Shown here one piece after another: positions 1 through 64,000 of a stretch of 64,000 bases of DNA (within the stretch, counting starts at the first letter, position 1; the number at the start of each line of letters is the position of its first letter). A model generated the notes under the pieces. That model made no database searches and had not been told where the DNA came from. It was given only the letters and a program-made list of their open reading frames with translations. Origin of the DNA: an uncultured Syntrophaceae bacterium. Its GTDB lineage: Bacteria; Desulfobacterota; Syntrophia; Syntrophales; UBA6807. The stretch lies in NCBI GenBank assembly GCA_964523565.1, contig CAZGAK010000001.1, positions 3,867 to 67,866 of the forward strand. The letters are read 5' to 3'. Position numbers and translations under genes: made by a program.

Positions 1-2
1 CC

Positions 3-494
3 TCAGGCGGATTGGTGGGAGATATTTCCATGCCTGCCATATTAAAGGGCTGGCTGGTTCCTGTTCACACCATGCTGTCCCTTACGGGGGAAGCGCTTTT
101 TGCCCTGGCCTGCCTGTCCGGTATTATGTATTTGATTCAGGATAATTTTTTAAAAAAGAAGAAATCATACAGTTTCAGCCGCCTTCTTCCTCCCCTGCGA
201 GATCTCGACAGGATAAATCATATCTGTGTCCTGTGGGGTTTTCCGCTTCTTACATTAGGGGTTATTGCAGGTTCAATCTGGGCACGAACTGTATGGGGAA
301 GTCACTGGCAGTGGGATCCAAAACAGGTATGGACCATGATCTCCTGGTTGTTATATGCTTTTTTATTGCATCAAAGACTTGCAATAGGGTGGAAGGGGAG
401 AAAGGCGGCGGTTCTTTCCATTCTTGCTTTCGGTATTCTCCTCTTTGCCGTCGTTGGTGTTAGCATTTTTTCCGTAACGATGCACAGTTTTTGA
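3..494 (+). CDS. Cytochrome c assembly family membrane protein (CcsA/HemX-like), C-terminal part. The reading frame is open to the window start.
   Basis: Multi-pass hydrophobic protein with a tryptophan-rich heme-handling motif, WGSHWQWDPKQVW. It sits directly upstream of hemA, as HemX-type genes do. No stop lies between position 3 and the annotated Met. Confidence 0.6.
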   Translation, partial: SGGLVGDISMPAILKGWLVPVHTMLSLTGEALFALACLSGIMYLIQDNFLKKKKSYSFSRLLPPLRDLDRINHICVLWGFPLLTLGVIAGSIWARTVWGSHWQWDPKQVWTMISWLLYAFLLHQRLAIGWKGRKAAVLSILAFGILLFAVVGVSIFSVTMHSF

Positions 495-504
495 CATGAC
501 ATAC

Positions 505-709
505 AGATTCTTTATCCGTAACATGTACGGTTTTTGCGCAGATGTTGGCGACAGCTTATGCGAACAAGACAAAGAATTTTGGTTGCAGCTTTGCTGCTCT
601 GGAAACGTAGGGCAGGGCTTTAGCCCTGCATAAAGCCCAATGCAAGGCTAAAGCCTTGCCCTACATGCAAGAGGTCAACACCTCTTTGGCTGTAGCTTTA
701 CCGCCTTAG
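505..709 (+). repeat. Modular intergenic repeat family 1, alpha core (degenerate left arm, alpha core, right arm)
   Basis: AGATTCTTTAT...TTTTTGCGCAGATGTTGG, then the alpha core including a 58 nt palindrome (607-664), then ...GCTTTACCGCCTTAG. It ends 6 nt before the hemA ATG. Confidence 0.85.
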
Positions 710-715
710 AAAAAT

Positions 716-1990
716 ATGAGTATAATTCTAATAGGAATGAATCATAAAACAGCGCCCTTGCATATAAGGGAGAGACTGTCTATATCCTGCGAGGAAGATA
801 ATAACAGGAACTTGAATGAGATAAAAAAGATTTCTCAGGTGCATGAGGTGATGTATCTCGCAACCTGTAACCGTGTGGAAGTATTGGCGAACATGGAAGA
901 TGTTGAGGGAAGTGCGGAAAAATTAAAAACCATTATCCTTTCACATGGTAATCTGTCTCATGAAGAGATGAAAGAATGCCTCTATGTTTATCGCGACGAT
1001 GATGCAGTGCGTCATCTTTTCAGAGTGGCCTCAAGTCTTGATTCCATGGTTATGGGAGAGCCCCAGATTCTCGGTCAGGTGAAGGCTGCATATAGTCACA
1101 GCGTTGAGCAAAAAGCATCAGGAATTATACTGAACAAATTACTTCACCATGCTTTTCGTGTAGCAAAGAGGGTGAGAACGGAAACGGGAATTGCCAATAA
1201 TGCCGTATCTGTGAGCTTTGCCGCCGTAGAGCTGGCTAAAAAGATATTCGGGTATCTTCATGGGAAAACTGTTCTTCTTGTCGGTGCCGGTGAGATGTCG
1301 GAGCTTGCGGCAAAGCATTTAATGAACAATGGTGTAAGCAAGATTATTTTTGCCAACAGGACGTATGAAAATGCGGTAAGGTTAGCTAATGATTTTCATG
1401 GCGTGGCCGTTAGTTTTGATCTTCTCGTAGAAAAACTCAAGGAAGTCGATATCATCATCAGTTCTACAGGCGCTTCCGGCTATGTTATCACCGAGGAAAT
1501 GATCACAGAAGCCTTGCGAAGACGTAAAAACAGACTCATGTTTATAATAGATATAGCCGTACCAAGAGATGTGGCCCCGACCGTAGAGGAAATCGACAAT
1601 GTCTATTTGTATAACATCGACAATCTTCAGGAAATCGTGGATGAAAATTTGAGGAGCCGTATGGGAGAGGCGGAAAAGGCGGAGACAATAATTGCTGAAG
1701 AGATCGTTAACTTTACAAGTTGGCTCAATACGCTGAAAGTTGTTCCTGCCATTGTCTCTCTCAGAAAAAAGGCCGAGAACATTATAGAAGGAGAACTCGA
1801 AAAATCCCTGTCATGGATGAGAAGTTTAAATGAAGAGGAAAATGAAAAAATCAAAATACTTGCCTCTTCCATCGTCAATAAATTACTTCATGATCCGATT
1901 ACAAGTCTTAAAGATGAAAGTCAAAACAGCGGAGCCGATCCTTATGTAGCTGCCATCATGAAGTTGTTCAGGCTGGAAGGGGAGAAATGA
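716..1990 (+). CDS. hemA: Glutamyl-tRNA reductase
   Basis: 424 aa. N-terminus is GMNHKTAPLHIRERL with the active-site region LATCNRVE. NADPH-binding GAGEMSELAAKHL is present, and the gene sits in a heme-gene context. Confidence 0.95.
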   Translation: MSIILIGMNHKTAPLHIRERLSISCEEDNNRNLNEIKKISQVHEVMYLATCNRVEVLANMEDVEGSAEKLKTIILSHGNLSHEEMKECLYVYRDDDAVRHLFRVASSLDSMVMGEPQILGQVKAAYSHSVEQKASGIILNKLLHHAFRVAKRVRTETGIANNAVSVSFAAVELAKKIFGYLHGKTVLLVGAGEMSELAAKHLMNNGVSKIIFANRTYENAVRLANDFHGVAVSFDLLVEKLKEVDIIISSTGASGYVITEEMITEALRRRKNRLMFIIDIAVPRDVAPTVEEIDNVYLYNIDNLQEIVDENLRSRMGEAEKAETIIAEEIVNFTSWLNTLKVVPAIVSLRKKAENIIEGELEKSLSWMRSLNEEENEKIKILASSIVNKLLHDPITSLKDESQNSGADPYVAAIMKLFRLEGEK

Positions 1991-2958
1991 TTTCCGGTTT
2001 ATCCGGGTCAGGAGGAGAAAATATTAAGGATATATTAAAAATAGGAACGCGAGGAAGTCGTCTTGCACTGATACAGGCGAATCTTGTGGCAGATCAATTG
2101 AAAAATAAATACCCTGACTTGCATATCGAAATCACTGCCATCAAAACGAAGGGAGATAAGTTGCAGGATGTTGCCTTGGTCAAGATCGGAGGGAAGGGTG
2201 TTTTTGTCAAGGAGATAGAAGAAGCCCTTTTGCGGGGAGATATCGATATTGCCGTTCATAGCATGAAGGATGTGCCGGTAGAACTGCCTGATGAGCTGGA
2301 AATAGGAGCTATTCCTGCAAGAGAGGACCCCCGCGATGTTCTCGTATCGAAGAATAACAGCAAGATAGAAGAACTTCCGAAAGGGGCAAAGATAGGGACT
2401 GGTTCCCTGAGAAGAACAATTCAGCTCCAGAGTCTCTTGCCGGATATTGAGATTGTGCCGATCCGGGGGAACCTCGATACGCGAATCAGAAAAATCGTAA
2501 CAGAAGATCTTGATGGTATAATAGTGGCCGCAGCCGGAATGAGACGTATGGGTTTGAAAAAGGAGATTTCTCAATATATTCCCATAGAGTGGATGATACC
2601 TTCAGCAGGGCAGGGGGTGCTCGGAATTGAACTTAGAAAGAATGATGAAGAAATCAAAAACCTTGTTTCCTTTCTCAATCATACGGATACGGTGATCGAA
2701 CTTTCTGCCGAGAGAACCTTCCTGAAACACCTGGGTGGAGGATGCCAGGTGCCGATAGGCGCTATTTGCAAAAAACAGGGTGACAGATTAATTCTCAGAG
2801 GTCTTCTGGGAAGTATTGATGGCGGTATAATTATTTCGGATGAAGTAAGGGGGTCCTGTAAAGATTCGGAAGAGATGGGCAGAACAATGGCAGAGAATAT
2901 CCTGTCAAGAGGCGGCCGGGAGCTGCTGGAGGAAATATATAGAGACTGTGAAACTTGA
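1987..2958 (+). CDS. hemC: Hydroxymethylbilane synthase (porphobilinogen deaminase)
   Basis: Contains IGTRGSRLALIQA, AVHSMKDVP, GTGSLRR and the cofactor cysteine context GGCQVPIG. A 4-nt overlap with hemA suggests translational coupling. Confidence 0.95.
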   Translation: MISGLSGSGGENIKDILKIGTRGSRLALIQANLVADQLKNKYPDLHIEITAIKTKGDKLQDVALVKIGGKGVFVKEIEEALLRGDIDIAVHSMKDVPVELPDELEIGAIPAREDPRDVLVSKNNSKIEELPKGAKIGTGSLRRTIQLQSLLPDIEIVPIRGNLDTRIRKIVTEDLDGIIVAAAGMRRMGLKKEISQYIPIEWMIPSAGQGVLGIELRKNDEEIKNLVSFLNHTDTVIELSAERTFLKHLGGGCQVPIGAICKKQGDRLILRGLLGSIDGGIIISDEVRGSCKDSEEMGRTMAENILSRGGRELLEEIYRDCET

Positions 2959-3127
2959 AAGTGGTAAGTGAAAAGTATCTGAATGTCAAATTCCAAAGCT
3001 CAAATGCCAAATTAAATCTAAATTTAAAAAACCAAGAGTTATTTTTGTAATTTGGACTTAGGATTTTGGAATTATATTTAAGACAAGACAGGCTTAAATG
3101 TAACTTCTCGAAAAGTAGGGATAATAT

Positions 3128-3212
3128 CTCAAAAAACAGGAGCACTATAAAAGGCTCACGCCTAAATTCCTTATTTGGAGTTTACCCATAAGGGTTTTAC
3201 CCTGATTTATTG
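3128..3212 (+). repeat. Repeat family 2 (85 bp)
   Basis: CTCAAAAAACAGGAGCACTATAAAAGGCTCACGCCTAAATTCCTTATTTGGAGTTTACCCATAAGGGTTTTACCCTGATTTATTG. A second copy lies at 37694-37810. Confidence 0.8.
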
Positions 3213-3250
3213 AGAAGATACGCTTAAACTAATTAAGGTATCTATATTAA

Positions 3251-4771
3251 ATGAAGAAACAGGGCAAAGTATATATCATCGGTGCGGGGCCGGGTGACCC
3301 GGACCTTATAACAATTCGGGGAGTGGAATGCCTCAAAAGATCCGATGTAATTGTCTATGATTATCTTGTTTCCAGGGATATTCTGAAATATACGAGGAAA
3401 GATGCCCGCTTGATCTATGTCGGGAAAAAGGGTGGCGACCATACGGTGCCTCAGGAAAATCTGAATCAGATTCTTGTGAAAGAGGCATCGGAGGGAAATG
3501 TCGTTGCCAGGCTGAAGGGTGGTGATCCCTTTATCTTTGGAAGAGGGGGGGAGGAGGCCGAGGTCCTTTCCAAGGCGGAAATACCATTTGAGATAATCCC
3601 CGGCGTTACTTCGGCCATAGCTGTTCCTGCCTATGCCGGCATTCCTCTGACCCATCGAAAATATGCGTCTTCCGTTACCTTTGTGACAGGGCATGAAGAT
3701 CCGACGAAGGGCAAGAGCAGTATTGATTGGGAGAACATATCTGCCGTTGGGACCATTGTATTCCTGATGGGGGTAAAGAACCTGACCCATATTGTGACAA
3801 GTCTGATAGAAAATGGGAGGGATCCCGGTACACCCGTTGCCTTGATCAGATGGGGGACAACTTCCTATCAGGAGACGTTGACCGGAACGCTGAGTAGTAT
3901 AGCGGAATTGGCAAAGGAAAAGAACTTTTTGCCACCCGCCATATTTGTCGTGGGAGATGTAGTTAAATTTAGAGATGATCTCAGCTGGTTTGAAAAAAAG
4001 CCCCTTTTTGGAAAGGGAATCATGATTACAAGGCCGGAGGAGCAGTCGGAAGAATTTTCGTCTCTTTTACGTGAAGAGGGAGCGAGGGTTATCCCGTTTC
4101 CCACCATCAAAATCGTTCCTCCTGATCGTTTCGATGATCTGGATCGGGCGATCAAAAACATTGAAAGATATGAATGGATTATATTTACCAGTGCAAATGG
4201 AGCGAAGTTCTTTTTTAATCGCTTTTGGGAATTGGGCAGTGACATACGAGACCTCAAGGGTATTAAAATATGTACAATCGGTCCCGCAACCGCCTCTGCC
4301 ATAGAGATGCTGGGTGTCAAAGTCGATCTTGTCCCTGACGAATATATCTCCGAGGGTGTTGTGGATGCATTTAAGGGGAAAGTAATGCAGGGGAAGAAAG
4401 TGCTTCTGCCCAGGGCTGAAATCGCCAGAGATGTTATCCCCCAGGGTCTTTCGAAAGTGGGTGCACATGTCGATGTTGTAACGTCTTATCGAACTGTCAA
4501 TTCGGGAAAGAATAAGGCAGAGCTTGATGAAATGATGGATCAGAACAAAGTCGATGTGATTACCTTTACAAGTCCGTCAACGGTGACTAATTTTATAGAT
4601 ATAATCGGGAAGGATACAAGACTTCCGGAACATGTAAAGATTGCATGTATAGGGCCGGTGACATTGGATGCAGCAAGAAAGGCAGGCCTGAAAGTTGATA
4701 TCATGCAGGGGCCCTATGTCATTTCCGGCCTGGTAGATGCCATTATAAAGGCATTTGAGAGTGAAGAGTGA
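3251..4771 (+). CDS. cobA-hemD: Bifunctional uroporphyrinogen-III C-methyltransferase / uroporphyrinogen-III synthase
   Basis: The N-terminal roughly 250 aa has the SUMT signature VYIIGAGPGDPDLITIRG...VVARLKGGDPFIFGRGGEE. The C-terminal roughly 250 aa is HemD-like (IFTSANGAKFF, ITFTSPSTV). Total length 506 aa. Confidence 0.9.
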   Translation: MKKQGKVYIIGAGPGDPDLITIRGVECLKRSDVIVYDYLVSRDILKYTRKDARLIYVGKKGGDHTVPQENLNQILVKEASEGNVVARLKGGDPFIFGRGGEEAEVLSKAEIPFEIIPGVTSAIAVPAYAGIPLTHRKYASSVTFVTGHEDPTKGKSSIDWENISAVGTIVFLMGVKNLTHIVTSLIENGRDPGTPVALIRWGTTSYQETLTGTLSSIAELAKEKNFLPPAIFVVGDVVKFRDDLSWFEKKPLFGKGIMITRPEEQSEEFSSLLREEGARVIPFPTIKIVPPDRFDDLDRAIKNIERYEWIIFTSANGAKFFFNRFWELGSDIRDLKGIKICTIGPATASAIEMLGVKVDLVPDEYISEGVVDAFKGKVMQGKKVLLPRAEIARDVIPQGLSKVGAHVDVVTSYRTVNSGKNKAELDEMMDQNKVDVITFTSPSTVTNFIDIIGKDTRLPEHVKIACIGPVTLDAARKAGLKVDIMQGPYVISGLVDAIIKAFESEE

Positions 4772-4858
4772 AGAGATAAATTTTGAATTTTGAATTAGAA
4801 GAATCGGAATTCGTATTCTTTCCGGGATCTCTGTGGTTAGTAATAAAAAGGGTGAAAA

Positions 4859-6037
4859 ATGATCGGAATTTCTAAATTATACTGTGGTGGCGTTGAACCT
4901 TCGGATGTCCTCCGTTACGGAGCGGAATCGGGGAAACTCCCCTCCCATCTCCTCCAGTTTTCAAAGGATAAACGTCCCGTCGTGGTATGGAACGCGACAA
5001 GGAGATGCAACTTACAATGCATACACTGCTATTCCAGTTCCCAGAATGTTAAATATGGTGATGAGTTAAATACGGATGAAGGTAAAAGATTGATATCCGA
5101 TCTTGCCTCGTTTGGCAGCCCTGTCATCCTGTTTTCCGGGGGAGAACCCCTGTTGAGAAGAGACCTGCCCGAACTTGTGCAATTTGCCGTAGATAAGGAA
5201 ATGCGGGCAGTCATATCGACAAACGGTACACTCATTACGAAGGAAAAGGCCGCAATTTTTAGTAAAATCGGTCTTTCCTACGTTGGTGTGAGTATTGATG
5301 GCATGAAAGAAACGCATGATCTGTTCAGGGGGGTCAATGGGGCATATGATGCTACTCTTCGAGGGATCAGGAACTGCCAGGATGCGGGGATCAAAGTAGG
5401 GGTGCGTTTTACCATAACGGGAAAAAATTATTCTGAAATCCCTGCAATTTTTGACTTCATTGAAAAAGAAAACATACCCCGGGCATGCTTCTATCATCTT
5501 GTTTATTCGGGCCGCGGTTCCGCCCTGATCGAAGAGGATTTATCCCACACTGAAACGCGGAAAGTTGTCGATGCAATAATGGACAGAACACGTGATCTCT
5601 TTGAAAGGGGTATATCCAAAGAAATACTTACTGTGGACAACCATGCCGATGGTCCCTATATTTATCTGCGCCTGCTTAAGGAAGATCCGAAGAGGGCGGA
5701 AGAGGTTTTGGAACTTCTCAAAATGAATGAGGGAAACAATTCAGGGAGAGGAATCGGTTGTGTAAGCTGGGATGGTGAGGTGTATGCAGACCAGTTCTGG
5801 AGAAACATCTCTTTTGGAAATGTCAGGAAACGCCCCTTCAGTAAAATCTGGCTGGACACCTCCAATGAATTGATGGCACAGTTAAAGGATAAAAAGTCTC
5901 ATGTGAAGGGAAGATGTGCCACATGCCGCTGGCTCGACGTATGCGGAGGAAATTTCCGGACAAGAGCCGAGGCCGTTGCCGGTGATATCTGGGCTCCTGA
6001 TCCCGCATGTTATCTGATGGATGGAGAAATAGGCTAA
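4859..6037 (+). CDS. ahbC: Radical SAM/SPASM enzyme of the NirJ family, probably AhbC (Fe-coproporphyrin III synthase, NirJ2 type)
   Basis: CNLQCIHCY radical SAM cluster motif and a C-terminal Cys-rich auxiliary-cluster region, CATCRWLDVCGGNFRTRA. The N-terminus ISKLYCGGVEPSDVLRYG is typical of the NirJ2 type, and the gene lies in the heme cluster. Assigning this gene rather than its paralog as AhbC relies on memory of family N-termini. Confidence 0.65.
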   Translation: MIGISKLYCGGVEPSDVLRYGAESGKLPSHLLQFSKDKRPVVVWNATRRCNLQCIHCYSSSQNVKYGDELNTDEGKRLISDLASFGSPVILFSGGEPLLRRDLPELVQFAVDKEMRAVISTNGTLITKEKAAIFSKIGLSYVGVSIDGMKETHDLFRGVNGAYDATLRGIRNCQDAGIKVGVRFTITGKNYSEIPAIFDFIEKENIPRACFYHLVYSGRGSALIEEDLSHTETRKVVDAIMDRTRDLFERGISKEILTVDNHADGPYIYLRLLKEDPKRAEEVLELLKMNEGNNSGRGIGCVSWDGEVYADQFWRNISFGNVRKRPFSKIWLDTSNELMAQLKDKKSHVKGRCATCRWLDVCGGNFRTRAEAVAGDIWAPDPACYLMDGEIG

Positions 6038-6088
6038 AGGTGAAAGGCTAAAGGCAAAAGGAAAAAAAGAGGAGGGGGAAAGTAAACC

Positions 6089-7063
6089 ATGCAATATCCT
6101 GATTATAGACCGAGGAGATTAAGAAAAAACGAAAATTTCAGGAGGATGATCCGGGAGACCAAATTGTCCGTTGATGATCTTGTTTATCCTCTTTTCGTGA
6201 CGTTTGGAAAAGATGTCAAAAAACCGATTACTTCCATGCCGGGTAATTTTCAGATGTCGATTGATTATCTGGTAAAGGAGGTACAAAAGACAAAGGATAT
6301 GGGCATACCTGCTGTTCTCCTTTTCGGTATTCCCGAGAAAAAGGATGAAACGGCTTCAGGGGCCTTTACAGAGGATGGAATTATCCAGCGTGCCGTAAGA
6401 GAAATCAAAGATAAGGTTCCCGATATCCTGGTGATCACCGATTTGTGCCTTTGTGAATATACAAGCCACGGTCATTGCGGGATGCTTGAAGGTGATGAAG
6501 TGGATAATAATTCCACCCTTGAGGTCCTCGCGGAAACAGCAGTGTCTCAGGCAAAGGCCGGTGTCGATATAGTTGCTCCTTCAGGGATGATGGACGGTCA
6601 GGTCGTTGCGATTCGGGAGGCCCTTGATGATGCAGGTTATGAAACACTCCCTATCATGGCGTATTCGGCCAAGTATGCCTCATGTTTTTATGGTCCTTTC
6701 CGGGAAGCTGCCGAGAGTGCCCCCCAGTTTGGTGACAGAAAGGCTTATCAAATGGATCCTCCCAACAGCGATGAAGCCATCAGGGAAATAACACTCGATG
6801 TCGAGGAGGGAGCCGATATTATTATGGTTAAACCCGCACTTCCGTATCTTGACATTATACGCAGGGCAAAAGAGGAATTTGATTTACCTCTGGCGGCCTA
6901 CAACGTAAGTGGAGAGTTTTCCATGATCAAGGCGGCGGCAAACCTTGGATGGATTGATGGAGAAATGGCCATGATGGAAACCCTGATTTCGATCAAGAGG
7001 GCGGGAGCCGATATTATTATTACCTATTTCGCGCAGGATGCGGCGGACATTCTTGCAAAATAG
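6089..7063 (+). CDS. hemB: Porphobilinogen synthase (delta-aminolevulinate dehydratase)
   Basis: RPRRLR N-terminus, cysteine-rich metal site [14 protein letters not shown], and active-site lysine contexts [11 protein letters not shown] and AYNVSGEF. Confidence 0.95.
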
Positions 7064-7148
7064 GTTTCGTCCCCTTACCTATCGCGATATGAAGGAATTG
7101 ACAATTTGTTACTCTAAAATAAACAAATTGCTATTCAGGAGGGGCGAG

Positions 7149-9416
7149 ATGAGAGATCCGGGGATACAAGAAAAAGCAATTGAGGCAATTGTCATAATGA
7201 ATGCGGCTATTACCAATCTGCGTATTTATCCCCCTGCGAGTGCTATGATCAGTAATACAGTTGACAGGGCCTACCAGGTCTTCCTGGCAATCCTTGAGGA
7301 TGAAGAGTCGGTAATATTTGCGGAATCGGAGAAAAACATTCTTGTCTGCGGCCAGTTGCTGGATCAAAAAGACCAGGGAAGACCTCAGGTAGTGGCCTTT
7401 CTTGAATTACTGCTCAATTTCGGGATTAAGAGTGTTACATTTGACAGGGGGATGGATAGAACAGAGCTCCTGACATTTCTGGAAATAATGAAGGAAAAGT
7501 CGGAAAATGTGGAGAAAGAGGGTGGTATACAGAAGATTATCAAAAGTAAAAAACTGCCGCATATCATCCTGGATCAAAAGGTCTATGTTGCGACAGACAA
7601 AGATCGGAAAATCCTGTCTGGTTTGGACATTAAAGATGAGGAAATTATCAAATATTTAGTGGGCGATAATGCGACTTCAGAAATAGACATGGAAAAGGTC
7701 AAAGAGATGGCCGGGGATCCTGAATGGATCTCCCGGATAATTCAGTCTGGCATGAAGCATGCTACAGGGGGGAAGGGGATTGTCCCGGACAGCGAGATAT
7801 CTGAAAATGTTGTCCTTATGATTCGTGCCCTGGACAAAATTGCTGACAGGGTCGACAAAGAAAAAATATCCGGCCAGATATCGAAGTCCATTGCGGGTAT
7901 GGACATTGAAGTTATAAGTGCGGTCTTGATTCGGGGTATCGACGAACTGATTGGAGACGGAATTTTTGATCAGATCGCTAACGAAATCGATGATGAAACG
8001 TTTGAAGATGTCGTTGTCAACATCAAACATGTGGGCGATAGAATTTCGGCCGGGGATAAAAAGTATATACATTCTGACATCGAGTCAGTCAGGCGAGCGT
8101 ATAAAAGTATGATGAATTCCGATAAAGGGCAGCGGAAAAGAGATAAAATTGAGGAAAGGATAGCCGGCGAAGAGAAAGAGGAAGAACAAAAGATCGTTCA
8201 ACTTAAAGATACTGTTGGCCATATTTTGAAGGGTAAAAAGGAATATTTCTTTGATGAACAGATGATGCAATCCTTGCCCGGTATTACCGAACAGCTTTTT
8301 GTCAAGAAGGAAAATGAAACGGTTGAAGATATAATTGACAAGTTGACTGGTGGACTTCTCAGCGAGAACGCAGAAGTACGTACTCAGGCATCGGAGGCCT
8401 TGTCCCGCATTATCGGGAGCTTAACTGTTGAACAGCGAACAGATATGGTAGGCAGAATTTCGGGCAGATTAGTTGATTGGATAAAATTTGAGACCACCGT
8501 GACACCTGCCTACACAAAAATCTGCAGTGAATTGAAAGATCTGGCTCAAACGATGATAAGAGCTAAACAGTTTACTGAATGTGGGTCCATACTGGACGTT
8601 TTTAATGTGATACATTCTGGAAAAGTTGAAAAGATTAAAGAGATTCAGGTTATATCGGGTGATGTGTTACGGGAGATAGCCACAGAAGAGATATTGGACA
8701 TACTCTTTGATGAATTTGAGACAAACAAACAGAACAGACTGGGGGATGCGGGTCTCAATCTGTCTCGATTGGGGACGGCACCTTTGAATCGCTTGCTAGA
8801 CATACTGTTAGAAAGCCCGGATAGCGCTGAACGCATTCGAATCTTAAAAATTGTTTCTGAGATCGGACACGTTGCGGTGCCTGTCCTGACAGAGCGAATT
8901 AAGGAAGGTGAACCCTGGTATTTCATACGCAATTTAGTGTACCTGATAGGTAAAGTAGGGGGAGAAGACCAGGCGAAACTCCTGGGGCCGCTTCTGGTTG
9001 ACAAACGTCCTCAGGTTCGTGAAGAAACTCTGAAAAGTATTTACAGCATAGGGGGAAAATATCGGGTAAATATTCTCCTTTCTTCCCTGCCTGAGTCTGC
9101 TGAACAAATGAAAAGCAACATCGTGGAAATGTTAGGTTCCCTGAAAGACACCAATTCTGTACGTCCTCTGCTGGAAATGCTAAAATCAAAACCACTTATT
9201 ACCTCGAAGGTAAGAAACGAACTGGAAGAAAAGATCTGCGTTGCTCTCGGCAACATAGGGAGTCAAGAGGCGATTCCGACACTAATGGTAATTAGTGGAC
9301 AAAGGGGTTTATTAGGCGTAAAGCGTTATAGCCCAAAGGTAAAAGTAGTTGCCGGTAAAGCTGTAGCAACCATAAGGAGGAAGCAGTCTGAAGAAGATAA
9401 TAAAAAACATCGGTAA
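7149..9416 (+). CDS. Large HEAT/armadillo-repeat protein of unknown function
   Basis: The C-terminal roughly 230 aa shows repeated HEAT-like units (SAERIRILKIVSEIG, PQVREETLKSIYSIG, NSVRPLLEMLKS, GNIGSQEAIPTLM). I prefer the start at ATG 7149, preceded by AGGAGG at 7136-7141, over the track start at 7038, which overlaps hemB. Confidence 0.55.
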   Translation: MRDPGIQEKAIEAIVIMNAAITNLRIYPPASAMISNTVDRAYQVFLAILEDEESVIFAESEKNILVCGQLLDQKDQGRPQVVAFLELLLNFGIKSVTFDRGMDRTELLTFLEIMKEKSENVEKEGGIQKIIKSKKLPHIILDQKVYVATDKDRKILSGLDIKDEEIIKYLVGDNATSEIDMEKVKEMAGDPEWISRIIQSGMKHATGGKGIVPDSEISENVVLMIRALDKIADRVDKEKISGQISKSIAGMDIEVISAVLIRGIDELIGDGIFDQIANEIDDETFEDVVVNIKHVGDRISAGDKKYIHSDIESVRRAYKSMMNSDKGQRKRDKIEERIAGEEKEEEQKIVQLKDTVGHILKGKKEYFFDEQMMQSLPGITEQLFVKKENETVEDIIDKLTGGLLSENAEVRTQASEALSRIIGSLTVEQRTDMVGRISGRLVDWIKFETTVTPAYTKICSELKDLAQTMIRAKQFTECGSILDVFNVIHSGKVEKIKEIQVISGDVLREIATEEILDILFDEFETNKQNRLGDAGLNLSRLGTAPLNRLLDILLESPDSAERIRILKIVSEIGHVAVPVLTERIKEGEPWYFIRNLVYLIGKVGGEDQAKLLGPLLVDKRPQVREETLKSIYSIGGKYRVNILLSSLPESAEQMKSNIVEMLGSLKDTNSVRPLLEMLKSKPLITSKVRNELEEKICVALGNIGSQEAIPTLMVISGQRGLLGVKRYSPKVKVVAGKAVATIRRKQSEEDNKKHR

Positions 9417-9450
9417 AGATTCTTCTTTAATTTTACCCAACACCCTTCGC

Positions 9451-10485
9451 ATGATCGCCTGGGAGGTGACACGAAGGTGTAATCTGTCATGCCTCCACTG
9501 CCGGGCTTCTTCAGAGCATGGCCCCTATGAAGGGGAATTTACCACAAATCAGTGTTTTAAACTCCTCGATGACATAGCAGCATTCAGTAAGCCCGTAATT
9601 ATCCTTACCGGAGGGGAGCCGTACCTTCGTGATGATATTTATGAAATCGCTTCCTACGGGGATCAAAAAGGTTTACGCATGGTGCTGGCAACCAACGGCA
9701 CCCTTGTTACCGATGAAATCGCGAGAAAGACTCTGGAATCGGGGATTAAAAGGGTCAGCATCAGCATTGACGGTTCCAATGCAGACAATCACGATACCTT
9801 TCGCGGTGTTCCCGGTGCATTTGATGGTTCTATGGCAGGTATTGAGTCCTTTAAGAAAGCCGGCGTAGAATTTCAGATCAATACGACAATAACACGCCTG
9901 AACCTGGATCAGATTGAGGACATTTTTAAACTGGCGATTGATTTAGGTGCCGCTGCCCACCATATCTTCCTTCTGGTTCCAACCGGTCGTGCCAGGGAAA
10001 TGCTGGATCAGGAGATACCGCCGGAAGATTACGAAAAGACTTTGAACTGGTTTTATAAACAGAGTTTCTCCTGCCCGCTCCAGCTTAAAGCAACATGTGC
10101 CCCCCAGTATTACCGGATTTTCCATCAAGGGAAAAAAGAGAGAGAAAAAAAATCAGTAATCGAGGAGAATCCGTTTCATGCCATGACAAGGGGCTGTATG
10201 GGGGGAAGTTCCTTTTGCTTTATTTCCCATACAGGGCAGGTACAGCCTTGCGGTTTCCTTGAGGTTGACTGCGGTCAGATTAAAGAAGATAATTTTGAAG
10301 ATATCTGGAATGATTCACCTGTTTTTAGCGACTTGAGGGATCTCAGGCTGTATAAAGGAAAGTGCGGACGTTGCGAGTTCATAAAAGTATGCGGGGGGTG
10401 TCGTGCCCGTGCCTACGAAATTACAGGAGATTATCTTGCCGAGGAACCGTTTTGCGTTTATGAACCAGGGAATAGGGGGCAGTGA
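9451..10485 (+). CDS. ahbD: Radical SAM/SPASM enzyme of the NirJ family, probably AhbD (heme b synthase, NirJ1 type)
   Basis: N-terminus MIAWEVTRRCNLSCLHCRA and C-terminal CGRCEFIKVCGGCRARAY auxiliary-cluster motif, in the heme-cluster context. Confidence 0.65.
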   Translation: MIAWEVTRRCNLSCLHCRASSEHGPYEGEFTTNQCFKLLDDIAAFSKPVIILTGGEPYLRDDIYEIASYGDQKGLRMVLATNGTLVTDEIARKTLESGIKRVSISIDGSNADNHDTFRGVPGAFDGSMAGIESFKKAGVEFQINTTITRLNLDQIEDIFKLAIDLGAAAHHIFLLVPTGRAREMLDQEIPPEDYEKTLNWFYKQSFSCPLQLKATCAPQYYRIFHQGKKEREKKSVIEENPFHAMTRGCMGGSSFCFISHTGQVQPCGFLEVDCGQIKEDNFEDIWNDSPVFSDLRDLRLYKGKCGRCEFIKVCGGCRARAYEITGDYLAEEPFCVYEPGNRGQ

Positions 10486-10559
10486 TCAGTGGTCAGTGAT
10501 GAGTAAGTTGTCTTGATCAGATACAAATTGAACCTTGAACCTTTTACCTTTGCCTTGCC

Positions 10560-11006
10560 ATGGACGAAACAGACAAAAAAATTCTTAATATTATCCAAAC
10601 CGATTTTCCTGTAGAAGCAGAGCCCTTTAAGGTTCTTGGAGAGAAAATTGGCATCAGCGAAGATGAAGCCCTGAAGCGTGTAAAAAAGCTTAAAGACGGC
10701 GGAATCATACGCAGAATCGGAGCGATATTCGATATCGGAAAGCTCGGATTTGCGAGTACCCTCTGTGCCGCAAGGGTTCCGGAAGAGAAAATCAATGAAT
10801 TTGTTAAGGTTGTTAATTCATATCCTGGTGTTACCCACAATTACAGAAGAACCCATGAGTACAATATCTGGTTTACCTTTATTGCTCCATCCGAGGATGA
10901 AATAAAAAGATCCCTGAAAGAAATCAGTGATAAAACCGGAATTGCTGATATTCTCAATTTGCCTGCGAGAAGAAAATTCAAAATTGATGCCAGCTTTGAG
11001 CTGTAA
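10560..11006 (+). CDS. Siroheme decarboxylase subunit (AhbA/AhbB; NirD/G/H/L-type Lrp/AsnC-like protein)
   Basis: 148 aa. It has an N-terminal HTH (DKKILNIIQTDFPVEAEPF) followed by an AsnC-type domain (GVTHNYRR), and it is adjacent to the ahbD-like gene. Confidence 0.6.
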   Translation: MDETDKKILNIIQTDFPVEAEPFKVLGEKIGISEDEALKRVKKLKDGGIIRRIGAIFDIGKLGFASTLCAARVPEEKINEFVKVVNSYPGVTHNYRRTHEYNIWFTFIAPSEDEIKRSLKEISDKTGIADILNLPARRKFKIDASFEL

Positions 11007-11045
11007 TGTTGAGACCTTTTTCAAAGGTCTCCTTAAGAGTAAAAA

Positions 11046-13727
11046 ATGACAAAGGAAACAAAAAAACCAAGATTATTTCTTATCGACGGCAGTAATTATA
11101 TCTATCGCGCCTATTACGCGATTCGTGAGCTTTCCAACTCCAGTGGGTTTCCCACCAATGCGATCTATGGTTTTACCAATATGCTGATAAAGCTCTGCCG
11201 TGATTGGGAGCCTGATTATATTGCCGTTGTGTTTGATTTGAAAGGCCCCACATTCCGGCATGAAATCTATGACCTGTATAAAGCAAATCGCAAGACTATG
11301 CCGGACGACCTGATTCCCCAGGTTCCTTACATCAAGGATGTTGTTCGGGGTTTTTCCATGCCGGTTATAGAAGAGGAGGGCATGGAGGCCGATGATATTA
11401 TCGGGACTCTTGTGAAGACCTATGCGTCGGAAGGAATGGAAACGGTTATTGTATCCGGTGACAAGGATTTCATGCAGCTCGTGTCGGATGATGTGTTGCT
11501 GATCGATACGATGAAGGAGAAAACCTATGATGTGGAAGGGGTCAAAGAGCGTTTTGGCGTTGAGCCGGACAAAGTCGTGGACATACTCGGCCTTGCTGGG
11601 GATGCATCGGATAACATTCCCGGTGTTCCCGGTGTAGGAGAAAAGACGGCGATCAAACTTATAGAGGAATTTGGCAGCATGGAAGGTGTTTTAGAAAATG
11701 CCGATCGTGTTAAAAACAAAAGGACAAGAAATAATCTGAAGGAATTTGCCGATCAGGCACGTTTGAGCCGGGATCTGGCTACCATAAAAACTGATATCGA
11801 TCTGAAGCTTGATCTGGAGGATTTCCGCCGCACAGAGCCGAATGCGGAAGCCCTGAAGGAATTATTCAGGGAATTTGAATTTTCATCTCTCCTCCAGACG
11901 TTAAAGATTCAGGAGGAGGATGAGGAGAGAAAATACGGCCTGATTCTGAAAGAATCTGAATTAGGCAATCTTGTGAAAAGACTCAGGGGGTTAAAGGAAT
12001 TTTCCTTTGATCTCGCCCTGACCTCGAATGAACCGATGAGGGCCGAAATTGTCGGGCTTTCCATTTGTCCTGAACCGCGGGAGGCTTATTATATTCCTCT
12101 TTCCCATGACTATGAGGAAGTGCCCGTCCAGCTTCATCCTGGTGTCGTGCTAAAAGAAATAACGCCTTTTCTTGAAAATGAGGGAATTAAAAAACACGGA
12201 TATGATATAAAAAATTCCCTCATTGTCCTTTCCGGGAAAGGGATTGAGCTGAAGGGCATTTCCTGTGATTGCATGGTGGCCTCATATGTCCTGAATCCTT
12301 CAAAACGAAGTTTTGGATTGGATGATCTTGCGAGAGATTATCTCGACCGAGAGCTTATTCCTGTAAAAGGATTGACGGGTAGCGGTTCAAAGGCGATTCC
12401 CTTCAGCGCCGTTCCTCTGGACAAGGCAATGAATTATTCATGCCAGAGGGCGGACTTTGTTTCTCGACTGTCTTCAATACTCTGCGAAGAAATCGAAAAA
12501 GAAGGGTTCATGGATCTTTTCTACGATGTTGAAATGCCGCTGATTGAGGTATTAGCCTCCATGGAGAAGAAGGGGGTTTTGCTTGATGGCAAACTGCTCG
12601 ATGAATTATCACAGCAACTTGGAGAGTTGCTGAACCTTTCCGAGGAAAAGATCTATCACCTTGCCGGTGAAAAGTTCAATATTAACTCTCCTAAACAATT
12701 GCAGGTCATTCTGTTCGATAAGCTGGGGCTGCCAAAGGGGAAAAGGACAAAAAAGGGCTATTCAACAGATGTAGAGGTGCTGACCTATCTGGCCCAGTCT
12801 TACGAACTTCCGGCAGAAATCCTGGCGTACAGGAGTCTGACAAAACTGAAATCCACCTACGTTGATGCCTTACCCGTGCTGGTCAATCCTGAAACAGGAA
12901 GAATCCATACATCATATAACCAGACCGTTACGGCAACGGGAAGACTTTCCGGCAGCAATCCGAATCTGCAGAATATTCCCATAAGGACAACGGAGGGAAA
13001 AAGAATTCGTCAGGCCTTTATTGCCCCGGAGGGGAGCATAATCGTTTCAGCCGATTACTCTCAGATAGAACTCCGTGTCCTGGCCCACCTTTCCGGAGAC
13101 GAGACACTGATTCGTGCATTTCAGACGGATGAAGATATTCATACGAGAACGGCTTCCGATGTCTTTGGTGTATTTCCCGAGATGGTAAATGCCGAGATGA
13201 GACGGCAGGCGAAGGTAATAAATTTCGGCATCCTTTACGGGATGAGTCCTTTCGGCCTCTCAAGGGAACTCGGTATAAATCAGAAGCTGGCCAGGGCATA
13301 TATAGATGAATATTTTAATAAATTCCACGGAGTTCGTGAATTTTTGGATCACATCCTGCAGAAGGCGAGGAAAGACGGTTTTGTTACAACCCTTCTGAAT
13401 CGCCGCCGATATCTGCCCGATATCAACAGTAAAAATTCAACGGTTCGTCAGTTTGCCGAGCGTATGGCAATCAATACCCCCATACAGGGAACTGCGGCCG
13501 ATCTCATCAAGGTGGCCATGCTGAATATCTGGAGAAAACTGAAGGGAAAAGGGCTGTCGGCAGATATGATTATGCAGGTTCATGATGAACTTGTCTTTGA
13601 AGTTCCGATGGTCGAAAAGGACGATGTCATGGATCTGGTCAAACGGGAAATGGAGAATGTCATAACGTTAAAAGTTCCCCTCAAGGTGGAAATATCTTCC
13701 GGGGAGAACTGGGATGAGGCACATTAA
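11046..13727 (+). CDS. polA: DNA polymerase I
   Basis: 893 aa. It has a 5'-nuclease N-terminus (LIDGSNYIYRAYYA, SGDKDFMQL) and polymerase motifs (DYSQIELRVLAH, RRQAKVINFGILYGMS, QVHDELVFE). Confidence 0.95.
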   Translation: MTKETKKPRLFLIDGSNYIYRAYYAIRELSNSSGFPTNAIYGFTNMLIKLCRDWEPDYIAVVFDLKGPTFRHEIYDLYKANRKTMPDDLIPQVPYIKDVVRGFSMPVIEEEGMEADDIIGTLVKTYASEGMETVIVSGDKDFMQLVSDDVLLIDTMKEKTYDVEGVKERFGVEPDKVVDILGLAGDASDNIPGVPGVGEKTAIKLIEEFGSMEGVLENADRVKNKRTRNNLKEFADQARLSRDLATIKTDIDLKLDLEDFRRTEPNAEALKELFREFEFSSLLQTLKIQEEDEERKYGLILKESELGNLVKRLRGLKEFSFDLALTSNEPMRAEIVGLSICPEPREAYYIPLSHDYEEVPVQLHPGVVLKEITPFLENEGIKKHGYDIKNSLIVLSGKGIELKGISCDCMVASYVLNPSKRSFGLDDLARDYLDRELIPVKGLTGSGSKAIPFSAVPLDKAMNYSCQRADFVSRLSSILCEEIEKEGFMDLFYDVEMPLIEVLASMEKKGVLLDGKLLDELSQQLGELLNLSEEKIYHLAGEKFNINSPKQLQVILFDKLGLPKGKRTKKGYSTDVEVLTYLAQSYELPAEILAYRSLTKLKSTYVDALPVLVNPETGRIHTSYNQTVTATGRLSGSNPNLQNIPIRTTEGKRIRQAFIAPEGSIIVSADYSQIELRVLAHLSGDETLIRAFQTDEDIHTRTASDVFGVFPEMVNAEMRRQAKVINFGILYGMSPFGLSRELGINQKLARAYIDEYFNKFHGVREFLDHILQKARKDGFVTTLLNRRRYLPDINSKNSTVRQFAERMAINTPIQGTAADLIKVAMLNIWRKLKGKGLSADMIMQVHDELVFEVPMVEKDDVMDLVKREMENVITLKVPLKVEISSGENWDEAH

Positions 13728-13749
13728 AGTCTTCCCCCCCTGCCTGTTA

Positions 13750-14313
13750 TTATGATTGCATTTCTTTCATAAATTCTTCCGAAGTTATTATCTTGAATAG
13801 AGGGTAAAGAGGATTTTTCCGGTAAATATTCAACATTGATTCGTGTATTTCCTGATTGAAGGACGCGCAGCAGTCTTCAATGATATAAGCGCGAAAATCA
13901 TGGGAAAGGGCATCCAGGGCAGTTGTCAAAACACACCAGTGGGTGGCGAGTCCTGTGATTGCAACGGTATCCACTCCATATAAGCGCAGTGTTTGATCCA
14001 GATCTGTCTTAAAAAAAGCGCTGAAGCGTCGCTTTGGAAGAAATAAATCCGTATCACACTGGACAAGTTCATCCGTAACCTCAGCTCCTTCGGTGCCGCG
14101 GATAGAATGCTCGTTCATTTTTCCCTGAAATATGAAGTCACCCGGAAGAAAACTGTCCATGGCAAAAATGACCGGTATCGAACGACTCCTGGCAGATTCC
14201 GTAAGGCGATTGGTACTTGCTGTAATTGCCCTGGCAAAGGGTGTTATTGGCAACTTATGTTCATCATTGAAAGTATCTTTAAGCATATCCACTATAACAA
14301 TTGCCGGTCTCAT
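13750..14313 (-). CDS. Isochorismatase-family cysteine hydrolase (nicotinamidase-like)
   Basis: 187 aa. N-terminal IVIVDMLKDF-type motif and a conserved Cys context GLATHWCVLTTALDA. Confidence 0.7.
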   Translation of the reverse strand: MRPAIVIVDMLKDTFNDEHKLPITPFARAITASTNRLTESARSRSIPVIFAMDSFLPGDFIFQGKMNEHSIRGTEGAEVTDELVQCDTDLFLPKRRFSAFFKTDLDQTLRLYGVDTVAITGLATHWCVLTTALDALSHDFRAYIIEDCCASFNQEIHESMLNIYRKNPLYPLFKIITSEEFMKEMQS

Positions 14314-14335
14314 AATGTAACCCCTTTATCACTTA

Positions 14336-14469
14336 TTAGATTCTTTATTCTCAACAACCGAGTCCTTTGAGCAGATATTGAAAGGCGAAAGGCTGAAGGC
14401 TAAGGGCTGAAGGAAAAACCTTTAGCCCTTGGTCCTCATTGCTCAGTCCTTGCGGCTTTGCCGCATTAG
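14336..14469 (+). repeat. Modular repeat family 1, beta core
   Basis: TTAGATTCTTTATTCTCAACAAC..., a heptad-built beta core, then GCGGCTTTGCCGCATTAG. It is nearly identical to the reverse complement of 25251-25398. Confidence 0.9.
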
Positions 14470-14491
14470 ATTGTTGATCCTCTCGCAATGT

Positions 14492-14956
14492 TTAAGGTTC
14501 AGAGATCGTAGGTTCGATGGTTACGGCATCCGCAACCGCTTTTTCAGATGGAGCTTCCAGCAGGCGGTTCGGATTTTGTTCGATTCGCATTGTAAGTGCC
14601 CCGCCCATAATGCTGACTTCAAACTTTTTATCAGATAGATTCATCTCTTTAACAGTTTCCCGAAGGTTTCTAAATTGTCTCTTTGCCCAGTAATATGTAA
14701 ATATGAATCCGCCTACTGCTGCCAGTAAAATCACCAGAAACACCCACCAGGGTGTGGTAATGACTTTTCCCACTACTGTGAAGATTATTATCAGACCGAA
14801 GAGGAGAAGTAACTGAAGGCCGATAACCAGGTACATATAAACGAGACCCTGGCGAACATCAGAGGGCTTCTCAAGTTTTAACCCTTCCTTTTCTTTCTTT
14901 ACTTTTTTCTCTTCTTTCTTTTTCCCCCGGCGCTCAAATAACCGCTTGAAAAGCAT
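14492..14956 (-). CDS. Hypothetical membrane protein with a lysine-rich N-terminus
   Basis: Two predicted TM helices (LVYMYLVIGLQLLLLFGLIIIF, WWVFLVILLAAVGGFIF). I recognise no family. Confidence 0.35.
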   Translation of the reverse strand: MLFKRLFERRGKKKEEKKVKKEKEGLKLEKPSDVRQGLVYMYLVIGLQLLLLFGLIIIFTVVGKVITTPWWVFLVILLAAVGGFIFTYYWAKRQFRNLRETVKEMNLSDKKFEVSIMGGALTMRIEQNPNRLLEAPSEKAVADAVTIEPTISEP

Positions 14957-15139
14957 AATTTATTCACATTTATCATTATTTTTTTGTTTGTAGCGAAAAA
15001 GGCTATCATTCGCTTATTGGGGTGTCAATGAAAATTGAAAGGCGAAAAGGCAAGATCTTAAGCCTGCAGGGCCCGAGAGAAAAACAGGGGGAGGGTTGAA
15101 ACTGAATAAATTATCCTGGATAAAAATATTTGAAGGCTT

Positions 15140-15664
15140 TTACTGATACGTTTTTTTCTTGAGAGAAAGAATCAAAGTAAATTTGGCCACCGGCTCATCC
15201 CCGAACTTGCCGGGAACTGTTGCAATCACATGAATGGGAGATTCCACTCGTTCCGTTGACTCGGTGGCAGCGTTCACCAGGTCGGAGATAACGCGACCGT
15301 CGTTGCAGATAAAATGAACATCTCCTTCTGCGCGCTTCAGGAATTCTGCTGTGAGTGTTTTGAAAATCAGAGAAATATTTTCAGAACTTTCCTGTATAAG
15401 TTTCATGGCCATGAGTCCACCGGCACAATCAGCTCCCATCGCGAGAGCTCCGAAGTACATTGACCTCAGATGATTCATTGTCCTTCGACGTAAAGGAATC
15501 TTGACCACCACTCTTTCCCTGGACAATTCAATGACAGATGGTCGGACAAACAATAATAAAGGAATCTTTGTTAAGCCAAAAAATCGCAGCGTGAGGGTTG
15601 CTAATACGTTTTCCGGGATAAATCTGTCCAGCCGTTTCAACAAGTAAGTTCCTTTTCTAACCAT
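15140..15664 (-). CDS. Hotdog-fold thioesterase-like protein (DUF4442/PaaI-like)
   Basis: 174 aa. The NHLRSMYFGALAMGADCAGG segment resembles the hotdog thioesterase core. Confidence 0.45.
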   Translation of the reverse strand: MVRKGTYLLKRLDRFIPENVLATLTLRFFGLTKIPLLLFVRPSVIELSRERVVVKIPLRRRTMNHLRSMYFGALAMGADCAGGLMAMKLIQESSENISLIFKTLTAEFLKRAEGDVHFICNDGRVISDLVNAATESTERVESPIHVIATVPGKFGDEPVAKFTLILSLKKKTYQ

Positions 15665-15861
15665 TTGTCAGTATTACTCCTTAAATGTTTTTTGCTTTCT
15701 CAAGTTCCGGAATAAGCCATATCTTTTCCCGGCGGAATTTGCAAATGTTAAACTTTACGATTATTTTATTAAATGGTCTTTGTCGATATCTTTGATCACG
15801 CCTAATGCACCTGACATCTGACATTGGCGAGATACCGACCATCTGTACAAAAGTCTCACAA

Positions 15862-15901
15862 ACAAAAAGGGGGGAGTCAAGACATCCGTCTGATTCCCCC
15901 C
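15862..15901 (-). terminator. Rho-independent terminator after the formamidase gene
   Basis: GGGGGGAGTCA (15869-15879) pairs with TGATTCCCCCC (15891-15901) with one mismatch, followed on the minus strand by a T-run. It lies 19 nt past the stop codon. Confidence 0.7.
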
Positions 15902-15919
15902 TTCCTCTTGTTTTTCCTG

Positions 15920-17221
15920 TTACCCAATGCCATACTGTTCACGGACAAAGGGAAGGAGACCGGCACTTTCCAAATTCTTCAATGGTGCCAGGAAGGTAAC
16001 ATGAATAACTCCCGGTAGACGTCCGATTTCAACAGCACCGGTAATTGTAGCACGGTTCTTCACTTCCGGGACGCTCATCCCTAAAAGAGTGGCGGCTCGT
16101 TGCAATCCGTTTTCTGTGGCTTTATTTAAATCAGCCCCTGTTCCGATGACAGAGATGGGAGCGGATTCCTCTAACGTGGAGAGTCCCCACTTTTGTGCCA
16201 GAATCTGGGCACGTCCCCTTTCCTCGGAACTAAAAGGCCTGGCCAGATAAGGAAGATCCTCAACAAGAGGGAAAAGTATCGGTCCCTGAAGCTCTCGTTC
16301 CTTTACCACATTAACCTGTACGGTGATAATGCCGGCTACGTCCATGGTGTGGCCGGCAATCTCTCCGTCTCCCTGGAGTGCGTGCATGTCGCCCATATAC
16401 ACACCGCCGCCCGGCACTTTCACGGGAGCCAGCACAATCGTTCCCGGTCTGACTGCGTCGATATCCATGTGTCCGTCGGTGCGCGATTCGAGTTGCTCGG
16501 CGGTGAGTGCATAATCATGAGGTGCGCCGACAAGAAATACGCCGAAATCACCGGCGTTGTGAGAATCCGGCATTCTCACGGCAGGCGTTGTCCCGAGTTG
16601 ACCCATGAAGGGTCTCATTCTGGATATAGTTCCGACGAGATCGTGCGGGGCAAAAAGAAGAATTGAATGCTGTGTGCAATTTTCTGAAAGCCTGGCATAA
16701 TTTTTTGCATCACGTGCGATTCGCTCTGCGGCATCTTTGTCCATGGTTACACCGAGGGTTCGGCCCTCGTCAAACACGACAGTATAACCGTGCTCGAATT
16801 GAAATGGCGTCACAGGAGTACCGCAATTAGAACAGCGCACCGCATCCTGGCCGATTCCCTCAACAATAGTTTCGGGGTACATTGTGCCGCACCCGGGACA
16901 TTTCTTGGCCACAAATGGATCACCAAGGAAATGTCCATCAACCATGCGGTCCTGTCCGGAAGCAGTGGCAACTGATGTGACATTTATCTCCCGGATTCTG
17001 ATGGCGATGGCGTCACCAGGTTCTGCATTTTCAACATAAACCGGCTGAGTTACCTCATGTCCACCACGGAGATGAGGAGTGATCATCGGCCCCCAGCAGC
17101 CAGGCATGGTATTTGCCTCGATGAGGCCGCCATCCCGGACCGGACCGAGCATGGGCTCTCCGGGGTCTAAAATACCGTTTGTGTACGTTGAAACAATAAC
17201 CTTTTTATTATTTTCAGCCAT
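15920..17221 (-). CDS. Acetamidase/formamidase family amidohydrolase
   Basis: 433 aa with FmdA/AmdA-like blocks (TMPGCWGPMITP, GDAIAIRI, GGGVYMGDMHALQGDGEIAGH). Confidence 0.8.
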   Translation of the reverse strand: MAENNKKVIVSTYTNGILDPGEPMLGPVRDGGLIEANTMPGCWGPMITPHLRGGHEVTQPVYVENAEPGDAIAIRIREINVTSVATASGQDRMVDGHFLGDPFVAKKCPGCGTMYPETIVEGIGQDAVRCSNCGTPVTPFQFEHGYTVVFDEGRTLGVTMDKDAAERIARDAKNYARLSENCTQHSILLFAPHDLVGTISRMRPFMGQLGTTPAVRMPDSHNAGDFGVFLVGAPHDYALTAEQLESRTDGHMDIDAVRPGTIVLAPVKVPGGGVYMGDMHALQGDGEIAGHTMDVAGIITVQVNVVKERELQGPILFPLVEDLPYLARPFSSEERGRAQILAQKWGLSTLEESAPISVIGTGADLNKATENGLQRAATLLGMSVPEVKNRATITGAVEIGRLPGVIHVTFLAPLKNLESAGLLPFVREQYGIG

Positions 17222-17406
17222 GTCTTTTACCTCCTATCTTATTTTTGCGGTGACAGGTTTCAAAATATCATTCGTTGAGGACGATATTCAATTTCCGGCC
17301 TTCTATAGAGATTGGAGAATGAAAGCGACTAGTAAAATGAGATCAAAATTTATGTACGGGATACTAACACGAAAAAAGTTTTCAGTCAGCATCTTATTGT
17401 ATTTGA

Positions 17407-18072
17407 TTATGCAAACTCTCGAACCGTTTTCCACGCTACAGATTGCAGAAAACGGGTTTTGTTTTCCTGGAGATTAAGTATCTCATTACCGTCAATAACA
17501 ATAGTACCTGTTAGGCCTGCGGGGCTTGTGCGAAAGAACGTCGAATAGAAGACACATGCTGCCAGGTAGGAGCCCACGGCGGTGGGATGACTTTTATCTT
17601 TCCTGTGAAGGGTTAAATAGGGGTCAGTTTGAAGGGCTTTTTGCCAGGCGATACCGACGGGAACAACTGTTGCATCAAGTTTCATGGCCAGGCTTGTATA
17701 TGCTTCTGTTAATCCTTCCTGCATCTGGGGTATGTGCTGCCTTGCCCAGGTTAGGTAAAGGAAGGTCCGTGCTCCGGACAACTTGATTTCGTGGTCAAGC
17801 TTTGACGCAAACTGGAACATTCTGGCCTTTTCCCTGACGGGGCGGGTACTGAATTCCTGCAGAACGACGATATCCCAATCTGCTTTTCTTATTGCCTTTA
17901 TAGTTTCCGGATTACTATAATGCCACTCTAATGTCTTCTCACCAGCCGCCACCATACTGACATCAAGCCTGTGAGGTTCATCAGACAATTCCGCCAGCTT
18001 TGATATCATCGAAGGCAGATTATTATAGTAAGTATAGCTGTTTCCGATAAAAAGAACCTTCAAAGATTGCAT
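17407..18072 (-). CDS. SGNH/GDSL-like hydrolase-fold protein
   Basis: N-terminus VLFIGNSYTYYNNLP is typical of SGNH-like (DUF4886-type) proteins. Confidence 0.4.
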   Translation of the reverse strand: MQSLKVLFIGNSYTYYNNLPSMISKLAELSDEPHRLDVSMVAAGEKTLEWHYSNPETIKAIRKADWDIVVLQEFSTRPVREKARMFQFASKLDHEIKLSGARTFLYLTWARQHIPQMQEGLTEAYTSLAMKLDATVVPVGIAWQKALQTDPYLTLHRKDKSHPTAVGSYLAACVFYSTFFRTSPAGLTGTIVIDGNEILNLQENKTRFLQSVAWKTVREFA

Positions 18073-18165
18073 AATTCAAATTCTTGCGTATCCTTATCCA
18101 GAGTATAGCCCTTTAAAGCGAAACGATTCTCAACAGCTCTCCGGATTGATTCATTAATCAGTTTA

Positions 18166-18438
18166 TCAGACAAATTCGATGGTCAGATCGGGGAATTCCT
18201 TTTGAAATTCTGCCTCAAGATTTTTTAGAATGGTAGCTGAAATAACCATGGCAATGCCGGCACAGGTCATACATCCGGGGCTGTGACTGACAAAATCGGT
18301 AAAGATGTATAACAAATTTTCTTTTTCACTGTAACGAACCTTTTTTACAAGCCCCAGCCTGGCCACAGAAAGGTCGCTTTCAGGGTCTTTTACCCTGTCC
18401 AGAATCGAATCGATCTTTTTTATCATTTCGGCTTCCAT
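18166..18438 (-). CDS. DUF59 (MIP18/SufT-like) small protein
   Basis: The VKDPESDLSVARLGLVKKV motif resembles the DUF59 core. 90 aa. Confidence 0.45.
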   Translation of the reverse strand: MEAEMIKKIDSILDRVKDPESDLSVARLGLVKKVRYSEKENLLYIFTDFVSHSPGCMTCAGIAMVISATILKNLEAEFQKEFPDLTIEFV

Positions 18439-18642
18439 TTAAAACCTGCCATATTCCGATTTTTTTTATTTTAACCCAGGTTGCATCATTACTCAATCAG
18501 ATAAATAAGGTACGTATGTCAATTTTACTGCATTTATATTTCTCTTGACCAACAATGCTATATTTCTTATATTTGACACAATTAATGAATTCTATATGGT
18601 AACTACTAATGGCGCTAAATTCTTTCTTAAAGGAAATCCAGT

Positions 18643-18954
18643 ATGAAAATTAAGGTGGAAAGAGAAAAGATTATTAAGGCGGTGAAGAAGCTGGAAGGAA
18701 TTGAACTTGTATTGGATGATTCAAGTGATGCAAAAGAGGCAATAGATCTTATTCTGAGAAGGACTGAATTGTTTAATAGCGATCATTACCAGAAACTTAA
18801 TGATGTTAAGGTAACACCAATCCAGGAATATAAGACATCGGCTGTCGATTATAAGATTCTATTCCTGCTGGATTTCGTCTTTGAAGAAAATGCTTCCCTG
18901 GATACAAAGGCAGGCTTCATTAAAGATCTGCAGAGTTTCTTCAACAAATTGTGA
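18643..18954 (+). CDS. Hypothetical protein
   Basis: An isolated 103 aa ORF in its own intergenic window. I recognise no family. Confidence 0.3.
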   Translation: MKIKVEREKIIKAVKKLEGIELVLDDSSDAKEAIDLILRRTELFNSDHYQKLNDVKVTPIQEYKTSAVDYKILFLLDFVFEENASLDTKAGFIKDLQSFFNKL

Positions 18955-18974
18955 CAGACAGCAGATACAGGTGA

Positions 18975-20576
18975 TCACATCCTGTCCGGGTCTGCCGTTA
19001 TCTTCAGAGTTTTATTTTTAAGCATGGAAGCTTTTGTTGTTTCCAGCCATAAGCGGAACTGTTCTTCTCCTTTAAATCTCAAAAGGGTGTTTTTCAGGTT
19101 ATCTTTCCGGGTTTCAAGGTCTCCTAAATCCAGCTCTCCCCTTTCTTTAAATCTGACGATTACGTAATTCCCATTTACGTAAAATGGTTTATCGGGGTAG
19201 GGGTCTTTTTCGGAAAGCAGAAACAGTGCCTGACCGAGTTCTACGGAAGAACCTATGACGGGTATATCCGGAGTTGGCAAAAACATGCCCGTTTCTTCCG
19301 CTTTGAGATTTTCATTCCTCGCGACTTCCTTTAAATCACCGCCCTTTTTTAGACGATCGAGTATGTCTTCAGCTTTTTTTCGACATAATATTTTGCATTC
19401 ATCTTTTATGTAGCTTTTTTTAACCCTGTTTCTGGCTTCCTTGAGACCTGGTATGTAAGGAGGTTTAATTGAATTTAGTTTAATGATGTAAAAGCCTTGA
19501 TCGTCAGAGAGGAGAGGTGCCGTCTCATTTCCTTTCATCTCAAATGCATATTTCTTAAAGTCTTTAATCCCGGATAGTTCCTTCGGAAGAGCATCAATGG
19601 TGAAAAATTCAGTAGTTTTTATCTCAAGCTTGTTTTTGTTTCCGTACTCTTCAAAAATTTCCTCCTGGTAGATAATGTCATTGGCTTTTTTTGCTTCTTT
19701 TACAGCTCTGTCCATCCCTTTTATGAGCTTCAGTTTGGCGCGGACCTTATCCTTGACTTCCGACAGAGAATATGCCTCGTCATTCGATTTCAGAAATTCG
19801 CTTTTGTTGTAGTCGTAATAATCTTCAACAGCTTCTTCTGAAACCTCTATGGAATTCGCAAAATCTTTTCCCAGGAAAGCAATATATTTGACCTGAATCT
19901 TTCGGGGTATCCGAAAATCTTCGGCATGTTCCTTCAGATAGTTTTCAAGGTCTTCATCGGATGGTTTTGCCCTTGCCTTGAAATTTTCCGGAGATATTTT
20001 AATAAAATCTATATTAATTTGTTCATTTTGAATCCTGTATATATCATATACTTCCTCGTCAGAGACCTTTATTGCTTCCTTTATAAGTTTCTCTAATTTA
20101 CCGATAATGAGTACTTTTTTCTGTATTTCCTCGAAATCTTCGGGAGTCAGCCTGTTGTAACGGAGCATGCGATGATAAAGATCCTTATCGAAAACACCGT
20201 CTCTCTGGAAAGCAGGATATGAAAAAATGGCAGATCTGATTTCCTCATCACTTACGCCTAATTTGAATTCCTCTGCCCTGGAAAGAAGAACTGCCTGATT
20301 AATTACATTATTGAGCGCGCGCTGCTTGAGGTTTAACGCCTTGAGCATGTCGTCAGTTAAAGTACCCTTATAGCGCTGACGATAAAAGTCTATGAGTTTT
20401 TCGTATTCCTCTTTGAACTCGGCATAGCCTATCGCTTTGTTTTTAACGATTGCTATTGATTCAGCCTCCCTTTCCCCCCGCATAGATCCGAAGTAAAAAA
20501 TAAAGACAAGGATAATAATGCCCAGAAGTACCTGCATGAACCAGGCTCTGGCATGTTTTCTCATTAAGCGCAACAT
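18975..20576 (-). CDS. Periplasmic chaperone / peptidyl-prolyl isomerase, PpiD-like (SurA N-terminal domain protein)
   Basis: 533 aa. The N-terminal anchor MLRLMRKHARAWFMQVLLGIIILVFIFYFG is typical of PpiD, and the body is long and rich in helices and Lys/Glu. Confidence 0.6.
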   Translation of the reverse strand: MLRLMRKHARAWFMQVLLGIIILVFIFYFGSMRGEREAESIAIVKNKAIGYAEFKEEYEKLIDFYRQRYKGTLTDDMLKALNLKQRALNNVINQAVLLSRAEEFKLGVSDEEIRSAIFSYPAFQRDGVFDKDLYHRMLRYNRLTPEDFEEIQKKVLIIGKLEKLIKEAIKVSDEEVYDIYRIQNEQINIDFIKISPENFKARAKPSDEDLENYLKEHAEDFRIPRKIQVKYIAFLGKDFANSIEVSEEAVEDYYDYNKSEFLKSNDEAYSLSEVKDKVRAKLKLIKGMDRAVKEAKKANDIIYQEEIFEEYGNKNKLEIKTTEFFTIDALPKELSGIKDFKKYAFEMKGNETAPLLSDDQGFYIIKLNSIKPPYIPGLKEARNRVKKSYIKDECKILCRKKAEDILDRLKKGGDLKEVARNENLKAEETGMFLPTPDIPVIGSSVELGQALFLLSEKDPYPDKPFYVNGNYVIVRFKERGELDLGDLETRKDNLKNTLLRFKGEEQFRLWLETTKASMLKNKTLKITADPDRM

Positions 20577-20679
20577 ATATAATATTCCTTATTAATAAAT
20601 TTACGAAAACGAAATCATAATTATGAGCGGTATAAGTAGTATAGTCACCGGCAAAATGCAATATTTTTTTAGAAAGGCA

Positions 20680-20708
20680 TTGATTAGGCCATTCAAATGC
20701 TGTATAAG
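20680..20708 (+). promoter_or_regulatory. Candidate sigma70-type promoter for mreB
   Basis: TTGATT (20680-20685), a 17 nt spacer, then TATAAG (20703-20708), 35 nt upstream of the mreB start. Confidence 0.35.
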
Positions 20709-20730
20709 GTGCTTTGCTGAAAAAAAATAG

Positions 20731-21780
<1,050 letters not shown>

Positions 21781-21841
21781 ACTGAATGTTTAGTCTTCTA
21801 TAGAAAAATATCCTCAGGATTTCGCATCACCCTTCGAGTGA

Positions 21842-22044
21842 TTAGAGTCTTTATTCACAACAACTGCGTTTTTTGCGCAGATGCTGGCGGAAAATAAATC
21901 CGAAATTCGAATATCGAAATACGAAACAAATTCGAATATCAAATAACAAAATTTCGAAACAGTTTTGGACATTCGAGTTTAGGGTTTTGATATTGTTTCG
22001 AATTTCGTACTTCGGATTTCGAATTTGCAGCTTTGCTGCCTTAG
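21842..22044 (+). repeat. Modular repeat family 1, gamma core (flip orientation)
   Basis: TTAGAGTCTTTATTCACAACAACTGCGTTTTTTGCGCAGATG, then an AT-rich palindromic gamma core, then GCAGCTTTGCTGCCTTAG. Confidence 0.9.
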
Positions 22045-22098
22045 AATATACCCCCGGAAGGTACGTGGTTTCGCTAAATTCTTCTTTTTAGATGAAAA

Positions 22099-22908
22099 AT
22101 GTCATTTCCTAAAAAATACCAATCAATCATCATAGCATCAATTCTGATCATTATCTTCATGTTAACCGTCTCATTCATTGTGAAGCCTTCAGGTGAAACA
22201 GGATTTTTCAGAAAGCTGGTTCTGGAGGTAGTGATACCTTTAGAGAACCTGGTTAATACATCAATCGACAGCATTGGCAGGACGTGGACCAGGTATATCT
22301 TTTTGGTTGGTCTGGAAGAGGAAAACAGAAGACTCAAGAAAAAAGTTTCATCTTTAACAAGCGAGATTAATGCCAGCAACGAAACATGTCTAGAATATAA
22401 TCGTTTAAGGAAGCTATTAGCCCTGCAGGAAAGTTCCAGTTTTGAGACAATTGCTGCTAAAGTTGTCGGCAGAGAACGATCCTCTGTGTTTAAGACAATA
22501 TTAATTAACAGGGGAAGTTCCGATGGGCTAACGGTCGGATTGCCGGTTCTTGCGTTTGAAGGCGTTGCCGGTAGAATAATCGATGTTTCCTGGAATGTAT
22601 CTACGGTGCTTCTTGTTATAGATTATAATAGTAATATTGATGCGCTTGTCCAGAGTGTCAGGGCTCAGGGCATATTGCAGGGTTCCGGCCGTGAGGGATG
22701 TACCTTAAAATACGTACAGCGATTAGAGGAAGTCAAGGCGGGTGATTCTGTAATATGTTCAGGTTTGGCCGGCGTTTTTCCGAAAGGGCTACTGCTTGGT
22801 ACTGTCGTAAGTGTCGACAGGGAAGAGACGGCTTTGTTTCAAAAGATACAGGTTGTTCCGGCAGTTGATGTGACAAAGCTCGAAGAAGTATTGGTGATCT
22901 TAAAATGA
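22099..22908 (+). CDS. mreC: Rod shape-determining protein MreC
   Basis: N-terminal TM helix, a coiled-coil (EENRRLKKKVSSL) and C-terminal beta domains (GLPVLAFEGVAGRI, SGLAGVFPKGLLLGTV). It lies between mreB and mreD. Confidence 0.85.
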   Translation: MSFPKKYQSIIIASILIIIFMLTVSFIVKPSGETGFFRKLVLEVVIPLENLVNTSIDSIGRTWTRYIFLVGLEEENRRLKKKVSSLTSEINASNETCLEYNRLRKLLALQESSSFETIAAKVVGRERSSVFKTILINRGSSDGLTVGLPVLAFEGVAGRIIDVSWNVSTVLLVIDYNSNIDALVQSVRAQGILQGSGREGCTLKYVQRLEEVKAGDSVICSGLAGVFPKGLLLGTVVSVDREETALFQKIQVVPAVDVTKLEEVLVILK

Positions 22909-23399
22909 TATATTACCTTTTAATGCCAATATTTTCATTGTTGTTACTTGTGTTTCAGGCAACGATTCTCGACCTTTTTTTCCTGGGAAAAATAAGGTTG
23001 GAAATATCCCTTATACTGGTTATCTACGCGGGCTTTTATCTTGATCTTGTCAAGGGTGGAATTCTGTCCTTTACTCTGGGATTTTTTCTTGACTGCATGA
23101 CAAGTCTGGTTCCGGGACTTTTTACTTTTATTTATATGGTAATATTTTTTATTTCCAAGAATGTTTCCTATAGAGTTTATCCTGAAGGAATTCCGTTTAT
23201 CATGATGTTTACGTTTATATGCGCATTTTCAGAAGGGATTGTAATATTTTTACTCTATAAATTTATGTTCGGTGCAAATATATTTCATGATATTTTGAAT
23301 ATGTATCTCCCGCAGTCTCTGGTAATTGCGGTTATTTGTCCAGCCTGTTTTGCGTTGTTTTATCGGCTCGAGGGTTTGTTACATGACGGAAAAGAATAG
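22905..23399 (+). CDS. mreD: Rod shape-determining protein MreD
   Basis: 164 aa polytopic membrane protein following mreC with a 4-nt overlap. Confidence 0.7.
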   Translation: MIYYLLMPIFSLLLLVFQATILDLFFLGKIRLEISLILVIYAGFYLDLVKGGILSFTLGFFLDCMTSLVPGLFTFIYMVIFFISKNVSYRVYPEGIPFIMMFTFICAFSEGIVIFLLYKFMFGANIFHDILNMYLPQSLVIAVICPACFALFYRLEGLLHDGKE

Positions 23400-25254
23400 T
23401 AAATTAGCCCAATATGACCCTGGTGAATTCAGGAGGAAGTTTAGGGTATTGATATGGTTGGTACTCTTTGCATTTGTTTTTCTCGTTGCCAAAATGTGGT
23501 ATCTCCAGGTAATAAAGGGAGAGGAATTAATTCAGCGATCCAAGAACAACAGGATTCGCCTTCAGGAAACAAAACCATTAAGAGGCTTGATTCTGGATAC
23601 GCGCGGGAAAGTCCTGGTAGATAATCAACCGTCCTTTGACATTTCAATCATTCCAGAAGTAGCAAAAAATGTGGAAGGTGTTATCAAAAGGCTGGCCTGT
23701 GAATATGGCGAGAATGAAATAGAACTCTATAACAATTTTTCATCATCAAAGCACAGGAAACCTTTCGTTCCGATTAAGCTTGAAAAAAATATTGGAAGAG
23801 ATAAGTTAGCCGTAGTTGAGACAAACTCTTTGGATTTGCCCGGCGTCGTCGTTGATGTTGTGCCTGTGAGAAAGTATATTTATGGTGAGATGATGGCTCA
23901 TATCCTTGGTTATGTGAGTGAGATTAGTACTGTTGACCTGGGCAGGGATTTGTACGGTGAATACAAGCCCGGTGATATTGTCGGTAAATCAGGCATTGAA
24001 AAATGGGTAGACAGATATTTAAAGGGTGAAAGCGGGGGAGAACAGATAGAGGTAAATGTTAACGGTAGAAAATTGAATGTCCTGGGGAAGGTTGAATCCG
24101 TTCCCGGATACAATGTCATGCTAACCATCGATGCCGATCTTCAAAGGATTTGCTGGGATGCCTTTCAGGAAAAGGCGGGCACCGTGATCATGATGGACCC
24201 TCGAGACGGTTCTATACTGGCCATGATAAATAAACCTTCTTTTGATCCAAATCTTTTTAACCGGGGCATATCAGGCGAGGATTGGAACAAACTTTTAAAT
24301 AACCCACTCAGTCCCATGCAGAATAAGGCTATTTCCGGGCAATACCCCCCCGGTTCCACATATAAATTGATCGTGGCTGCTGCCGCTCTTGAAGAGGGCC
24401 TGGTAACCCCTCACACAAGGTATCTTTGTGATGGTACGTATAAGATGGGTAACCGGACATTCAGGTGTTGGAAAAAGTATGGCCATGGTAATGTCAGTTT
24501 ACACCGTGCTATTGTAGAGTCCTGTGACGTATATTTTTACAATCTGGGAGCACAAATCGGCGTTGATAAATTGGCACAGTATGCACGGAAGTTTGGGTTA
24601 GGATCGAAAGCGGGTGTGGAGCTTTCCGGAGAGAAAAGCGGCTTGATACCAACAAAGGAGTGGAAACTGAAAAGGTTGAATAAACACTGGCAGATGGGCG
24701 AGACGATTTCATTATCTATAGGTCAGGGGTTTATTTTGTTGACTCCTTTACAACTTATTAGAACCTACTGTGCCCTGGCGAATGATGGTGTTCTATATAA
24801 ACCGAGACTTATAAAAAGAATTATGACGGAACAGGGGCAGATCATTAAGGAATTCCCTCCTGAAAAGGAGCCTCTTATACCTGTCAGTAAAAAAAATATT
24901 GAGATATTAAACCTTGCATTATGGGGAGCTGTAAACGAAGATCATGGTACGGGACTGGCTGTGAGAAGAAGGGGGAAGGATGTCTGTGGGAAGACAGGTA
25001 CTGCGCAAGTCATAGCAATGCCTCAGGATAAGAAAGATAGTGATATAGAAAACATTCCGTATAAATATAGAGATCACGCCCTTTTCGTTTGTTTCGCGCC
25101 GTATAAAGATCCTGAAGTAGCAGTAGTAGTGATTGTAGAACATGGAGGTCATGGGGGATCTGCTGCCGCTCCCATTTCGAGAAAGATTATTGACGGGTAT
25201 TTTGAAATCAAAGAGAGGAGAAACAGCCTCCAGTCTCGTGAAGTACAAGGCTAA
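23383..25254 (+). CDS. mrdA: Penicillin-binding protein 2 (elongasome transpeptidase)
   Basis: Contains STYK (GSTYKLI), SCD-type (SxN-equivalent) and KTGTAQ motifs. I prefer ATG 23383 (MTEKNSKL...) to the track start at 23326. The stop codon TAA at 25252-25254 lies inside a repeat arm. Confidence 0.9.
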   Translation: MTEKNSKLAQYDPGEFRRKFRVLIWLVLFAFVFLVAKMWYLQVIKGEELIQRSKNNRIRLQETKPLRGLILDTRGKVLVDNQPSFDISIIPEVAKNVEGVIKRLACEYGENEIELYNNFSSSKHRKPFVPIKLEKNIGRDKLAVVETNSLDLPGVVVDVVPVRKYIYGEMMAHILGYVSEISTVDLGRDLYGEYKPGDIVGKSGIEKWVDRYLKGESGGEQIEVNVNGRKLNVLGKVESVPGYNVMLTIDADLQRICWDAFQEKAGTVIMMDPRDGSILAMINKPSFDPNLFNRGISGEDWNKLLNNPLSPMQNKAISGQYPPGSTYKLIVAAAALEEGLVTPHTRYLCDGTYKMGNRTFRCWKKYGHGNVSLHRAIVESCDVYFYNLGAQIGVDKLAQYARKFGLGSKAGVELSGEKSGLIPTKEWKLKRLNKHWQMGETISLSIGQGFILLTPLQLIRTYCALANDGVLYKPRLIKRIMTEQGQIIKEFPPEKEPLIPVSKKNIEILNLALWGAVNEDHGTGLAVRRRGKDVCGKTGTAQVIAMPQDKKDSDIENIPYKYRDHALFVCFAPYKDPEVAVVVIVEHGGHGGSAAAPISRKIIDGYFEIKERRNSLQSREVQG

Positions 25255-25398
25255 GGCGGCAAAGCCGCAAGGGCTGAGCAATGAGCAATGAGCAATGAGG
25301 ACCAAGGGCTAAAGGTTTTTCCTTCAGCCCTTAGCCTTCAGCCTTTCGCCTTTCAATATCTGCGCAAAGAACGCGGTTGTTGAGAATAGAGATTCTAA
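25251..25398 (-). repeat. Modular repeat family 1, beta core, inverted orientation
   Basis: CTAAGGCGGCAAAGCCGC...CTGCGCAAAGAACGCGGTTGTTGAGAATAGAGATTCTAA. It contains the mrdA stop codon. Confidence 0.9.
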
Positions 25399-25434
25399 TA
25401 AGTACCTTAATTGTAAAGTTCTTGCAAAAATGGC

Positions 25435-25573
25435 AAAAGAATTTGGCTGTAACTTTGCAGACTTGGAAACGTAGGGCAGGGCTTTAGCCCTGCATAAAGC
25501 CCAATGCAAGGCTAAAGCCTTGCCCTACATGCAAGAGGTCAGCACCTCTTTGGTTACGGATTTGCCGCCTTAG
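25435..25573 (+). repeat. Modular repeat family 1, alpha core, left arm missing
   Basis: Carries the alpha core with a 58 nt palindrome (25471-25528) identical to that at 607-664, plus the right arm ...GGATTTGCCGCCTTAG. It ends 10 nt before the rodA ATG. Confidence 0.85.
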
Positions 25574-25583
25574 GTAATATAAA

Positions 25584-26693
25584 ATGAAAATAGATCGCAG
25601 GTTGTTTGTAAATTTTGATTGGATACCTCTCGTTCTGGTGCTGTCAATAAGTTGTATTGGACTTTTGAACCTGTACAGTACAAATTATAACCTGGCTCAA
25701 ATAGGCGGTAAACCGCTTTATGTGAAGCAGATTTACTGGATTCTGATTGGCCTCGCGTTGATGGTTGTCTCCGCAAGTATAGATTATCGTTTTATTATCA
25801 GGTATGGTTACGTTATTTACTTTATTTCTTTGTTATTCCTTTTTTTGGTTTTCGTGAAGGGGAATATAACTCACGGTTCGCAAAGGTGGCTGGTCTTATG
25901 GGGATTTTCTTTCCAGCCGTCTGAATTGATGAAGTTGACAATTATTATTGCTTTGACAAAGTATATTGCCGACAATAAAATTGGCGAGAGTTATCATATA
26001 AAAAGCCTTGCAATTCCTTTTATCATAGTAGCCATTCCCTGTTTGCTTATAATTAATCAGCCCGATCTTGGCACGGCCCTTTTTTTATTTATCCTGTTTT
26101 TTTCTGTGATCCTTTTTGTCGGTGTCAACAGGAAGGCGCTTATTCTTTTTGCCACAAGCGGTATTCTTCTGATTCCAATATGCTGGTTTTTTATAAAAGA
26201 TTATCAAAGGGAGAGAATCCTGACCTTTTTAAACCCCGAGAGAGATCCTCTCGGTTCCGGGTATCATATTATCCAGTCCATAATCGCTATTGGATCGGGA
26301 GGTATTTTGGGGAAAGGGTTTTTAAAGGGCACGCAAAGTCAGTTAAAGTTTTTGCCTGAGCAGCAGACTGATTTTGTGTTTTCCGTTTTTGCCGAGGAGT
26401 GGGGTTTTGTGGGTGCGGTAATTCTGATATTTATGTTCCTTGCACTATTATTGTGGGGTTTTAAGATTGCCCGCAATTCAAGAGATTTGGCAGGGACCTT
26501 GATTGCCTTCGGCGTAACCATGTTAGTCTTTTGGGGTGTCTTTATCAACATCGGTATGGTTCTCGGAACTCTTCCTGTCGTGGGCATCCCCCTTCCCTTT
26601 TTGAGCTATGGAGGTTCTTCTATGGTAGTTTTGATGATGGGGGTAGGTTTGTTGATTAATGTAAGTATGCGAAGGTTCATGCTTCAACCGTAA
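25584..26693 (+). CDS. rodA: Peptidoglycan glycosyltransferase RodA (SEDS family)
   Basis: 369 aa SEDS protein (QPSELMKL, PDLGTAL, LPEQQTDFVFSVFAEEWGF, LPFLSYGGSS), downstream of mrdA. Confidence 0.9.
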   Translation: MKIDRRLFVNFDWIPLVLVLSISCIGLLNLYSTNYNLAQIGGKPLYVKQIYWILIGLALMVVSASIDYRFIIRYGYVIYFISLLFLFLVFVKGNITHGSQRWLVLWGFSFQPSELMKLTIIIALTKYIADNKIGESYHIKSLAIPFIIVAIPCLLIINQPDLGTALFLFILFFSVILFVGVNRKALILFATSGILLIPICWFFIKDYQRERILTFLNPERDPLGSGYHIIQSIIAIGSGGILGKGFLKGTQSQLKFLPEQQTDFVFSVFAEEWGFVGAVILIFMFLALLLWGFKIARNSRDLAGTLIAFGVTMLVFWGVFINIGMVLGTLPVVGIPLPFLSYGGSSMVVLMMGVGLLINVSMRRFMLQP

Positions 26694-26778
26694 ATTTGCG
26701 GAGATTTTATTTAACGCAGATTTTGTGGTAGATTGCTACTGCAAAATATGGGTTTAAGGAGGGTTTAAGGAGGGTTAA

Positions 26779-27162
26779 ATGGCGGATAAAAAAACGAATG
26801 GAGATATTATTGCTTTCTTAGGGAAGGGGACGGAATTTGACGGGAAGCTGGTTATTAAAGGTTCTATCCGGATCGACGGGACTTTCAAAGGAGAAATATC
26901 GGGAGCGGGAACTTTGATTATCGGGGAGGGTGCACGTATTGAGGCGGATATTGCCGTTGATAACTTATTAATATTCGGAGATGTAAAGGGTAATTTTGAA
27001 ATCAAGGACAGGGTGGAAATTTGCTCTACCGGCAAGCTGTTTGGTAATTTAAAAACTCCCGCATTTGTAGTGCAGGAAGGAGCTATATTTGATGGGGGCT
27101 GTCAAATGGGGAACAGACCGGAGAAGATATCGATAGAGGAAAATCAGCAACATCCAGAATAA
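26779..27162 (+). CDS. Bactofilin (polymer-forming cytoskeletal protein)
   Basis: 127 aa beta-helix repeat pattern (GKLVIKGSIRIDGTFKGEI...GEGARIEADI...GDVKGNF...GKLFGNLKTPAFVVQEGAIFDG). Confidence 0.8.
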   Translation: MADKKTNGDIIAFLGKGTEFDGKLVIKGSIRIDGTFKGEISGAGTLIIGEGARIEADIAVDNLLIFGDVKGNFEIKDRVEICSTGKLFGNLKTPAFVVQEGAIFDGGCQMGNRPEKISIEENQQHPE

Positions 27163-27280
27163 ATTCGGTGAGTTGTCCGTTCCATACCCTATGATTCCGA
27201 TCAATATTCACAGGCCGTTTCACCAGCACCGATCGTTTATTTTGAACAGGAGTGAATATTAAAACGTGGGCAAAAAATGC

Positions 27281-27310
27281 TTGACAACATTTGAGAGTTA
27301 TGCTTATTAG
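27281..27310 (+). promoter_or_regulatory. Candidate sigma70-type promoter for the atp operon
   Basis: TTGACA (27281-27286), an 18 nt spacer, then TATTAG (27305-27310). This implies a leader of about 190 nt before atpF'. The -10 element is weak. Confidence 0.25.
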
Positions 27311-27502
27311 TCCCCGTCTTTTAGTAAAGTATAGTTGAAGGATGCGTTAGTGGTGGAAGTCAGGGAAATAAAATTTGTCGTTTTTTATGAAAAAACAGGT
27401 CTTTATGCCTTAATAGGAAAAATATTCAAATTTGCAGAACCGGGTGATTATCCTTTTTGGACACGCGGTTTTTTTTGTCTTTTAATTACGAGGTGATCAG
27501 AA

Positions 27503-27931
27503 ATGGTTTCAATAGATAGTACTATATGGTTTCAGATGGCAAATTTCCTTATTCTGATGTTTGTATTGAATGTAGTTCTTTTCAAACCCATTTTGCGTGT
27601 GATTGAAAGAAGAGAGAAACATCTTCAGGGTTTGGATGAAGAGGTAAAATCTCTTGATCAGTCTGTTGAGGAGAAAATGGCCAATTATGAGGAGAAGCTC
27701 CGTCAGGCCAGGCTGGAAGCAATGAGTGAAAAGAATGAAATTCAGCAAAAAGCATCTGGAGAAGGTAAGAGTAAAATGGATGAGGCAAGAAATGAGATTT
27801 TGCAGATTTTCGATGACTTCAAGCAAAAACTTGACAAAGAAATGTCGAGCGCAAGGAAAATATTAAAAACTCAAGCTGAGAAAATATCTGTTGAGATTTC
27901 TGAAAAGGTGCTGGGAAGGAGTATTCAATGA
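27503..27931 (+). CDS. atpF2: F-type ATP synthase subunit b'
   Basis: 142 aa with a single N-terminal TM helix followed by a long charged helix. It is the first of two b-type genes. Confidence 0.75.
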   Translation: MVSIDSTIWFQMANFLILMFVLNVVLFKPILRVIERREKHLQGLDEEVKSLDQSVEEKMANYEEKLRQARLEAMSEKNEIQQKASGEGKSKMDEARNEILQIFDDFKQKLDKEMSSARKILKTQAEKISVEISEKVLGRSIQ

Positions 27932-28542
27932 AAGAATCTTTAAAAGGTGTTCTCTCAAAACGATTTATATTGACTTCTTTTTTGCCTGCAGTCCTTTTTT
28001 TGATTCTCACCGCGGCGGTTGTTTATGCTTCGGGAGGTGGTGAGGGAGAAGGACATAACACGAGCAAGTGGATCTCCTTTGGATGGAAAACCCTGAATGT
28101 TGCAATCTTGTTTGGTGTTCTTTATTGGCTTTCCGCAAAAGCAATCAAGGGCTTTTTTATTGGGAGGCGCGATTCTATCAAGACATCCCTGGAAAAGGCC
28201 ATCGCTTTGAAGGAAGAATCTCAGAATAAATTTAATGAGTATTCTGCCAAACTGGATGAGGCGGCGGGAGAAATTGAGGGAATTTCCGAAATGATTAAGG
28301 CACAGGGGTTGGCAGAGAGGGAAAAAATTCTCACAGATGCAGAGAGAACTGCGGAGAAAATGAAGGAAGACGCGAAAGCCCGGATGGATCAGGAATTTAA
28401 AAAGATGAGGAATGAATTGAGAGCGGAAGCGGCTGAACTTTCCGTCCAGATCGCTGAGGAGCTTTTAAGGAAGAATATAAAAAAGAATGATCATGAAGTT
28501 ATGGTAGAAGATTTTTTAGATAGGATGGTGAAGATAAATTGA
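27928..28542 (+). CDS. atpF: F-type ATP synthase subunit b
   Basis: 204 aa with an N-terminal TM region and a long coiled-coil, between b' and delta. Confidence 0.75.
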   Translation: MKESLKGVLSKRFILTSFLPAVLFLILTAAVVYASGGGEGEGHNTSKWISFGWKTLNVAILFGVLYWLSAKAIKGFFIGRRDSIKTSLEKAIALKEESQNKFNEYSAKLDEAAGEIEGISEMIKAQGLAEREKILTDAERTAEKMKEDAKARMDQEFKKMRNELRAEAAELSVQIAEELLRKNIKKNDHEVMVEDFLDRMVKIN

Positions 28543-29084
28543 GATGGAGCGAAATTGCAAAACGTTATTCCAAGGCTTTCTTCGCGATAGCCGCGGAAGA
28601 GGCTAAGTATGAAGAATACTATAATGAACTTGGAAAATTTTCTTCTCTCCTTGAGCAAAATGAAAATCTTAGAGAATTTTTGAATATTCCGATTTTTGCT
28701 CAGTCTGATAAGAAAGCCGTTCTGGATGAGGTGCTGAAAAAAGTTGATGTATCGCCCGTAACGGCTAATTTTTTGAAGTTATTACTGGAAAAAAGAAGGA
28801 TAAATCTCCTTCCGGAAATTGAAGCTTGTTATCAACATTATATGGATAATGTGTTGAACAAGGTAAGGGTAAATGTAAAATCGGCCTACAAGTTATCGGA
28901 TAAGCTGTCCGAACAGATTAAGGCGCGGATGGAAGAGGTTACCGCTAAAAAAGTCGAAATGGAAATTGAAAGGGATACATCTTTGTTGGGAGGTATTGTT
29001 GTAAAAGTAGGTGACACCCTTTACGATGGAAGTATAAAAACCCAGCTTAATAGTATTAGGGAACTCTTAAGGGAGGAGATATAG
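28539..29084 (+). CDS. atpH: F-type ATP synthase subunit delta (OSCP)
   Basis: 181 aa. IAKRYSKAFFAIA N-terminus and GGIVVKVGDTLYDGSI C-terminal motif. Confidence 0.9.
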   Translation: MRWSEIAKRYSKAFFAIAAEEAKYEEYYNELGKFSSLLEQNENLREFLNIPIFAQSDKKAVLDEVLKKVDVSPVTANFLKLLLEKRRINLLPEIEACYQHYMDNVLNKVRVNVKSAYKLSDKLSEQIKARMEEVTAKKVEMEIERDTSLLGGIVVKVGDTLYDGSIKTQLNSIRELLREEI

Positions 29085-29087
29085 AGG

Positions 29088-30602
29088 ATGGAAGCGATCA
29101 AGGCAGAGGAAATAACTCAGATAATTTCCAGGCAGATAAGGGATTATGAGAAAAAACTGGATGTGAGCGAAACAGGGACCGTTCTGTCCGTAGGCGATGG
29201 TGTTGCCAGGGTCTATGGTGTTGAGAATGCCATGGCCATGGAACTGGTGGAGTTCCCCGGTGGTATTTTAGGGATGGTCTTGAATTTAGAGACGGATAAC
29301 GTAGGTGTGGCCATTCTCGGTGAGGATATCCATATCAAAGAAGGTGATATCGTCAAGAGAACAGGAAGAATCGCTGAGGTTCCCGTTGGTGAAGAGGTTC
29401 TCGGACGCGTTATCGATGCAACGGGTGCGCCCATAGATGGAAAGGGCCCCATCGAGGCGAAACAGACAAGAAGGATCGAGATGATTGCCCCCGGTGTTAT
29501 CCAGCGTCAACCCGTTAATCAGCCCCTGTATACGGGATTAAAGGCCATCGATGCCATGACTCCTATAGGAAGGGGCCAGAGAGAGCTGATCATTGGTGAC
29601 AGGCAGATCGGAAAAACAGCCATCTGTGTTGATGCTATTATAAGGCAGAAAGATACAGGCGTTAAGTGTATCTATGTCGCCATAGGGCAGAAGAAGTCGA
29701 CCGTCGCACAGGTAGTGGAGGCCCTCAGGAGACATGGTGCTATGGATTATACCTGTGTTGTTTCAGCCTGTGCGAGTGATCCTGCCACGTTGCAGTATGT
29801 TTCCGCATATGCGGGATGCAGCATGGGGGAATATTTCCGCGACAATGGGCAGGACGCCCTTATCTTGTATGACGATCTTTCCAAACAGGCCGTTGCGTAC
29901 AGGCAGATATCGCTTCTTTTGAGAAGACCTCCGGGACGTGAGGCCTTCCCGGGAGATATTTTCTTTAACCATTCGAGACTGCTGGAACGTGCGGCCAGGG
30001 TTAATGATGAACTCGGTGGTGGTTCCCTGACGGCCCTTCCCATCATTGAAACCCAGGCTGGAGATGTTTCCGCGTATATTCCTACAAACGTTATTTCCAT
30101 TACGGATGGCCAGGTCTACCTTGAACCCAGTTTGTTCTATTCCGGTGTAAGGCCTGCAATCAATGTGGGTCTGTCAGTTTCGAGAGTAGGTGGAGCAGCT
30201 CAGGTAAAAGCGATGAAACAGGTAGCAGGAACCTTGAAACTTGACCTGGCACAATACAGGGAACTGGCCGCTTTTGCCCAGTTTGGAAGTGACCTTGATA
30301 AATCGACACAGGCTCAGCTGGACAGAGGAGCCAGATTGGTCGAGTTATTGAAACAACCGCAATATCATCCCATGTCCTTAGGGCAGCAAGTGTTGGTGTT
30401 ATTTTCCGGTGTTAGAGGATTTGTGGATAAATATCCCCTGGAGCGTCTTAAGAACTACGAAAGCGAACTCCTGAGCTTTGTTGAAGGCAAATATCCTGAA
30501 TTGATGAAGGAAATAGATGAGAAAGAGGAGATAAGTGACGGACTGGAAGATAAGTTGCGAGATGCTCTGACTGAATTTGATTCAATTTTTGCCGCTGAAT
30601 AA
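29088..30602 (+). CDS. atpA: F-type ATP synthase subunit alpha
   Basis: Walker A GDRQIGKT and the typical alpha blocks ([27 protein letters not shown]). Confidence 0.97.
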
Positions 30603-30636
30603 AAACTGAATATTTTGTAGAATGGGAGTAGGTTGA

Positions 30637-31512
30637 ATGGCCTCGTTAAAGGATATTAAAGATAAAATTCAGGGAGTTAGTAAAACGAAGCAGATCACCA
30701 GGGCGATGAACATGGTGGCTGCATCGAAGCTGAAAAGCACTCAATTAAGAATGGAAAACTTCAGGCCATATGCGGAGAAGTTTATGGAGGTACTAAACAG
30801 TGTGGCCCTGCGGGTAAATCCTGACATGCATCCTCTCCTGGCAGTCAGAGAACCGAAAAAAGTTCGAATCATATGTATGACATCGGACAGGGGCTTGTGC
30901 GGTGGTTTTAACTCGAATGTGATGAGGGCAGTAGAAGGATTCATCAGGCACAGGTCTAAGGAGGGTCAGGAAGTTTCGTTGGTTGCTGTCGGGCGAAAAG
31001 GAAGAGATCACTTCAGAAAGAAGGCAAATATGATCGGTCAGCACACGGACGTTTTTAAACAGTTTGACATCAGTCTGGCTGACAGTATCGGGAGAGAATT
31101 GATTTCTTCTTTTATAGATGGGGAATATGATGAATTGCACATTGCATACAATGAGTTTCGGAATATCGCTGTTCAGAGGCCGAAGATAGACAGACTGCTT
31201 CCGATGAAATCTACAGACTCGGCAGAGGAGATTGCGCCGGAAAGAAAACTTGGGTACATTTATGAACCGGAAGAAGAGATTCTAATAGAAAAACTTCTCC
31301 CAACATATATCAGGGTAATGACTTTCAGGGCACTTCTGGAGACAGCGGCAGGTGAAAACGGAGCTCGAATGGTTGCCATGGACAACGCAACAATCAGTTG
31401 CGAAGAGATGATTGGGGATCTGTCCTTGAAATACAACAAGGCGAGGCAGCAGGCTATTACTGCAGAACTCATGGACATTGTCGGGGGTACGGAGGCCTTG
31501 TCCAAGGGGTGA
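30637..31512 (+). CDS. atpG: F-type ATP synthase subunit gamma
   Basis: N-terminus LKDIKDKIQGVSKTKQITRAMNMVAASKL and C-terminus QAITAELMDIVGG. Confidence 0.95.
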   Translation: MASLKDIKDKIQGVSKTKQITRAMNMVAASKLKSTQLRMENFRPYAEKFMEVLNSVALRVNPDMHPLLAVREPKKVRIICMTSDRGLCGGFNSNVMRAVEGFIRHRSKEGQEVSLVAVGRKGRDHFRKKANMIGQHTDVFKQFDISLADSIGRELISSFIDGEYDELHIAYNEFRNIAVQRPKIDRLLPMKSTDSAEEIAPERKLGYIYEPEEEILIEKLLPTYIRVMTFRALLETAAGENGARMVAMDNATISCEEMIGDLSLKYNKARQQAITAELMDIVGGTEALSKG

Positions 31513-31529
31513 TTAAATTCTTAATTCTT

Positions 31530-31682
31530 AAATTTGATGGTTTCGTAAAAAGTCAAAAACTCGCTAATATGTCATTCCCGCGAAAGCGGGAATCCAGTAA
31601 TTACACGCAGTTATAGATTCCCGATCAGATCGGGAATGACAAAACGGCAAAAACTCCGACTTTTTACGAACTTGTCAAATTT
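31530..31682 (+). mobile_element. 153 bp MITE-like structured repeat (family 3), complete copy with terminal inverted repeats
   Basis: The TIRs are AAATTTGATGGTTTCGTAAAAAGTC... and ...GACTTTTTACGAACTTGTCAAATTT. Internal hairpins are ATTCCCGC-GAAA-GCGGGAAT and ATTCCCGAT-CAG-ATCGGGAAT. A second, truncated copy lies at 49010-49122. Confidence 0.8.
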
Positions 31683-31781
31683 GAGTTTTTAATTAAAAAT
31701 TGAGAACATAAAATTCAAAATCCATTACCGATGGATTTTATAAATATTTGATTATAAAAAAGTACAATAAATACTCTTTAA

Positions 31782-33203
<1,422 letters not shown>

Positions 33204-33223
33204 CGAAGCCGGAGGAGTGTTAA

Positions 33224-33634
33224 ATGGCTGACGAATTGATGGTGGAAATTGCCACACCTGAAAAAATGGTGTTCAGTGATAAAGTTGAAGAGGTGACGAT
33301 TCCAGGGGTTGATGGTGAGTTTGGTGTGCTGTTCGGTCATGCTCCCCTTTTGACTTTAGTTAATATTGGTGAGTTGAATTATACCAGGGATAATAAAAAG
33401 ACACATTATGCCATTGGAGCAGGATATGTGGAGGTAACCTATCAGAAAGTAACATTACTTCTTGATAGCGCTGAGAGATCTGATGAGATTAATAAGGAGA
33501 GCGCAAGAAGAGAAAAAGATGCGGCAGAGGCGAAGCTCTCAAAGATGAACAAGGAAGAAGATAAGGGTTATAAGGAGGCGAAAGACAATCTGAGTCTGGC
33601 AGAGGCGAGGCTCAAGGTTGCAGAGAAGACATAG
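33224..33634 (+). CDS. atpC: F-type ATP synthase subunit epsilon
   Basis: 136 aa. An N-terminal beta-sandwich (VEIATPEKMVFSDKVEEVTIPGVDGEFGVL) plus a C-terminal helical hairpin. Confidence 0.9.
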   Translation: MADELMVEIATPEKMVFSDKVEEVTIPGVDGEFGVLFGHAPLLTLVNIGELNYTRDNKKTHYAIGAGYVEVTYQKVTLLLDSAERSDEINKESARREKDAAEAKLSKMNKEEDKGYKEAKDNLSLAEARLKVAEKT

Positions 33635-33685
33635 CGGATTTTCCTCAGGAAAGAAAGACTCTGTTTTGGAAAAAATCGAATGATT

Positions 33686-33722
33686 CAAGCCAGGGAGGTT
33701 TCACTTTCCTGGCTTGTTTTTT
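33686..33722 (+). terminator. Rho-independent terminator after atpC
   Basis: A 9 bp stem, CAAGCCAGG (33686-33694) with CCTGGCTTG (33708-33716), followed by TTTTTT. Confidence 0.75.
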
Positions 33723-33737
33723 AGTTGTATAGACATT

Positions 33738-33931
33738 ATATTCTTTATTCTCGACAACTGCGTTTTTTGCGCAGATGTTGGCGGAAAATAAATCCGAAGT
33801 ACGAAATTCGAAACAATATCAAAATCTTAAACTCGAATGTCCAAAACTGTTTCGAAAATTTGTTATTTGACTTCGACGTGAGCTCAGTCGAACGATATTC
33901 GGATTTCGGATTTGCGGCTTTGCCGCTTTAG
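33738..33931 (+). repeat. Modular repeat family 1, gamma core (flop orientation)
   Basis: The left arm ATTCTTTATTCTCGACAACTGCGTTTTTTGCGCAGATG and right arm GCGGCTTTGCCGCTTTAG are in the same orientation as 21842-22044. However, the 79 nt central segment 33790-33868 is the reverse complement of 21941-22019. Confidence 0.9.
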
Positions 33932-33941
33932 GAGTTTAATC

Positions 33942-35420
33942 ATGGTGCGAGCAAAGGGGTTCTTGTCAGGTCTTTTTATAGTTGCTTTGTTTTGTACTCT
34001 ATTTTTGGATCCAGGTGTTGCTTACTGTGCCGCCGAAGAGGCCTCACATCATGGAGGTAATATAGGAGAAATATTATCGGCCTGGACAGTGATTCCTTTT
34101 GTCGGTATTTTACTGTCCATAGCTTTGCTTCCTTTGCTTATGCCTCACTTCTGGCATAATCACTTCGGTAAGATTTCGGCATTCTGGGCGTTGCTGTTTG
34201 CGATTCCGTTTCTCTATGTTTATCATTATGTGGCATTATACGAAATTCTGCACATCTATCTAATTGATTATTTCCCGTTTATCATTCTTCTCTGGGGCCT
34301 CTTTACCGTTGCGGGAGGAATCGTGGTCGGTGGTTCAATAAAGGGGACCCCGGTTGTCAACACGATTATGTTATTGATAGGAACGATATTGGCCTCCTGG
34401 GTAGGAACGACGGGAGCAGCCATGGTTATGATACGTCCTCTTTTAAGGGCAAACAAGAACAGGGTAAACAAAGTACATGTCGTGTGCTTTTTTATATTTC
34501 TTGTGGCCAATATCGGGGGTTCGCTCACACCGCTTGGCGATCCGCCGCTATTTCTTGGATTTCTCCATAATGTTCCGTTTTTCTGGGTTACGACAGCTAT
34601 CCTCCCACATATGTTGTTAACGTCGTTGATACTGTTGGTTCTGTTTTTTGCCGTTGACACATTTTACTATAATAAAGAGAAAGATGAGTTGAAAAAGATA
34701 GGGCCAATGGAACAAGTTCCCATCAGGATTCAGGGTGTGCATAATTTCATTTTTCTGGCGGGTATTGTCGTCCTCGTTCTCATAAGCGGTTATTGGAAAG
34801 CGGGACATTTCAGTGTAATGGGTATTCACATGACGTATCAGAATCTCCTGCGGGATGTTGGAATTATCATTATGGGAACACTCTCTCTCCTGTTAACCTC
34901 CAAGAGTCTTCGGGAAGAAAACGAATTCAGCTGGTTTCCGATAATGGAAGTGGCCAAACTTTTTGCCGGCATTTTTATGACGATTATTCCTTGCCTGGCA
35001 ATCCTGAAAGCTGGAAGTAACGGTGCCATGGCCGGTCTTGTAGCTGTCGTGAAAGAGCCGTTTCATTATTTCTGGGTAGCCGGCACACTCTCCTCTTTCC
35101 TTGATAATGCGCCTACCTATCTCACCTTCTTTAACCTTGCTCTGGGCAAACTCGGCTTAACAGAGGCAATGGTTCCGGCTGCGCTGGCGGCAAAAGCGGC
35201 GACGGCAAATCCTGTGTTTATCAGTTATCTGAAAGCAATATCAGCAGGTGCGGTCTTTATGGGCGCCAATACCTATATCGGCAATGCGCCGAATTTCATG
35301 GTTAAATCTATTGCTGAAGAAGCGGGAATTAATATGCCGAGTTTTTTCGGTTATATGTTTAAATATTCAATTCCTATTCTTATTCCCATATTTGTTGTTG
35401 TAACTTTTGTATTCTTTTAG
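33942..35420 (+). CDS. Ion transporter of the ArsB/NhaD permease superfamily (putative Na+/H+ antiporter)
   Basis: Polytopic membrane protein of about 490 aa resembling NhaD/citrate-transporter-type permeases. I prefer ATG 33942, 10 nt after AGGAG; the track start at 33912 lies inside a repeat. The stop codon TAG at 35418-35420 lies in a repeat arm. Confidence 0.55.
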   Translation: MVRAKGFLSGLFIVALFCTLFLDPGVAYCAAEEASHHGGNIGEILSAWTVIPFVGILLSIALLPLLMPHFWHNHFGKISAFWALLFAIPFLYVYHYVALYEILHIYLIDYFPFIILLWGLFTVAGGIVVGGSIKGTPVVNTIMLLIGTILASWVGTTGAAMVMIRPLLRANKNRVNKVHVVCFFIFLVANIGGSLTPLGDPPLFLGFLHNVPFFWVTTAILPHMLLTSLILLVLFFAVDTFYYNKEKDELKKIGPMEQVPIRIQGVHNFIFLAGIVVLVLISGYWKAGHFSVMGIHMTYQNLLRDVGIIIMGTLSLLLTSKSLREENEFSWFPIMEVAKLFAGIFMTIIPCLAILKAGSNGAMAGLVAVVKEPFHYFWVAGTLSSFLDNAPTYLTFFNLALGKLGLTEAMVPAALAAKAATANPVFISYLKAISAGAVFMGANTYIGNAPNFMVKSIAEEAGINMPSFFGYMFKYSIPILIPIFVVVTFVFF

Positions 35421-35624
35421 ATTCTTTATTCTCAACAACTGCGTTTTTTGCGCAGATGTTGGTATCAGCTTATGCGAATAAGACAAAGAATTCTGGTTGC
35501 ACCTTTGCTGCCTTGGAAACGTAGGGCAGGGCTTTAGCCCTGCGTAAAGCCCAATGCAAGGCTAAAGCCTTGCCCTACATGCAAGAGGCCAACACCTCTT
35601 TGGTTGCGGCTTTGCCGCCTCAGG
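35417..35624 (+). repeat. Modular repeat family 1, alpha core, full length
   Basis: TTAGATTCTTTATTCTCAACAACTGCGTTTTTTGCGCAGATG, then the alpha core (palindrome 35521-35578, one substitution), then GCGGCTTTGCCGCCTCAG. Confidence 0.9.
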
Positions 35625-35648
35625 GATATAATGACGGGAGAATGAGAA

Positions 35649-36230
35649 ATGACAAAATCATATTATGAAGTAATATTACAAGGATCGTTTGGTCTCATCA
35701 AGGGTTTTGTTCTGGGCTTTTTAGAAGGAAGCGGAATTAAAGGGGAGGCGATCTTTGGCCGGGAGCATCATGTGGAAAACGAAAGCAAGTTTGGCCAGCT
35801 CATGCGCTTGATTCATGTCAAGGGTAATAAAGTTCATGTTATTGTTGGTGCCGGGATCCATAATTTACTGAAAGATGCAGTGGGTAACAGACAAGATGGA
35901 CTTGACATAAAGATATTGTCTGTCAGAGAAATTACGGATGCCCATTTTGATTTTATCTATAAAGCCTTTGCAAAAGAATTTGGTGATAAGTTGAAAGAAC
36001 TTTTTAAAAATCTGCCTGAGGGACTTGAACTTGGGCCAGGCTACGAACCTAAAGAAACAATAACGCCGGAGGGGAAGGGGATAGAAGCCTATGCCCCGCT
36101 ACATGAATATGAAATAAAAGCCAATGGAAGGATATACGGTCCCATAAAAGCTGTAATCAATTTTTATGGCGAGGTGGAGCATAATCCATTGGTTGAATTG
36201 GGAGACATAAAGCTCCAATATAAGAATTAG
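35649..36230 (+). CDS. Hypothetical soluble protein (orphan, 193 aa)
   Basis: A clean ORF with a plausible SD (GGGAGAATGAGAAATG). I recognise no family or motif. Confidence 0.35.
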   Translation: MTKSYYEVILQGSFGLIKGFVLGFLEGSGIKGEAIFGREHHVENESKFGQLMRLIHVKGNKVHVIVGAGIHNLLKDAVGNRQDGLDIKILSVREITDAHFDFIYKAFAKEFGDKLKELFKNLPEGLELGPGYEPKETITPEGKGIEAYAPLHEYEIKANGRIYGPIKAVINFYGEVEHNPLVELGDIKLQYKN

Positions 36231-36266
36231 GTATTAAGGATTATAGTCGAAGATCCGCTTGATCTC

Positions 36267-36427
36267 CTAAGGCGGCAAAGCCGCAAGGACTGAGCAACGA
36301 GCAATGAGGACTGAGAACTAAAGGCTAAAGGTTTTTCCTTGATCCTTTGTCCTTGTACCTTGCACCTTTTCACTGCTGACACTAAAATCTGCGCAAAAAA
36401 TGCAGTTGTTGAGAATAAAGAATCTAA
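36267..36427 (-). repeat. Modular repeat family 1, delta core, inverted orientation, full length
   Basis: CTAAGGCGGCAAAGCCGC..., then a heptad-built delta core, then ...CTGCGCAAAAAATGCAGTTGTTGAGAATAAAGAATCTAA. It contains the stop codon of the speD-speE fusion. Confidence 0.9.
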
Positions 36428-37512
36428 TCCTTTAACCTTGAGATATGTGCCGAAGCAAATATCCACGGCGTGCAGAAAGACTGGATATTCGTTTTTGAGA
36501 ATTTAACATTAATGAAAGCCCGGCTGAGGATTTTTTCTGACATAATAAGTGTATCCTTGTCATATTCGGAACAGCACTGAGACGTTATCATGCCATTGGG
36601 ATTGAGGCAGTCTTTAATTTTTGCGAAGAGATCTTCCAGGTACAGCTCGCGATCCATATTGATAAACGTTTCAGGATGCATGGTTAAATCATAGATAATT
36701 GCATCAAAACGCCTGTCAGTATTTAAGAAATTATTTACATCATCGTTTATAATCTCTACCCGCGGATCATCGAACGCATCATGACAGATACACTGTAGAT
36801 ATTTCCTGGAAGCGTTTATAACTTCTTCGTCTATATCGATGAGTGTAACCTTGCCGGGGTTGTATTTCAAAAGTTCATAAAGGACCCCCCCGTCTCCACC
36901 GCCCAGGATTGCTACATTTTCTAAAGGATTTTTTGCTTCAACAAGAGGTGATACCATGCTCTGGTTGTAAAGATGAGCATCATATTCGGCAATCTGCAGA
37001 TCATTATTCAAAAACAGCAGCTTACCGAAAATTTCATTTTCTATGATGTCTATCTGCTGATATTTTGACATCTTGCTGAAAATTGCTTTTTCGATGTGGT
37101 ACCGTATGTCGAATCCGACCGTATCGGAAACGTCGGTTATCCAATTGGTTTCTGACACTTCGATTGGGTTTCCCCGGATAATTTCGGCTGTCCTCGTTGT
37201 AGTCGGTTTAAATTTATCCTTCAGATAATGTAACAGATTATTCGTTACCTCCTTGTCGGGAGAACAGGTATATATATCCACAGAAGCGTGACGCGCTTCG
37301 GGGTATGTATGGATGGCAACATGGGATTCACTGATGACTGCTATGGATGTGACACCGATGGGATCGTAGCAATGACTGTTGATAGCTACAAGAGATAGTC
37401 CGCATTCTCTGATACCATTACGCAGAATGTTTTCGATGGCCTCTTTATCGTTTAAAATATCTCTGGAACAGTTGTGAAATTCCGCTACGATTTGCATCCC
37501 GATTGGCTTCAT
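36424..37512 (-). CDS. speD-speE: Fusion of S-adenosylmethionine decarboxylase proenzyme and an aminopropyltransferase (spermidine synthase-like)
   Basis: The N-terminal roughly 115 aa is class-1 AdoMetDC with the self-processing site context VISESHVAIHTYPE. The C-terminal roughly 240 aa has the spermidine synthase fold motifs YQQIDIIE, ILGGGDGGVLYELLKY, IDIDEEVI and DPRVEIINDD. Confidence 0.8.
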   Translation of the reverse strand: MKPIGMQIVAEFHNCSRDILNDKEAIENILRNGIRECGLSLVAINSHCYDPIGVTSIAVISESHVAIHTYPEARHASVDIYTCSPDKEVTNNLLHYLKDKFKPTTTRTAEIIRGNPIEVSETNWITDVSDTVGFDIRYHIEKAIFSKMSKYQQIDIIENEIFGKLLFLNNDLQIAEYDAHLYNQSMVSPLVEAKNPLENVAILGGGDGGVLYELLKYNPGKVTLIDIDEEVINASRKYLQCICHDAFDDPRVEIINDDVNNFLNTDRRFDAIIYDLTMHPETFINMDRELYLEDLFAKIKDCLNPNGMITSQCCSEYDKDTLIMSEKILSRAFINVKFSKTNIQSFCTPWIFASAHISRLKD

Positions 37513-37525
37513 GGCAAAATAAACT

Positions 37526-37658
37526 TTCTTTATAAAGGTACAAGGTACAAGGACAAAGGATCAAGGACAAAGGACAAAGGATCAAGGAAAAACCTTTAGC
37601 CTTTAGTTCTCAGTCCTCATTGCTCGTTGCTCAGCCCTTTGCGGCTTTGCCGCATTAG
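37526..37658 (+). repeat. Modular repeat family 1, delta core, left arm reduced to TTCTTTAT
   Basis: AGGTACA AGGTACA AGGACAA AGGATCA AGGACAA AGGACAA AGGATCA AGG..., ending GCGGCTTTGCCGCATTAG. Confidence 0.85.
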
Positions 37659-37693
37659 TCCCTTAAGCGAGAAATTAAATTTTCTTGTAACAG

Positions 37694-37810
37694 CTCAAAA
37701 AACAGGGGCATCATAAAAGGCTCACGCCTGAATTCCTTATTTGGAGTTTACCCGTAAGGGTTATACACTTATTTGGAGTTTACCCGTAAGGGTTTTACCG
37801 TGATTTATTG
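37694..37810 (+). repeat. Repeat family 2 (117 bp) with an internal 32 bp tandem duplication
   Basis: Same sequence as 3128-3212 with a few substitutions. CTTATTTGGAGTTTACCCGTAAGGGTT(A/T)TAC(A/C) is present twice in tandem. Confidence 0.8.
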
Positions 37811-37826
37811 GGCTGATTCATTTTCT

Positions 37827-37945
37827 TTCTTTATAGAGGTACAAGGTACAAGGACAAAGGATCAAGGAAAAACCTTCAGCCTTTAGCCTTTAGTTCTCAG
37901 TCCTCATTGCTCATTGCTCAGCCCTTTGCGGCTTTGCCGCCTCAG
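37827..37945 (+). repeat. Modular repeat family 1, delta core, left arm reduced to TTCTTTAT
   Basis: Same as 37526-37658 but with three fewer AGGNNCA heptads and one extra CCTTTAG unit. It ends GCGGCTTTGCCGCCTCAG. Confidence 0.85.
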
Positions 37946-37957
37946 GTGTCACTATAT

Positions 37958-37990
37958 AAAAAAAAGAGTATTCCATGTCAAGGGGAATAC
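37958..37990 (-). terminator. Rho-independent terminator downstream of the CDP-alcohol phosphatidyltransferase gene
   Basis: On the minus strand, GTATTCC and GGAATAC form a stem (plus-strand 37968-37974 and 37984-37990) followed by a T8 run. Confidence 0.6.
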
Positions 37991-38044
37991 AGAGATTATA
38001 GAAATAATACATTGATTCAGGCGGCCTGCAAAGGTCTCAAGCTG

Positions 38045-38674
38045 TTATTCCGTTTGAGCAAGGTCCTTTTTCCCTTCGAGAAGCCTGTGGATGACCGTTA
38101 TATTTGTTAAAACGGCCAGCACTATCAACGTCCCCATAAAGATACAGTCAGGACATTCGGGAAAATATCTTCCAATGGGCGCGTTCAGGAGCGAACCGGC
38201 AGAAACCAAAATTAATCTTTCGGGTCGCTGCATCAAGCCGATAACTCTTATACTTCCCAGTGATTCGGCACGGGCCTTTACGTAACTGACCATGACCGAA
38301 CCCAGCAAGGCCAGCATAACCACATAAAACATCCAGCTGTTTTGATAGTAAAAGAGAAGCCCGAAAAATACGAAAAACTCGGCATAACGATCCAGCGTTG
38401 AATCCAGTAAGGCGCCGAACCTGGTTGATTGTCCTGTAAGACGGGCAATGGAACCATCCATTGTATCCGCTATCCCTGATAGCAAGAGCAAAATTCCACC
38501 CATGAAAATGGCCCCGAAGGCATAAAATAATGCCGAAATCAGAGAAAGGCATAATGAAAAGAGGGTGATTGCGTTGGGTGAAACACCTCTGTTAACCAGC
38601 GGTTTCATCCATCTTTCCATAAGAGAATAATACCTCTTAATCATCTGGTGACGCGCTTCAGTAAAATTCATCAT
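38045..38674 (-). CDS. CDP-alcohol phosphatidyltransferase family protein
   Basis: Signature DTMDGSIARLTGQSTRFGALLDSTLDRYAE matches D-x2-DG-x2-AR...G-x3-D-x3-D. The protein is polytopic. Confidence 0.8.
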   Translation of the reverse strand: MMNFTEARHQMIKRYYSLMERWMKPLVNRGVSPNAITLFSLCLSLISALFYAFGAIFMGGILLLLSGIADTMDGSIARLTGQSTRFGALLDSTLDRYAEFFVFFGLLFYYQNSWMFYVVMLALLGSVMVSYVKARAESLGSIRVIGLMQRPERLILVSAGSLLNAPIGRYFPECPDCIFMGTLIVLAVLTNITVIHRLLEGKKDLAQTE

Positions 38675-38693
38675 GTAATCCTGTCCTGGAAGG

Positions 38694-38921
38694 TTATAAC
38701 GTTAGAAAATCGTCTATGGATAAACCGGATTGAGATATTATGGATTTCAGGGTCTTTTGAGGTATGTCTTTCCCTGGATGGTTGGGAATTACAACTCTCC
38801 TTTTGGTTACAGGATTATACCAGATTTCGTGACTCCCCTTTGCCTGGCGATCAAAAACAAATCCCGCCTTTTTAAGTTTCCGTATTACCTTAATCGGGGT
38901 CAAACTTTTCAACTTCGTCAT
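38694..38921 (-). CDS. hicA: HicA-family mRNA interferase toxin
   Basis: 75 aa. VIRKLKKAGFVFDRQAKGSHEIW...IPNHPGKDIPQKTLKSIISQSGL is the typical HicA/YcfA pattern. Confidence 0.85.
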   Translation of the reverse strand: MTKLKSLTPIKVIRKLKKAGFVFDRQAKGSHEIWYNPVTKRRVVIPNHPGKDIPQKTLKSIISQSGLSIDDFLTL

Positions 38922-39172
38922 ATGGCCATCGAGATAGGAATCTTGGCTTCAACGGCGACGTTATCAGCCCTCAAGGCCTTCAATGTTTCGGGGAGGGGAT
39001 CTCCATGTTCAAGGTATGATTCCACAAGCTTCCGAGCTACATCCTGTGCTATCTCCATAGTTTCTGCGACGGTTCTCCCTTGGGCGAGTAACTCAGGCAG
39101 GCATTTACTCGTTGCCAGATAACCTCCCTCCTCCAAGGGTTCAATTGTAATTGATAAGAAGAATTCAGGCAT
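38918..39172 (-). CDS. hicB: HicB-family antitoxin
   Basis: 84 aa from the internal Met (MPEFFLSITIEPLEEGGYLATSKCLPELLAQGRTVAETMEIAQD), which is HicB/UPF0150-like. It overlaps hicA by 4 nt. Confidence 0.7.
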   Translation of the reverse strand: MPEFFLSITIEPLEEGGYLATSKCLPELLAQGRTVAETMEIAQDVARKLVESYLEHGDPLPETLKALRADNVAVEAKIPISMAI

Positions 39173-39342
39173 AATGTTCACCTTTTTTGATTTAATAATT
39201 ATAACAATGGAATAAGAAGAGTAATATTTATACGCCAAGAGAACGCCACAGTCAACAAATTTTAGATTATAGAAATGTCAACAATACTGAGCAGTATCCC
39301 CGGATTTCCCTCGCTGCCGACAGGCAGTCACTGGAAGCATGG

Positions 39343-40245
39343 GTGAAGGGACTGCCGGGACCTTGGATAGGCGCTATGGAAGCAACAATATTCACCGGAT
39401 GGGTGTATGACTTTTTAAAGCCGCACGCCATTGTCCTGAAGGTGGCTCATCCTGCGATGCTGAAGGCCATAACAGCCGCCAAGAAAAAGAACGATCGTGC
39501 CGATGCCGAGAAAATAGCCGATCTGTTACGGGTGAATCTTCTGCCTGAATGCCACATGCTTTCAGAAGAGATTCGTGAACTGCGACGGATATTACGGTAT
39601 CGCAACCATATTGTTCGGACGGCAGTTAAGATGCAGAACAAGATGTCGGGTCTGCTCATGGAAGTTGGTGTCAGCTACAGCAAGAAACGCTTGCACGGCA
39701 AGAAATACTTTCGTGAACTTCTAGAACGAGTCGATGAAATTCCCCCTTCCGTCAAGGAGCTTCTTCAGCTGAGTCGTTCAAGCTACGAGATGTTTCGCTC
39801 TTTCCAGAAGCGGCTTGTTGCAACGCTTCGCACCGACAGCCTGATACGTGATCGGGTACATCGTCTCATGACCATCCCCGGTGTAGGAGAGATAACGGCA
39901 CTGACCTGGGTATTGGAGATCGGCGATCCCGAACTATTATCATCCATTCGTAAGGCAATCAGCTACTGCGGGCTGTGCAGCGCACAAAAAGAATCGGCGG
40001 GCAAGGAGCAGCGAGGCCCCATCTCCAAGAAACGGAACAAACACCTGCAAACCATACTCATTGAAGCCGCAAAGCTTGCACCATACTGGAACGAGCAACT
40101 GGCCATTGTACATGAGCGGGAATCGAAGAAAGGAAACAAAAACAGGGCAACCCTTGCCGTTGCGAGAAAGCTTGTGGCTTACATGCTGGCTGTTGACAGG
40201 AAAGGGAGCGATTTCAAGCTTCCCTCAGAAACGCAAGCAGCCTGA
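39343..40245 (+). pseudogene. IS110-family (DEDD) transposase, 5'-truncated remnant
   Basis: Contains the second half of the DEDD domain (GAMEATIFTGW, KKNDRADAEKIADLL) and the Transposase_20 region (IPGVGEITALTWVLEIGD, SAGKEQRGPISKKRNKHL). The N-terminal GIDxxK block is absent. The frame stays open upstream to 39205 without a start or the missing motif. Confidence 0.7.
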
Positions 40246-40662
40246 AACAGACGCTGTATGAACATATAAATCTGCCGAGATGAAGATCTTCCCGCCGGGC
40301 CTTGCCGTCTGGGGACTGTGCATGCGATAAACGCAATGCAACGATTATAGTGTTTCGAGGCCGGTGGGTTGACCCAAACTCAATCTTCTGTATAGGTCAT
40401 TAAGGATATGGTGTAACGCGAACCTATCCGACCTTGGTACAGCAAATGGATGTCTGGTCGCATACGATCTATTAGTGCGGACCACAAAGAATGAAGAAAA
40501 AGATCGAGTTGAGGCAGATCAACAGAAATAACCGCCGGGAATCCGTCAATCCGGAAGGTCAAGGGAAATCTCCGTTTTCCCCTTGACAAAACTTATCATG
40601 GATGTCCCCGGATTTCTGGTGTCCCCGGATTTCCCCAAATATATGCTATTTCGTGCACACCA

Positions 40663-40696
40663 AACAAAAAAGGCAGAGCCTCACAGACTCTGCCTT
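40663..40696 (-). terminator. Rho-independent terminator after the PEP-CTERM gene
   Basis: AAGGCAGAG (40670-40678) pairs with CTCTGCCTT (40688-40696), followed on the minus strand by a T-run. It lies 32 nt past the stop codon. Confidence 0.7.
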
Positions 40697-40727
40697 TCCT
40701 AATTCAGCGAGTTACACACTCGGGTCG

Positions 40728-41522
40728 TTAGCACTTCCTCCTGAATCCTGCAAGACCGACGATACCCGTCATCAGCAGAACCATCGTCAGGGGCTCGGGG
40801 ACGGAAGGGTTGACTTCTTCCCCGATCTTCTCTTTGACTGCCAGTCCAAAGTCGTCAAAACTCGCGACAACCCAGACAAACGGATTGGTGCCTCCGATAA
40901 CGTTATCTTCACCATATGGTGTGGCTTGGATGGAATCTTCAGGATCATCGCCGAAGTAGTCACGATCGTTAACGAACAGGGCGTTAATCGTATCGACACC
41001 GCTTGCAAGCGCCGCATCCCTTGCATCCTGTACATTCGGAGCTATCTGGGCATAACTGATGGAATCAGCGCCGTCGCCCGTCACGTCTATGACCTGCCGG
41101 GTTCCCTCAAAAGCATTAGTGAAAAGTGGATACCCGTAATTCATGGCTGCGGCCATTTGCGTTCCACCAAAAAAGGGACGGGTAGTGCCAGCGATGGCAT
41201 CTGCAAAAGCATACGAACTAGCCTCGCTGTTAATGTACATCCAATCAAGCGCAAGGGATTGACTGTCAGACCAGTAGACGAGCGATACCGCAATTGAACC
41301 GTAGGTGCCAGCGGTCGTGATGGAGTTAATGATGCTGGCATCCCTGAACGCCGCTTCGTAACCGCCCCTGATAAGGTCGAAGTCAGTAGCGTCTACACTG
41401 CCAGAAACATCACAGAGTAACAAGAGTTCAAGGTCGACAGAAACGGCCGCGGCTTGCTGCGGTACTGCCAAGCAAAGAGCGAGGGCGATCGCGAGCATTA
41501 CTGAAAATATTTTCTTTTTCAT
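40728..41522 (-). CDS. Secreted DUF1194 (VWA-like) domain protein with a C-terminal PEP-CTERM sorting signal
   Basis: Signal peptide MKKKIFSVMLAIALALCLAVPQQAAA. DUF1194-like start LELLLLCDVSGSVDATDFDLIRGGYEAAF. C-terminus VPEPLTMVLLMTGIVGLAGFRRKC, giving PEP, a TM helix and a basic tail. Confidence 0.7.
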   Translation of the reverse strand: MKKKIFSVMLAIALALCLAVPQQAAAVSVDLELLLLCDVSGSVDATDFDLIRGGYEAAFRDASIINSITTAGTYGSIAVSLVYWSDSQSLALDWMYINSEASSYAFADAIAGTTRPFFGGTQMAAAMNYGYPLFTNAFEGTRQVIDVTGDGADSISYAQIAPNVQDARDAALASGVDTINALFVNDRDYFGDDPEDSIQATPYGEDNVIGGTNPFVWVVASFDDFGLAVKEKIGEEVNPSVPEPLTMVLLMTGIVGLAGFRRKC

Positions 41523-41601
41523 TCTTTTTACCTCCTTTCCTTTTAAAATATATTTTGTTTAATGGTAAATTAAGCAAAAATGATGCCATTTGCATAACCA
41601 T

Positions 41602-41623
41602 TTGATATTACAAACAATATCAA
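41602..41623. promoter_or_regulatory. Perfect 8-6-8 palindrome upstream of the PEP-CTERM gene (candidate operator)
   Basis: TTGATATT-ACAAAC-AATATCAA, located 80-100 nt upstream of the start codon at 41522. Confidence 0.3.
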
Positions 41624-41945
41624 AAATGCTATTCCGATTACTGCTTTCATTTTGTAAACGTATCCGACAGTTTTTTGCGATTTTTATGAAAATTTGCGGG
41701 GCATAAAAAGATAACTGCTTATATTAATTGACAGAACAGCCCAAAAAAGGCCGTAACAAAAAGTGTCGGCATGCTTTACAGCTTTCGGCTTGTTTTACAA
41801 ATCGAACATTAAAACTCTCATTGTTCTTTAAAAAAAAAGAAAAAAAGGGAAAAAAGGATTGAAGGATTGGAGGCTAAATCATAAATAAGTCGAAAGTGGA
41901 CCTCTTTCCCCCATTCTTTTCCAGTAGGGCCCGTTCCCCGAACGA

Positions 41946-43360
41946 AGTAATTCGGGGACGTTGTTGACTATGTTGACTTTCTATTTTTCCGATCTACTGA
42001 TAATTTTTGAGATGGCAGATGTTGATACTCCCAGTTGACGTGCTATCTCTGCAAATGGAATTCCATACTGTTCCGCTAAACTGATCGCTAACTTCGACCT
42101 TATCTTTGATATTGATCCCCTGCGGCTTCCGTATTTAAGTTCTTTAATATTAATGTTTTCCTGCTTGCATGCCTTTTCTATGAATTGCTCCACCTTTTTC
42201 AGGCGGTCTTGTCCCAAAAATTGATGTCTCACCTTTTGATCAACCTCTTGTAACAGATAATCGACGAATTCTCCGCCACCCAATATCCGCTCATCAGAAC
42301 TCGCACGCATTCCTGAAAATCGCATAGTCTTGACTTGAGTCCAACCGCCCATAGATCGAATCAAGCCTCCGCCAACTAACTCCGGCCGTCTGCCTTGATT
42401 AATTCCTTCTTGAATAAATTCCCGGTAGCAACTTCTGGCCACTCCTTCTGTTTTGCCAAACCACCTTAATATGTAATCACGATCTTGCCAATCGTTTGTT
42501 CTTTTACCCATTACAGTCGCATGCCCACACCAGCGGTAGATGTCCAGTTCCGATAAACTCTTCACAAGTTTTGCCCGCAGTGGATTTAAATGAATATAGC
42601 GGACTAACTCCTTAAAATAAACATCCTCTTCACAAATTATCGATTTAGAGTAATTCGGAGTAATTCGGGGACGTTGTTGACTATGTTGACTTTCTATTTT
42701 TCCGATCTACTGATAATTTTTGAGATGGCAGATGTTGATACTCCCAGTTGACGTGCTATCTCTGCAAATGGAATTCCATACTGTTCCGCTAAACTGATCG
42801 CTAACTTCGACCTTATCTTTGATATTGATCCCCTGCGGCTTCCGTATTTAAGTTCTTTAATATTAATGTTTTCCTGCTTGCATGCCTTTTCTATGAATTG
42901 CTCCACCTTTTTCAGGCGGTCTTGTCCCAAAAATTGATGTCTCACCTTTTGATCAACCTCTTGTAACAGATAATCGACGAATTCTCCGCCACCCAATATC
43001 CGCTCATCAGAACTCGCACGCATTCCTGAAAATCGCATAGTCTTGACTTGAGTCCAACCGCCCATAGATCGAATCAAGCCTCCGCCAACTAACTCCGGCC
43101 GTCTGCCTTGATTAATTCCTTCTTGAATAAATTCCCGGTAGCAACTTCTGGCCACTCCTTCTGTTTTGCCAAACCACCTTAATATGTAATCACGATCTTG
43201 CCAATCGTTTGTTCTTTTACCCATTACAGTCGCATGCCCACACCAGCGGTAGATGTCCAGTTCCGATAAACTCTTCACAAGTTTTGCCCGCAGTGGATTT
43301 AAATGAATATAGCGGACTAACTCCTTAAAATAAACATCCTCTTCACAAATTATCGATTTA
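41946..43360. repeat. Perfect tandem duplication, 2 x 702 bp joined by an 11 bp junction (period 713 bp)
   Basis: By my reading, 41946-42647 is identical base for base to 42659-43360. The junction GAGTAATTCGG (42648-42658) partly re-copies the first 10 nt of the unit. Confidence 0.85.
41981..42565 (-). pseudogene. Duplicated 3' fragment of the HUH/Y1 transposase-like gene, lacking the catalytic N-terminus
   Basis: The 194 aa translation is identical to the C-terminal 194 aa of the 42694-43665 product. There is no HUH motif. Confidence 0.75.
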
Positions 43361-43665
43361 TAACGATTTTGAAACAAATGACCGTGGCGACGATGGCGCC
43401 GGTTATAGGATAACGCATATCCGGTGAGTAGCCTCCTCATATAGAAGGATAGACCAGAAGAAGAGCTTTTCAACAATATGTGAGCATGATTAGACATCAA
43501 CGACCAGGCATAAATTGCCGTACCGGTATCAGAGGCGATTTGTCCCATTCGGGAGACAAAATCTTCTCGATCAGTTGTATCATCGACGATCCTGCGTTTT
43601 TCAATCCCCCGCACGATCACATGATGCAGCGTTCCAGGGGCATCAAGCCGGGCTTGTCGTGGCAT
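42694..43665 (-). CDS. HUH (Y1) transposase-like protein (IS200/RAYT-related) with a C-terminal DnaA-domain-IV-like HTH
   Basis: N-terminus GTLHHVIVRGIEKR and HUH motif SNHAHILL, with a catalytic Tyr context VRYIHLNPLRA. The C-terminus RSKLAISLAEQYGIPFAEIARQLGVSTSAISKI is a helix-turn-helix. Confidence 0.7.
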   Translation of the reverse strand: MPRQARLDAPGTLHHVIVRGIEKRRIVDDTTDREDFVSRMGQIASDTGTAIYAWSLMSNHAHILLKSSSSGLSFYMRRLLTGYALSYNRRHRRHGHLFQNRYKSIICEEDVYFKELVRYIHLNPLRAKLVKSLSELDIYRWCGHATVMGKRTNDWQDRDYILRWFGKTEGVARSCYREFIQEGINQGRRPELVGGGLIRSMGGWTQVKTMRFSGMRASSDERILGGGEFVDYLLQEVDQKVRHQFLGQDRLKKVEQFIEKACKQENINIKELKYGSRRGSISKIRSKLAISLAEQYGIPFAEIARQLGVSTSAISKIISRSEK

Positions 43666-43940
43666 TCGTTACCTTCTCATTAAACGATTGACCGAATGCT
43701 AACATAATTATTCAAGCTTGTCAACTACGTCCCTTTTATTCCCCCTTTTATTCCCGGTGGGGCTATAAGTTAAAAGAAGCAGACGATTATGTGAGGCTGC
43801 ATTATTCGCAGGTAAGTAAGATAGATTCAAGGGGGGGCAAAAGACAAGACCTTACCCCCTTTATCCTTCCGACGCAGAAAAAGATACATCTTGACATTCG
43901 GTCCATATTTGGTATTGTATGCGGACCGGGGGTGGTGAAA

Positions 43941-44219
43941 ATGAAAATAACAAAGGATATAAAGCCAGTCACTTATTTAAAATCCAGAGCTGCGGATTTG
44001 TTAAACCAAATTAACGAAACCCATCGACCTGTAATTATAACCCAAAATGGGGAACCCAGAGCTGTTCTTCAGGATCCTGAAAGTTACGAAAATATGCGAA
44101 ATGCAATTGGTTTATTGAAACTGATATCTCAAGGTGAAAGTGATGTGCGGAATGGAAGGGTAAAGTCACAAGAGGAAGTATTTAAAGATATTGAGAATTC
44201 TCTGAAAGAAAAACTGTAA
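43941..44219 (+). CDS. Phd/YefM-family antitoxin
   Basis: 92 aa from ATG 43941. HRPVIITQNGEPRAVLQDPESYE is the Phd/YefM core. The stop codon overlaps the toxin start (TAATG). Confidence 0.8.
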   Translation: MKITKDIKPVTYLKSRAADLLNQINETHRPVIITQNGEPRAVLQDPESYENMRNAIGLLKLISQGESDVRNGRVKSQEEVFKDIENSLKEKL

Positions 44220-44542
44220 TGAATCCAAAGTATAAGATAATTTGGACCAGTGTTGCGGAAAATGATTTAAAAAATATCATTGAATACATTTCAGTGGATA
44301 GCCCACAAAATGCCATAAAAATATTGGAAAAGATAAAGAAAAAAGCTTCAAATCTTTATACCCTTTCCGAAAGGGGTCGCATCGTGCCAGAGCTTCAAGG
44401 CCAGGGCATATTGCAATACAGGGAGTTGGTAATTCCACCATGGCGATTAATATACAGAATTGATGAGCGAAAAATATATGTATTGTCTGTAATTGATTCT
44501 CGGCAGAATGTTGAGGATATCCTATTAACCCGATTGATTTAG
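44219..44542 (+). CDS. RelE/ParE-family toxin
   Basis: 107 aa (IIWTSVAENDLKNIIEYI...RELVIPPWRLIYRIDERKIYVLSVIDSRQ). Confidence 0.8.
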   Translation: MNPKYKIIWTSVAENDLKNIIEYISVDSPQNAIKILEKIKKKASNLYTLSERGRIVPELQGQGILQYRELVIPPWRLIYRIDERKIYVLSVIDSRQNVEDILLTRLI

Positions 44543-44700
44543 AAGCAATTGGCGGAAAGCTTGAGAAAGCTTGGGGTCAAATCTTTATTCTTTAATATTC
44601 TCACCGCGAATCCTTACTATAAATGCCAAATCCCCGTAAACTCAATGATCAAGATTTGATCCCAGGACCCCCCCCCAGGGCTTGGGGGATGTGCTAATGG

Positions 44701-45000
44701 TCAAGCGGCTGTCACTCGAACTTTTACTTCTTTCTCCAGGCGGTCAGACAATGCAATTTTAGCCATTTCAGTGTCGTAATGAGTTTGAATGCCTGTCCAA
44801 AATTCAACCGACATGCCAAAGTAACGGGCAAGGCGAAGCGCGGTGTCAGCACTGATGCCCCTTTCACAACGGACAATCTTGTTGATCCGCATGGCCGGAA
44901 CTCCTATGTCTTTAGCGAGCCGGTACTGGCTGATGCCCATCGGCTGTAAAAATTCCTCAAGCAAGATTTCGCCGGGATGGGTTGGCGGAAAGTCTCTCAT
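44701..45000 (-). CDS. higA: HigA-family antitoxin (XRE-type HTH)
   Basis: HPGEILLEEFLQPMGISQYRLAKDIGVPAMRINKIVRCERGISADTALRLARYFG is the classical HigA pattern. Confidence 0.85.
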   Translation of the reverse strand: MRDFPPTHPGEILLEEFLQPMGISQYRLAKDIGVPAMRINKIVRCERGISADTALRLARYFGMSVEFWTGIQTHYDTEMAKIALSDRLEKEVKVRVTAA

Positions 45001-45009
45001 AATATTACC

Positions 45010-45291
45010 TCAATGATAATCCACTATTTCGACGTTATACACGCCGTTTGTTTGCCATTCAAAGCAAATACGCCATTTATCGTTAATCCGAATACTGTGT
45101 TGACCTCGTCGATCTTCCTTCAACGCTTCCAGCCGGTTTGCCGGAGGAACCCGAAGGTCGTTAAGCTCTGCGGCTTTATGGAGCATAATCAGTTTCCGTT
45201 CGGCAACTCGCTGGATGTCTTGAGGTAGTTTTTTGGAAAAACGCCCATGAAAAATCTTTTCAGTCTCTCTGCATTTGAATGCCTTGATCAT
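45010..45291 (-). CDS. higB: HigB-family toxin (RelE superfamily, plasmid maintenance system killer type)
   Basis: From the internal Met: MIKAFKCRETEKIFHGRFSKKLPQDIQRVAERKL...RGQHSIRINDKWRICFEW. It lies upstream of higA, which is the usual toxin-first order. Confidence 0.85.
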   Translation of the reverse strand: MIKAFKCRETEKIFHGRFSKKLPQDIQRVAERKLIMLHKAAELNDLRVPPANRLEALKEDRRGQHSIRINDKWRICFEWQTNGVYNVEIVDYH

Positions 45292-45491
45292 GAAAATATA
45301 ATAACCCAAAATGATAATATCGTCAAGCGTTATTAGTCAAAATTGGGAACGGGTTCACATTTAATGATCGCTGATCCAATTTCCACACACGGACAAATGA
45401 TACTGAAACAAGTTCAGCCTTCGGCGTGAGCTCAATCGAACGGTTCGGCTGCAAATTCCCCGTGCTGAGTTAGTAAAACCGAAACCTCTTT

Positions 45492-47282
45492 CTATCTATA
45501 TTGTGCCTCGATTAATTCCCTATATCTCTCGATTACAATACGCCGTTTCAGTTTCATCGTCTGTGTCAGTGTCCCATTTTCCAGGGAAAAGTTTTCACTC
45601 AGATAGATAAATTTCTTCGGGATTTCATAACCGGCATATTTGCCTGTCAGGAACGTGACGATTTCACTGCTTATCAGCTCTTTTATTTCTTCTCTCTCGA
45701 TTAACTCTTCAGGTTTTGCCGGAAGATTATTTTTTTCAGCATACTTTCCTAAAACCAGAAAGTCGGGCACAACCAGGCAGACATTGTACGGCCTGTTCTC
45801 ACCGTAAATCATAACATTTTCTACATATGGAATGAGGGCGATATCTTCCTCCAGGGAAGCGGGAAAGACAAATTTTCCATTTTCCAGTTTGAATTGTTCC
45901 TTGATCCTGCCTGTGATGTATAAAAAACCATCCTCATCCAATCTGCCCCGATCACCCGTTCTGAGGCCTCCATCGTCAGTCATGATCTCTTTGGTCTGCT
46001 CCGGTTTATTGTGATAGCCCTTCATTACATTAGGTCCGTAAACGATGATTTCACCATCATCTTTCTCCCGATCTCCCAAAGATTTATCGATGACAATCCG
46101 CACCTTCTCGATTGCTTTTCCAACGGTTCCCAGTTTGTAGTTAAAAGACGCATTCATGGTAACAGCAGGCGATGTCTCCGTTAAGCCATAGCAATCGTAT
46201 AGAGGAATACCGACATCAAAGAAAAAGATGGCAATTTCCGGATTCATCATTGCGCTGCCCGTCATGGAACCCATAAGGTGCCCTCCGAGCCTGTCACGAA
46301 TCTTCTGAAATACTATCTTGTCTGCGATTTTAAATTTTAGATTGGTCGTAAAACCGGACATACCTTTTTCAGCCAGTTCACGCTTTTCCCGGGCGCTTTC
46401 CACACCCATAACAAATAATTTTTTTGCCAGTCCGCCTTCTTCATTCATCCTGGCCCATAGTCCGTCATAAATCCGATTAAACACGCGGGGGACTGCTATA
46501 AGCCATGTAGGTTTAACCAGGGCCATATCATTGGCAATGGTCGTTGGATCTTCCATAAATCCGATAGACCCTCCCAGGTAAATCATTGTATATAACTCCG
46601 CTGTCTGACCGTAAGAGTGTGCCCATGGCAAAATCGAAAGACTTCTGCCAGTTGCCGTCAGTTCAGGATACATCTTGCGACCTGCGTGGGAATTACTTGT
46701 GAAATTACCGTGTGACAATAAAACGCCTTTAGGATCCCCTGTTGTACCTGAAGTGTAAATTAACCCGGCTATGTCATCGGAATGGGGTTGAATCGAAGGA
46801 ACCGGATTATCCCGACCTGTCCTTTCCAGTGCCGCCATGCTGTTATCACTGTTACCTTCTATCAAAACGATCTTTTCCAGAGTGGGTATTTCTTCTATAA
46901 AATCTTTAACCTTTTCATATATCTCCGGTTTCGAAACAAAGAGTACCTTAACGGAACTATCGTTAATGATATATTTCCATATATGGACAAGTTCAGACTC
47001 ATACATGGGAATATAGCGTGCGCCAAGTCCATAGCCGGCAAAGGCGGCTACAGCCCATTCGACCCTGTTATTGGCGATGAGACCTACAGCATCGTCTTTA
47101 CCTATGCCGATACTCGCCAGTCCGCCCCGGAGGTTATCTACTCTCTCACCGACCTCCCTGTATGTTATCCAATCGTAAGTTCCACTCGGACTCTTGGTTC
47201 CAAATAAAAAATTATCCGGGTACTTCGCCACGCTACCTTCCAGGAATGCTACCAGATTATCGGGTTCTTCAGGCTGATACAT
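45492..47282 (-). CDS. Long-chain acyl-CoA synthetase (AMP-forming)
   Basis: 596 aa. AMP-binding motif YTSGTTGDPKGV, plus TGDRGRLDEDGFLYITGR and the C-terminal KLKRR. Confidence 0.85.
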   Translation of the reverse strand: MYQPEEPDNLVAFLEGSVAKYPDNFLFGTKSPSGTYDWITYREVGERVDNLRGGLASIGIGKDDAVGLIANNRVEWAVAAFAGYGLGARYIPMYESELVHIWKYIINDSSVKVLFVSKPEIYEKVKDFIEEIPTLEKIVLIEGNSDNSMAALERTGRDNPVPSIQPHSDDIAGLIYTSGTTGDPKGVLLSHGNFTSNSHAGRKMYPELTATGRSLSILPWAHSYGQTAELYTMIYLGGSIGFMEDPTTIANDMALVKPTWLIAVPRVFNRIYDGLWARMNEEGGLAKKLFVMGVESAREKRELAEKGMSGFTTNLKFKIADKIVFQKIRDRLGGHLMGSMTGSAMMNPEIAIFFFDVGIPLYDCYGLTETSPAVTMNASFNYKLGTVGKAIEKVRIVIDKSLGDREKDDGEIIVYGPNVMKGYHNKPEQTKEIMTDDGGLRTGDRGRLDEDGFLYITGRIKEQFKLENGKFVFPASLEEDIALIPYVENVMIYGENRPYNVCLVVPDFLVLGKYAEKNNLPAKPEELIEREEIKELISSEIVTFLTGKYAGYEIPKKFIYLSENFSLENGTLTQTMKLKRRIVIERYRELIEAQYR

Positions 47283-47647
47283 GATTTCCTCCGTTTTTTT
47301 ATTTTAAAATAATCTTGACAGGTTTGTGAAAAGCTTCACTATGCCGACGCGTCGGCATTATAATGGAAAGTAACTTTTACAAAGCATGTTTAAAGCCGAT
47401 GGGGGCATCGGCATTGTTTTGGGATTTTACACGGATATTACAGTTTTATCCATATATTTATTATCCTGGAAAAGATTCTTCATTGTCAATATCGATTCCA
47501 CCCGGGTAAAAGCACGAGCTTCTTCATTAAGTTCGCGAGCAGGATGCATGGCGCGTTCTTTTACCTCATCCGGCCATTCGCCGGGTGTAAGCTCCTCGCG
47601 TAGGTGAAGAAGTAAAACTCGACCATTATGAAGACCTATCCAGAACA

Positions 47648-47696
47648 GTCTTGACTATTTTGAACAATACTCCCAAAAGGTCTTGACTATTTTGAA
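47648..47696 (+). promoter_or_regulatory. Two perfect 17 bp direct repeats directly upstream of the AAA ATPase gene
   Basis: GTCTTGACTATTTTGAA at 47648-47664 and again at 47680-47696, a period of 32 bp. Each copy contains TTGACT. Confidence 0.4.
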
Positions 47697-47699
47697 TAT

Positions 47700-48956
47700 A
47701 TGTGCAAAATGGTCCCCATGGAAAGATTGGTCGGCAAATACATATTTGATCCTGAAATGACCGCAGATAAGATGATCTTTCTTACCGGTCCCCGCCAGGT
47801 TGGGAAAACCACGTTCGCAAGGATGTGGCTTGAATCTGCCGGATCGAAGGAGACGTACTTCAACTGGGACGATCCTTCGGTCGTGATAGAATACAAAAGG
47901 AACCCTCTCTATTTTCGTAATGTTATAAACGAAAAAGTCAAGAATAAGCCCGTTCCTCTCGTATTCGATGAGATACATAAACATACGGCATGGAGAGATA
48001 TCCTGAAAGGCCTCTATGATACAAACCGGGAAAGAATGAGGCTTCTTGTCACTGGGTCTTCCCGTCTCGGATTCGTGCGAAAGTCAGGTGATTCACTGGT
48101 GGGGCGTTACTTTTCCTACCAGATGTTTCCCCTTGGGCTTCCAGAAGTCGTGGGAAATTTTTCTCATGTCCTTCAGGATGATCGCCCATTTGCCGACGGC
48201 GAGTTACTTGCCCGGCTTGCAAGAGAAGCGGATACAAAAACAGCGGTTGAGGGGCTTGAACAACTCCTGAAGTTCGGCGGTTTCCCGGAGCCGTTTTTAA
48301 AAGGTTCGGATAGATTTCACCGAAGGTGGCAAAATGATTACAAAGCGCTCCTTACGAAGGAAGAAGTGCGGGATTTTTCACGGATCCAGGATATAAAAGG
48401 TCTTGAGACGATGGTAGAAATCCTGCCGACGAAAGTGGGATCCAACCTGAGCATACCTTCGCTGGTTGATGTCCTGAATGTATCTCATAAGACGATCACA
48501 AACTGGATTGAGGTATTGAAGGGTGTGTATCTGGTGTTTACAATCGCGCCCTGGCATAGAAACATTAAGCGTTCAATCGTAAAGGAAAAAAAGCTGTATT
48601 TCTTCGAATGGTCACTGCTTTCCGATAGCGGATCACGATTTGAGAACCTTCTTGCCGTTAGCCTTCTCAGGATGGCAGCAAGGTTCACAGAGATCGGAAT
48701 AGGGAACTTTGAAGTTTGTTACATCAGGGATAAAGAAAAACGCGAGGTTGATTTTGTCCTTGTAAAAGACAATGAGCCGGTTGCTCTTTTCGAGGCGAAA
48801 GAAAGTGGCACAAATATAAGTAAGCCGGGGAGCTTTTACCGCAAAAAGTTGAATATTCCCATGTTCCAGATAGTTCACAAGGCCCGGAAAGTCGAAGCCT
48901 TTCCGGAAAATTGTTTTGTTATCCCCGCCTCGAACTTCCTGATGCTGACAGGGTAA
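47700..48956 (+). CDS. AAA-type ATPase with a DUF4143-like C-terminal domain
   Basis: Walker A GPRQVGKTT, Walker B LVFDEIH, and a C-terminal region (EVDFVLV) typical of the COG1373 family. The start is ambiguous among 47700, 47709 and 47721. Confidence 0.7.
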   Translation: MCKMVPMERLVGKYIFDPEMTADKMIFLTGPRQVGKTTFARMWLESAGSKETYFNWDDPSVVIEYKRNPLYFRNVINEKVKNKPVPLVFDEIHKHTAWRDILKGLYDTNRERMRLLVTGSSRLGFVRKSGDSLVGRYFSYQMFPLGLPEVVGNFSHVLQDDRPFADGELLARLAREADTKTAVEGLEQLLKFGGFPEPFLKGSDRFHRRWQNDYKALLTKEEVRDFSRIQDIKGLETMVEILPTKVGSNLSIPSLVDVLNVSHKTITNWIEVLKGVYLVFTIAPWHRNIKRSIVKEKKLYFFEWSLLSDSGSRFENLLAVSLLRMAARFTEIGIGNFEVCYIRDKEKREVDFVLVKDNEPVALFEAKESGTNISKPGSFYRKKLNIPMFQIVHKARKVEAFPENCFVIPASNFLMLTG

Positions 48957-49009
48957 TATTCTAAAGAAAGACGAGGGGTCTTCACTTTTGACAGTTTTAC
49001 TTTCTTTTC

Positions 49010-49122
49010 AAATTTGACGGTATCGTAAAAAGTCAAAAATACGCGAACTGGTCATTCCCGCGAAAGCGGGAATCCAGTGATTACACGTAGTTATGGATTC
49101 CCGATCAGGTCGGGAATGACAA
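49010..49122 (+). mobile_element. MITE-like repeat family 3, 3'-truncated copy
   Basis: Shares the left TIR and both internal hairpins with 31530-31682. It diverges after GGGAATGACAAA, so the right TIR is missing. Confidence 0.75.
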
Positions 49123-49500
49123 AGAAGAAGGGGAATAATGTAATGGGGTCGGACCAAGATAATCGCCTGTAATCCATAAAATTGTCCCTGAAAACAGGGC
49201 CAATTTTACCCTTAGAGGCACCATTTCAGCATCAAAAAGGGCGTCCTAAGAAATTCTATGCGGAAAAAAGATCGCGCCTGAAAGATGCTCTCACACCTTG
49301 AACCTTATACCTCATACCTGTTTTTTTACAGTGCCCAGCGCCTATTGTTGTTCACCATATAAACTGCGGATTACGTAAAAGACCTGTAAGATAGTTTTGG
49401 ATTTACTGAAAAGGCAAAATCAATAGCACTATCCATTTACACTCATCAGTGAAATGAGTTATAAACACTACAGTTTGATGTCTTCTACCATAGGGAATTT

Positions 49501-50730
49501 ATGAAAATATTACACACCTCCGACTGGCATATCGGCCGCACTTTATACGGCCGCAAGCGATACGCGGAATTCGAGGCATTCCTGAACTGGCTGGCCGGTC
49601 TTATTGATGATGAAGACATAGATGTCCTGCTTGTGGCAGGGGACGTGTTTGACAACAGCACCCCAAGCAATCGTGCACAGGAACTCTATTACCGGTTCCT
49701 CTGCCGTGTAGCGGCCTCTCCAAAACGCCATGTGGTGGTGACGGCAGGGAATCATGATTCGCCGTCTTTCTTGAATGCGCCAAAGGAACTCCTGAAATTT
49801 CTGAATGTCCATGTCGTAGGGAGCGCATCCGACTCTCCGGATGACGAACTGATCGTGCTTACCGGGCCCGATCAGGAGCCCCTGCTCATTGTCTGTGCCG
49901 TCCCGTATCTCAGAGACCGTGATATACGCACGGCTGAAGCCGGAGAGAGCGTCGAGGACAAGGAGAGGAAGATCGTTGAGGGAATCAGGACTCATTACCG
50001 GATGGTCTGTGAATTGGCCGAACAAAAACGCGCCATGCTGGATAATTCTGTTCCGATTGTCGCAATGGGACATTTGTTTGCCGCGGGCGGCGAGACCGTT
50101 GACGGTGACGGGGTGCGTGAACTGTATATCGGCTCTCTTGCGCAAGTAAGAAGGGATGTGTTCCCCGAATGTATTGACTACGTTGCACTCGGGCATCTTC
50201 ATATTCCTCAAAGGGTTGGCGGTTCGGACTTCATACGCTACTGCGGTTCTCCCCTGCCCATTGGCTTCGGGGAGGCGCAGCAGGAAAAGGGCATGGTTCT
50301 TGTGGAGTTTTCGAGTAATGCACCCAATGTTACCAATATTCCCGTACCCATATTCCAGGAATTGAAGATTCTGCACGGGGATTGGCAAACCATTGCCCGG
50401 AAGATCGACATACTGAAGTCCGAAGGAAGCAATGCCTGGCTGGAGATAGTATATGATGGAGACGAGATAGCCGGTGATTTACGCGAGCGATTGGATGAGG
50501 CAATCGAAAAAACCGGCCTGGAGATCCTCCGCGTTAAGAACAATCGTGTGCTGGAACGGGCTATGAGTGGGATGGATGCGGAAGAAACACTCGATGATCT
50601 GGACGTAACCGACGTGTTCACGCGCTGCCTGGAATCGCATGAAATACCAGAGGATCAGCGCCCGGCGCTTTTGAATGCATATCAGGAAATCATTGTAGCT
50701 CTGAACGAAGCGGACCCGATGGCTGAATAG
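49501..50730 (+). CDS. sbcD: Exonuclease SbcD (Mre11-type nuclease)
   Basis: MKILHTSDWHIG, VAGDVFD, GNHDS and GHLH phosphoesterase motifs. Confidence 0.9.
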   Translation: MKILHTSDWHIGRTLYGRKRYAEFEAFLNWLAGLIDDEDIDVLLVAGDVFDNSTPSNRAQELYYRFLCRVAASPKRHVVVTAGNHDSPSFLNAPKELLKFLNVHVVGSASDSPDDELIVLTGPDQEPLLIVCAVPYLRDRDIRTAEAGESVEDKERKIVEGIRTHYRMVCELAEQKRAMLDNSVPIVAMGHLFAAGGETVDGDGVRELYIGSLAQVRRDVFPECIDYVALGHLHIPQRVGGSDFIRYCGSPLPIGFGEAQQEKGMVLVEFSSNAPNVTNIPVPIFQELKILHGDWQTIARKIDILKSEGSNAWLEIVYDGDEIAGDLRERLDEAIEKTGLEILRVKNNRVLERAMSGMDAEETLDDLDVTDVFTRCLESHEIPEDQRPALLNAYQEIIVALNEADPMAE

Positions 50731-50741
50731 GAGAACATGGC

Positions 50742-53700
50742 ATGAGGATACTTGGTGTTCGATTTAAGAATCTTAATTCTCTCATCGGGGAATGGAATAT
50801 CGATTTCACCCACCCGGAGTATTTGTCCGACGGCATATTCGCCATCACCGGCCCTACCGGCGCAGGAAAGACGACCATTATGGACGCTATATGCCTCGGG
50901 CTTTACGGAAGGACGCCCCGCCTTGACAAGGTTACGAAAAGCAGCAACGAGATCATGTCGCGCCAGACAGGCGAATGCTTTGCGGAAGTTGCATTTGAGA
51001 CACAGAAGGGCCGTTACCGTTGCCACTGGAGCCAGCACCGTGCCCGGAGAAGGTCTGATGGCGAGTTACAACAGGCAAAGCATGAAATAGCCGATGCAGA
51101 AAACGAGACAGTCCTGGAATCAAGAATAACCCAGGTTAATGAATTTATCGAGAAGGCCACGGGTATGGACTTTGAGCGTTTTACCCGTTCGATGCTGCTC
51201 GCCCAGGGCGGATTTGCAGCCTTTCTTCAGGCGTCCCCCGATAAGCGAGCCCCCATCCTTGAGCAAATTACCGGCACCGAAATCTACAGTCGTATATCCG
51301 TAAAAGTGCATGAACGCAGTAGAGAAGAACGTGAAAAGCTGGAATTGCTGCAATCTGAACTGAAAGGAATCCAAGTATTAAGCGCAGATGAGGAAAGGGA
51401 CCTGCAAACGGGCCTGAAGGAAGCGCAGTTACATGAAGCGGAGCGGAGCACTCAGTTCGACAGCCTTCGAAAGGCTGCTGCCTGGCTTGAAACCGTGACT
51501 GCGCTGGGAAAGGGGATTGGCGATCTGGATAAACTCACGGAGGATCTTGAGAAACGTTCTCAGGTGTTCGCGCCGGAAAGAATACGGCTGGAAAAATCAC
51601 GGAGGGCTCTCGGTCTGGAGGGAGATTACCGGGGAGTGGTCGCCTTACGGGATCTGCAGAAAAATGAGACAAAGGAACTCAATGACGCTCTCGCGGCCCT
51701 GCCGCTTAAGAATAAGGCCTGTGAAGATGCGGTGACTATCAAAAAGACCGCTGAAACCGGTCTTGATGAAACACGAAAACGGCAGCAGTCCGAAGCGGAT
51801 GTCATCAAAAAGGTTCGCGAACTCGATGCCAGACTGAGCGAGCAGAAAAAGCAGATAGAGGAGAAGGATAAGTCGATATCATTGGCGGAGAAGCAGGGCA
51901 AAGCGTATACCGTGAATATCGATAAGGCTTCGCAGGCCCTGCAAAAATCACAGGATGGCCTGAAAGCCGTCCAGGATTACCAGACAAAGCAAGCCGTCGA
52001 TGCCGCGCTTTTGACCGACCTGGCTGCAATCTCCAGGGTATTCATCTCACTTCGCGATCGTGAAGAAAGGAATATCAAGGTTCAAGAAACGCGTGCCGCA
52101 GCTGCCAGGGAAAAAGAGGCTGCCATTGCCGCGCACAAAAAGATAGAGGCCGATCACGGGAAATCCCACAAGGAATTCGAGAAGCATCAAGGCGACCTGA
52201 AGGTTCTGACTGACAAGGCTGCATCCATCCTCAAGGGACGTGAAATAGGCCGGTGGCACCAGGATCATAGTGTCCTGAAAGAACGCGAGGGTCTCCTGAG
52301 GCAGGCGGGTGACACCATTGAGCGGAGGAACACGACATCCGCAGCATTGGACAAACTGAACACGAATCTTGAAGTATTGAAGGCCGGTCATGAGAAGCTC
52401 TCCGGGGAGATCACAACCTGTACCGAGAAAAAAGCGCTCCTGGAGGGAACTGTTGCAACTATGGAAACACAGGTGACCCTCCTGAGCCGCATTCGGGACC
52501 TTGAGGAGGAAAGGATGCGGCTTGAAGACGGCATGCCATGCCCCCTGTGTGGTGCCCTCGAGCATCCCTATGCAAAAGGCAATGTACCTGAATTAAACAA
52601 GGTGGAAAAAGAATTGAAGGATGCCAGGGTCACGTTCAAAAAGGTATCTGATGAGTTGAGCAAGCTGGAAACGGAGCACGCCAGGATGCTGGTGGAAATC
52701 GGGCATGTTGAAAAAGACAAGGATGAAAAGAAGGCTGCGTTGGAAGTCGATGATAAGCAATGCACCGACAATCTGTTAAAACTGAATATCGCGGCAGGTA
52801 CTGAAGAACGGGCCGGGAAAGTACGCGAAGCGATTGCAGACGCTCAATCGAAGATCGCTGAAATATCCGGCATTATCGTTGCCGCCGAAGAATTAAACCG
52901 AAAGGAGAAGGCGTCGCACAAAAACCTGGAGAAGTTAAGGATGCTTCTGGAAAGCTCGGGCAAGGCCTTGCATGATGCCAGGCATAACGTTGATAAGGCC
53001 GGCCGTGAGCATGAGCGGCTGATTAAGGAGGACGAAGCGCTTGGCAAGGAGCTTGAGAAGGCCCGTGCAGATGCGCTGAAGGATGTTGAGCCCTTTGGTA
53101 TTAGACAGATACCATCAACCGATCTCGACACCATATTGAAAGACCTTACGGAACGCAGAGATATCTGGCAGGCAAAGCTCGACGAAAAAAACGAATTTGA
53201 GAAAAAGATCCATAGCCTGGAAGCCGGTATCGATAAGGACAAAGCCCTGTTGGCAAAGCTCGAACATGATCTAAAAACGAGCCGCAAGGATCGCGAGGGT
53301 CTGCTGCGGCAACATGCGTCCCTGGGTACTTCACGCCGCGAATTGTACGGTGAAAAGAATACCGACCAGGAGGAGAAACGCCTGGCTGACGCAGTGGATC
53401 AGGCAGGTAAGGTTTTAGAAAAAGCACGGGAAGAACACGCCAAGGTGGAAAAAGCACTCAACTCACTGAAAGAGAAAAGAGACGATCTGGAAAAAAAGAC
53501 AGGCAAACGGGCGATTGACCTGCTACAGGCGGAACAAAACCTGACTGAGCGAATAAAGAAAACCGGGTTTGGTGACGAAACCGACTATTTGTCTGCGTGC
53601 CTGAGCGAAGAAGAACGGGAAGGGCTCGCACAACAGGAAAAGGTTCTGATCAGGGAGAAAACGGAGCTGGACGCCCGCAAGAAGGATAAGTCGGCAGCCC

Positions 53701-54413
53701 TCGCGGCTGAGCGTGAGAAAAACCTGACGGATCAACCGCTGGAAACGGTCGAGAAAGATATCGACACCTGTGATTCGGACTTGAAACGGATAAGGATCGA
53801 CATCGGAGGCATGATAAAGATGCTGAGCGAAAACGAAAAACAAAGGGAAAAGCAGCAGGTTCGCATAAAGAACATTGAAGCCCGGAAAAAGGAATGCGTG
53901 CGGTGGGATGACCTGCATCAACTCATCGGTTCAGCCGATGGAAAAAAATTCAGGAACTTTGCACAGGGCCTGACGTTTGAGATGATGACAACACATGCCA
54001 ACCGCCAACTCAGGAAAATGACGGACCGCTATCTGCTCATACGCGACGTATCACAACCGCTGGAACTGAATGTCATCGATAATTATCAGGCAGGCGAAAT
54101 CCGATCTACGAAAAACCTCTCCGGCGGCGAAAGCTTTATCGTGAGCCTTGCTCTGGCGCTTGGTCTTTCTCAGATGGCCAGCCGAAATGTACGGGTGGAT
54201 TCGCTCTTTCTCGATGAAGGATTCGGAACGCTCGACGACGACGCCCTCGAAACGGCCTTGGAGACTCTTGCGGGACTGCAGCAGGACGGCAAGCTCATCG
54301 GTGTTATATCCCATGTCACTGCACTCAAGGAACGCATCGGCACACAGATACAGGTGATCCCAGAAACAGGGGGGCGAAGCAGCTTGAGCGGCCCCGGATG
54401 CCGGAGGATTTAA
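50742..54413 (+). CDS. sbcC: Exonuclease SbcC (Rad50-type SMC-like ATPase)
   Basis: 1223 aa. Walker A GPTGAGKTT, a very long coiled-coil with a central zinc hook (CPLCG), signature LSGGESF, and Walker B LFLDEGFGTLD. Confidence 0.9.
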   Translation: MRILGVRFKNLNSLIGEWNIDFTHPEYLSDGIFAITGPTGAGKTTIMDAICLGLYGRTPRLDKVTKSSNEIMSRQTGECFAEVAFETQKGRYRCHWSQHRARRRSDGELQQAKHEIADAENETVLESRITQVNEFIEKATGMDFERFTRSMLLAQGGFAAFLQASPDKRAPILEQITGTEIYSRISVKVHERSREEREKLELLQSELKGIQVLSADEERDLQTGLKEAQLHEAERSTQFDSLRKAAAWLETVTALGKGIGDLDKLTEDLEKRSQVFAPERIRLEKSRRALGLEGDYRGVVALRDLQKNETKELNDALAALPLKNKACEDAVTIKKTAETGLDETRKRQQSEADVIKKVRELDARLSEQKKQIEEKDKSISLAEKQGKAYTVNIDKASQALQKSQDGLKAVQDYQTKQAVDAALLTDLAAISRVFISLRDREERNIKVQETRAAAAREKEAAIAAHKKIEADHGKSHKEFEKHQGDLKVLTDKAASILKGREIGRWHQDHSVLKEREGLLRQAGDTIERRNTTSAALDKLNTNLEVLKAGHEKLSGEITTCTEKKALLEGTVATMETQVTLLSRIRDLEEERMRLEDGMPCPLCGALEHPYAKGNVPELNKVEKELKDARVTFKKVSDELSKLETEHARMLVEIGHVEKDKDEKKAALEVDDKQCTDNLLKLNIAAGTEERAGKVREAIADAQSKIAEISGIIVAAEELNRKEKASHKNLEKLRMLLESSGKALHDARHNVDKAGREHERLIKEDEALGKELEKARADALKDVEPFGIRQIPSTDLDTILKDLTERRDIWQAKLDEKNEFEKKIHSLEAGIDKDKALLAKLEHDLKTSRKDREGLLRQHASLGTSRRELYGEKNTDQEEKRLADAVDQAGKVLEKAREEHAKVEKALNSLKEKRDDLEKKTGKRAIDLLQAEQNLTERIKKTGFGDETDYLSACLSEEEREGLAQQEKVLIREKTELDARKKDKSAALAAEREKNLTDQPLETVEKDIDTCDSDLKRIRIDIGGMIKMLSENEKQREKQQVRIKNIEARKKECVRWDDLHQLIGSADGKKFRNFAQGLTFEMMTTHANRQLRKMTDRYLLIRDVSQPLELNVIDNYQAGEIRSTKNLSGGESFIVSLALALGLSQMASRNVRVDSLFLDEGFGTLDDDALETALETLAGLQQDGKLIGVISHVTALKERIGTQIQVIPETGGRSSLSGPGCRRI

Positions 54414-54518
54414 GAGGAATCCAAGAGCCGGATAAAAGGCGCGGATTTCGCTTTCTTCTGATGCCGGACCCGGCAAAATTGACTGGATTTTTGACCGGTA
54501 ACCCGTTAAACAGGATTT

Positions 54519-55715
54519 ATGAAGATCATCTTTGCACTGCTCATCATTGTTTTCCTTGCTTTCAGTGGCTACCATCTGACCTTTCGAGGCTTCAAATTGC
54601 CACTTTTTGCGCGTGAATTTTATCTCACGGGGACGGAATTTCTTTTTCTCGGGCTTCTGCTGGGGCCACAATTCTTGAATCTTCTGGATACGGAAACACT
54701 TAAGGGTCTGGAACCTGTGGGAGCCCTCTTGTTAGGCTGGATAGGCCTGCTTTTCGGCTTTCAGTTCGAAATCGCCAAGATCAGGCGATTTCCTCTCGAT
54801 TTTTTTAAAGCAGCTATCCTGGAAAGTTTTCTGACATTTGTATTGGTCTTTTTCGGTGTTTATTATACGTTACCACTGTTTTTCGAGATACCGGAAGCCA
54901 GGCATATTGTGTTATCACTTACCCTTTCAGCGGCTGCTGCCTGCACGGCCCAGACGGGGCTGGCCCTTCTGGCACCGGATTTTACTGCACAGCATCAAAA
55001 AACCTTAGGCCTTTTAAGGTATATTTCCAGCATCGACGGTTTGAGCGCCCTGTTGATTTTTGGCATGGTATTTTTTTTCCGTAGATCGTCAATTAAGGGG
55101 TTTTCATGGGTCGGGGATCTGGCTCTGGGAACGGTGTTCATTCTCGTCATAAGCATCGGGCTTGTTTTTCTGTATATTGTTTTTATCTCCAGCCATCGTG
55201 AGGAAAGCGAACTGGCCCTGGTGGTTATCGCTATGGCCGTGCTTACAAGTGGTGTTGCTTCGATACTGCACTTTTCACCACTTGTGACCAATTTTTTCGT
55301 CGGTTTTTGCCTTGTGAATCTTTGTCGTCAAAAAGAGCGACTTTTCAAAATCTTGGGCGGTGTTGAAAAACCCGTTTATCTGCTTCTACTGGTCTTTTTA
55401 GGTGCCTACTGGAAGTTAGATTCCATCTGGATAATTGTTCTGGCAGCACTGTACTGTTTGTATCGATTTACAGGGAAGTTATTCGGAGGTTTTATGGTTA
55501 CTCGCTTAAGCCGGGAACTAAGTAGTTATCCATCCCATCTGGGGTTTGGTCTTCTCGCCCAGGGGGGGCTTCCCCTGGCCATCCTGTTTGATTTCCAGCA
55601 GGGCATTTCCTGCGATATTGCTACGAGTGTAGTCAGCCTGGCACTGCTGGCGGTCATTTACAACGAGTTTCTGAGTCCGTACATGCTTGTGCGGTTGTTG
55701 AAAGAGGTTAAATAA
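54519..55715 (+). CDS. Cation:proton antiporter family membrane protein
   Basis: 398 aa polytopic protein with a Na+/H+-exchanger-like layout. It has no soluble regulatory domain. Confidence 0.6.
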   Translation: MKIIFALLIIVFLAFSGYHLTFRGFKLPLFAREFYLTGTEFLFLGLLLGPQFLNLLDTETLKGLEPVGALLLGWIGLLFGFQFEIAKIRRFPLDFFKAAILESFLTFVLVFFGVYYTLPLFFEIPEARHIVLSLTLSAAAACTAQTGLALLAPDFTAQHQKTLGLLRYISSIDGLSALLIFGMVFFFRRSSIKGFSWVGDLALGTVFILVISIGLVFLYIVFISSHREESELALVVIAMAVLTSGVASILHFSPLVTNFFVGFCLVNLCRQKERLFKILGGVEKPVYLLLLVFLGAYWKLDSIWIIVLAALYCLYRFTGKLFGGFMVTRLSRELSSYPSHLGFGLLAQGGLPLAILFDFQQGISCDIATSVVSLALLAVIYNEFLSPYMLVRLLKEVK

Positions 55716-57070
55716 TGGTTGACCTTTATCAGAACAGACGAAACTTGATAACGTATATCCTGACACTTCTTGTCGTTACCCTTTTTGCATTATGGCTCAG
55801 ACACCTGGATATAGAATCGAGCTGGCAGCGAGCAGGCATGATAAATTTTTCACTCGGTTTTGTACTGCTGGCGGCCTATATGAGCGCGCAGATTCTGAAA
55901 ATGGTCCGACTTCCCCTTATCAGCGGTTATATCATTGTCGGAATTATTGCGGGTCCTTATGTGAGCGATTTTCTTACGGAGGATATGATTACCAGATTCG
56001 GGTTTATCAATGACGTTGCCCTGAGTTTTATCGCGCTGACTGCCGGTGGCGCCTTGCATCTGCAATCTCTCAAGAAACGCCGCAAAATCATTGTCCTCAA
56101 CATTTTGTTTCTTACCCTGATGGTTTTCGGATTTGTGTTTATGTTTTTTGTATTTATGGGAAACCATTTCAGTCTTACACGGAACCTCTCATCAATTCAG
56201 ATCATGGCATTTGCCGTTCTGGTTGGTGTTGTTGCCGTGGCACGGTCCCCCTCATCCGCTATTGCGATTATCAGTGAATCTCGCGCTTCCGGTCCATTTA
56301 CGGAAACCGTACTCGGGGTTACAGTTGCCATGGATGTGCTTATAATCGTCCTCTTCACGGTTGCGCTGACAGTGGCCAGGATTATTCTGGGCGGCAGTGG
56401 AATGGTGGATACACAGGTCTTTATGGCCGTATCCATGGAAATAGCGGTTTCATTCTTTCTTGGCGCGTTGCTGGGTAAAGGAATTTCGCTTTATATTGAT
56501 CGAATTCGACATGACCTTCCTCTGTTCCTCCTTTTCCTGGCTTTCGGAGTGAGCAAGATTTCCATGTGGGCAAGCAGTTCCATGGAGAGCTATTTTGATA
56601 TACATCTGCATTTAGAACCATTGCTGATTTGTATGAGTGCCGGGTTTGTCGTTCAGAATTTCAGTAAAACGGGATCTTATTTTATGGAGAGCCTGGACCG
56701 TATTAGTCTGCCCGTCTATGTCCTCTTTTTTTCTCTTGCGGGTGCTTCCCTGAACTTTGATGCACTTAAAGTGTGCTGGTTGTTGACTTTATGCCTTGCA
56801 GTTGTACGTGTGGCGGGGATTTTTTGTGCCACATGGCTTGCCGGTACCGTTGCCGGGGACCCGCCACTTCACAACCGCAGTGCGTGGATGGCTTACCTTA
56901 CACAGGCCGGGGTTGCCATAGGCCTGGCCCAAATGGCCGAGCGCGAGTTTCCTGGAATTGGTGTGTATTTGACCACTGTTATCCTGGCTTTGATTTTTGT
57001 CAATCAGGTGGTAGGGCCTGTTACATTCAAGACAGTTCTGAATCTCGTAGGAGAGGCAAAGATCCGCTGA
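55715..57070 (+). CDS. Cation:proton antiporter family membrane protein
   Basis: 451 aa polytopic protein (PLISGYIIVGIIAGPYV, typical of the Na_H_Exchanger N-terminus). Its start abuts the stop of the preceding paralog. Confidence 0.65.
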   Translation: MVDLYQNRRNLITYILTLLVVTLFALWLRHLDIESSWQRAGMINFSLGFVLLAAYMSAQILKMVRLPLISGYIIVGIIAGPYVSDFLTEDMITRFGFINDVALSFIALTAGGALHLQSLKKRRKIIVLNILFLTLMVFGFVFMFFVFMGNHFSLTRNLSSIQIMAFAVLVGVVAVARSPSSAIAIISESRASGPFTETVLGVTVAMDVLIIVLFTVALTVARIILGGSGMVDTQVFMAVSMEIAVSFFLGALLGKGISLYIDRIRHDLPLFLLFLAFGVSKISMWASSSMESYFDIHLHLEPLLICMSAGFVVQNFSKTGSYFMESLDRISLPVYVLFFSLAGASLNFDALKVCWLLTLCLAVVRVAGIFCATWLAGTVAGDPPLHNRSAWMAYLTQAGVAIGLAQMAEREFPGIGVYLTTVILALIFVNQVVGPVTFKTVLNLVGEAKIR

Positions 57071-57074
57071 AATC

Positions 57075-57551
57075 CTAATCCCGGGCAGGTTTTTCTTTCA
57101 GAGCCCTTCCTATCTTTTTTTCTATGTGGCGATGACGTTCTACCGGATCTTCCCGGCGGCCCAGACGCCCGAAACGTGTAGCGGGCGCAACAATATAAAT
57201 ACCCTGGGAAGGTTTTCCCGTGTCGGCACATAGCGCTTCAAGATAAGCAATCGCCTGATCGAGGACCTCCTGATCCTTGATGATGGTAAACAGGGTTTTG
57301 TTGTGGGGCATTCCGCCGCTGGTAAGAGCCCGGAAACCTGCGAAGATAGGAATATGGTGGCTGATCAACTGAAGGGAGTCGGTGCTCTCTATTACCGTGG
57401 CACCGGTGATTCCGATATCCAGCCAGCCCGTGATGAGTTCATCCAGGAGTTCTTCATTATTAATCACGGTAATTAGAATATACACGTATTGCTCTCTTCT
57501 TGAGACCTTTGCATAACGTCCCCTTTTGCCCAATTTCTGCGTCATGCTCAA
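57075..57551 (-). CDS. Hypothetical protein with a PII-like (double beta-alpha-beta) pattern
   Basis: YVYILITVINNEELLDELITGWLDIGITGATVIES and TLFTIIKDQEVLDQAIAYLE resemble PII-like fold repeats. The assignment is weak. Confidence 0.3.
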   Translation of the reverse strand: MSMTQKLGKRGRYAKVSRREQYVYILITVINNEELLDELITGWLDIGITGATVIESTDSLQLISHHIPIFAGFRALTSGGMPHNKTLFTIIKDQEVLDQAIAYLEALCADTGKPSQGIYIVAPATRFGRLGRREDPVERHRHIEKKIGRALKEKPARD

Positions 57552-57670
57552 ATTTTAATCCTCGAAATACTCAATGTATTCCTGTGGTTAAAATTTTCAC
57601 CTTCCTTGAACTTGAACAAAATTGAACATTCTGCAAAGGTCTCTTCTTAAAGTAAGTTGCTTATTAACGA

Positions 57671-58141
57671 TCAGTGGAAAGGCATTTTTTCTTCGAGATC
57701 GGTGATTTCCTCGCAGAGCTTCTTCGGGATCCTTGCTTTTCTCACTGTTTCTAAAAATTCAGGCTTCTTGCAGAGCCTTGAGACGCCTGCGAGTATTCGA
57801 AGGTGCAGAGTCGTTTGATTTTCAGGAACAATCAGCGCCAGAATAATGTCTACAGGTAAAGCGTCCAGGGCTTCAAAATCGATGGGTTCTGCCAGGTGGA
57901 TCATAATAATGAATGCATCCTGTGCTTCCCGGCTGGTTGTGTGAGGTAAACCAATACCGCCGCCTACACCTGTACTCATGGTTTGTTCCCGTTTTTTCAT
58001 GCCTTCATAGAGAGCGTCAGCGTCTTCCACAATGCCGTCCTTCGTGCAGGTATCGGCCACAAAACGAAGCACAGCCTCCTTGTCTGGAAATAGAGTGTTC
58101 AAAAAAATATGTTCGGTCCGAAGGTATCTGCAGATTTTCAT
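57671..58141 (-). CDS. ptsN: PTS EIIA(Ntr)-type regulatory protein (PtsN-like)
   Basis: 156 aa. Phosphorylatable His context GIGLPHT, with an EIIA-2 fold pattern. Confidence 0.75.
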   Translation of the reverse strand: MKICRYLRTEHIFLNTLFPDKEAVLRFVADTCTKDGIVEDADALYEGMKKREQTMSTGVGGGIGLPHTTSREAQDAFIIMIHLAEPIDFEALDALPVDIILALIVPENQTTLHLRILAGVSRLCKKPEFLETVRKARIPKKLCEEITDLEEKMPFH

Positions 58142-58410
58142 AATACGTCAACTCTCTTATAGTAAACAGGAAATTACTTCTCTATTAATTTTATTATAAA
58201 AAAATGTCAAGTACGAACAAAGGGAAGCAAACAGCAAAATGGGAGTCAACTATCTTCCGGGACTACACGGTTATCTGTAAAAAGGCCTTCAAATAAGGAT
58301 GCAAGATTCGTCAACCTTTACACGCTTTACATTGACAGGTAATTATACTATATTAACTTTTTTAAAATTAATGATAAGTTTTTCCAAAAGGCCTTGTAAT
58401 ATATTCAACA

Positions 58411-58574
58411 ATAACTAGTGTCATGGCAAGCTTGCAATGACGCACAAGCCTTCGTCATTGCGAGGCCGAAGGCCGTGGCAATCTCTTGGATTATGCCAAG
58501 TTAGCTCCCAGTAGCAGGAGATTGCTTCGCTTCGCTCGCAATGAAACTCGAGACTTGACACGACACTAGTGTTA
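58411..58574. mobile_element. 164 bp MITE-like structured repeat (family 4) with roughly 20 bp terminal inverted repeats
   Basis: Left end ATAACTAGTGTCATGGCAAG; right end CTTGACACGACACTAGTGTTAT. Internally, TCATTGCGAGGCCGAAGGCCGTGGCAATCTC is paired with GAGATTGCTTCGCTTCGCTCGCAATGA. Confidence 0.75.
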
Positions 58575-58593
58575 TCTTGATTGAGGTGTCTTT

Positions 58594-59052
58594 CTGGTAG
58601 AAAAATTTATAAAAGTTACGGCAACCGGTTTCGGTGTCGGCCTTTCACCGTATGCTCCAGGTACCCTGGGAACATTAATTGGAATACCTGTATACCTTGT
58701 CTTTTCACGCTTCCCCTGGTTTTTACATCTTCTGTCGGTGGTTGCTTTGTCCTTCCTTGCGGTGTACATATCCCAGGAAGCGGAGAAAATATTCAATAAA
58801 AAGGATGCGTCACAGATTGTCATTGATGAGATTGTGGGGTTTCAATTTACCATGTTTCTTGTTACGCCGACGATTTCGCATGTATTGACGGGATTTATTC
58901 TTTTCAGGTTTTTTGATATATTAAAACCCTTCCCTGTTCGTTTATGTGAAAGGCGTTTACCTGGTGGATACGGAGTAGTAGTGGACGATATCGCTGCGGG
59001 TATTTACGGGAATGTCATTTTACTGTTATTGATTAAATTCGCTGGAATTTAG
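58594..59052 (+). CDS. pgpA: Phosphatidylglycerophosphatase A, with a probable non-canonical CTG start
   Basis: The conserved N-terminal motif TATGFGVGLSPYAPGTLGTLIGIP is encoded at about 58615-58686. That is in frame with, but upstream of, the first ATG/GTG/TTG at 58738. CTG 58594 is preceded by GAGGTG at a spacing of 5 nt, and an in-frame stop lies at 58582. Confidence 0.65.
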   Translation: MVEKFIKVTATGFGVGLSPYAPGTLGTLIGIPVYLVFSRFPWFLHLLSVVALSFLAVYISQEAEKIFNKKDASQIVIDEIVGFQFTMFLVTPTISHVLTGFILFRFFDILKPFPVRLCERRLPGGYGVVVDDIAAGIYGNVILLLLIKFAGI

Positions 59053-59056
59053 AGAG

Positions 59057-60325
59057 TTGTTCAAATTGGATGTCGGCATATTAACAATCGGAGATGAATT
59101 AACAAGCGGTATGATACAGGATACCAATTCCTCATTCATGTCGCGCCAGTTGAATTCCGAGGGATGGCACGTATCAGCCACTATGTCCGTTGGTGACGAT
59201 GAAGCTGCCATTAAAAAGGGATTGGAATATCTTCTTGAGATCTCAGATGCAGTTATCGTTACAGGCGGTCTTGGTCCAACTTCCGACGATATAACAACTG
59301 CCTCTATAGCAAAAGCATTTGGGCTCAAATTGTATACGGATGACTCTGTTCTCAGCGAAATTAAGAAAAGATTTGAGAAATTCCGCATTCAATGGACGGA
59401 TAACAATGCCAAACAGGCCATGTTTCCTGAAGGCGCTGCCACGATATTGAATCCCGTCGGAACTGCCTGGGGTTTTTCTCTGAAAAAGGATGGTAAAATT
59501 GTTGCTGTCATACCCGGTGTTCCTTTTGAGGTAAAAAGGATGTTTCCCGAAGGTGTAATTCCTCTATTCAGAAAAGAATTTAAGGAGCCCGTTCAATACA
59601 GTTCAAAAAGGACAATAAAGCTTTTCGGGATTTCTGAATCCAGGGTCGATGAGGCTCTGTCCGGTGAGGAGTTTAAGATTCCCGGTGTGGCTATTGGATT
59701 TTACCCCAGATTTCCGGAAAATCATCTGGTTATCACGTCAAAGGGCGACGACAAGGAAACGTCAATAGAGAATCTGAAAGTAATAGAAGAAAAAATTATA
59801 GAAAGACTTGAAAAATATATATTTGGCTATGATAATGAAACCCTCGAAGGAATAGTTGCATCTCTTCTTACGAAGAAAAATTTGACACTGTCAGTAGCAG
59901 AATCGTGCACCGGCGGCCTCATAACCGATCGTCTCACAAATATACCGGGGAGCTCGAAATTTCTTGACAGGGGAGTGGTTGTCTACAGTAATATCTCAAA
60001 GATGGAAATTCTCGATGTTCCCTCTTCAGTCCTGGATGAGCATGGTGCCGTAAGTGAGCAAACGGCTGTTTCGATGGCGGAAGGCGTACGAAAGCTGGGG
60101 AAAACAGATATCGGTCTCTCCGTGACAGGTATTGCGGGACCAACGGGTGGAACGGTAGAAAAACCGGTCGGCACCGTCTTTATTGCGGTGACTGATGGAA
60201 GTGATACGGTTTGCCGCAAGTTTCTCTTTCGCTGGGAGAGAAGGAGAGTAAAGGAAATTTCATCTCAATGGTCTCTTGAAATTCTCAGGAGGTTCCTAGT
60301 GAGGTATGGTGACAGTGACAGATGA
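59057..60325 (+). CDS. cinA: CinA-family competence/damage-inducible protein (MoCF-binding domain plus PncC NMN deamidase domain)
   Basis: N-terminus ILTIGDELTSG...VIVTGGLGPTSDDIT and C-terminus LSVAESCTGGLITDRLT...GLSVTGIAGPTGG. Confidence 0.85.
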   Translation: MFKLDVGILTIGDELTSGMIQDTNSSFMSRQLNSEGWHVSATMSVGDDEAAIKKGLEYLLEISDAVIVTGGLGPTSDDITTASIAKAFGLKLYTDDSVLSEIKKRFEKFRIQWTDNNAKQAMFPEGAATILNPVGTAWGFSLKKDGKIVAVIPGVPFEVKRMFPEGVIPLFRKEFKEPVQYSSKRTIKLFGISESRVDEALSGEEFKIPGVAIGFYPRFPENHLVITSKGDDKETSIENLKVIEEKIIERLEKYIFGYDNETLEGIVASLLTKKNLTLSVAESCTGGLITDRLTNIPGSSKFLDRGVVVYSNISKMEILDVPSSVLDEHGAVSEQTAVSMAEGVRKLGKTDIGLSVTGIAGPTGGTVEKPVGTVFIAVTDGSDTVCRKFLFRWERRRVKEISSQWSLEILRRFLVRYGDSDR

Positions 60326-60896
60326 AAAACCGAAAAGAGTTTTTCTGGCTATAGAGCTTCCGGAGGATGTGAAAAATCGGATCATTACAATCCAGAACAG
60401 GTTAAAATATCTCATTGAAGGCGTCAGGTGGACGAGGCCGGAGGGAATCCATTTGACACTGAAGTTTTTTGGCAATATTTATGAAAAAGATGTTGCTCAA
60501 ATCTCGGAAGTCGTTTCAAGGAACACAAAAAATGCCGAGACTATTTCATTGAGAGGGGGAAAAGTTGGAGCATTCCCAAAGCTGGAAAGACCTCGAGTCC
60601 TGTGGTTTGGACTTGATGGAGACATAGAAAGGTTGTCGGTTCTTCAAAGGGCAATTGAGACAGATCTTGAGGCATACGGTTATAAAAAAGAAGAACGTAA
60701 GTTCAGACCTCATCTGACACTGGGAAGGGCCAGGTCATTCAGGGGGATGATAACGGGTCTTTCGGAAGCGATCAAAAGGGAAGATGATTATCAGGCAGGA
60801 CAATTTGATTCAAAAGGTCTAACCCTTTTTCAGAGTGAACTGAAGCCGGGTGGGGCCGTTTACACAGAGCTTGCATATTTTCCTTTTAGGGAGTAG
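60306..60896 (+). CDS. thpR: RNA 2',3'-cyclic phosphodiesterase (2H family, ThpR/LigT)
   Basis: Two H-x-T-x motifs, HLTLKF and HLTLGR, at the expected spacing. Confidence 0.8.
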   Translation: MVTVTDEKPKRVFLAIELPEDVKNRIITIQNRLKYLIEGVRWTRPEGIHLTLKFFGNIYEKDVAQISEVVSRNTKNAETISLRGGKVGAFPKLERPRVLWFGLDGDIERLSVLQRAIETDLEAYGYKKEERKFRPHLTLGRARSFRGMITGLSEAIKREDDYQAGQFDSKGLTLFQSELKPGGAVYTELAYFPFRE

Positions 60897-60970
60897 TAAA
60901 AATAAGTTTCGAGTTGAAGAATGAAACCCAGCAAAATGAAAAATGACGAAAAACGAAAAGGAGGGTCATT

Positions 60971-61993
60971 ATGGCATCCGATGTAGATAAAGAAAAAGCG
61001 GTAGATCTGGCGATAACCCAGATCGAACGGCAGTTTGGAAAAGGTTCAATAATGAGATTGGGGGGGGAGGTCGCTGTCCCGGGTGTTCCGGCCATATCGA
61101 CAGGTGCGCTCAGTCTCGATATAGCCCTCGGTGTCGGTGGAGTGCCTCGGGGACGGGTTGTTGAAATATTCGGTCCCGAGTCGGGTGGTAAAACGACATT
61201 AGCCCTCCATATCGTTGCAGAAGCACAGAAGAAGAGTGGGCTTGCCGCCTTTATTGATGCGGAACATGCTCTTGACATCAACTATGCGGCGAAGATCGGG
61301 GTAGATACTGATTCCCTGCTCATATCTCAACCCGATACGGGGGAACAGGCTCTTGAGATTGCTGAAGTCCTGGTGAGAAGCGGGGCACTGGACGTCCTTG
61401 TTATAGATTCCGTTGCCGCCCTCGTTCCCAAATCGGAACTTGAGGGTGATATGGGTGATGCCCAGATGGGTCTTCAGGCACGGCTAATGTCTCAGGCACT
61501 TCGAAAGCTTACGGGGAGCATCAGCAAGTCGAAGACAACGGTTATTTTTATCAACCAGATCAGGATGAAGATAGGTGTATTTTTCGGTAATCCCGAAACA
61601 ACAAGCGGTGGTAATGCCCTCAAATTTTACTCCTCCATGCGGATGGATATAAGAAGGATAGGTGCAATCAAACATGGACAGGATGTTATAGGAAACAGAA
61701 CCAGGGTTAAAGTTGTAAAGAACAAGGTCGCCCCTCCCTTCAGGGAAGCGGAGTTTGATATCATTTTCGGAGAAGGGATTTCAAAGGAAAATGATCTCAT
61801 AGATCTTGCTTCCAATGGTGGAATTATCGAGAAAAGCGGTGCATGGTATTCATATGGAGGAGAAAGACTGGGACAGGGAAGAGAAAATGCGGGGCTCTTT
61901 CTGAAGGAAAATCCTGACCTTTTGACCAAAATAGAAGATGAAATTCGAGAAAGATTCAACCTGAAAAAGGAGATTACAGAAGAGGAAGAATAA
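60971..61993 (+). CDS. recA: Recombinase RecA
   Basis: [10 protein letters not shown], Walker [10 protein letters not shown], and [38 protein letters not shown]. Confidence 0.97.
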
Positions 61994-62502
61994 TGGGAGG
62001 CGATCTTTTATTTGAAAAGGCAAAGCAAAAGGCCTTTCGTCTCCTCCTGGTGAGATCGAGAAGTACAAAAGAGTTGCGATTGAAACTGAAGGAAAGGGGT
62101 TTTGAGGAAACGGTAATAAATAACGTTATTGACAGGCTTTTAGAACTCAAGTACCTGGATGACGAAGCTTTTGCAAAAGGTTGGGCAAGAAATCTCGCAG
62201 TGAACAGACTGTGGGGAAATAGAAAAATTGAAATAAGCCTGCTGGAAAAAGGAATTTCCGGGGAGCTCGCTGAACAGTCTATTGTCCATGCAAGGGAAGA
62301 AATCGGGGAAAGAGGGGCTATCGAAAAACTTGTAGAAAAAAAATGTGGGAAAGCAGTTGCGTCTGAAGAGAACGCCAGGTTTATTTCTGCTAAAGAGAAA
62401 GGACGATTAATACGAAACCTTATGAGCAGGAGTTTTCCACTGGAATTGATATTTGATGTGTTAGGAAAACCAAGGGAGGAATGTACTGATGACAGGGAGT
62501 GA
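61993..62502 (+). CDS. recX: RecA regulator RecX
   Basis: 169 aa helical-repeat protein (ALRLL-type N-terminus, [14 protein letters not shown]), directly after recA. Confidence 0.85.
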
Positions 62503-64000
62503 AATCAGAGGGAAATTTTTAAAATACTTTGAGGAGAGAGGGCATGCCGTCATAGCGAGTTCGGGGCTTGTGCCAAAGGAAGATCCGACACTTCTCTTTA
62601 CGAATTCCGGTATGGTTCAATTCAAAAACCTGTTCCTGGGAACAGAGGAGCGAGGATACACCCGGGCTGCTTCCTCACAAAAATGTGTTCGGGCGGGTGG
62701 AAAGCATAACGACCTGGAAAATGTGGGGTTTACCGCACGTCATCATACCTTTTTTGAAATGTTGGGCAATTTTTCCTTCGGCGACTATTTCAAGGATGAG
62801 GCCATAGCCTGGGGGTGGGAATTTCTTACGGAGGTAATGGGTCTTCCTGAAGAAAAGCTGATAATTACCATTTATAAGGATGACGATGAGGCCTTTGAGA
62901 TATGGAATAAAAAGATGGGCATACCGGCGGAGCGAATTGTTCGTCTGGGTGAAAAAGACAATTTCTGGATGATGGGTGAGACAGGCCCCTGTGGACCCTG
63001 TTCGGAGATCCTCTATGATCAGGGTGAGGGAGTTGGCTGCGGCAGGCCGGAGTGTAATGTGGAATGTGAATGCGACCGTCATCTGGAACTCTGGAACCTC
63101 GTCTTTACCCAGTTTGATCGTGACGCATCAGGAACATTGACACCCCTTCCCAAGCCGAATATCGATACGGGGATGGGCCTGGAACGACTTGCGGCGGTAA
63201 TGCAGGGGGTACAGAGTAACTATGACTGTGATTTATTCCAGGAAATCATCGAGCATATTGAGAAGGCTACGGGCAAAAAATACAAGGATAATGAAAATGA
63301 CGATATTTCCATAAGGGCCATTGCAGACCACAGCAGGGCGGTTACTTTTCTGATCAGTGATGGCGTTCTTCCGAGCAATGAGGGGAGAGGTTATGTGCTC
63401 AGGAGGATACTGAGAAGGGCTGCGCGCCATGGTAAACTTCTCGGTATGGATAAACCGTTTTTACACGACATCGTTCCTGTTGTTATAGAAAAGATGAAGG
63501 ATGCTTATTTCGAACTTTTAGATAAGGAATCTTATGTTAGAAAAGTGGTCGTCAATGAAGAACAACGCTTCATGGAAACACTCGATGCCGGCTTGAAGAT
63601 ATTGAATGATGAGGTAGAGACTCTCAAAGAGAAAGGGAAAAAAGTGGTTCCCGGTGACGTTGTTTTCAAACTTTATGATACGTTCGGGTTCCCAACGGAT
63701 CTGACGGCAGATGCTGTTCGAATCCAGGATATGACTGTTGACATGGAAGGGTTTGAAAAGGCCATGGAGGCTCAGCGTGAAAAGGCAAGAGAGTCATGGA
63801 AGGGAAGCGGCGAAGAAGAGGTTTCGGACGTTTATAGAAAACTTTCATCGAAAGGAATCTCCAATGATTTTGTCGGCTATGAAGGGGTTACAGAGGCTAT
63901 ATCACGGATTACAGCGATTCTGAAAAATGATGAAAAGGTAGATACGCTTTCGGAAGGTGAAAACGGTGAGATATTTGTTGAAAAGACACCTTTCTATGGT
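62489..64000 (+). CDS. alaS: Alanine--tRNA ligase, N-terminal 504 codons; the gene runs off the window
   Basis: Not in the ORF track because there is no stop in the window. Translation from ATG 62489 gives [47 protein letters not shown]...[40 protein letters not shown], the class II AlaRS core. Confidence 0.95.

Follow-up and report, generated by a model that had tools for sequence, protein, structure and literature searches.

BOX elements of Streptococcus pneumoniae, which are organized as boxA-boxB(n)-boxC, are intergenic and fold into stem-loops; they are not known to have a transposase of their own or any TTAG specificity. In cyanobacteria, Elhai et al. 2008 (Genome Res 18:1484) reportedly described tandem heptamer arrays in intergenic DNA (STRR) as well as SDR elements of 21 to 27 nt with hairpin potential, for which heptamer arrays, minitransposons, and other SDR copies are said to serve as insertion sites. 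The two ends of IS608-type elements carry similar hairpins, which are bound by one TnpA. Y1-mobilized elements lack terminal inverted repeats (TIRs), carry subterminal hairpins, and insert 3' of a 4- to 5-nt site without target duplication, and their protein-less forms are the PATEs and REPs (PMC4810608, PMC5027513); mobilization of PATE-like elements in trans has also been described (PMC10055086). Heptamer-based families have also been reported from Geobacter metallireducens (heptanucleotide-repeat multicopy sequences, PMC2700814) and from Beggiatoaceae (TAACTGA repeats, PMC4679880). They are lineage-specific and intergenic, consist of four to six tandem heptamers, some of them as inverted pairs, and often lie just upstream of start codons; their mechanism is not known, and they have been interpreted as regulator-binding or translational elements, not as insertions (PMC2700814, PMC4679880).

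The window, that is, the whole 64,000-nt stretch from an uncultured Syntrophaceae bacterium analyzed here, contains ten repeat loci, which a first-pass annotation had described as a modular family with two conserved arms around exchangeable cores. These ten copies represent a real family of small, non-coding mobile elements that has apparently not been described so far. Rfam at gathering thresholds gave no match anywhere in the window, and at E ≤ 5 it gave only spurious miRNA-hairpin matches. No description of such a repeat family was found in the literature on Syntrophales either, in agreement with the first-pass annotation, which did not recognize it as a named family.

Arms, boundaries, and copies of the element

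A degenerate left-arm pattern matched the window at seven positions (509, 14342, 21848, 25392 on the minus strand, 33742, 35423, and 36421 on the minus strand) compared with none in 100 shuffles, and the right-arm pattern TTGCGGCTTTGCCGCNTNAG matched nine element ends and one chance-like site where 0.05 matches were expected. Profile HMMs trained only on copies from outside the window recovered, at the positions proposed in the first-pass annotation, seven left arms (E values of 4e-10 to 1e-18) and ten right arms (0.02 to 8e-7), numbers for which the chance expectation is approximately zero. Both arms had been assigned to all ten loci; this was correct for the right arm, but the left arm was present at only seven of the ten. 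All ten loci are intergenic, several of them within operons, and the density of elements is approximately one per 6 kb. Two regions previously listed as decayed copies were reinterpreted: 44590-44620, taken for an arm, had no support (nhmmer E > 10), and 45400-45470, taken for a gamma core, instead contains a separate copy of a 25-nt mini-element that is also found inside g2 (Table 1).

The co-occurrence of the two arms was then counted in sequence chosen by the left arm only, from genome and metagenome collections (39 and 87 stretches). This sequence, approximately 1.05 Mb, contained 149 left arms, and 102 of them had a right arm on the same strand 92 to 374 nt downstream, whereas approximately three were expected from the density of right arms. 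The hosts of the left arm were uncultivated Syntrophales genomes and related metagenomes; neither arm was found in the viral contigs searched.

The element is located directly 3' of a TTAG-like tetranucleotide of the host and has the layout 5'-AG-TCTTTATTCNCAA-(hairpin CAACAACTGCG/CGCAGATGTTG)-GGYRYCAG-(variable palindromic core)-TTT-(hairpin GCGGC-TTT-GCCGC)-N-TTAG-3'. With the boundary written as ^, filled sites have the form W-TTAG^AG…hairpin…core…hairpin-N-TTAG^, and the ends are TTAG^AGTCTTTATTC… on the left and …GCCGCNTTAG^ on the right. TTAG is present at both boundaries, as had been noted, and the flank logo W-TTAG^AG…NTTAG^G showed no further conservation outside. At the left flank, the four letters of the tetranucleotide were conserved in 43 (T), 44 (T), 47 (A), and 41 (G) of 51 copies. 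The earlier observation that neither end is an inverted version of the other also held, as the left end TTAGAGTCTTTATTC has no similarity to the reverse-complemented right end CTAAGGCGGCAAAGC; because of this, the element is not a TIR MITE. True TIR MITEs do occur in the window, at 31527-31685 and 57502-57643, and look quite different from the arm-bearing elements.

The small left-arm hairpin of the first-pass annotation is real and has a longer form, CAACAACTGCG-TTTTTTG-CGCAGATGTTG, with 10 of 11 positions paired. The left hairpin begins approximately 18 nt inside the boundary, and the right hairpin ends 1 nt before the terminal TTAG on the same strand; these subterminal hairpins are retained in 149 (left) and 148 (right) copies. 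Compensated variants of the right hairpin were found (GCAGC/GCTGC in four copies, GTGG/CCAC, CCGGC…CCGG, and CCAG…CTGG), each followed by GTTAG, but covariation of the hairpins is limited, the variation being mostly one-sided decay. The two hairpins are unlike each other (CTGCG-T6G-CGCAG on the left and GCGGC-TTT-GCCGC on the right), and the 4 nt on their 5' sides also differ, being ACAA on the left (TTCT for the extended stem) and YTTT/NNTT on the right. No guide tetranucleotide obviously complementary to TTAG was recognized 5' of either hairpin, which is a weak test because the pairing rules are partly non-canonical, and copies with a TCAG end showed no matching change 5' of the hairpins.

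Table 1. Element copies, modules, and the stand-alone mini-element in the window
Feature	Position	Strand	Description
a1	503-709	+	composite, between ccsB and hemA
a1 module 1	503-602		degenerate left arm 503-549 and internal right-arm-like end TTGCAGCTTTGCTGCTCTGG at 583-602
a1 module 2	603-709		GTAG-tagged REP doublet 607-629 / 642-664, hairpin AGAGGTCAACACCTCT, decayed right arm 690-709
b1	14336-14469	+	AAGGCTN heptamer hairpin core between left arm and right arm; right arm has ATTAG end
g1	21842-22044	+	between mreB and mreC; gamma core; right arm is the compensated GCAGC-TTT-GCTGC
b2	25251-25398	-	directly after mrdA
a2	25403-25573	+	10 nt upstream of rodA start; insertion after TAAG; differing leader (TACCTTAATTGTAAAGTTCTTGCAAAAATGGCAAAAGAATTTGG), then alpha module 2, REP doublet 25471-25528, decayed right arm
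g2	33736-33931	+	after atpC terminator, 14 nt upstream of ATG of next gene; gamma core with nested 25-nt mini-element at 33869-33893
a3	35417-35623	+	composite of module 1 and module 2; REP doublet 35521-35578
d1	36267-36427	-	delta heptamer-hairpin core; between convergent genes
d2	37526-37658	+	left arm cut to TTCTTTAT; delta core with seven heptamers on 5' side; right arm intact
d3	37827-37945	+	left-arm deletion derivative of d2 type; shorter delta core; right arm ends CTCAG
25-nt mini-element, stand-alone copy	45418-45441	+	CCTTCGGCGTGAGCTCAATCGAAC

Several copies are interlocked with the ends of neighboring genes. The TAA stop codon of mrdA is supplied by the terminal CTAA of b2, the TAG stop codon of the gene upstream of a3 lies in the left TTAG of that element, and the left-end TTAG of d1 (CTAA on the plus strand) overlaps the stop codon of a spermidine synthase-like gene (36424-37512). 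The b1 copy, orthologs of which were found in L094 and L136, is flanked by two minus-strand genes and is therefore antisense to its neighbors.

Core turnover and insertion polymorphism

The modular character of the family was supported, although the division into four unrelated cores (alpha to delta) proved over-simplified. Beta and delta belong to one class of heptamer-repeat hairpins that are 73 to 80% complementary across copies, and alpha is a composite of two modules, the first of which occurs alone in L050. Alpha module 2 begins with AAACGTAGGG at 603, 25467, and 35517, and its REP sequence GTAGGGCARGGCTTTAGCCYTGC occurs six times in the window as three inverted pairs, GTAGGGCAGGGCTTTAGCCCTGC / GTAGGGCAAGGCTTTAGCCTTGC. 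In the gamma core, the central 81 nt of g1 are inverted relative to those of g2 with 96% complementarity. In general, the cores are palindromes of approximately 7-nt tandem repeats, from 0 to approximately 250 nt long, and the 25-nt mini-element nests inside them, with an apparent target in hairpin loops directly following GA; the heptamer sequence is wholly different between core types, and many cores carry AAGGNNN arrays. Minimal elements are 42 to 100 nt. The left arms of d2 and d3, where TTCTTTAT alone is kept and is fused straight to the core, are the result of a shared internal deletion.

The cores vary in repeat copy number and are sometimes inverted, and at orthologous sites they are replaced outright with retention of the arms. 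The flanks of L027 (105 nt, delta core) and L062 (228 nt, gamma core) are 97 to 98% identical. Those of g1 and L104 are 98 to 100% identical, and L104 contains a complete delta element with an ATTAG end fused to the 3' half of a gamma core, at the TTAG of the gamma loop. Further core swaps with retained arms were seen between L069 and L105, between L092/L119 and L100, and between b2 and its ortholog in L040, which has the same arm subtype. L016 and L124 differ in heptamer copy number, and the ortholog of g2 in L013 is 95% identical with indels in the core. The cores are rich in TTAG (9.9 per kb versus 1.8 per kb in the window) in a strand-specific manner: their top strand contains 99 TTAG versus 38 CTAA, and the 3' halves hold 81 TTAG, for which the 5' halves have only 36 CTAA as mirror counterparts.

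The comparison with relatives for empty sites that the first-pass annotation had suggested yielded three in close relatives, each with a single TTAG-like tetranucleotide. Between mreB and mreC, L040 reads GATGA-TTAA-AATATGCC where the window has GAGTGA-TTAG-(g1)-TTAG-AATATACC; upstream of rodA, the site deduced from L040 is TAAG^GTAATAT compared with TAAG-(a2…CCTTAG)-GTAATAT in the window; and L072 is empty at a site filled in L031 and L102. Such insertion differences occur between genomes with 95 to 100% identical flanks. The arms are absent throughout the syntenic 12 kb of the more distant relatives L042 and L043. Because a2 has TAAG on its left and TTAG on its right, this insertion favors the absence of target duplication. 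In TTAG/TTAG copies, which account for 42 of 85 distinct insertions, a 4-bp duplication is indistinguishable from an element-borne TTAG; among the 24 distinct insertions with a variant left tetranucleotide, the same variant was found on the right in only one. The right TTAG appears to belong to the element. Head-to-tail tandems sharing one TTAG (right end-TTAG-left end), which would be expected were the terminal TTAG itself a good target, were not found. With regard to a preference for the lagging-strand template, a feature of the IS200/IS605 superfamily, the element top strand had a positive GC skew in 31 of 49 instances, a weak bias, and eight of the ten window elements lie on the G-rich strand. 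The bias is confounded with gene orientation.

Candidate mobilizing enzymes and explanations of the family

A master copy with a transposase between the arms, which the first-pass annotation had proposed to look for, was not found among the 149 left arms. Left and right arms 1 to 2.8 kb apart were seen in four cases, each of which consists of two distinct elements on either side of host genes. The transposase searches covered approximately 1 Mb around the arms in fragmented metagenome-assembled genomes. A phmmer search of all 3106 ORFs of at least 80 amino acids in the sequence analyzed with the Y1 protein of the window retrieved only this protein and a partial duplicate, and no Y1-like ORF was present near arms in approximately 0.95 Mb of arm-bearing loci. 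All-against-all clustering of the ORFs neighboring the elements gave orthologous housekeeping clusters only and no recurrent family of neighboring proteins.

The only Y1 gene of the window (42694-43665), which encodes a 323-aa Y1-HTH protein, is RAYT-like, scoring 62 bits on NCBIfam REP_Tyr_transpos (cutoff, 80); its protein matched no solved structure by sequence. It is flanked by 15-bp inverted repeats of its own, GGGACGTTGTTGAC / GTCAACTACGTCCC, which are neither the arms nor the GTAG REP, and these repeats (GGGACGTNGTTGAC) occur nowhere else in the window. The gene has a single genomic context across 12 contigs, and its family has more than 8000 homologs far beyond Syntrophales, whereas the arms are lineage-restricted. 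With its unrelated flanks, single genomic context, and huge, broad family, this gene was rejected as the mobilizer.

We tentatively favor, at somewhat less than an even chance, the explanation that the elements form a lineage-specific (Syntrophales), non-autonomous family of the IS200/IS605-PATE or REP kind, which would be moved in trans by strand-specific, TTAG-directed cleavage. An HUH-type process is favored by the empty sites with a single tetranucleotide, the apparently element-borne right TTAG, and the strand asymmetry of TTAG in the cores. It would proceed through a single-stranded intermediate and employ a Y1/HUH enzyme encoded elsewhere in the genome, which would recognize the subterminal hairpins on one strand, cut after the flanking and the terminal TTAG, and join the element to the 3' side of another TTAG with no target duplication. 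This intermediate and this enzyme are inferred, whereas the data establish the family with its boundaries, its TTAG specificity, its insertion polymorphism, its lack of TIRs, and the turnover of its cores. The core would be free to vary provided that a hairpin is retained; it may grow and shrink by slippage of its approximately 7-nt units, and take nested insertions (the 25-nt mini-element and the REP doublet module). Exchange of cores between copies may result from recombination inside the conserved arms, or from excision with subsequent re-insertion at the same TTAG. Gene conversion of the ordinary kind between paralogs could also explain the core swaps without a transposase. The insertions that survive would be the ones that the host tolerates, located downstream of a stop codon and ahead of the following ribosome-binding site, and the element ends may aid this tolerance because TTAG contains TAG and the complementary CTAA contains TAA. 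The unlike subterminal hairpins are atypical for IS200/IS605. The precedents named in the first-pass annotation, BOX/BIME-type mosaics and derivatives of hairpin-ended HUH (IS200/IS605) transposons, both remain the closest analogues.

If the PATE-like explanation is true, uncultivated syntrophic Deltaproteobacteria (Syntrophales) carry a dense and active family of protein-less elements whose target rule (3' of TTAG) is unusually clean and whose middle is replaced at a higher rate than that at which the neighboring genes diverge. The clean rule and the fast turnover would make the family a natural system for the study of the trans mobilization of hairpin-ended elements, the growth of palindromes in steps of 7 nt, and the nesting of 25-nt units; the nesting of such tiny units is a question posed mainly in cyanobacteria so far. 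The elements alter stop codons and ribosome-binding regions in housekeeping operons (mreBCD-mrdA-rodA, atp, and hemA) and create false start codons and ORFs, such as a TTG "start" at 33912 within a right arm. They also break metagenome assemblies, and many matches lie at contig ends. Those who annotate these genomes should mask the elements, whose presence or absence and core type may provide high-resolution strain markers.

Other explanations account for parts of these results. We consider it unlikely that the elements are REP/BIME-like extragenic palindromes retained by the host, which would owe their spread and maintenance to a domesticated RAYT-type enzyme present in a single copy (the Y1-HTH gene of the window is a possible candidate) and would act mainly in mRNA stability, termination, or nucleoid-protein binding in BIME-style mosaic arrays. 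On the other strand, the right arm does have the REP layout of a tetranucleotide and a GC-rich hairpin (CTAA-S-GCGGCAAAGCCGC), the alpha module carries a true REP doublet with a GTAG tag (the window has three such pairs), the elements lie within operons as BIMEs do, and the window contains a RAYT-like Y1 gene in one genomic context across 12 contigs; RAYT genes with TIR rather than REP flanks are already known (PMC3733652). Against this, that gene is flanked by the unrelated repeats GGGACGTNGTTGAC, falls below the NCBIfam RAYT cutoff, and belongs to a family of more than 8000 homologs extending beyond Syntrophales, in contrast to the lineage-restricted arms. Furthermore, the tag CTAA is unlike GTAG or CGTC (PMC3733652), and REPs lack a long, asymmetric, conserved left arm. 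The elements are missing from the same operons in relatives, and therefore any host role is dispensable. About equally doubtful is the idea that the arms, the heptamer cores, and the self-nesting 25-nt mini-element might be products of one process with no link to a transposase, in which small hairpins would be inserted, extended, and exchanged strand-specifically at TTAG motifs and hairpin loops. The conserved arms would then be docking sites for swapped hairpin "cassettes" rather than parts of a conventional IS derivative, and the process might be a deltaproteobacterial counterpart of the cyanobacterial SDR/STRR phenomenon. A slightly more doubtful proposal, that no dedicated mobilization machinery exists today and that an old burst left behind the present copies, diversified only by replication slippage, hairpin-templated repair, and gene conversion, agrees with the failure to find a transposase, with arm variation much of which is decay, and with the ability of slippage and conversion to account for the core changes. 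It conflicts with the insertion differences despite 95 to 100% identical flanks and with arms that are near-identical across at least nine species-level genomes whose MreC proteins are only 60 to 90% identical, a divergence that points to recent or continuing spread or to selection on the ends.

The two remaining explanations appear less plausible still. For a MITE derived from a DDE transposon (e.g., IS5- or IS630-like), the TTAG on both sides would result from duplication of a TTAG or TA target. A TTAG-like tetranucleotide does flank most copies on both sides (TTAG/TTAG in 42 of the 85 distinct insertions), empty sites have one copy of it, and in L019 a left arm follows 16 nt after the end of an IS630-like ORF; however, terminal inverted repeats are wholly absent, no DDE gene recurs near the arms, a2 has TAAG on the left and TTAG on the right of an empty site TAAG, a variant tetranucleotide is on both sides in only one of 24 insertions, and the TTAG of the cores is strand-asymmetric, so that we regard this origin as very improbable. 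Least probable of all, in our view, is a family of structured RNAs, acting as 5' leaders, as sRNAs, or as sponges for proteins, with conserved 5' and 3' parts, a variable stem, and AAGG heptamers as protein-binding sites. Folding energy is equal on the two strands (mean, -57.6 versus -56.5 kcal/mol; plus strand more stable in 16 of 30), orientation to flanking genes is mixed (15 co-directional versus 10 opposite), Rfam gave no match, and promoter and terminator scans found no consensus inside the elements. Presence or absence also varies between close relatives in housekeeping operons, and heptamer sequences differ wholly between core types, although predicted structures are strong, many cores carry AAGGNNN arrays, and many copies end 10 to 15 nt before a start codon, with the TTAG^GAG junction forming a Shine-Dalgarno-like AGGAG. 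Two other ideas were dropped by eye: a left-arm promoter of the sigma-54 or sigma-70 type, the spacing being wrong for sigma-54, and an integron attC-like interpretation of TTAGGN, since the boundary repeats are direct, not inverted, and cannot be attC R''/R'.

Comparison with described repeat families

With PATEs and IS200/IS605 elements, the arm elements share the lack of TIRs, subterminal hairpins on the same strand at both ends, insertion directly 3' of a specific tetranucleotide, an apparently element-borne terminal motif, no evident target duplication, internal palindromes, high copy number, and a non-coding nature. The left hairpin is set back approximately 18 nt from the left boundary, a spacing similar to that in IS608. 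The flanking TTAG would correspond to the TAM, and the terminal TTAG to the TEM, as such motifs are named in PMC10055086. Unlike PATEs, the arm elements have no autonomous IS with the same ends and no linked TnpA or TnpB in the approximately 1 Mb sampled, their left and right hairpins are unlike and have no recognizable guide tetranucleotide, their flanking and terminal motifs are identical (TTAG), and their hypervariable core consists of heptamer repeats.

The features shared with REP, BIME, and REPIN sequences are abundance as extragenic palindromes, frequent location in operons, mosaic arrangement, and a conserved tetranucleotide adjoining a GC-rich hairpin. Alpha module 2, with its genuine GTAG-tagged REP doublet, is REPIN-like and is the only part of the arm elements with the GTAG tag; family-wide, the elements differ from REPs in being tagged TTAG/CTAA(S), not GTAG or CGTC, and in their long asymmetric left arm. 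The RAYT-like gene of the window, with its unrelated TIR flanks, has the "TIRYT" arrangement of PMC3733652 and no association with the arms. The Geobacter and Beggiatoaceae repeats are likewise lineage-specific intergenic families of tandem heptamers; compared with them, the arm elements are distinguished by conserved terminal arms and TTAG boundaries, which are not reported there. BOX elements share conserved, differing terminal modules around variable internal modules, but sequence and host phylum are unrelated, and BOX has one repeated 45-nt module whereas the arm elements have many unrelated palindromic cores of 7-nt units. Finally, the arm elements share intergenic tandem heptamer arrays with STRR, and the nesting behavior of SDR is shared by the 25-nt GACTTCGRCGTGAGCTCAGTCGAAC unit of the Syntrophales elements; phylum and sequences differ from those of STRR and SDR, and the heptamers of the arm elements form complementary hairpin halves inside conserved arms.

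Structure and distribution of the TTAG elements

The TTAG elements, composed when complete of a left arm, a variable core, and a right arm, occupy ten loci in the window, all of them intergenic, and several lie in housekeeping operons (ccsB/hemA, mreB/mreC, mrdA/rodA, and after atpC). A degenerate left-arm pattern with 20 specified bases had seven matches in the window and none in 100 shuffled versions, and the right arm matched at nine element ends against 0.05 expected. Profile HMMs trained only on copies from outside the window detected exactly seven left arms (E values from 4e-10 down to 1e-18) and ten right arms at the coordinates given in the first-pass annotation, with no further significant matches in the window. 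The repeat family reported in the first-pass annotation is borne out by these counts and independent profiles; the family exists, and its make-up is more complex than was described. All ten loci have the right arm, but the full left arm, also ascribed to all ten, is missing from three: d2 and d3 are shortened by a common internal deletion, with only TTCTTTAT remaining, and a2 has a different leader. The cores had been divided into four unrelated types, of which beta and delta in fact form one class and alpha joins two modules. Module 1 stands alone in L050 (L numbers denote loci from related genomes or metagenomes), where it ends in a proper right arm and TTAG, and module 2, which follows module 1, carries a pair of inverted GTAG-tagged REPs and has a right arm of its own. 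A supposed decayed arm near 44590 found no support in the profile search, and a fragment near 45400 taken for a gamma core belongs instead to a separate 25-nt unit, of which it is one copy.

A full element consists, in order, of TTAG/AG-TCTTTATTCNCAA (slashes, boundaries), an 11-bp hairpin with a single A·A mismatch (CAACAACTGCG-TTTTTTG-CGCAGATGTTG), GGYRYCAG, the core, TTT, the tight hairpin GCGGC-TTT-GCCGC, and N-TTAG/. Every core is an imperfect palindrome whose arms are tandem repeats of ~7 nt, such as AAGGNNN, CGAAATN, GGGATCA, CAGAAKT, and GAAATTN. Core length ranges from none to ~250 nt; the smallest elements are L053, two arms fused in 42 nt, and L058, L123, and L050, of 92 to 100 nt.

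The two arms co-occur far above chance: when loci were chosen solely for having a left arm, 102 of the 149 such arms had a right arm 92 to 374 nt downstream on the same strand, compared with ~3 expected from right-arm density. A scan with one genome per species gave 39 stretches with a left arm, nearly all from metagenome-assembled genomes labelled Syntrophales, Syntrophaceae, or Syntrophobacterales; a single Bartonella match was dismissed as a chance match. Window 31766-35248 shares 95% identity with L013, a locus of a Syntrophaceae genome. A scan of metagenomes yielded 87 more stretches, and the arms were absent from the viral contigs searched.

Features of the window, with copies at related loci
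Feature	Window position (strand)	Other loci	Description
TTAG elements, alpha core	a1 503-709; a2 25403-25573; a3 35417-35623		
TTAG elements, beta core	b1 14336-14469; b2 25251-25398 (-)		
TTAG elements, gamma core	g1 21842-22044; g2 33736-33931		
TTAG elements, delta core	d1 36267-36427 (-); d2 37526-37658; d3 37827-37945		
Y1 + HTH protein, 323 aa	42694-43665 (-)		IS200-like Y1 domain, C-terminal HTH
IS110-family (RNA-guided) transposase gene	39343-40245 (+)		NCBIfam 169 bits
25-nt unit	33869-33893; 45418-45441	L059, L072, L106, L064, L082, L117, L041, L122, L133	
TIR MITE family	31527-31685; 49008-49130	L028; L040 1960-2120	ends TCGTAAAAAGTC…GACTTTTTACGA
Second TIR MITE family	57502-57643; solo end 38027-38038	L040 ~6750-6880	GAGACCTTTGCA…TGCAAAGGTCTC
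Repeat of ~90-130 nt	3122-3219; 37688-37817		two copies, 89% identity
AAGGCTN-type heptamer half-arrays	6025-6075; 15034-15070		without arms or complementary half
GTCATTGCGAGCGAAGCGAAGCAATCTCC-like palindromes	~58400-58560	L019 ~1440-1487	in another multi-genome repeat

Insertion sites and mobility

Syntenic loci of relatives, obtained via MreC homologues, include two empty sites in the close relative L040; a further empty site lies in L072. Between mreB and mreC, L040 reads …GATGA-TTAA-AATATGCC… and the window …GAGTGA-TTAG-[g1]-TTAG-AATATACC…; upstream of rodA, L040 reads TAAG/GTAATAT after an unrelated TIR MITE is subtracted, and the window TAAG-[a2…CCTTAG]-GTAATAT. The site empty in L072 is filled in L031 and L102. 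The more distant L042 and L043, in which the mrdA/rodA junction is 26 nt or overlapping, have no arms anywhere across 12 kb. The flank logo is W-TTAG/AG…NTTAG/G with no conservation further out, and a variant left tetranucleotide is repeated on the right in only one of 24 distinct insertions. The empty sites, the logo, and the unmatched variants suggest that a single TTAG-like target pre-exists and that the terminal TTAG arrives with the element. The family is very probably mobile now or was so recently.

The left TTAG often forms the stop codon of the upstream gene, CTAA of reverse-oriented elements provides a TAA stop (for example, in mrdA), and many copies end 10 to 15 nt ahead of a start codon; we take this placement to reflect selection, within compact operons, for sites where insertion does no harm. 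The elements can also mislead gene callers: a mechanical ORF list starts the gene at 33912-35420 at a TTG within the g2 right arm, and the true start is likely an ATG ~14 nt past g2.

Core exchange and co-resident repeats

At orthologous sites whose flanks are 92 to 100% identical, the arms are kept and the core differs. Heptamer copy number differs between L016 and L124, a three-heptamer deletion distinguishes L034 from L132, and cores are replaced wholesale between L027 (delta core, 105-nt element) and L062 (gamma core, 228-nt element), L069 and L105, and L092/L119 and L100. Element b2 and its L040 counterpart share left-arm subtype variants (AACC, GTTCTTTG) but have unlike cores. Of 23 distinct gamma-core copies, 2 have the core in inverted orientation. 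L104 has a complete delta element that terminates in ATTAG and adjoins the 3' half of g1's gamma core at the TTAG of the gamma loop, an arrangement that fits a TTAG-directed event; tandem insertion followed by deletion is a possible alternative. TTAG is five-fold denser in cores than in the window, and in copies that are not phylogenetically independent the core top strand carries 99 TTAG versus 38 CTAA, with 81 TTAG in 3' halves mirrored by just 36 CTAA in 5' halves.

Slippage best explains the heptamer periodicity, and core exchange is best accounted for by recombination inside the arms or renewed insertion at the same TTAG. According to a review (PMC4679880), heptamers are the long simple repeats found most often in bacteria, and Geobacter metallireducens has similar families (PMC2700814). 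The armless half-arrays in the window, one of which adjoins the gene at 6089 just upstream, indicate that heptamer arrays are not restricted to TTAG elements. In L041 (4180-4296 and 9990-10100), heptamer-built hairpins of the CTGCCTG/CAGACAG type lie within the loop of the left-arm hairpin, and in L023 the loop of a heptamer hairpin (AAGGAWC) holds a whole TTAG element at a AAGGATTAG site; nesting of insertions thus runs both ways.

For the 25-nt unit GACTTCGRCGTGAGCTCAGTCGAAC, with hairpin potential (TTCGAC/GTCGAA), at least 38 distinct contexts were counted: it lies in gamma cores, where it has two different positions, in a TIR MITE loop, alone, and nested in its own copies. A 25-27-nt insert of this mini-element is present in L132 and absent from the orthologous site in L034. 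The unit resembles the cyanobacterial "very small mobile repeated elements" (SDRs), reportedly described by Elhai et al. in 2008.

Other repeats accompany these. The TIR MITE family at 31527-31685 and 49008-49130 has internal hairpins GTCATTCCCGCGAAAGCGGGAATCC and GATTCCCGATCAGATCGGGAATGAC, and a copy of it lies inside a TTAG element in L028. The site upstream of rodA that a2 holds in the window is taken in L040 by a second-family TIR MITE that has an apparent duplication of AAGGT. The ~90-130-nt repeat, of which one copy precedes the gene at 3251 and the other separates d2 from d3, contains the unit CTTATTTGGAGTTTACCCGTAAGGGTTTTAC singly at 3170 and as a tandem pair at 37736/37768; it could represent either a regulatory region common to both places or a further repeat family.

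Mobilization and relation to known systems

No master copy with arms around a transposase was found: no coding region separates left from right arm at any of the 149 left arms, and each of four long-distance arm pairs is two elements with host genes between. ORFs near arms included no Y1-like ORF, and those beside arms no recurring protein family. The Y1-HTH gene of the window was rejected as mobilizer, no link to the arms being found. Its RAYT-like product matches Pfam Y1_Tnp and scores 62 bits, below the cutoff of 80, for NCBIfam REP_Tyr_transpos, and belongs to a family of >8000 members spread well outside this lineage. The gene has its own 15-bp inverted repeats GGGACGTNGTTGAC (flanks 42668-42681 and 43720-43733), matching the "TIRYT" arrangement (PMC3733652), and in 12 metagenome contigs its genomic context is one and the same, beside Phd/ParE and HigB-like toxin-antitoxin genes. 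A 300-nt repeat (41943-42242 and 42656-42955, 100% identical, 713 nt apart) yields a partial tandem duplicate of it (ORF 41981-42565); absent in other assemblies of the locus (L044-L048), this duplication is either a recent event or an assembly artefact. The IS110-family gene appears to have an N-terminal truncation or mis-called start, and its flanks showed no similarity to the arms.

A TTAG element is probably not a functional RNA, at least by itself, because an Rfam search gave no match, predicted folding is equal on both strands (-57.6 versus -56.5 kcal/mol; + strand better in 16 of 30), orientation relative to neighbor genes is mixed (15 co-directional, 10 opposite), and a promoter/terminator consensus scan found none. 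The features combined match the definition of the Y1/HUH-mobilized IS605 superfamily, of which PATEs and REPs are protein-less forms (PMC4810608, PMC5027513, PMC10055086). As in that superfamily, TIRs are absent, two subterminal hairpins lie on one strand, insertion is 3' of a fixed tetranucleotide with an element-borne terminal motif, presence/absence alleles are precise with no demonstrable duplication, and the motif is biased to the top strand. Because this combination is the published definition, we tentatively favor a reading in which a Y1/HUH-type enzyme would move the elements in trans. Membership in the superfamily is not established, since a search found no IS sharing their ends, the left and right hairpins differ from each other, no guide tetranucleotide is evident, and the elements favor one replication strand only weakly (31 of 49).

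We found no description of the family in the literature, and it is a new PATE/REP/BOX-like mosaic repeat. It is unusual for that kind in its identical flanking and terminal motifs (TTAG), in its unlike end hairpins, in its hypervariable cores of heptamer palindromes, which are exchanged at orthologous sites, and in its co-resident 25-nt self-nesting mini-element.

Follow-up and report, generated by a model that had tools for sequence, protein, structure and literature searches.

Can the DNA between the genes at this locus really be read as strings of 7-nt units, and if so, what makes and spreads them? The first-pass annotation had written out the repeat core shown above as consecutive heptanucleotides. 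The letters at 14379-14462 are as it gave them, but the register begins at 14379, not at 14377. We analyzed this core along with the rest of the window, by which we mean the whole stretch of 64 kb. The host of the arrays is an uncultured Syntrophales bacterium, so the annotation was right that it is not a cyanobacterium.

A period of seven in intergenic DNA

Autocorrelation at lag 7 versus other lags, which had been suggested as a check, gives a clear intergenic excess. In the 9.5 kb of intergenic DNA in the window, the identity at lag 7 is 0.305 (z = 9.2), and 300 dinucleotide-preserving shuffles give 0.264. Lag 21 also stands out from dinucleotide-preserving shuffles (z = 5.0). The lag-7 peak is absent from the coding DNA of the window (identity 0.247). 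When nine recognised dispersed elements are masked, the remaining 7.6 kb of intergenic DNA keeps a lag-7 z of 4.4.

Individual arrays show the same pattern. Requiring at least 17 of 21 lag matches, we found 8 lag-7 arrays, all of which are intergenic, and 0-1 arrays at lags 4-12. With a filter of at least 12 of 14 lag matches, the count at lag 7 is 10, again exclusively in intergenic DNA; the 54 kb of coding DNA contain none. Together, the two strict filters give 8-10 arrays at lag 7 versus 0-3 at lags 4-13. That arrays occur only in non-coding DNA agrees with the earlier claim that a period of 7 is incompatible with coding.

About 20 of the 53 TRF rows in the window have a period of 7, 14 or 21. 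The annotation placed heptads in many gene-proximal spacers, which is accurate so long as it is not taken to mean every spacer: a TRF array is present in about 11 of the 38 spacers of at least 30 nt, all within the first 38 kb of the window. The sequence of the unit varies by family (AAGG type, GAGCAAT, AAATTCG, AATTTTG or CAGTGAT) and the period is constant.

The heptad observation is confirmed. Some short arrays (of 2-2.6 units) would not stand out if taken singly, but we see almost no room for chance, low-complexity composition or an assembly artefact as the explanation. The excess at lag 7 is far above that in shuffles that preserve dinucleotides, neighbouring lags have no comparable excess, and control loci of other taxa lack arrays. 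As for assembly, identical arrays are found in independent ENA, JGI and Logan assemblies.

Dispersed elements and free-standing arrays

Most of the long arrays are the two arms of imperfect hairpins of the form (NNNAAGG)n-AAAAA-(CCTTNNN)n, and these hairpins lie within a modular dispersed element. Dispersal and recombination therefore shape the arrays, besides slippage in place. The elements in the window, and one promoter that is needed to interpret them, are:

503-716, plus strand: 'alpha' element with the usual left and right ends and a non-heptad structured core; ends at the hemA start codon
14331-14472, plus strand: 'beta' element between two minus-strand genes (MFE -43.9 kcal/mol, z -4.7)
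21840-22050, plus strand: 'gamma' element in the mreB-mreC spacer (MFE -58.3, z -4.85)
25251-25403, minus strand: second beta copy, inverted with respect to the first and 94% complementary to 14331-14450
25404-25580, plus strand: partial alpha (non-heptad) core with a right end (25554-25573); ends 10 nt before the rodA start codon
33735-33935, plus strand: second gamma element, just 3' of the atpC intrinsic terminator (33686-33716)
35417-35631, plus strand: alpha element, both ends canonical; the start codon at 35649 follows 18 nt later (MFE -91.5, z -6.2)
36264-36430, minus strand: element with left end, heptad hairpin and right end, between convergent genes
37524-37662, plus strand: 'delta' element, proximal copy, in the speD-speE 5' UTR; ends 11 nt before the ATG
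37825-37950, plus strand: delta element, distal copy, in the speD-speE leader, with 5 CCTTNNN units
37953-37981, minus strand: sigma-70-type promoter of speD-speE (TTGACA-17 nt-TATATA), read in the aligned upstream regions L036-L044

The consensus of the left end is TTAG-N18-CAACAaCTGCG-T6G-CGCAGaTGTTG, which is TTAG with a 12-bp hairpin 18 nt after it. The right end is GCGGC-TTT-GCCGC-NTTAG, with the hairpin 1 nt before TTAG. The same two ends frame both heptad and non-heptad cores. They are not inverted repeats of each other, and the left and right hairpins are not alike and do not form REP doublets: their stems and loops match neither in sequence nor in length, and each element has a single right end. 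TTAG variants at the two borders do not co-vary as a target duplication would. The right-end stem has one compensatory variant (GCGGC/GCCGC to GCAGC/GCTGC) and a few single-sided changes. Subterminal hairpins, a border tetranucleotide, and the lack of terminal inverted repeats and of target-site duplication are traits of MITEs or REPINs of the IS200/IS605 type.

In the beta element at 14331-14472, TTAG and the left end (14335-14380, a degenerate hairpin) are followed by a heptad hairpin at 14379-14449, which reads GAAAGGC GAAAGGC TGAAGGC TAAGGGC TGAAGG-AAAAA-CCTTTAG CCCTTGG TCCTCAT TGCTCAG, and by the right-end hairpin TTGCGGCTTTGCCGCATTAG at 14450-14469. The second beta copy is inserted within the mreBCD-pbp2-rodA operon, and the PBP2 gene takes its TAA stop (25252-25254) from the complement of this copy's right end. 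TGAGCAA is present here in 3.6 copies (25275-25299), two units more than in the first copy. The two additional units are the single 14-nt gap between 14331-14469 and 25251-25403, so beta copies do differ by whole heptads, as had been claimed.

The gamma element at 21840-22050 consists of a left end, a long hairpin core of AAATTCG-type heptads, and a right end whose stem is the compensatory variant, GCAGC-TTT-GCTGC. The core of the other gamma element (33735-33935) is partly inverted relative to this one (96% complementary) and holds a 24-nt palindromic mini-insert at 33871-33894. Its right end, TTTAGGAG, provides the ribosome-binding site for the ATG at 33942. More generally, right ends (TTAGGAG) lie 5-30 nt upstream of the starts at 716, 25584, 33942 and 35649, and at about 8 loci from metagenome-assembled genomes (MAGs). 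The element at 36264-36430 supplies, with its left-end TTAG, the TAG stop of speD-speE (36424-36426). Two genes in the window thus take their stop codons from element ends.

Folding is far stronger than in shuffles for the beta, gamma and alpha elements (the z values listed above); for the delta hairpins it is only marginally so (z -1.0 to -2.4). Minimum free energies on both strands of 13 cores were inconsistent as an indication of RNA-level polarity, so no strand can be assigned. We rejected the idea that the heptad hairpins are intrinsic terminators: no T run follows those in the window in either orientation, and elements lie inside the essential mreBCD-pbp2-rodA operon and in a leader behind a conserved promoter. 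A terminator scan picked up the left-end mini-hairpin as well as the atpC terminator, but not the heptad cores. A promoter in the left end is not supported: the scan gave no sigma-70 match and, by eye, a sigma-54-like GG...GC spacing is off by one. Rfam 15 has no match at the gathering threshold in the window or in the relatives' loci; at E < 1, there are only generic miRNA-hairpin matches, to the alpha core.

Across 8 Syntrophales-type MAG species, 28 loci have the left-end pattern, and the cores that go with it are many and varied. In a strain with about 95% DNA identity, a delta-type core with its own right end replaces the 5' half of the gamma core at the mreB-mreC site. There is no pair of filled and empty sites among the 28 MAG loci. 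At mreB-mreC and pbp2-rodA, the relatives' spacers are short and element-free, and are too diverged to define junctions.

The window contains a gene for a Y1 (RAYT-like) transposase at 42694-43665, with the flanks GGGACGTTGTTGAC and GTCAACTACGTCCC. It scores below the cut-off of NCBIfam's REP_Tyr_transpos (62 vs. 80 bits). A link between it and the element is not supported, as it is flanked by a different inverted repeat and its family is ubiquitous instead of lineage-specific. Within the 64-kb window, no Y1 transposase is flanked by the left and right ends.

Besides the elements, the window has further arrays:

2975-3075, plus strand: weak arrays of heptads in the spacer 5' of cobA-hemD, with AATGCCA-type units facing TTTGGAN
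4755-4797, plus strand: free-standing, GAGTGAA (2.6 copies) and then AATTTTG (2.6 copies), straddling the cobA-hemD stop codon; no significant fold
6031-6066, plus strand: four free-standing NNAAAGG units between a stop codon and the hemB ribosome-binding site
10480-10556, plus strand: CAGTGAT CAGTGGT CAGTGAT at a stop codon, then TTGAACC TTGAACC TTTTACC
31513-31534, plus strand: TTAAATTC/TTAATTC array directly 3' of the atpG stop codon

An unrelated MITE, 'epsilon' (31520-31643), comes after the last of these arrays and is a clean insertion with a 9-nt duplication. Similarity between the array at 6031-6066 and the 5' arm of the beta core is 65-70%.

A "stutter" after stop codons had been described at several of these places. 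Arrays are indeed present at 4755-4797, 6031-6066, 10480-10504 and 10528-10551, but the stretch at 10528-10556 adjoins a start codon: its CCTT-type units directly precede the ATG at 10560, where no Shine-Dalgarno sequence is visible. Also, what was reported near 4760 as AGTGAAGAG twice is actually the 7-mer GAGTGAA in 2.6 copies, which overlaps the last codons and the stop of the ORF at 3251-4771. The short free-standing arrays fold no better than shuffles (z -0.8 to +1.2). The 7-nt period is therefore not a side effect of selection for hairpins.

Unit number in the speD-speE leader and among relatives

The sigma-70-type promoter of speD-speE is conserved in all of the relatives, as seen in the aligned upstream regions, and its position places both delta elements within the transcribed leader. 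The proximal delta copy lacks the full left end and has only CTTTCTTTATA. Its organization in the sense of the gene is R'-(GAGCAAN/CTAAAGG)n-TTTTT-(CCTTNNN)8. The two delta copies differ in unit count, as the annotation had noticed: the proximal copy has 8 CCTTNNN units versus 5 in the distal copy, and the other arm is 45 nt versus 52 nt. In the lineage of the window, the element has taken the place of the ancestral leader of speD-speE, along with its strong AAGGAGG site, and puts 4-20 CCTTNNN units before the ATG. The leader that was replaced, as found in the relatives, matches no known riboswitch in Rfam. We considered and rejected reading the arrays as peptide repeats: they lack a preceding start codon and are located between the promoter and the annotated ATG.

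Heptad counts at orthologous loci, which the annotation had wanted compared across strains, do vary. The orthologous speD-speE 5' UTRs contain 4, 5, 8 or 20 CCTTNNN units, which corresponds to 3' arms of 28, 35, 56 or 140 nt; the 5' arms are 38, 45 or 52 nt. One of these leaders (L036) has the same arrays without left or right ends, and it holds a 35-nt block three times over. On a shorter timescale, the window and a near-identical assembly (L086) have just one indel between them in 2,828 nt; it is one 7-nt unit, the GAGCAAT at 37914-37920 in the distal delta copy, which is missing from L086. Overall, arrays are resized in steps of whole 7-nt units and of 14-, 21- and 35-nt blocks.

All measurable length differences between paralogous or orthologous copies of the arrays are multiples of 7, as slippage predicts, and this favours the slippage-driven expansion that was proposed initially. 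Judging from the sequences, slippage is a likely cause; unequal recombination or gene conversion would yield the same multiples of 7. A core family called 'zeta' varies by a 16-nt block and not by heptads. In four independent assemblies of one population, the arrays are identical over 21 kb, so they are not hypermutable on the shortest timescale.

The arrays have a sharp phylogenetic boundary. At syntenic loci of relatives whose MreB is 88-93% identical, the gene order is the same, the spacers are short, and there are no lag-7 arrays. With the strict filter, we found 14 arrays in 166 kb of MAG loci that bear the left end, versus 0 in 178 kb of distant control loci; a looser filter gave 17 arrays in the left-end-bearing loci. 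AAGG/CCTT-type units predominate across several MAGs. Because these units resemble the Shine-Dalgarno or anti-Shine-Dalgarno sequence, their dominance could reflect selection instead of common descent. In the literature that we searched, there is no report of heptamer repeats in Syntrophales, Desulfo- taxa or Geobacter.

Explanations and known systems

STRR are the short tandemly repeated repetitive heptanucleotides of heterocystous cyanobacteria (Calothrix, Anabaena and Nostoc). We propose that the arrays are probably a lineage-specific, intergenic repeat of the STRR type, driven by slippage, and spread and reshuffled by a family of MITE/REP-like elements. Replication slippage or unequal exchange would make and resize the arrays, and the element family, along with ectopic recombination through shared arrays, would disperse and swap them. 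The arrays may be tolerated as selfish or neutral DNA. Where transcription of the neighbouring genes includes them (in 3' UTRs, spacers of operons and 5' leaders), they might alter mRNA structure and ribosome access incidentally, with no dedicated function.

Alternatively, the arrays might be selected as cis-regulatory RNA (AAGG/CCUU tracts), and unit number would then tune translation or mRNA stability like a rheostat that varies slowly. The 4-20 CCTTNNN units lie directly before the speD-speE ATG and behind a conserved promoter; a CCTT-type array adjoins the ATG at 10560, which lacks a Shine-Dalgarno sequence; right ends are close before four start codons in the window and at about 8 MAG loci; AAGG/CCTT units predominate in several MAGs; and there are precedents in Haemophilus (PMC8262952) and Beggiatoaceae (PMC4679880). 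Even so, we think that this explanation is unlikely. Units such as AAATTCG, GAGCAAT, AATTTTG and CAGTGAT are unrelated to the Shine-Dalgarno sequence, and the arrays occur in either orientation to the flanking genes, as well as after stop codons and between convergent genes. Also, hairpin polarity differs between copies, and unit number within one population is stable except for a single unit. It seems quite improbable that the hairpins are the functional unit (as REP-like stabilisers of mRNA, terminators or protein-binding palindromes) and that the 7-nt period is a by-product of building or repairing stems. The strong folds of beta, gamma and alpha, the compensatory variant in the right-end stem, the element between convergent genes, and a T run after one MAG hairpin (L016) would fit with this. 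But free-standing arrays keep the period without significant folding, one arm grows to 20 units without a pairing partner, the delta hairpins are marginal, and the alpha cores are strong hairpins without any heptads. Furthermore, some elements are inside operons that need read-through, and atpC is served by a canonical terminator.

Another view, which we consider very improbable, is that a transferable enzyme (a nickase, a Y1-type protein or a templated polymerase), and not slippage, makes or copies the 7-nt units, with unit number in leaders as a heritable rheostat. Such an enzyme might account for a trio of features: heptad arrays, nested palindromic mini-insertions of ~24 nt, and modular elements with hairpin ends. 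The trio is found in two unrelated phyla, in the cyanobacteria and in this Syntrophales lineage, while sister lineages lack it.

Whichever explanation holds, the arrays bear on an old question, namely why the simple-sequence repeats of bacteria prefer 7-nt units; this was seen in cyanobacteria first, and later in Xanthomonas, Beggiatoaceae and others. The Syntrophales lineage is an independent and phylogenetically sharp case, with heptad-rich genomes beside collinear relatives that lack heptads. It also offers natural alleles of 4 to 20 units in one orthologous leader behind a conserved promoter, and a one-unit polymorphism inside a single population. The contrast could help to find what lineage-specific factor underlies the period, and to measure whether unit number affects expression. 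There is a practical concern as well: in Syntrophales MAGs from methanogenic reactors, the repeats put annotation at risk of false gene starts and stops. They also break short-read assemblies, as several contigs terminate inside the left end.

Several known systems resemble the arrays or the elements that carry them. BOX of Streptococcus pneumoniae has the structure boxA-(boxB)n-boxC. Like the elements described here, BOX is intergenic, with conserved terminal modules, a middle of variable copy number and a strong predicted structure, and it lies near gene ends and is co-transcribed. In contrast to heptads, its middle module is 45 nt; the sequences are not similar, and BOX belongs to another lineage. 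The small GC-rich hairpins with an adjacent conserved tetranucleotide recall REP/BIME, REPIN-RAYT systems (PMC3116915, PMC2817692) and IS200/IS605 MITEs. So do the lack of terminal inverted repeats and of a co-varying target duplication, the intergenic, mosaic or nested placement (also within operons), and the Y1 (RAYT-like) gene in the window. Unlike REPs and REPINs, the elements have dissimilar left and right hairpins and no REP doublets, and the Y1 gene has another inverted repeat at its flanks and is below the REP_Tyr_transpos cut-off.

Intergenic heptamer repeats outside the cyanobacteria have already been documented in Xanthomonas, Beggiatoaceae and Bacteroidetes (PMC4692102, PMC4679880). 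Rehm et al. 2015 (PMC4692102) described GGGAATC repeats in Xanthomonas and GGGGA(C/T)T in Nostoc. As in our window, intergenic heptamers exceed other unit sizes, some form inverted pairs, and close relatives vary greatly in length and sequence at the same loci. However, those repeats are G-rich and were proposed to form G-quadruplexes, whereas the units here lack tracts of G3-4; and they were not described as cores of an end-bounded element. MacGregor 2015 (PMC4679880) reported direct repeats of TAACTGA in marine Beggiatoaceae, cyanobacteria and some Bacteroidetes, and proposed that in Beggiatoaceae they act at start codons. These intergenic arrays of 2-6 or more units are also patchy in their phylogenetic distribution and are often upstream of starts that lack a Shine-Dalgarno sequence. 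But they have one dominant unit across phyla, where ours have many units that share only the period, and no hairpin or complementary-arm organization was reported for them. In Haemophilus influenzae, the hmw1A and hmw2A adhesins are controlled by heptanucleotide repeats in the promoter or 5' UTR, whose unit number varies by slippage (PMC8262952, PMC12721329). The Haemophilus arrays are long and perfect, belong to dedicated contingency genes, and their effects on expression have been measured; ours are degenerate and dispersed through housekeeping spacers.

The cyanobacterial STRR, which the annotation named as the closest precedent, are a fair choice: tandem, intergenic arrays with polymorphic unit number are all found here. 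In both cases, the 7-nt tandem units are only intergenic and often beside gene ends, several unrelated units occur per genome, and copy number varies between strains. Elhai and colleagues reportedly found (in 2008) that STRR accompany MITEs and very small palindromic insertions, and the arrays likewise co-occur with both. The classic STRR1-3 units are CCCCAGT, TTGGTCA and CAACAGT. The units here are of the AAGG/CCTT type, GAGCAAT, AAATTCG, AATTTTG, GAGTGAA and CAGTGAT; on reading the arrays, we noticed none of the classic units, and CAGTGGT is a 6/7 rotated match to TTGGTCA. The host is a member of the Syntrophales (Thermodesulfobacteriota), the arrays are mostly short (3-8 units) and degenerate, and they form the complementary arms of hairpins, with a conserved left end on one side and a conserved right end on the other. 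We see no sign of a new system in this lineage, for which the literature searched holds no report; the heptad repeats are of a kind already known from cyanobacteria.

Periodicity of the intergenic DNA

The window is ordinary chromosome. It encodes haem biosynthesis genes, polA, mreBCD-pbp2-rodA, a bactofilin, the ATP synthase operon, a speD-speE fusion, toxin-antitoxin pairs, sbcDC, and recA-recX. Searches for tRNAs and for Rfam families found none. Identical copies of the MreB encoded at 20743-21780 occur in ENA, NCBI, and Logan assemblies, and the next relatives are proteins from "Syntrophales bacterium" MAGs.

The first-pass annotation had described repeat cores and many gene-proximal spacers as built from 7-nt units. 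We derived a gene map from the list of ORFs, which left 9.5 kb of intergenic DNA. At lag 7, the identical fraction was 0.305 in this DNA, and 300 dinucleotide-preserving shuffles gave 0.264 (z = 9.2). For lag 21, z was 5.0, and the remaining lags among 2-29 all had z of 3.3 or below. No lag-7 peak was present in the coding DNA of the window. With a strict filter (at least 17 of 21 lag matches), there were 8 lag-7 arrays, all intergenic, and 0-1 arrays at lags 4-12. Requiring at least 12 of 14 matches gave 10 lag-7 arrays. These too were all intergenic, and the 54 kb of coding sequence contained no such array. About 20 of the 53 rows reported by TRF for the window had a period of 7, 14, or 21. 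After nine recognised dispersed elements were masked, 7.6 kb of spacer DNA remained and the lag-7 signal persisted (z = 4.4), so the first-pass description fits the gene-proximal spacers as well as the repeat cores. TRF arrays lie in only about 11 of 38 spacers, every one within the first 38 kb.

Just 5' of the bactofilin gene (26779), a perfect tandem repeat of GGGTTTAAGGA (x2.5, at 26750-26776) is a duplicated Shine-Dalgarno region.

Modular elements and their cores

A repeat search of the window showed that the long heptad arrays are parts of a modular dispersed element. TTAG-ATTCTTTATTCTCAACAACTGCGTTTTTTGCGCAGATGTTGG makes up its left end, within which CAACAaCTGCG...CGCAGaTGTTG pairs in the predicted fold of the alpha element, giving a stem of about 11-12 bp with interruptions. 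Its right end is TTGCGGCTTTGCCGC-N-TTAG, for which a compensatory stem variant (GCAGC/GCTGC) exists. The copies in the window are as follows.

Copies of the modular element in the window, by core type
503-716 and 35417-35631: alpha core, structured, non-heptad
14331-14472, 25251-25403, and 36264-36430: beta core, heptad hairpin (NNNAAGG)n-AAAAA-(CCTTNNN)n, then TGCTCAN units
21840-22050 and 33735-33935: gamma core, long hairpin built from AAATTCG-type heptads
37524-37662 and 37825-37950: delta copies, with the left end reduced to a stub

The beta core had been read as a run of 7-mers; the bases are as written (14379-14462), but the register begins two bases after the stated start. The predicted folds of the beta, gamma, and alpha elements are much more stable than those of shuffles (z = -4.7, -4.85, and -6.2, respectively), while the advantage of the delta hairpins is marginal. 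Which strand folds better varies inconsistently among 13 cores. The free-standing arrays (2958-3085, 4750-4860, 6020-6090, 10478-10562, and 31505-31545) fold no better than shuffles (z from -0.8 to +1.2), and therefore the period of 7 is not simply a by-product of building hairpins.

The centres of the two gamma cores (21939-22019 and 33790-33870) are 96% reverse-complementary, with left and right ends in direct orientation. The hairpin core was apparently flipped between two otherwise parallel copies. Another repeat family, ..CTTATTTGGAGTTTACCCGTAAGGGTTTTACC.., is found 5' of cobA-hemD (3122-3219) and between the two delta elements (37688-37817), with a 32-nt unit tandemly duplicated at 37736-37798.

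The palindrome CTTCGACGTGAGCTCAGTCGAACG, a mini-insertion of roughly 24 nt, is present at 33871-33894 and 45419-45442, and at 7086-7109 and 3500-3523 of L003, a related contig. In L003 it lies within the gamma core and within a copy of epsilon, an unrelated MITE; the window lacks it at exactly those sites and has it in its other gamma copy. It resembles the "small dispersed repeats" that Elhai (2008) reportedly described within heptamer arrays of cyanobacteria. Epsilon itself (about 165 nt, terminal inverted repeats ..TTCGTAAAAAGTC..) is at 31520-31643 and 49000-49123. In L003 (3405-3582), it is inserted relative to window position 18517 with a 9-nt direct duplication, GTCAATTTT, on its flanks, which is a clean presence/absence polymorphism.

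A MITE-like repeat with inverted ends GAGACCTTTGCATAA...TTCTGCAAAGGTCTC is at 57491-57650. L032 and L035 contain 90% matches, and contig L036 has a related copy (about 2570-2740, 5' of the speD-speE promoter) that the window lacks at ...CCTTTGCA|GGCC...; TGCA appears to have been duplicated at this insertion. The window also encodes transposases. An IS110-family (RNA-guided) transposase (39343-40245, + strand) matches its model from position 50, which probably reflects an N-terminal truncation or a miscalled start; toxin-antitoxin pairs in the same region are Phd/ParE (43791-44542) and HigB/HTH (44701-45309). Another is a 323-aa Y1 transposase (42694-43665, - strand; IS200-like, RAYT-like) with a C-terminal helix-turn-helix domain, which scores 62 bits against the cut-off of 80 for NCBIfam REP_Tyr_transpos. 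The inverted repeat GGGACGTTGTTGAC / GTCAACTACGTCCC lies on either side of its gene. The 3' end of the gene has a 300-nt exact duplication 713 nt away (41943-42242 = 42656-42955), which adjoins a 194-aa ORF (41981-42565, - strand) that has the transposase's C-terminus.

Unit number and lineage distribution

Differences by whole units, as the first-pass annotation had claimed, were found both within the window and across strains. Between beta copies, the single 14-nt gap is two TGAGCAA units; the delta copies have eight and five CCTTNNN units. All arm lengths that we measured are 7n or 3+7n. A near-identical assembly (L086) encodes the same SpeD-SpeE protein; its alignment to window 39019-36185 contains a single mismatch and a single indel, and the indel is exactly one GAGCAAT unit (37914-37920). 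Two metagenome contigs whose SpeD-SpeE is 94-96% identical, L036 and L044, have a single delta element in the same place, with 20 and 4 CCTTNNN units respectively; in L036, a five-unit, 35-nt block is present three times. Relative to these contigs, the entire block made up of delta element and spacer appears to have been duplicated in the window (287-nt spacing). Four further assemblies of the window's population are identical to it over 21 kb, a stretch that contains two beta elements and a gamma element, so the arrays are not hypermutable on the shortest scale.

Scanning one genome per GTDB species with a left-end pattern returned 29 loci. One, from a Calditrichota MAG, is a chance hit; the other 28 are from eight Syntrophales, Syntrophaceae, Thermodesulfobacteriota, or "Desulfobacterales" MAGs. 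In these, the same ends frame AAGG/CCTT heptad hairpins, gamma, alpha, and several other cores. With N runs removed, the 28 loci contain 17 genuine lag-7 arrays (other lags: 0-7), 12 of them outside end-bounded elements; (CCTTGAA)x8 is one example, and AAGG...CCTT hairpins that stand alone are others. L036 has the same kind of arrays downstream of speD-speE, without left or right ends. At the mreB-mreC site of L003 (about 95% DNA identity), the left end is kept and a delta-type core with its own right end replaces the 5' half of the gamma core. Relatives whose MreB is 88-93% identical (L081-L085) share the window's gene order and have no lag-7 arrays; only about 120 nt separate mreB from mreC in them, and their pbp2 and rodA genes adjoin or overlap. 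Nor were lag-7 arrays found in 36 control loci of distant taxa (178 kb). We conclude that the heptads are a trait of the lineage; they travel with the element family, and recombination reshuffles them.

Many short-read contigs stop within the left end or core (L005 and L006, both at window 21870/21871; L012, L016, L017, L022, L026, and L035). The left-end/right-end family is a systematic source of assembly breaks in these MAGs, with practical consequences for their assembly and annotation.

Effects on genes, proposed origin, and known systems

We ruled out the heptad hairpins as terminators of this organism: U tracts are missing, the hairpins lie inside the mreBCD-pbp2-rodA operon, and a canonical terminator follows atpC. 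That operon is tightly coupled in relatives. The speD-speE promoter, TTGACA-17-TATATA, is kept in all relatives. In the window's lineage, delta elements make up the leader from promoter to ATG and have displaced the relatives' unrelated leader with its AAGGAGG ribosome-binding site; by inference, elements are transcribed in at least this one place. Right ends (TTAGGAG) lie 5-30 nt 5' of several start codons. Element ends also supply stop codons: pbp2 (23326-25254) ends in a right-end CTAA and speD-speE (36424-37512, - strand) in a left-end TTAG. In addition, the SpeD-SpeE match in L036 (2851-3951) is 1,101 nt long, and the gene in the window 1,089 nt. Insertions thus appear to have reshaped the 3' ends of these genes, and with them the C-termini of PBP2 and SpeD-SpeE. 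We read all these effects as consequences of insertion, whether or not selection acts on any of them. Intact sbcD-sbcC genes (49501-54413) are present in this genome, which is rich in hairpin-forming repeats. SbcD-SbcC is a nuclease that cuts hairpins and palindromes, and the 5-nt loops and mismatches of the repeats may let them escape cleavage.

We consider it fairly probable that the arrays are heptanucleotide simple-sequence repeats of the slippage type, that a non-autonomous modular element with hairpin ends spreads them as its cargo, that ectopic recombination exchanges them, and that the genome tolerates them as selfish or neutral DNA whose effects on mRNA are incidental. We infer slippage because the lengths are multiples of 7 and because of the single-unit indel; dispersal as cargo and ectopic exchange are proposed because cores swap and arrays occur without ends. 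Overall, the first-pass observation stands and its interpretation is supported. Given the sharp phylogenetic contrast and the natural allelic series, "why seven?" and "does unit number matter?" could become testable. Published ideas for the 7-nt unit include a polymerase footprint (among those cited in PMC4692102) and proteins that bind 7-nt units (PMC4679880).

Intergenic heptamer repeats are known from cyanobacteria (STRR), Xanthomonas, and Nostoc (PMC4692102), and from Beggiatoaceae, other cyanobacteria, and Bacteroidetes (PMC4679880); in the literature searched, we found no report from Syntrophales or related orders. The repeat type is already documented elsewhere and is not a new kind of system. 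In its modular architecture, the element resembles BOX elements. It resembles REP/REPIN or IS200/IS605-type MITEs in its hairpin ends and border tetranucleotide, without inverted repeats or target duplication. We rejected membership in the IS200/IS605-type class on two tested features: the element's left and right hairpins are unlike each other, and the window's Y1 gene has other flanks and belongs to a ubiquitous family.

Follow-up and report, generated by a model that had tools for sequence, protein, structure and literature searches.

Imperfect palindromes that exist as two reverse-complementary isomers, flip and flop, are familiar from the inverted terminal repeats of parvoviruses and from the telomeres of poxviruses, where the isomerism is confined to the palindrome. 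These palindromes lie at the ends of linear replicons, and the isomers arise by hairpin transfer in each round of replication and occur at a ratio of about 1:1. In bacteria, intergenic repeats with a modular or mosaic structure include the BOX elements of pneumococci (boxA-boxB-boxC) and the NIMEs of Neisseria. The BIMEs of E. coli are also modular intergenic repeats (PMC2817692). Correia elements (CREE), which are confined to Neisseria, have 26-bp terminal inverted repeats and a target duplication (PMC2649163). They carry promoter-like sequences, and according to section 4.1 of a review (PMC10969869, citing Elbeyioglu et al. 2017; see also PMC2649163), their core has been found inverted at a locus between strains. 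Furthermore, the TnpA transposase of IS608 recognises sub-terminal imperfect palindromes and cleaves at a distance from them (PMC3201880), and a group of hairpin-forming repeats, the REPINs, has been described (PMC3116915).

Here we describe a composite repeat from an uncultured Syntrophaceae bacterium (GTDB representative MAG CAZKGS01, GCA_964552105.1), a group for which we found no described repeats in the literature on Syntrophus or Syntrophaceae. The element shares some traits with each of the above systems. The analysis concerns a stretch of 64,000 nt, called the window in the following, and other contigs from JGI, ENA and Logan metagenomes.

Results

Two copies of a composite element with opposite cores

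In this element, a left (L) arm, a core and a right (R) arm form a non-coding composite of about 200 nt. Copy 1 lies between mreB and mreC, and copy 2 lies upstream of a permease gene of the CitMHS_2 type. Their features are as follows.

21842-22044, plus strand: composite element copy 1, flip isomer, 203 nt, between mreB and mreC
21842-21845 and 22041-22044, plus strand: TTAG at both ends of copy 1, the second closing the R arm
21846-21895, plus strand: L arm, AGTCTTTATTCACAACAACTGCGTTTTTTGCGCAGATGCTGGCGGAAAAT, with five copies in the window (0 expected by chance), repeat family D4
21864-21880, plus strand: L-arm hairpin CTGCG-N7-CGCAG, present in folds
21896-22026, plus strand: core in flip orientation, 131 nt, an imperfect palindrome of degenerate AAATNCG heptamers
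21896-21936 and 21986-22026, plus strand: palindrome arms of the core (inverted-repeat pair I1, 41 nt, 78% complementary)
21937-21985, plus strand: asymmetric centre of the core, 49 nt
21941-22019, plus strand: 79-nt segment, a sub-part of the inverted core, compared below with 33790-33868
21966-21994, plus strand: sigma-70-like match TGGACA-17-GATATT in the asymmetric centre (pattern scan, 9/12, consensus match only)
22027-22044, plus strand: R arm, a GCAGC-TTT-GCTGC hairpin and then CTTAG, a form characteristic of flip copies
33736-33931, plus strand: composite element copy 2, flop isomer, between atpC and the CitMHS permease gene
33740-33789, plus strand: L arm of copy 2, preceded by the TTAT with which this copy starts
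33790-33913, plus strand: core of copy 2, flop orientation, 124 nt, without the first AAATTCG heptamer and with the right palindrome arm partly replaced
33871-33894, plus strand: mini-hairpin module CTTCGACGTGAGCTCAGTCGAACG, which replaces part (about 24 nt) of the right palindrome arm of copy 2
33914-33931, plus strand: R arm of copy 2

An earlier sequence-only reading had proposed that a 79-nt segment is inverted between these copies with about four mismatches, that both arms keep their orientation, and that the segment lies within a long imperfect palindrome; it had also named trivial self-complementarity, to be checked by formal alignment of the two loci, as what would overturn the proposal. 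The inversion, the constant arms and the enclosing palindrome were borne out, and self-complementarity does not explain them. In a gapless alignment, 21941-22019 and the reverse complement of 33790-33868 are identical at 76 of 79 positions, with three mismatches, as compared to 22/79 for the two segments in direct orientation. Since the segment matches its own reverse complement at merely 20 of 79 positions, the similarity reflects a true inversion, and the self-similarity of a palindrome is ruled out as its cause. A 30-mer from the centre of the segment occurs once on each strand of the window (0.00 occurrences expected by chance). The arms (left ...CAACTGCGTTTTTTGCGCAGATG..GGCGGAAAAT, right GCRGCTTTGCYGCCTTAG in both copies) have the same orientation in copy 1 and copy 2.

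The inverted unit extends over the whole core. Positions 21896-22019 of copy 1 are the gapless reverse complement of the intact flop core of L007/L020 (119/124 identical), and a direct alignment of the two cores requires many gaps. In heptamer register, the unit comprises 131 nt (21896-22026), over which copy 1 has three differences from the flop consensus. That the earlier reading recovered only 79 nt of this is due to copy 2, with its missing first heptamer and the replacement in its right arm. We judged this damage against intact 131-nt flop cores from contigs of other assemblies of the same organism, which were found by exact-protein look-ups. In the outer 21 nt, the inversion can again be read off the sequence, with 20 of 21 positions identical between 21896-21916 and the reverse complement of 33893-33913. 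With a complementarity of only 78%, the two palindrome arms can be identified as left or right, and both are inverted in full, up to the last informative positions, with breakpoints at the arm/core junction. Flop copies read GGCGGAAAAT and then AAATTCGAAATCCGAAGTACG...CGATATTCGAATTTCGGATTT before the GCGGC of the R arm, and flip copies read GGCGGAAAAT and then AAATCCGAAATTCGAATATCG...CGTACTTCGGATTTCGAATTT before GCAGC.

The mini-hairpin of copy 2 is absent from L007/L020, but other flop copies carry one at the same core position. It recurs in the flip copies L030 and L050, where it occupies the same position of the core and shares the core's inversion. By a four-gamete argument, its presence in both isomers means that inversion or exchange has recurred. 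The mini-hairpin apparently is a small repeat in itself, since it replaces part of the right core arm in several copies and is found in several tandem variants in L057 (at about 5800-5900).

The small hairpin of the R arm differs between the copies (22027-22039 and 33914-33926) by a compensatory double change, GCAGC-TTT-GCTGC as compared to the common GCGGC-TTT-GCCGC. L050 has a half-changed intermediate, GCAGC..GCCGC. The compensatory change hints at a structural constraint on this hairpin.

At the copy 2 locus, assemblies differ in what follows atpC and the first part of the element, with three different downstream genes: the CitMHS permease gene, efp (L006) and fumarase (L007). Compared with window positions 33635-33945, the switch point in L006 and L007 lies inside the repeat, and the divergent joins could represent either chimeric assembly or repeat-mediated rearrangement.

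A hairpin core with a sigma-70-like site

The core shows the periodicity of its AAATNCG heptamers (autocorrelation 0.54 at lag 7) and is predicted to fold end to end as a hairpin, with a minimum free energy as DNA of -24.0 kcal/mol (z -3.2), the other strand reaching -24.8 kcal/mol (z -3.7). The hairpin thus is equally stable in both orientations, such that inversion is structurally neutral. The core termini are perfect over 9 nt (AAATCCGAA/TTCGGATTT). A covariation test of the core hairpin returned 0 compensatory pairs, the copies being too similar to each other. Rfam gave no matches in the window at gathering thresholds, and permissive thresholds yielded only plant miRNA-precursor hairpins with 17-23 bits, as compared to cut-offs of 63-211.

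The sigma-70-like site of the core centre lies on the minus strand in copy 2 (33843-33815). The predicted promoter hence faces mreC in copy 1 (flip), and in copy 2 (flop) it faces away from the permease gene. The hexamers TGGACA and GATATT are nearly invariant across copies. Both isomers are found upstream of co-oriented genes, and in most such copies the core is in the flop state, with the putative promoter pointing away from the gene. From the sequence, orientation-dependent delivery of a promoter would be possible, but it is unsupported.

The composite inserts as a unit

Besides the five L arms, the window contains six R arms and altogether roughly ten composites, which is about one element per 6 kb. 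The same arms enclose unrelated cores, namely the TTCGAA-rich one described here, one of the GGGCAGGGCTTTAGCCC type and others that consist of AAGGNNN heptamers, and more types occur in related contigs. Composites with other cores that share the L and/or R arms are located at 503-716, 14336-14484, 25251-25399 (minus strand) and 25440-25580. Further ones lie at 35417-35630, 36267-36428 (minus strand) and 37524-37960, with cores that form multiple GGGCAGGGCTTTAGCCC hairpins or consist of AAGGNNN or GAGCAAT heptamers. In the region 25251-25580, two elements are arranged head to head, and an R arm contains the stop codon of the PBP2 gene. Some L arms have no R arm close by; these were considered as ends of a full-length insertion sequence but turned out to be degenerate or truncated copies. 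Neither a plasmid collection nor viral contigs contained matches to the element.

Two other repeats were noted in the window. One family (..AAAAGGCTCACGCCTAAATTCCTTATTTGGAGTTTACCCGTAAGGGTTTTACC..), partly in tandem, adjoins composites at 3122-3219 and 37688-37817 and follows the R arm in L037. The other, family D6, is a direct repeat pair of 124 nt with 87% identity (31520-31643 and 49000-49123).

Most insertions are in intergenic spacers. At about half of the flop loci, the right end (..TTAG) lies directly before a Shine-Dalgarno sequence of the GGAG type, 5-10 nt upstream of the start codon (for instance at 33927-33944 in the window and in L020, L021, L022 and L043). This placement suggests either a target preference for TTAG followed by GAG or that insertion between a promoter and a ribosome-binding site is tolerated.

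For copy 1, the insertion itself can be seen by comparison with a sister strain whose MreC falls into the same 90% protein cluster. In this strain (six assemblies, L059-L064), the mreB-mreC spacer measures 115 nt, as compared to 318 nt in the window strain, and the difference of 203 nt corresponds exactly to 21842-22044. The empty site reads ..GATGGTTAA/AATATGCC.. (..GGTTAA/AATATGCC..), with TTAA in place of the TTAG...TTAG of the filled site, which reads ..GAGTGATTAG/AGTCTTTATTC...GCTGCCTTAG/AATATACC.. and is found in the window, L002, L003, L065-L068 and L070. Sample ERZ27248954 contains the two alleles side by side (L003 filled, L062 empty). Since the whole 203 nt are absent from a co-occurring sister strain, the mreC copy must have been inserted as a ready-made flip composite, and an inversion in situ at this locus is ruled out. 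The composite thus inserts as a unit, at a TTAG/TTAA site. All copies in the window start after TTAG or TTAT and end in TTAG; together with the TTAA of the empty site, this fits either a 4-bp duplication or a target plus right-end cleavage site in the manner of IS200/IS605.

One orientation per locus

The sequence-only reading had also proposed a census of core orientations. We carried this out on public Syntrophaceae contigs, using species-representative genomes and JGI metagenomes (45 further loci) in addition to the contigs already mentioned and the window itself; this census favours copies with a match to a 22-base probe. It comprised 56 instances, 47 of them flop, eight flip and one ambiguous, the latter being a flop copy beside another element. 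Clustering by unique flanks gave about 30 locus groups, or about 31 loci after merged groups had been split, with about 26 flop loci and five flip loci. The flip loci are the mreC locus of the window, L015/L050 (in the prfA-prmC spacer), L030, L040 and L023. In either isomer, the core most often measures 131 nt.

At the mreC locus, which is flip in the window, seven other assemblies (L002, L003, L065-L068 and L070) have the same state and agree with the window in every base. The atpC-CitMHS locus is flop in the window, in L004, L008 and L009 and also in a diverged strain (L005/L018). Groups with multiple assemblies, all of them consensus assemblies, are uniform in orientation except for the deeply diverged pair L021/L023. 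Likewise, consensus assemblies of near-identical strains or of different samples never showed a locus in both states, although a minority orientation within a population would be hidden in such assemblies. Among orthologous pairs whose flanks are 90-97% identical, five of six have kept their orientation.

Flip copies share further characters. A C at core position 45 is present at 4/5 flip loci as compared to 1/25 flop loci (p=0.0009), and an R-arm hairpin beginning with GCAGC at 4/5 flip loci and 1/16 flop loci (p=0.004). Wherever the L arm of a flip copy could be read, it showed the variant GATGCTGG, and the breakpoints are identical throughout. As exceptions, the flip locus L015/L050 lacks C45, and the flop locus L022/L054 carries it. 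The shared derived markers in core and arms make the flip copies a sub-family by descent. Such a pattern is expected if one or a few inversions took place in a source copy that then multiplied as an entire composite, and not if cores were inserted in random orientation or switched at each locus. On this reading, each sub-family is represented once among the two copies of the window, flip at mreC and flop at atpC-CitMHS.

The single orthologous pair that differs in state deserves a closer look. L021/L029 (flop) and L023 (flip) share the insertion site, with 243 of 271 flanking positions identical, and their cores are gapless reverse complements (118/131). L023 is of the flip type from its L-arm variant, GATGCTGG, through the centre up to ..GATATTGTTTCG (..TTGTTTCG), and it carries the flip marker C45. 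Its last 26 nt of the right palindrome arm and its R arm are of the flop type. On the simplest reading of this sequence, a resident flop copy would have been partly converted by a flip copy, with the conversion tract of L023 ending in the shared TTGTTTCG. Template switching offers an alternative, and the pair could also reflect a genuine inversion in situ.

Transposase and nuclease genes in the window

The minus-strand gene at 42694-43665 encodes a Y1 protein of 323 amino acids, which begins with an IS200-like Y1_Tnp domain (Pfam, 6.7e-13) and has an HTH-like region toward its C-terminus. In NCBIfam, it matches the REP-associated tyrosine transposase (NF047646) best, with a score of 62 bits that falls short of the cut-off of 80. 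Inverted repeats (GGGACGTNGTTGAC) and a TCCCCGAA..TTCGGGGA hairpin flank the gene; they have no relation to the L and R arms and no dispersed copies in the 488 kb that were searched. A role of this RAYT-like transposase as the mobiliser of the composite is thus unsupported.

An exact tandem duplication of 713 nt (41943-42655 and 42656-43368) covers the 3′ two-thirds of the Y1 transposase gene and yields a second, N-terminally truncated open reading frame (41981-42565). It could be real or an assembly artefact.

An N-terminally truncated gene for an IS110-family, RNA-guided transposase lies at 39343-40245 on the plus strand (NF033542, 1.7e-49). A link between this copy and the composite was considered and rejected, since the IS110 flanks contain no composite element. 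Furthermore, genes for SbcD (Metallophos and SbcD_C domains) and an SbcC-like protein of 1223 amino acids (AAA_23 and SbcC Walker B) are found at 49501-54413 on the plus strand. SbcCD-type nucleases cleave long DNA hairpins and cruciforms, and their presence is noteworthy in a genome crowded with hairpin repeats.

Discussion

The core of this element is probably a hairpin cassette that travels within a mobile composite, and its flip and flop forms are then isomers that have become fixed by descent, as opposed to the states of a switching locus. The sequence-only reading had gone further and envisaged ongoing isomerisation, with recombination of the hairpin or cruciform across its own inverted arms. 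Active switching at these loci is not supported, since each locus has a single orientation in the assemblies, the mreC copy arrived already flipped and the flip state marks a lineage. Recombination across the inverted arms is ruled out as a general mechanism by the full inversion of both arms and by breakpoints at the arm/core junction, with L023 as the one copy that has an internal breakpoint. The reading had further stated that a fixed orientation per locus without any sign of exchange would speak against it. The fixed orientation was indeed found, as far as consensus assemblies go, and orientation within a locus gave no sign of exchange, but signs of sequence exchange between copies are present, in the chimeric L023 and in the mini-hairpin shared by both isomers.

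How the isomers came about can be sketched as follows. One or very few inversions in a source copy would have given rise to flip copies, which went on to spread as complete composites. Segments would later have been shuffled by gene conversion among copies, accounting for the chimera L023 and for the mini-hairpin in both isomers. The founding inversion appears to have comprised the hairpin in its entirety and to have broken at the hairpin base, within the terminal AAAT/ATTT, which may have served as microhomology. Most likely, replication would have switched templates at the base of the hairpin or cruciform and continued on the opposite strand. We prefer this to reciprocal recombination inside the imperfect arms, after which the outer segments of the arms should have kept their original orientation; only L023 shows this, in its right arm. 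As to movement of the composite, the architecture of its ends (sub-terminal hairpins, fixed tetranucleotide ends and no terminal inverted repeats) suggests, by analogy, single-strand mobilisation of the IS200/IS605 or REP-like type. We regard this as a lead and not as a finding.

One might instead suppose that the core is an independently mobile, palindromic MITE that has nested repeatedly, in either orientation, in a scaffold of L and R arms. Breakpoints exactly at the module junctions, a core length of 131 nt that is constant in both isomers, the perfect 9-nt core termini and the many different cores within the same arms all agree with this, as does the mini-hairpin in both isomers. We nevertheless consider it unlikely, because this type of core was never found outside the arms among the 56 instances, and neither a core-less L-R element (only the deletion derivative L033) nor a target-site duplication at the arm/core junction was found. 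Furthermore, the ratio of about 26:5 is far from 1:1, and the correlation of orientation with arm variants and an internal SNP is unexpected if cores are inserted at random. An assembly artefact, caused by mis-joining inside a palindromic repeat, is highly improbable. It is true that these repeats are frequent sites of contig breaks or of jumps to another locus (L001, L010 and L013 stop within the element, and L006 and L007 join atpC to other genes). However, the flip state at mreC recurs base for base in seven other assemblies from different assemblers and samples, and flip copies are found at five distinct loci with unique flanks on both sides.

A further possibility would be an actively invertible cassette, akin to an inverton, a Correia element or a cruciform flip/flop, that re-orients a sigma-70-like promoter in situ. 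In its favour, nearly invariant hexamers face mreC in the flip state and face away from the permease gene in the flop state, one orthologous locus does differ in orientation between lineages, and in-situ inversion of a Correia element in Neisseria is on record (section 4.1 of PMC10969869). We rate this reading as unlikely: neither near-identical strains nor different samples revealed a locus with both states, orientation is retained in five of six diverged orthologues, the mreC copy was in the flip state when it was inserted, and the flip state is a lineage marker. In addition, the copies found upstream of genes are mostly flop, their putative promoter facing the other way, a recombinase is not adjacent, and the promoter match is only 9/12. 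A related proposal, to which we likewise give little credence, is a structure-directed inversion of the whole core at the hairpin base, in which the isomer state would decide, through the outward sigma-70-like site of the asymmetric centre, whether a downstream operon (e.g., mreCD-pbp2-rodA) receives an extra promoter. Such an inversion could be carried out by a hairpin-recognising single-strand enzyme of the HUH type that accepts either strand, or it could result from template switching once a cruciform has been extruded. If this were true, the element would amount to a MITE-borne, slowly switching regulatory device in an uncultured anaerobe. If the promoter or the inversion reading were true, regulation of the Correia type would extend beyond Neisseria.

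Under the reading that we favour, isomers fixed by descent, the case offers a clean and checkable separation of an orientation polymorphism from an active switch, and the two isomers are a natural marker of sub-family history. What is new is a very abundant, undescribed repeat family of uncultured Syntrophaceae of the Antarctic-lake type, with constant ends and interchangeable hairpin cores, and a pair of filled and empty sites of the composite that was directly observed. There are practical consequences as well, in that such repeats fragment metagenome assemblies and can create chimeric joins. Elements that sit just before the ribosome-binding sites of housekeeping genes may furthermore shape 5′ untranslated regions. 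The case does not open a long-standing question.

Comparison with known systems

With viral terminal hairpins, the element shares two reverse-complement isomers that are confined to an imperfect palindrome. Unlike in these viruses, the palindrome is internal to the chromosome, the isomers occur at a ratio of about 5:1 and their state is heritable per locus. Invertons, on the other hand, are not a suitable category, since the neighbouring genes are mreB, mreC, atpC and the CitMHS gene, with no recombinase among them, and the sequence breaks where the palindrome ends on its outer side, with the imperfect arms inverted completely.

Its size of about 200 nt, the lack of coding capacity, multiple copies and the filled/empty polymorphism at mreB-mreC are MITE-like. 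However, classical terminal inverted repeats are absent from the ends of the 203-nt unit, as AGTCTTTATTC... and ...GCTGCCTTAG are not inverted repeats of each other, and inverted termini belong only to the internal core. This lack of terminal inverted repeats is shared with PATEs, which derive from IS200/IS605, and with REP/REPIN-RAYT systems, as are sub-terminal hairpins (here at a distance of 18 nt from the left end and of 5 nt from the right), a fixed tetranucleotide at the junction and a hairpin-forming body. In contrast to these systems, the L and R hairpins differ in sequence, and a cognate Y1/RAYT transposase gene flanked by L and R arms was not found, the Y1 gene of the window having unrelated ends.

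Like Correia elements, which are about 100-160 nt long, the composite is a non-coding intergenic repeat with a directional core between inverted termini, often just 5′ of genes. It differs from them in its non-palindromic L and R ends, in that the inverted piece is an internal cassette, and in that strain-to-strain switching was not seen. Its host, a Syntrophaceae MAG, and its sequence architecture place it outside the CREE family. With BOX, BIME and NIME repeats it has in common constant end modules, variable internal modules, a high intergenic copy number, hairpin potential and the lack of coding capacity. There is no sequence relationship to these repeats, and the variable module here is a long heptamer-repeat hairpin, one core type of which occurs in both orientations. 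Moreover, an insertion/empty-site polymorphism of the whole composite was directly observed in our case.

As the defining features of every named family fail to apply, the element is best filed as a new, undescribed, non-autonomous intergenic repeat. Its closest functional precedent is the Correia element, and its closest architectural precedents are modular repeats such as BOX, BIME and NIME.
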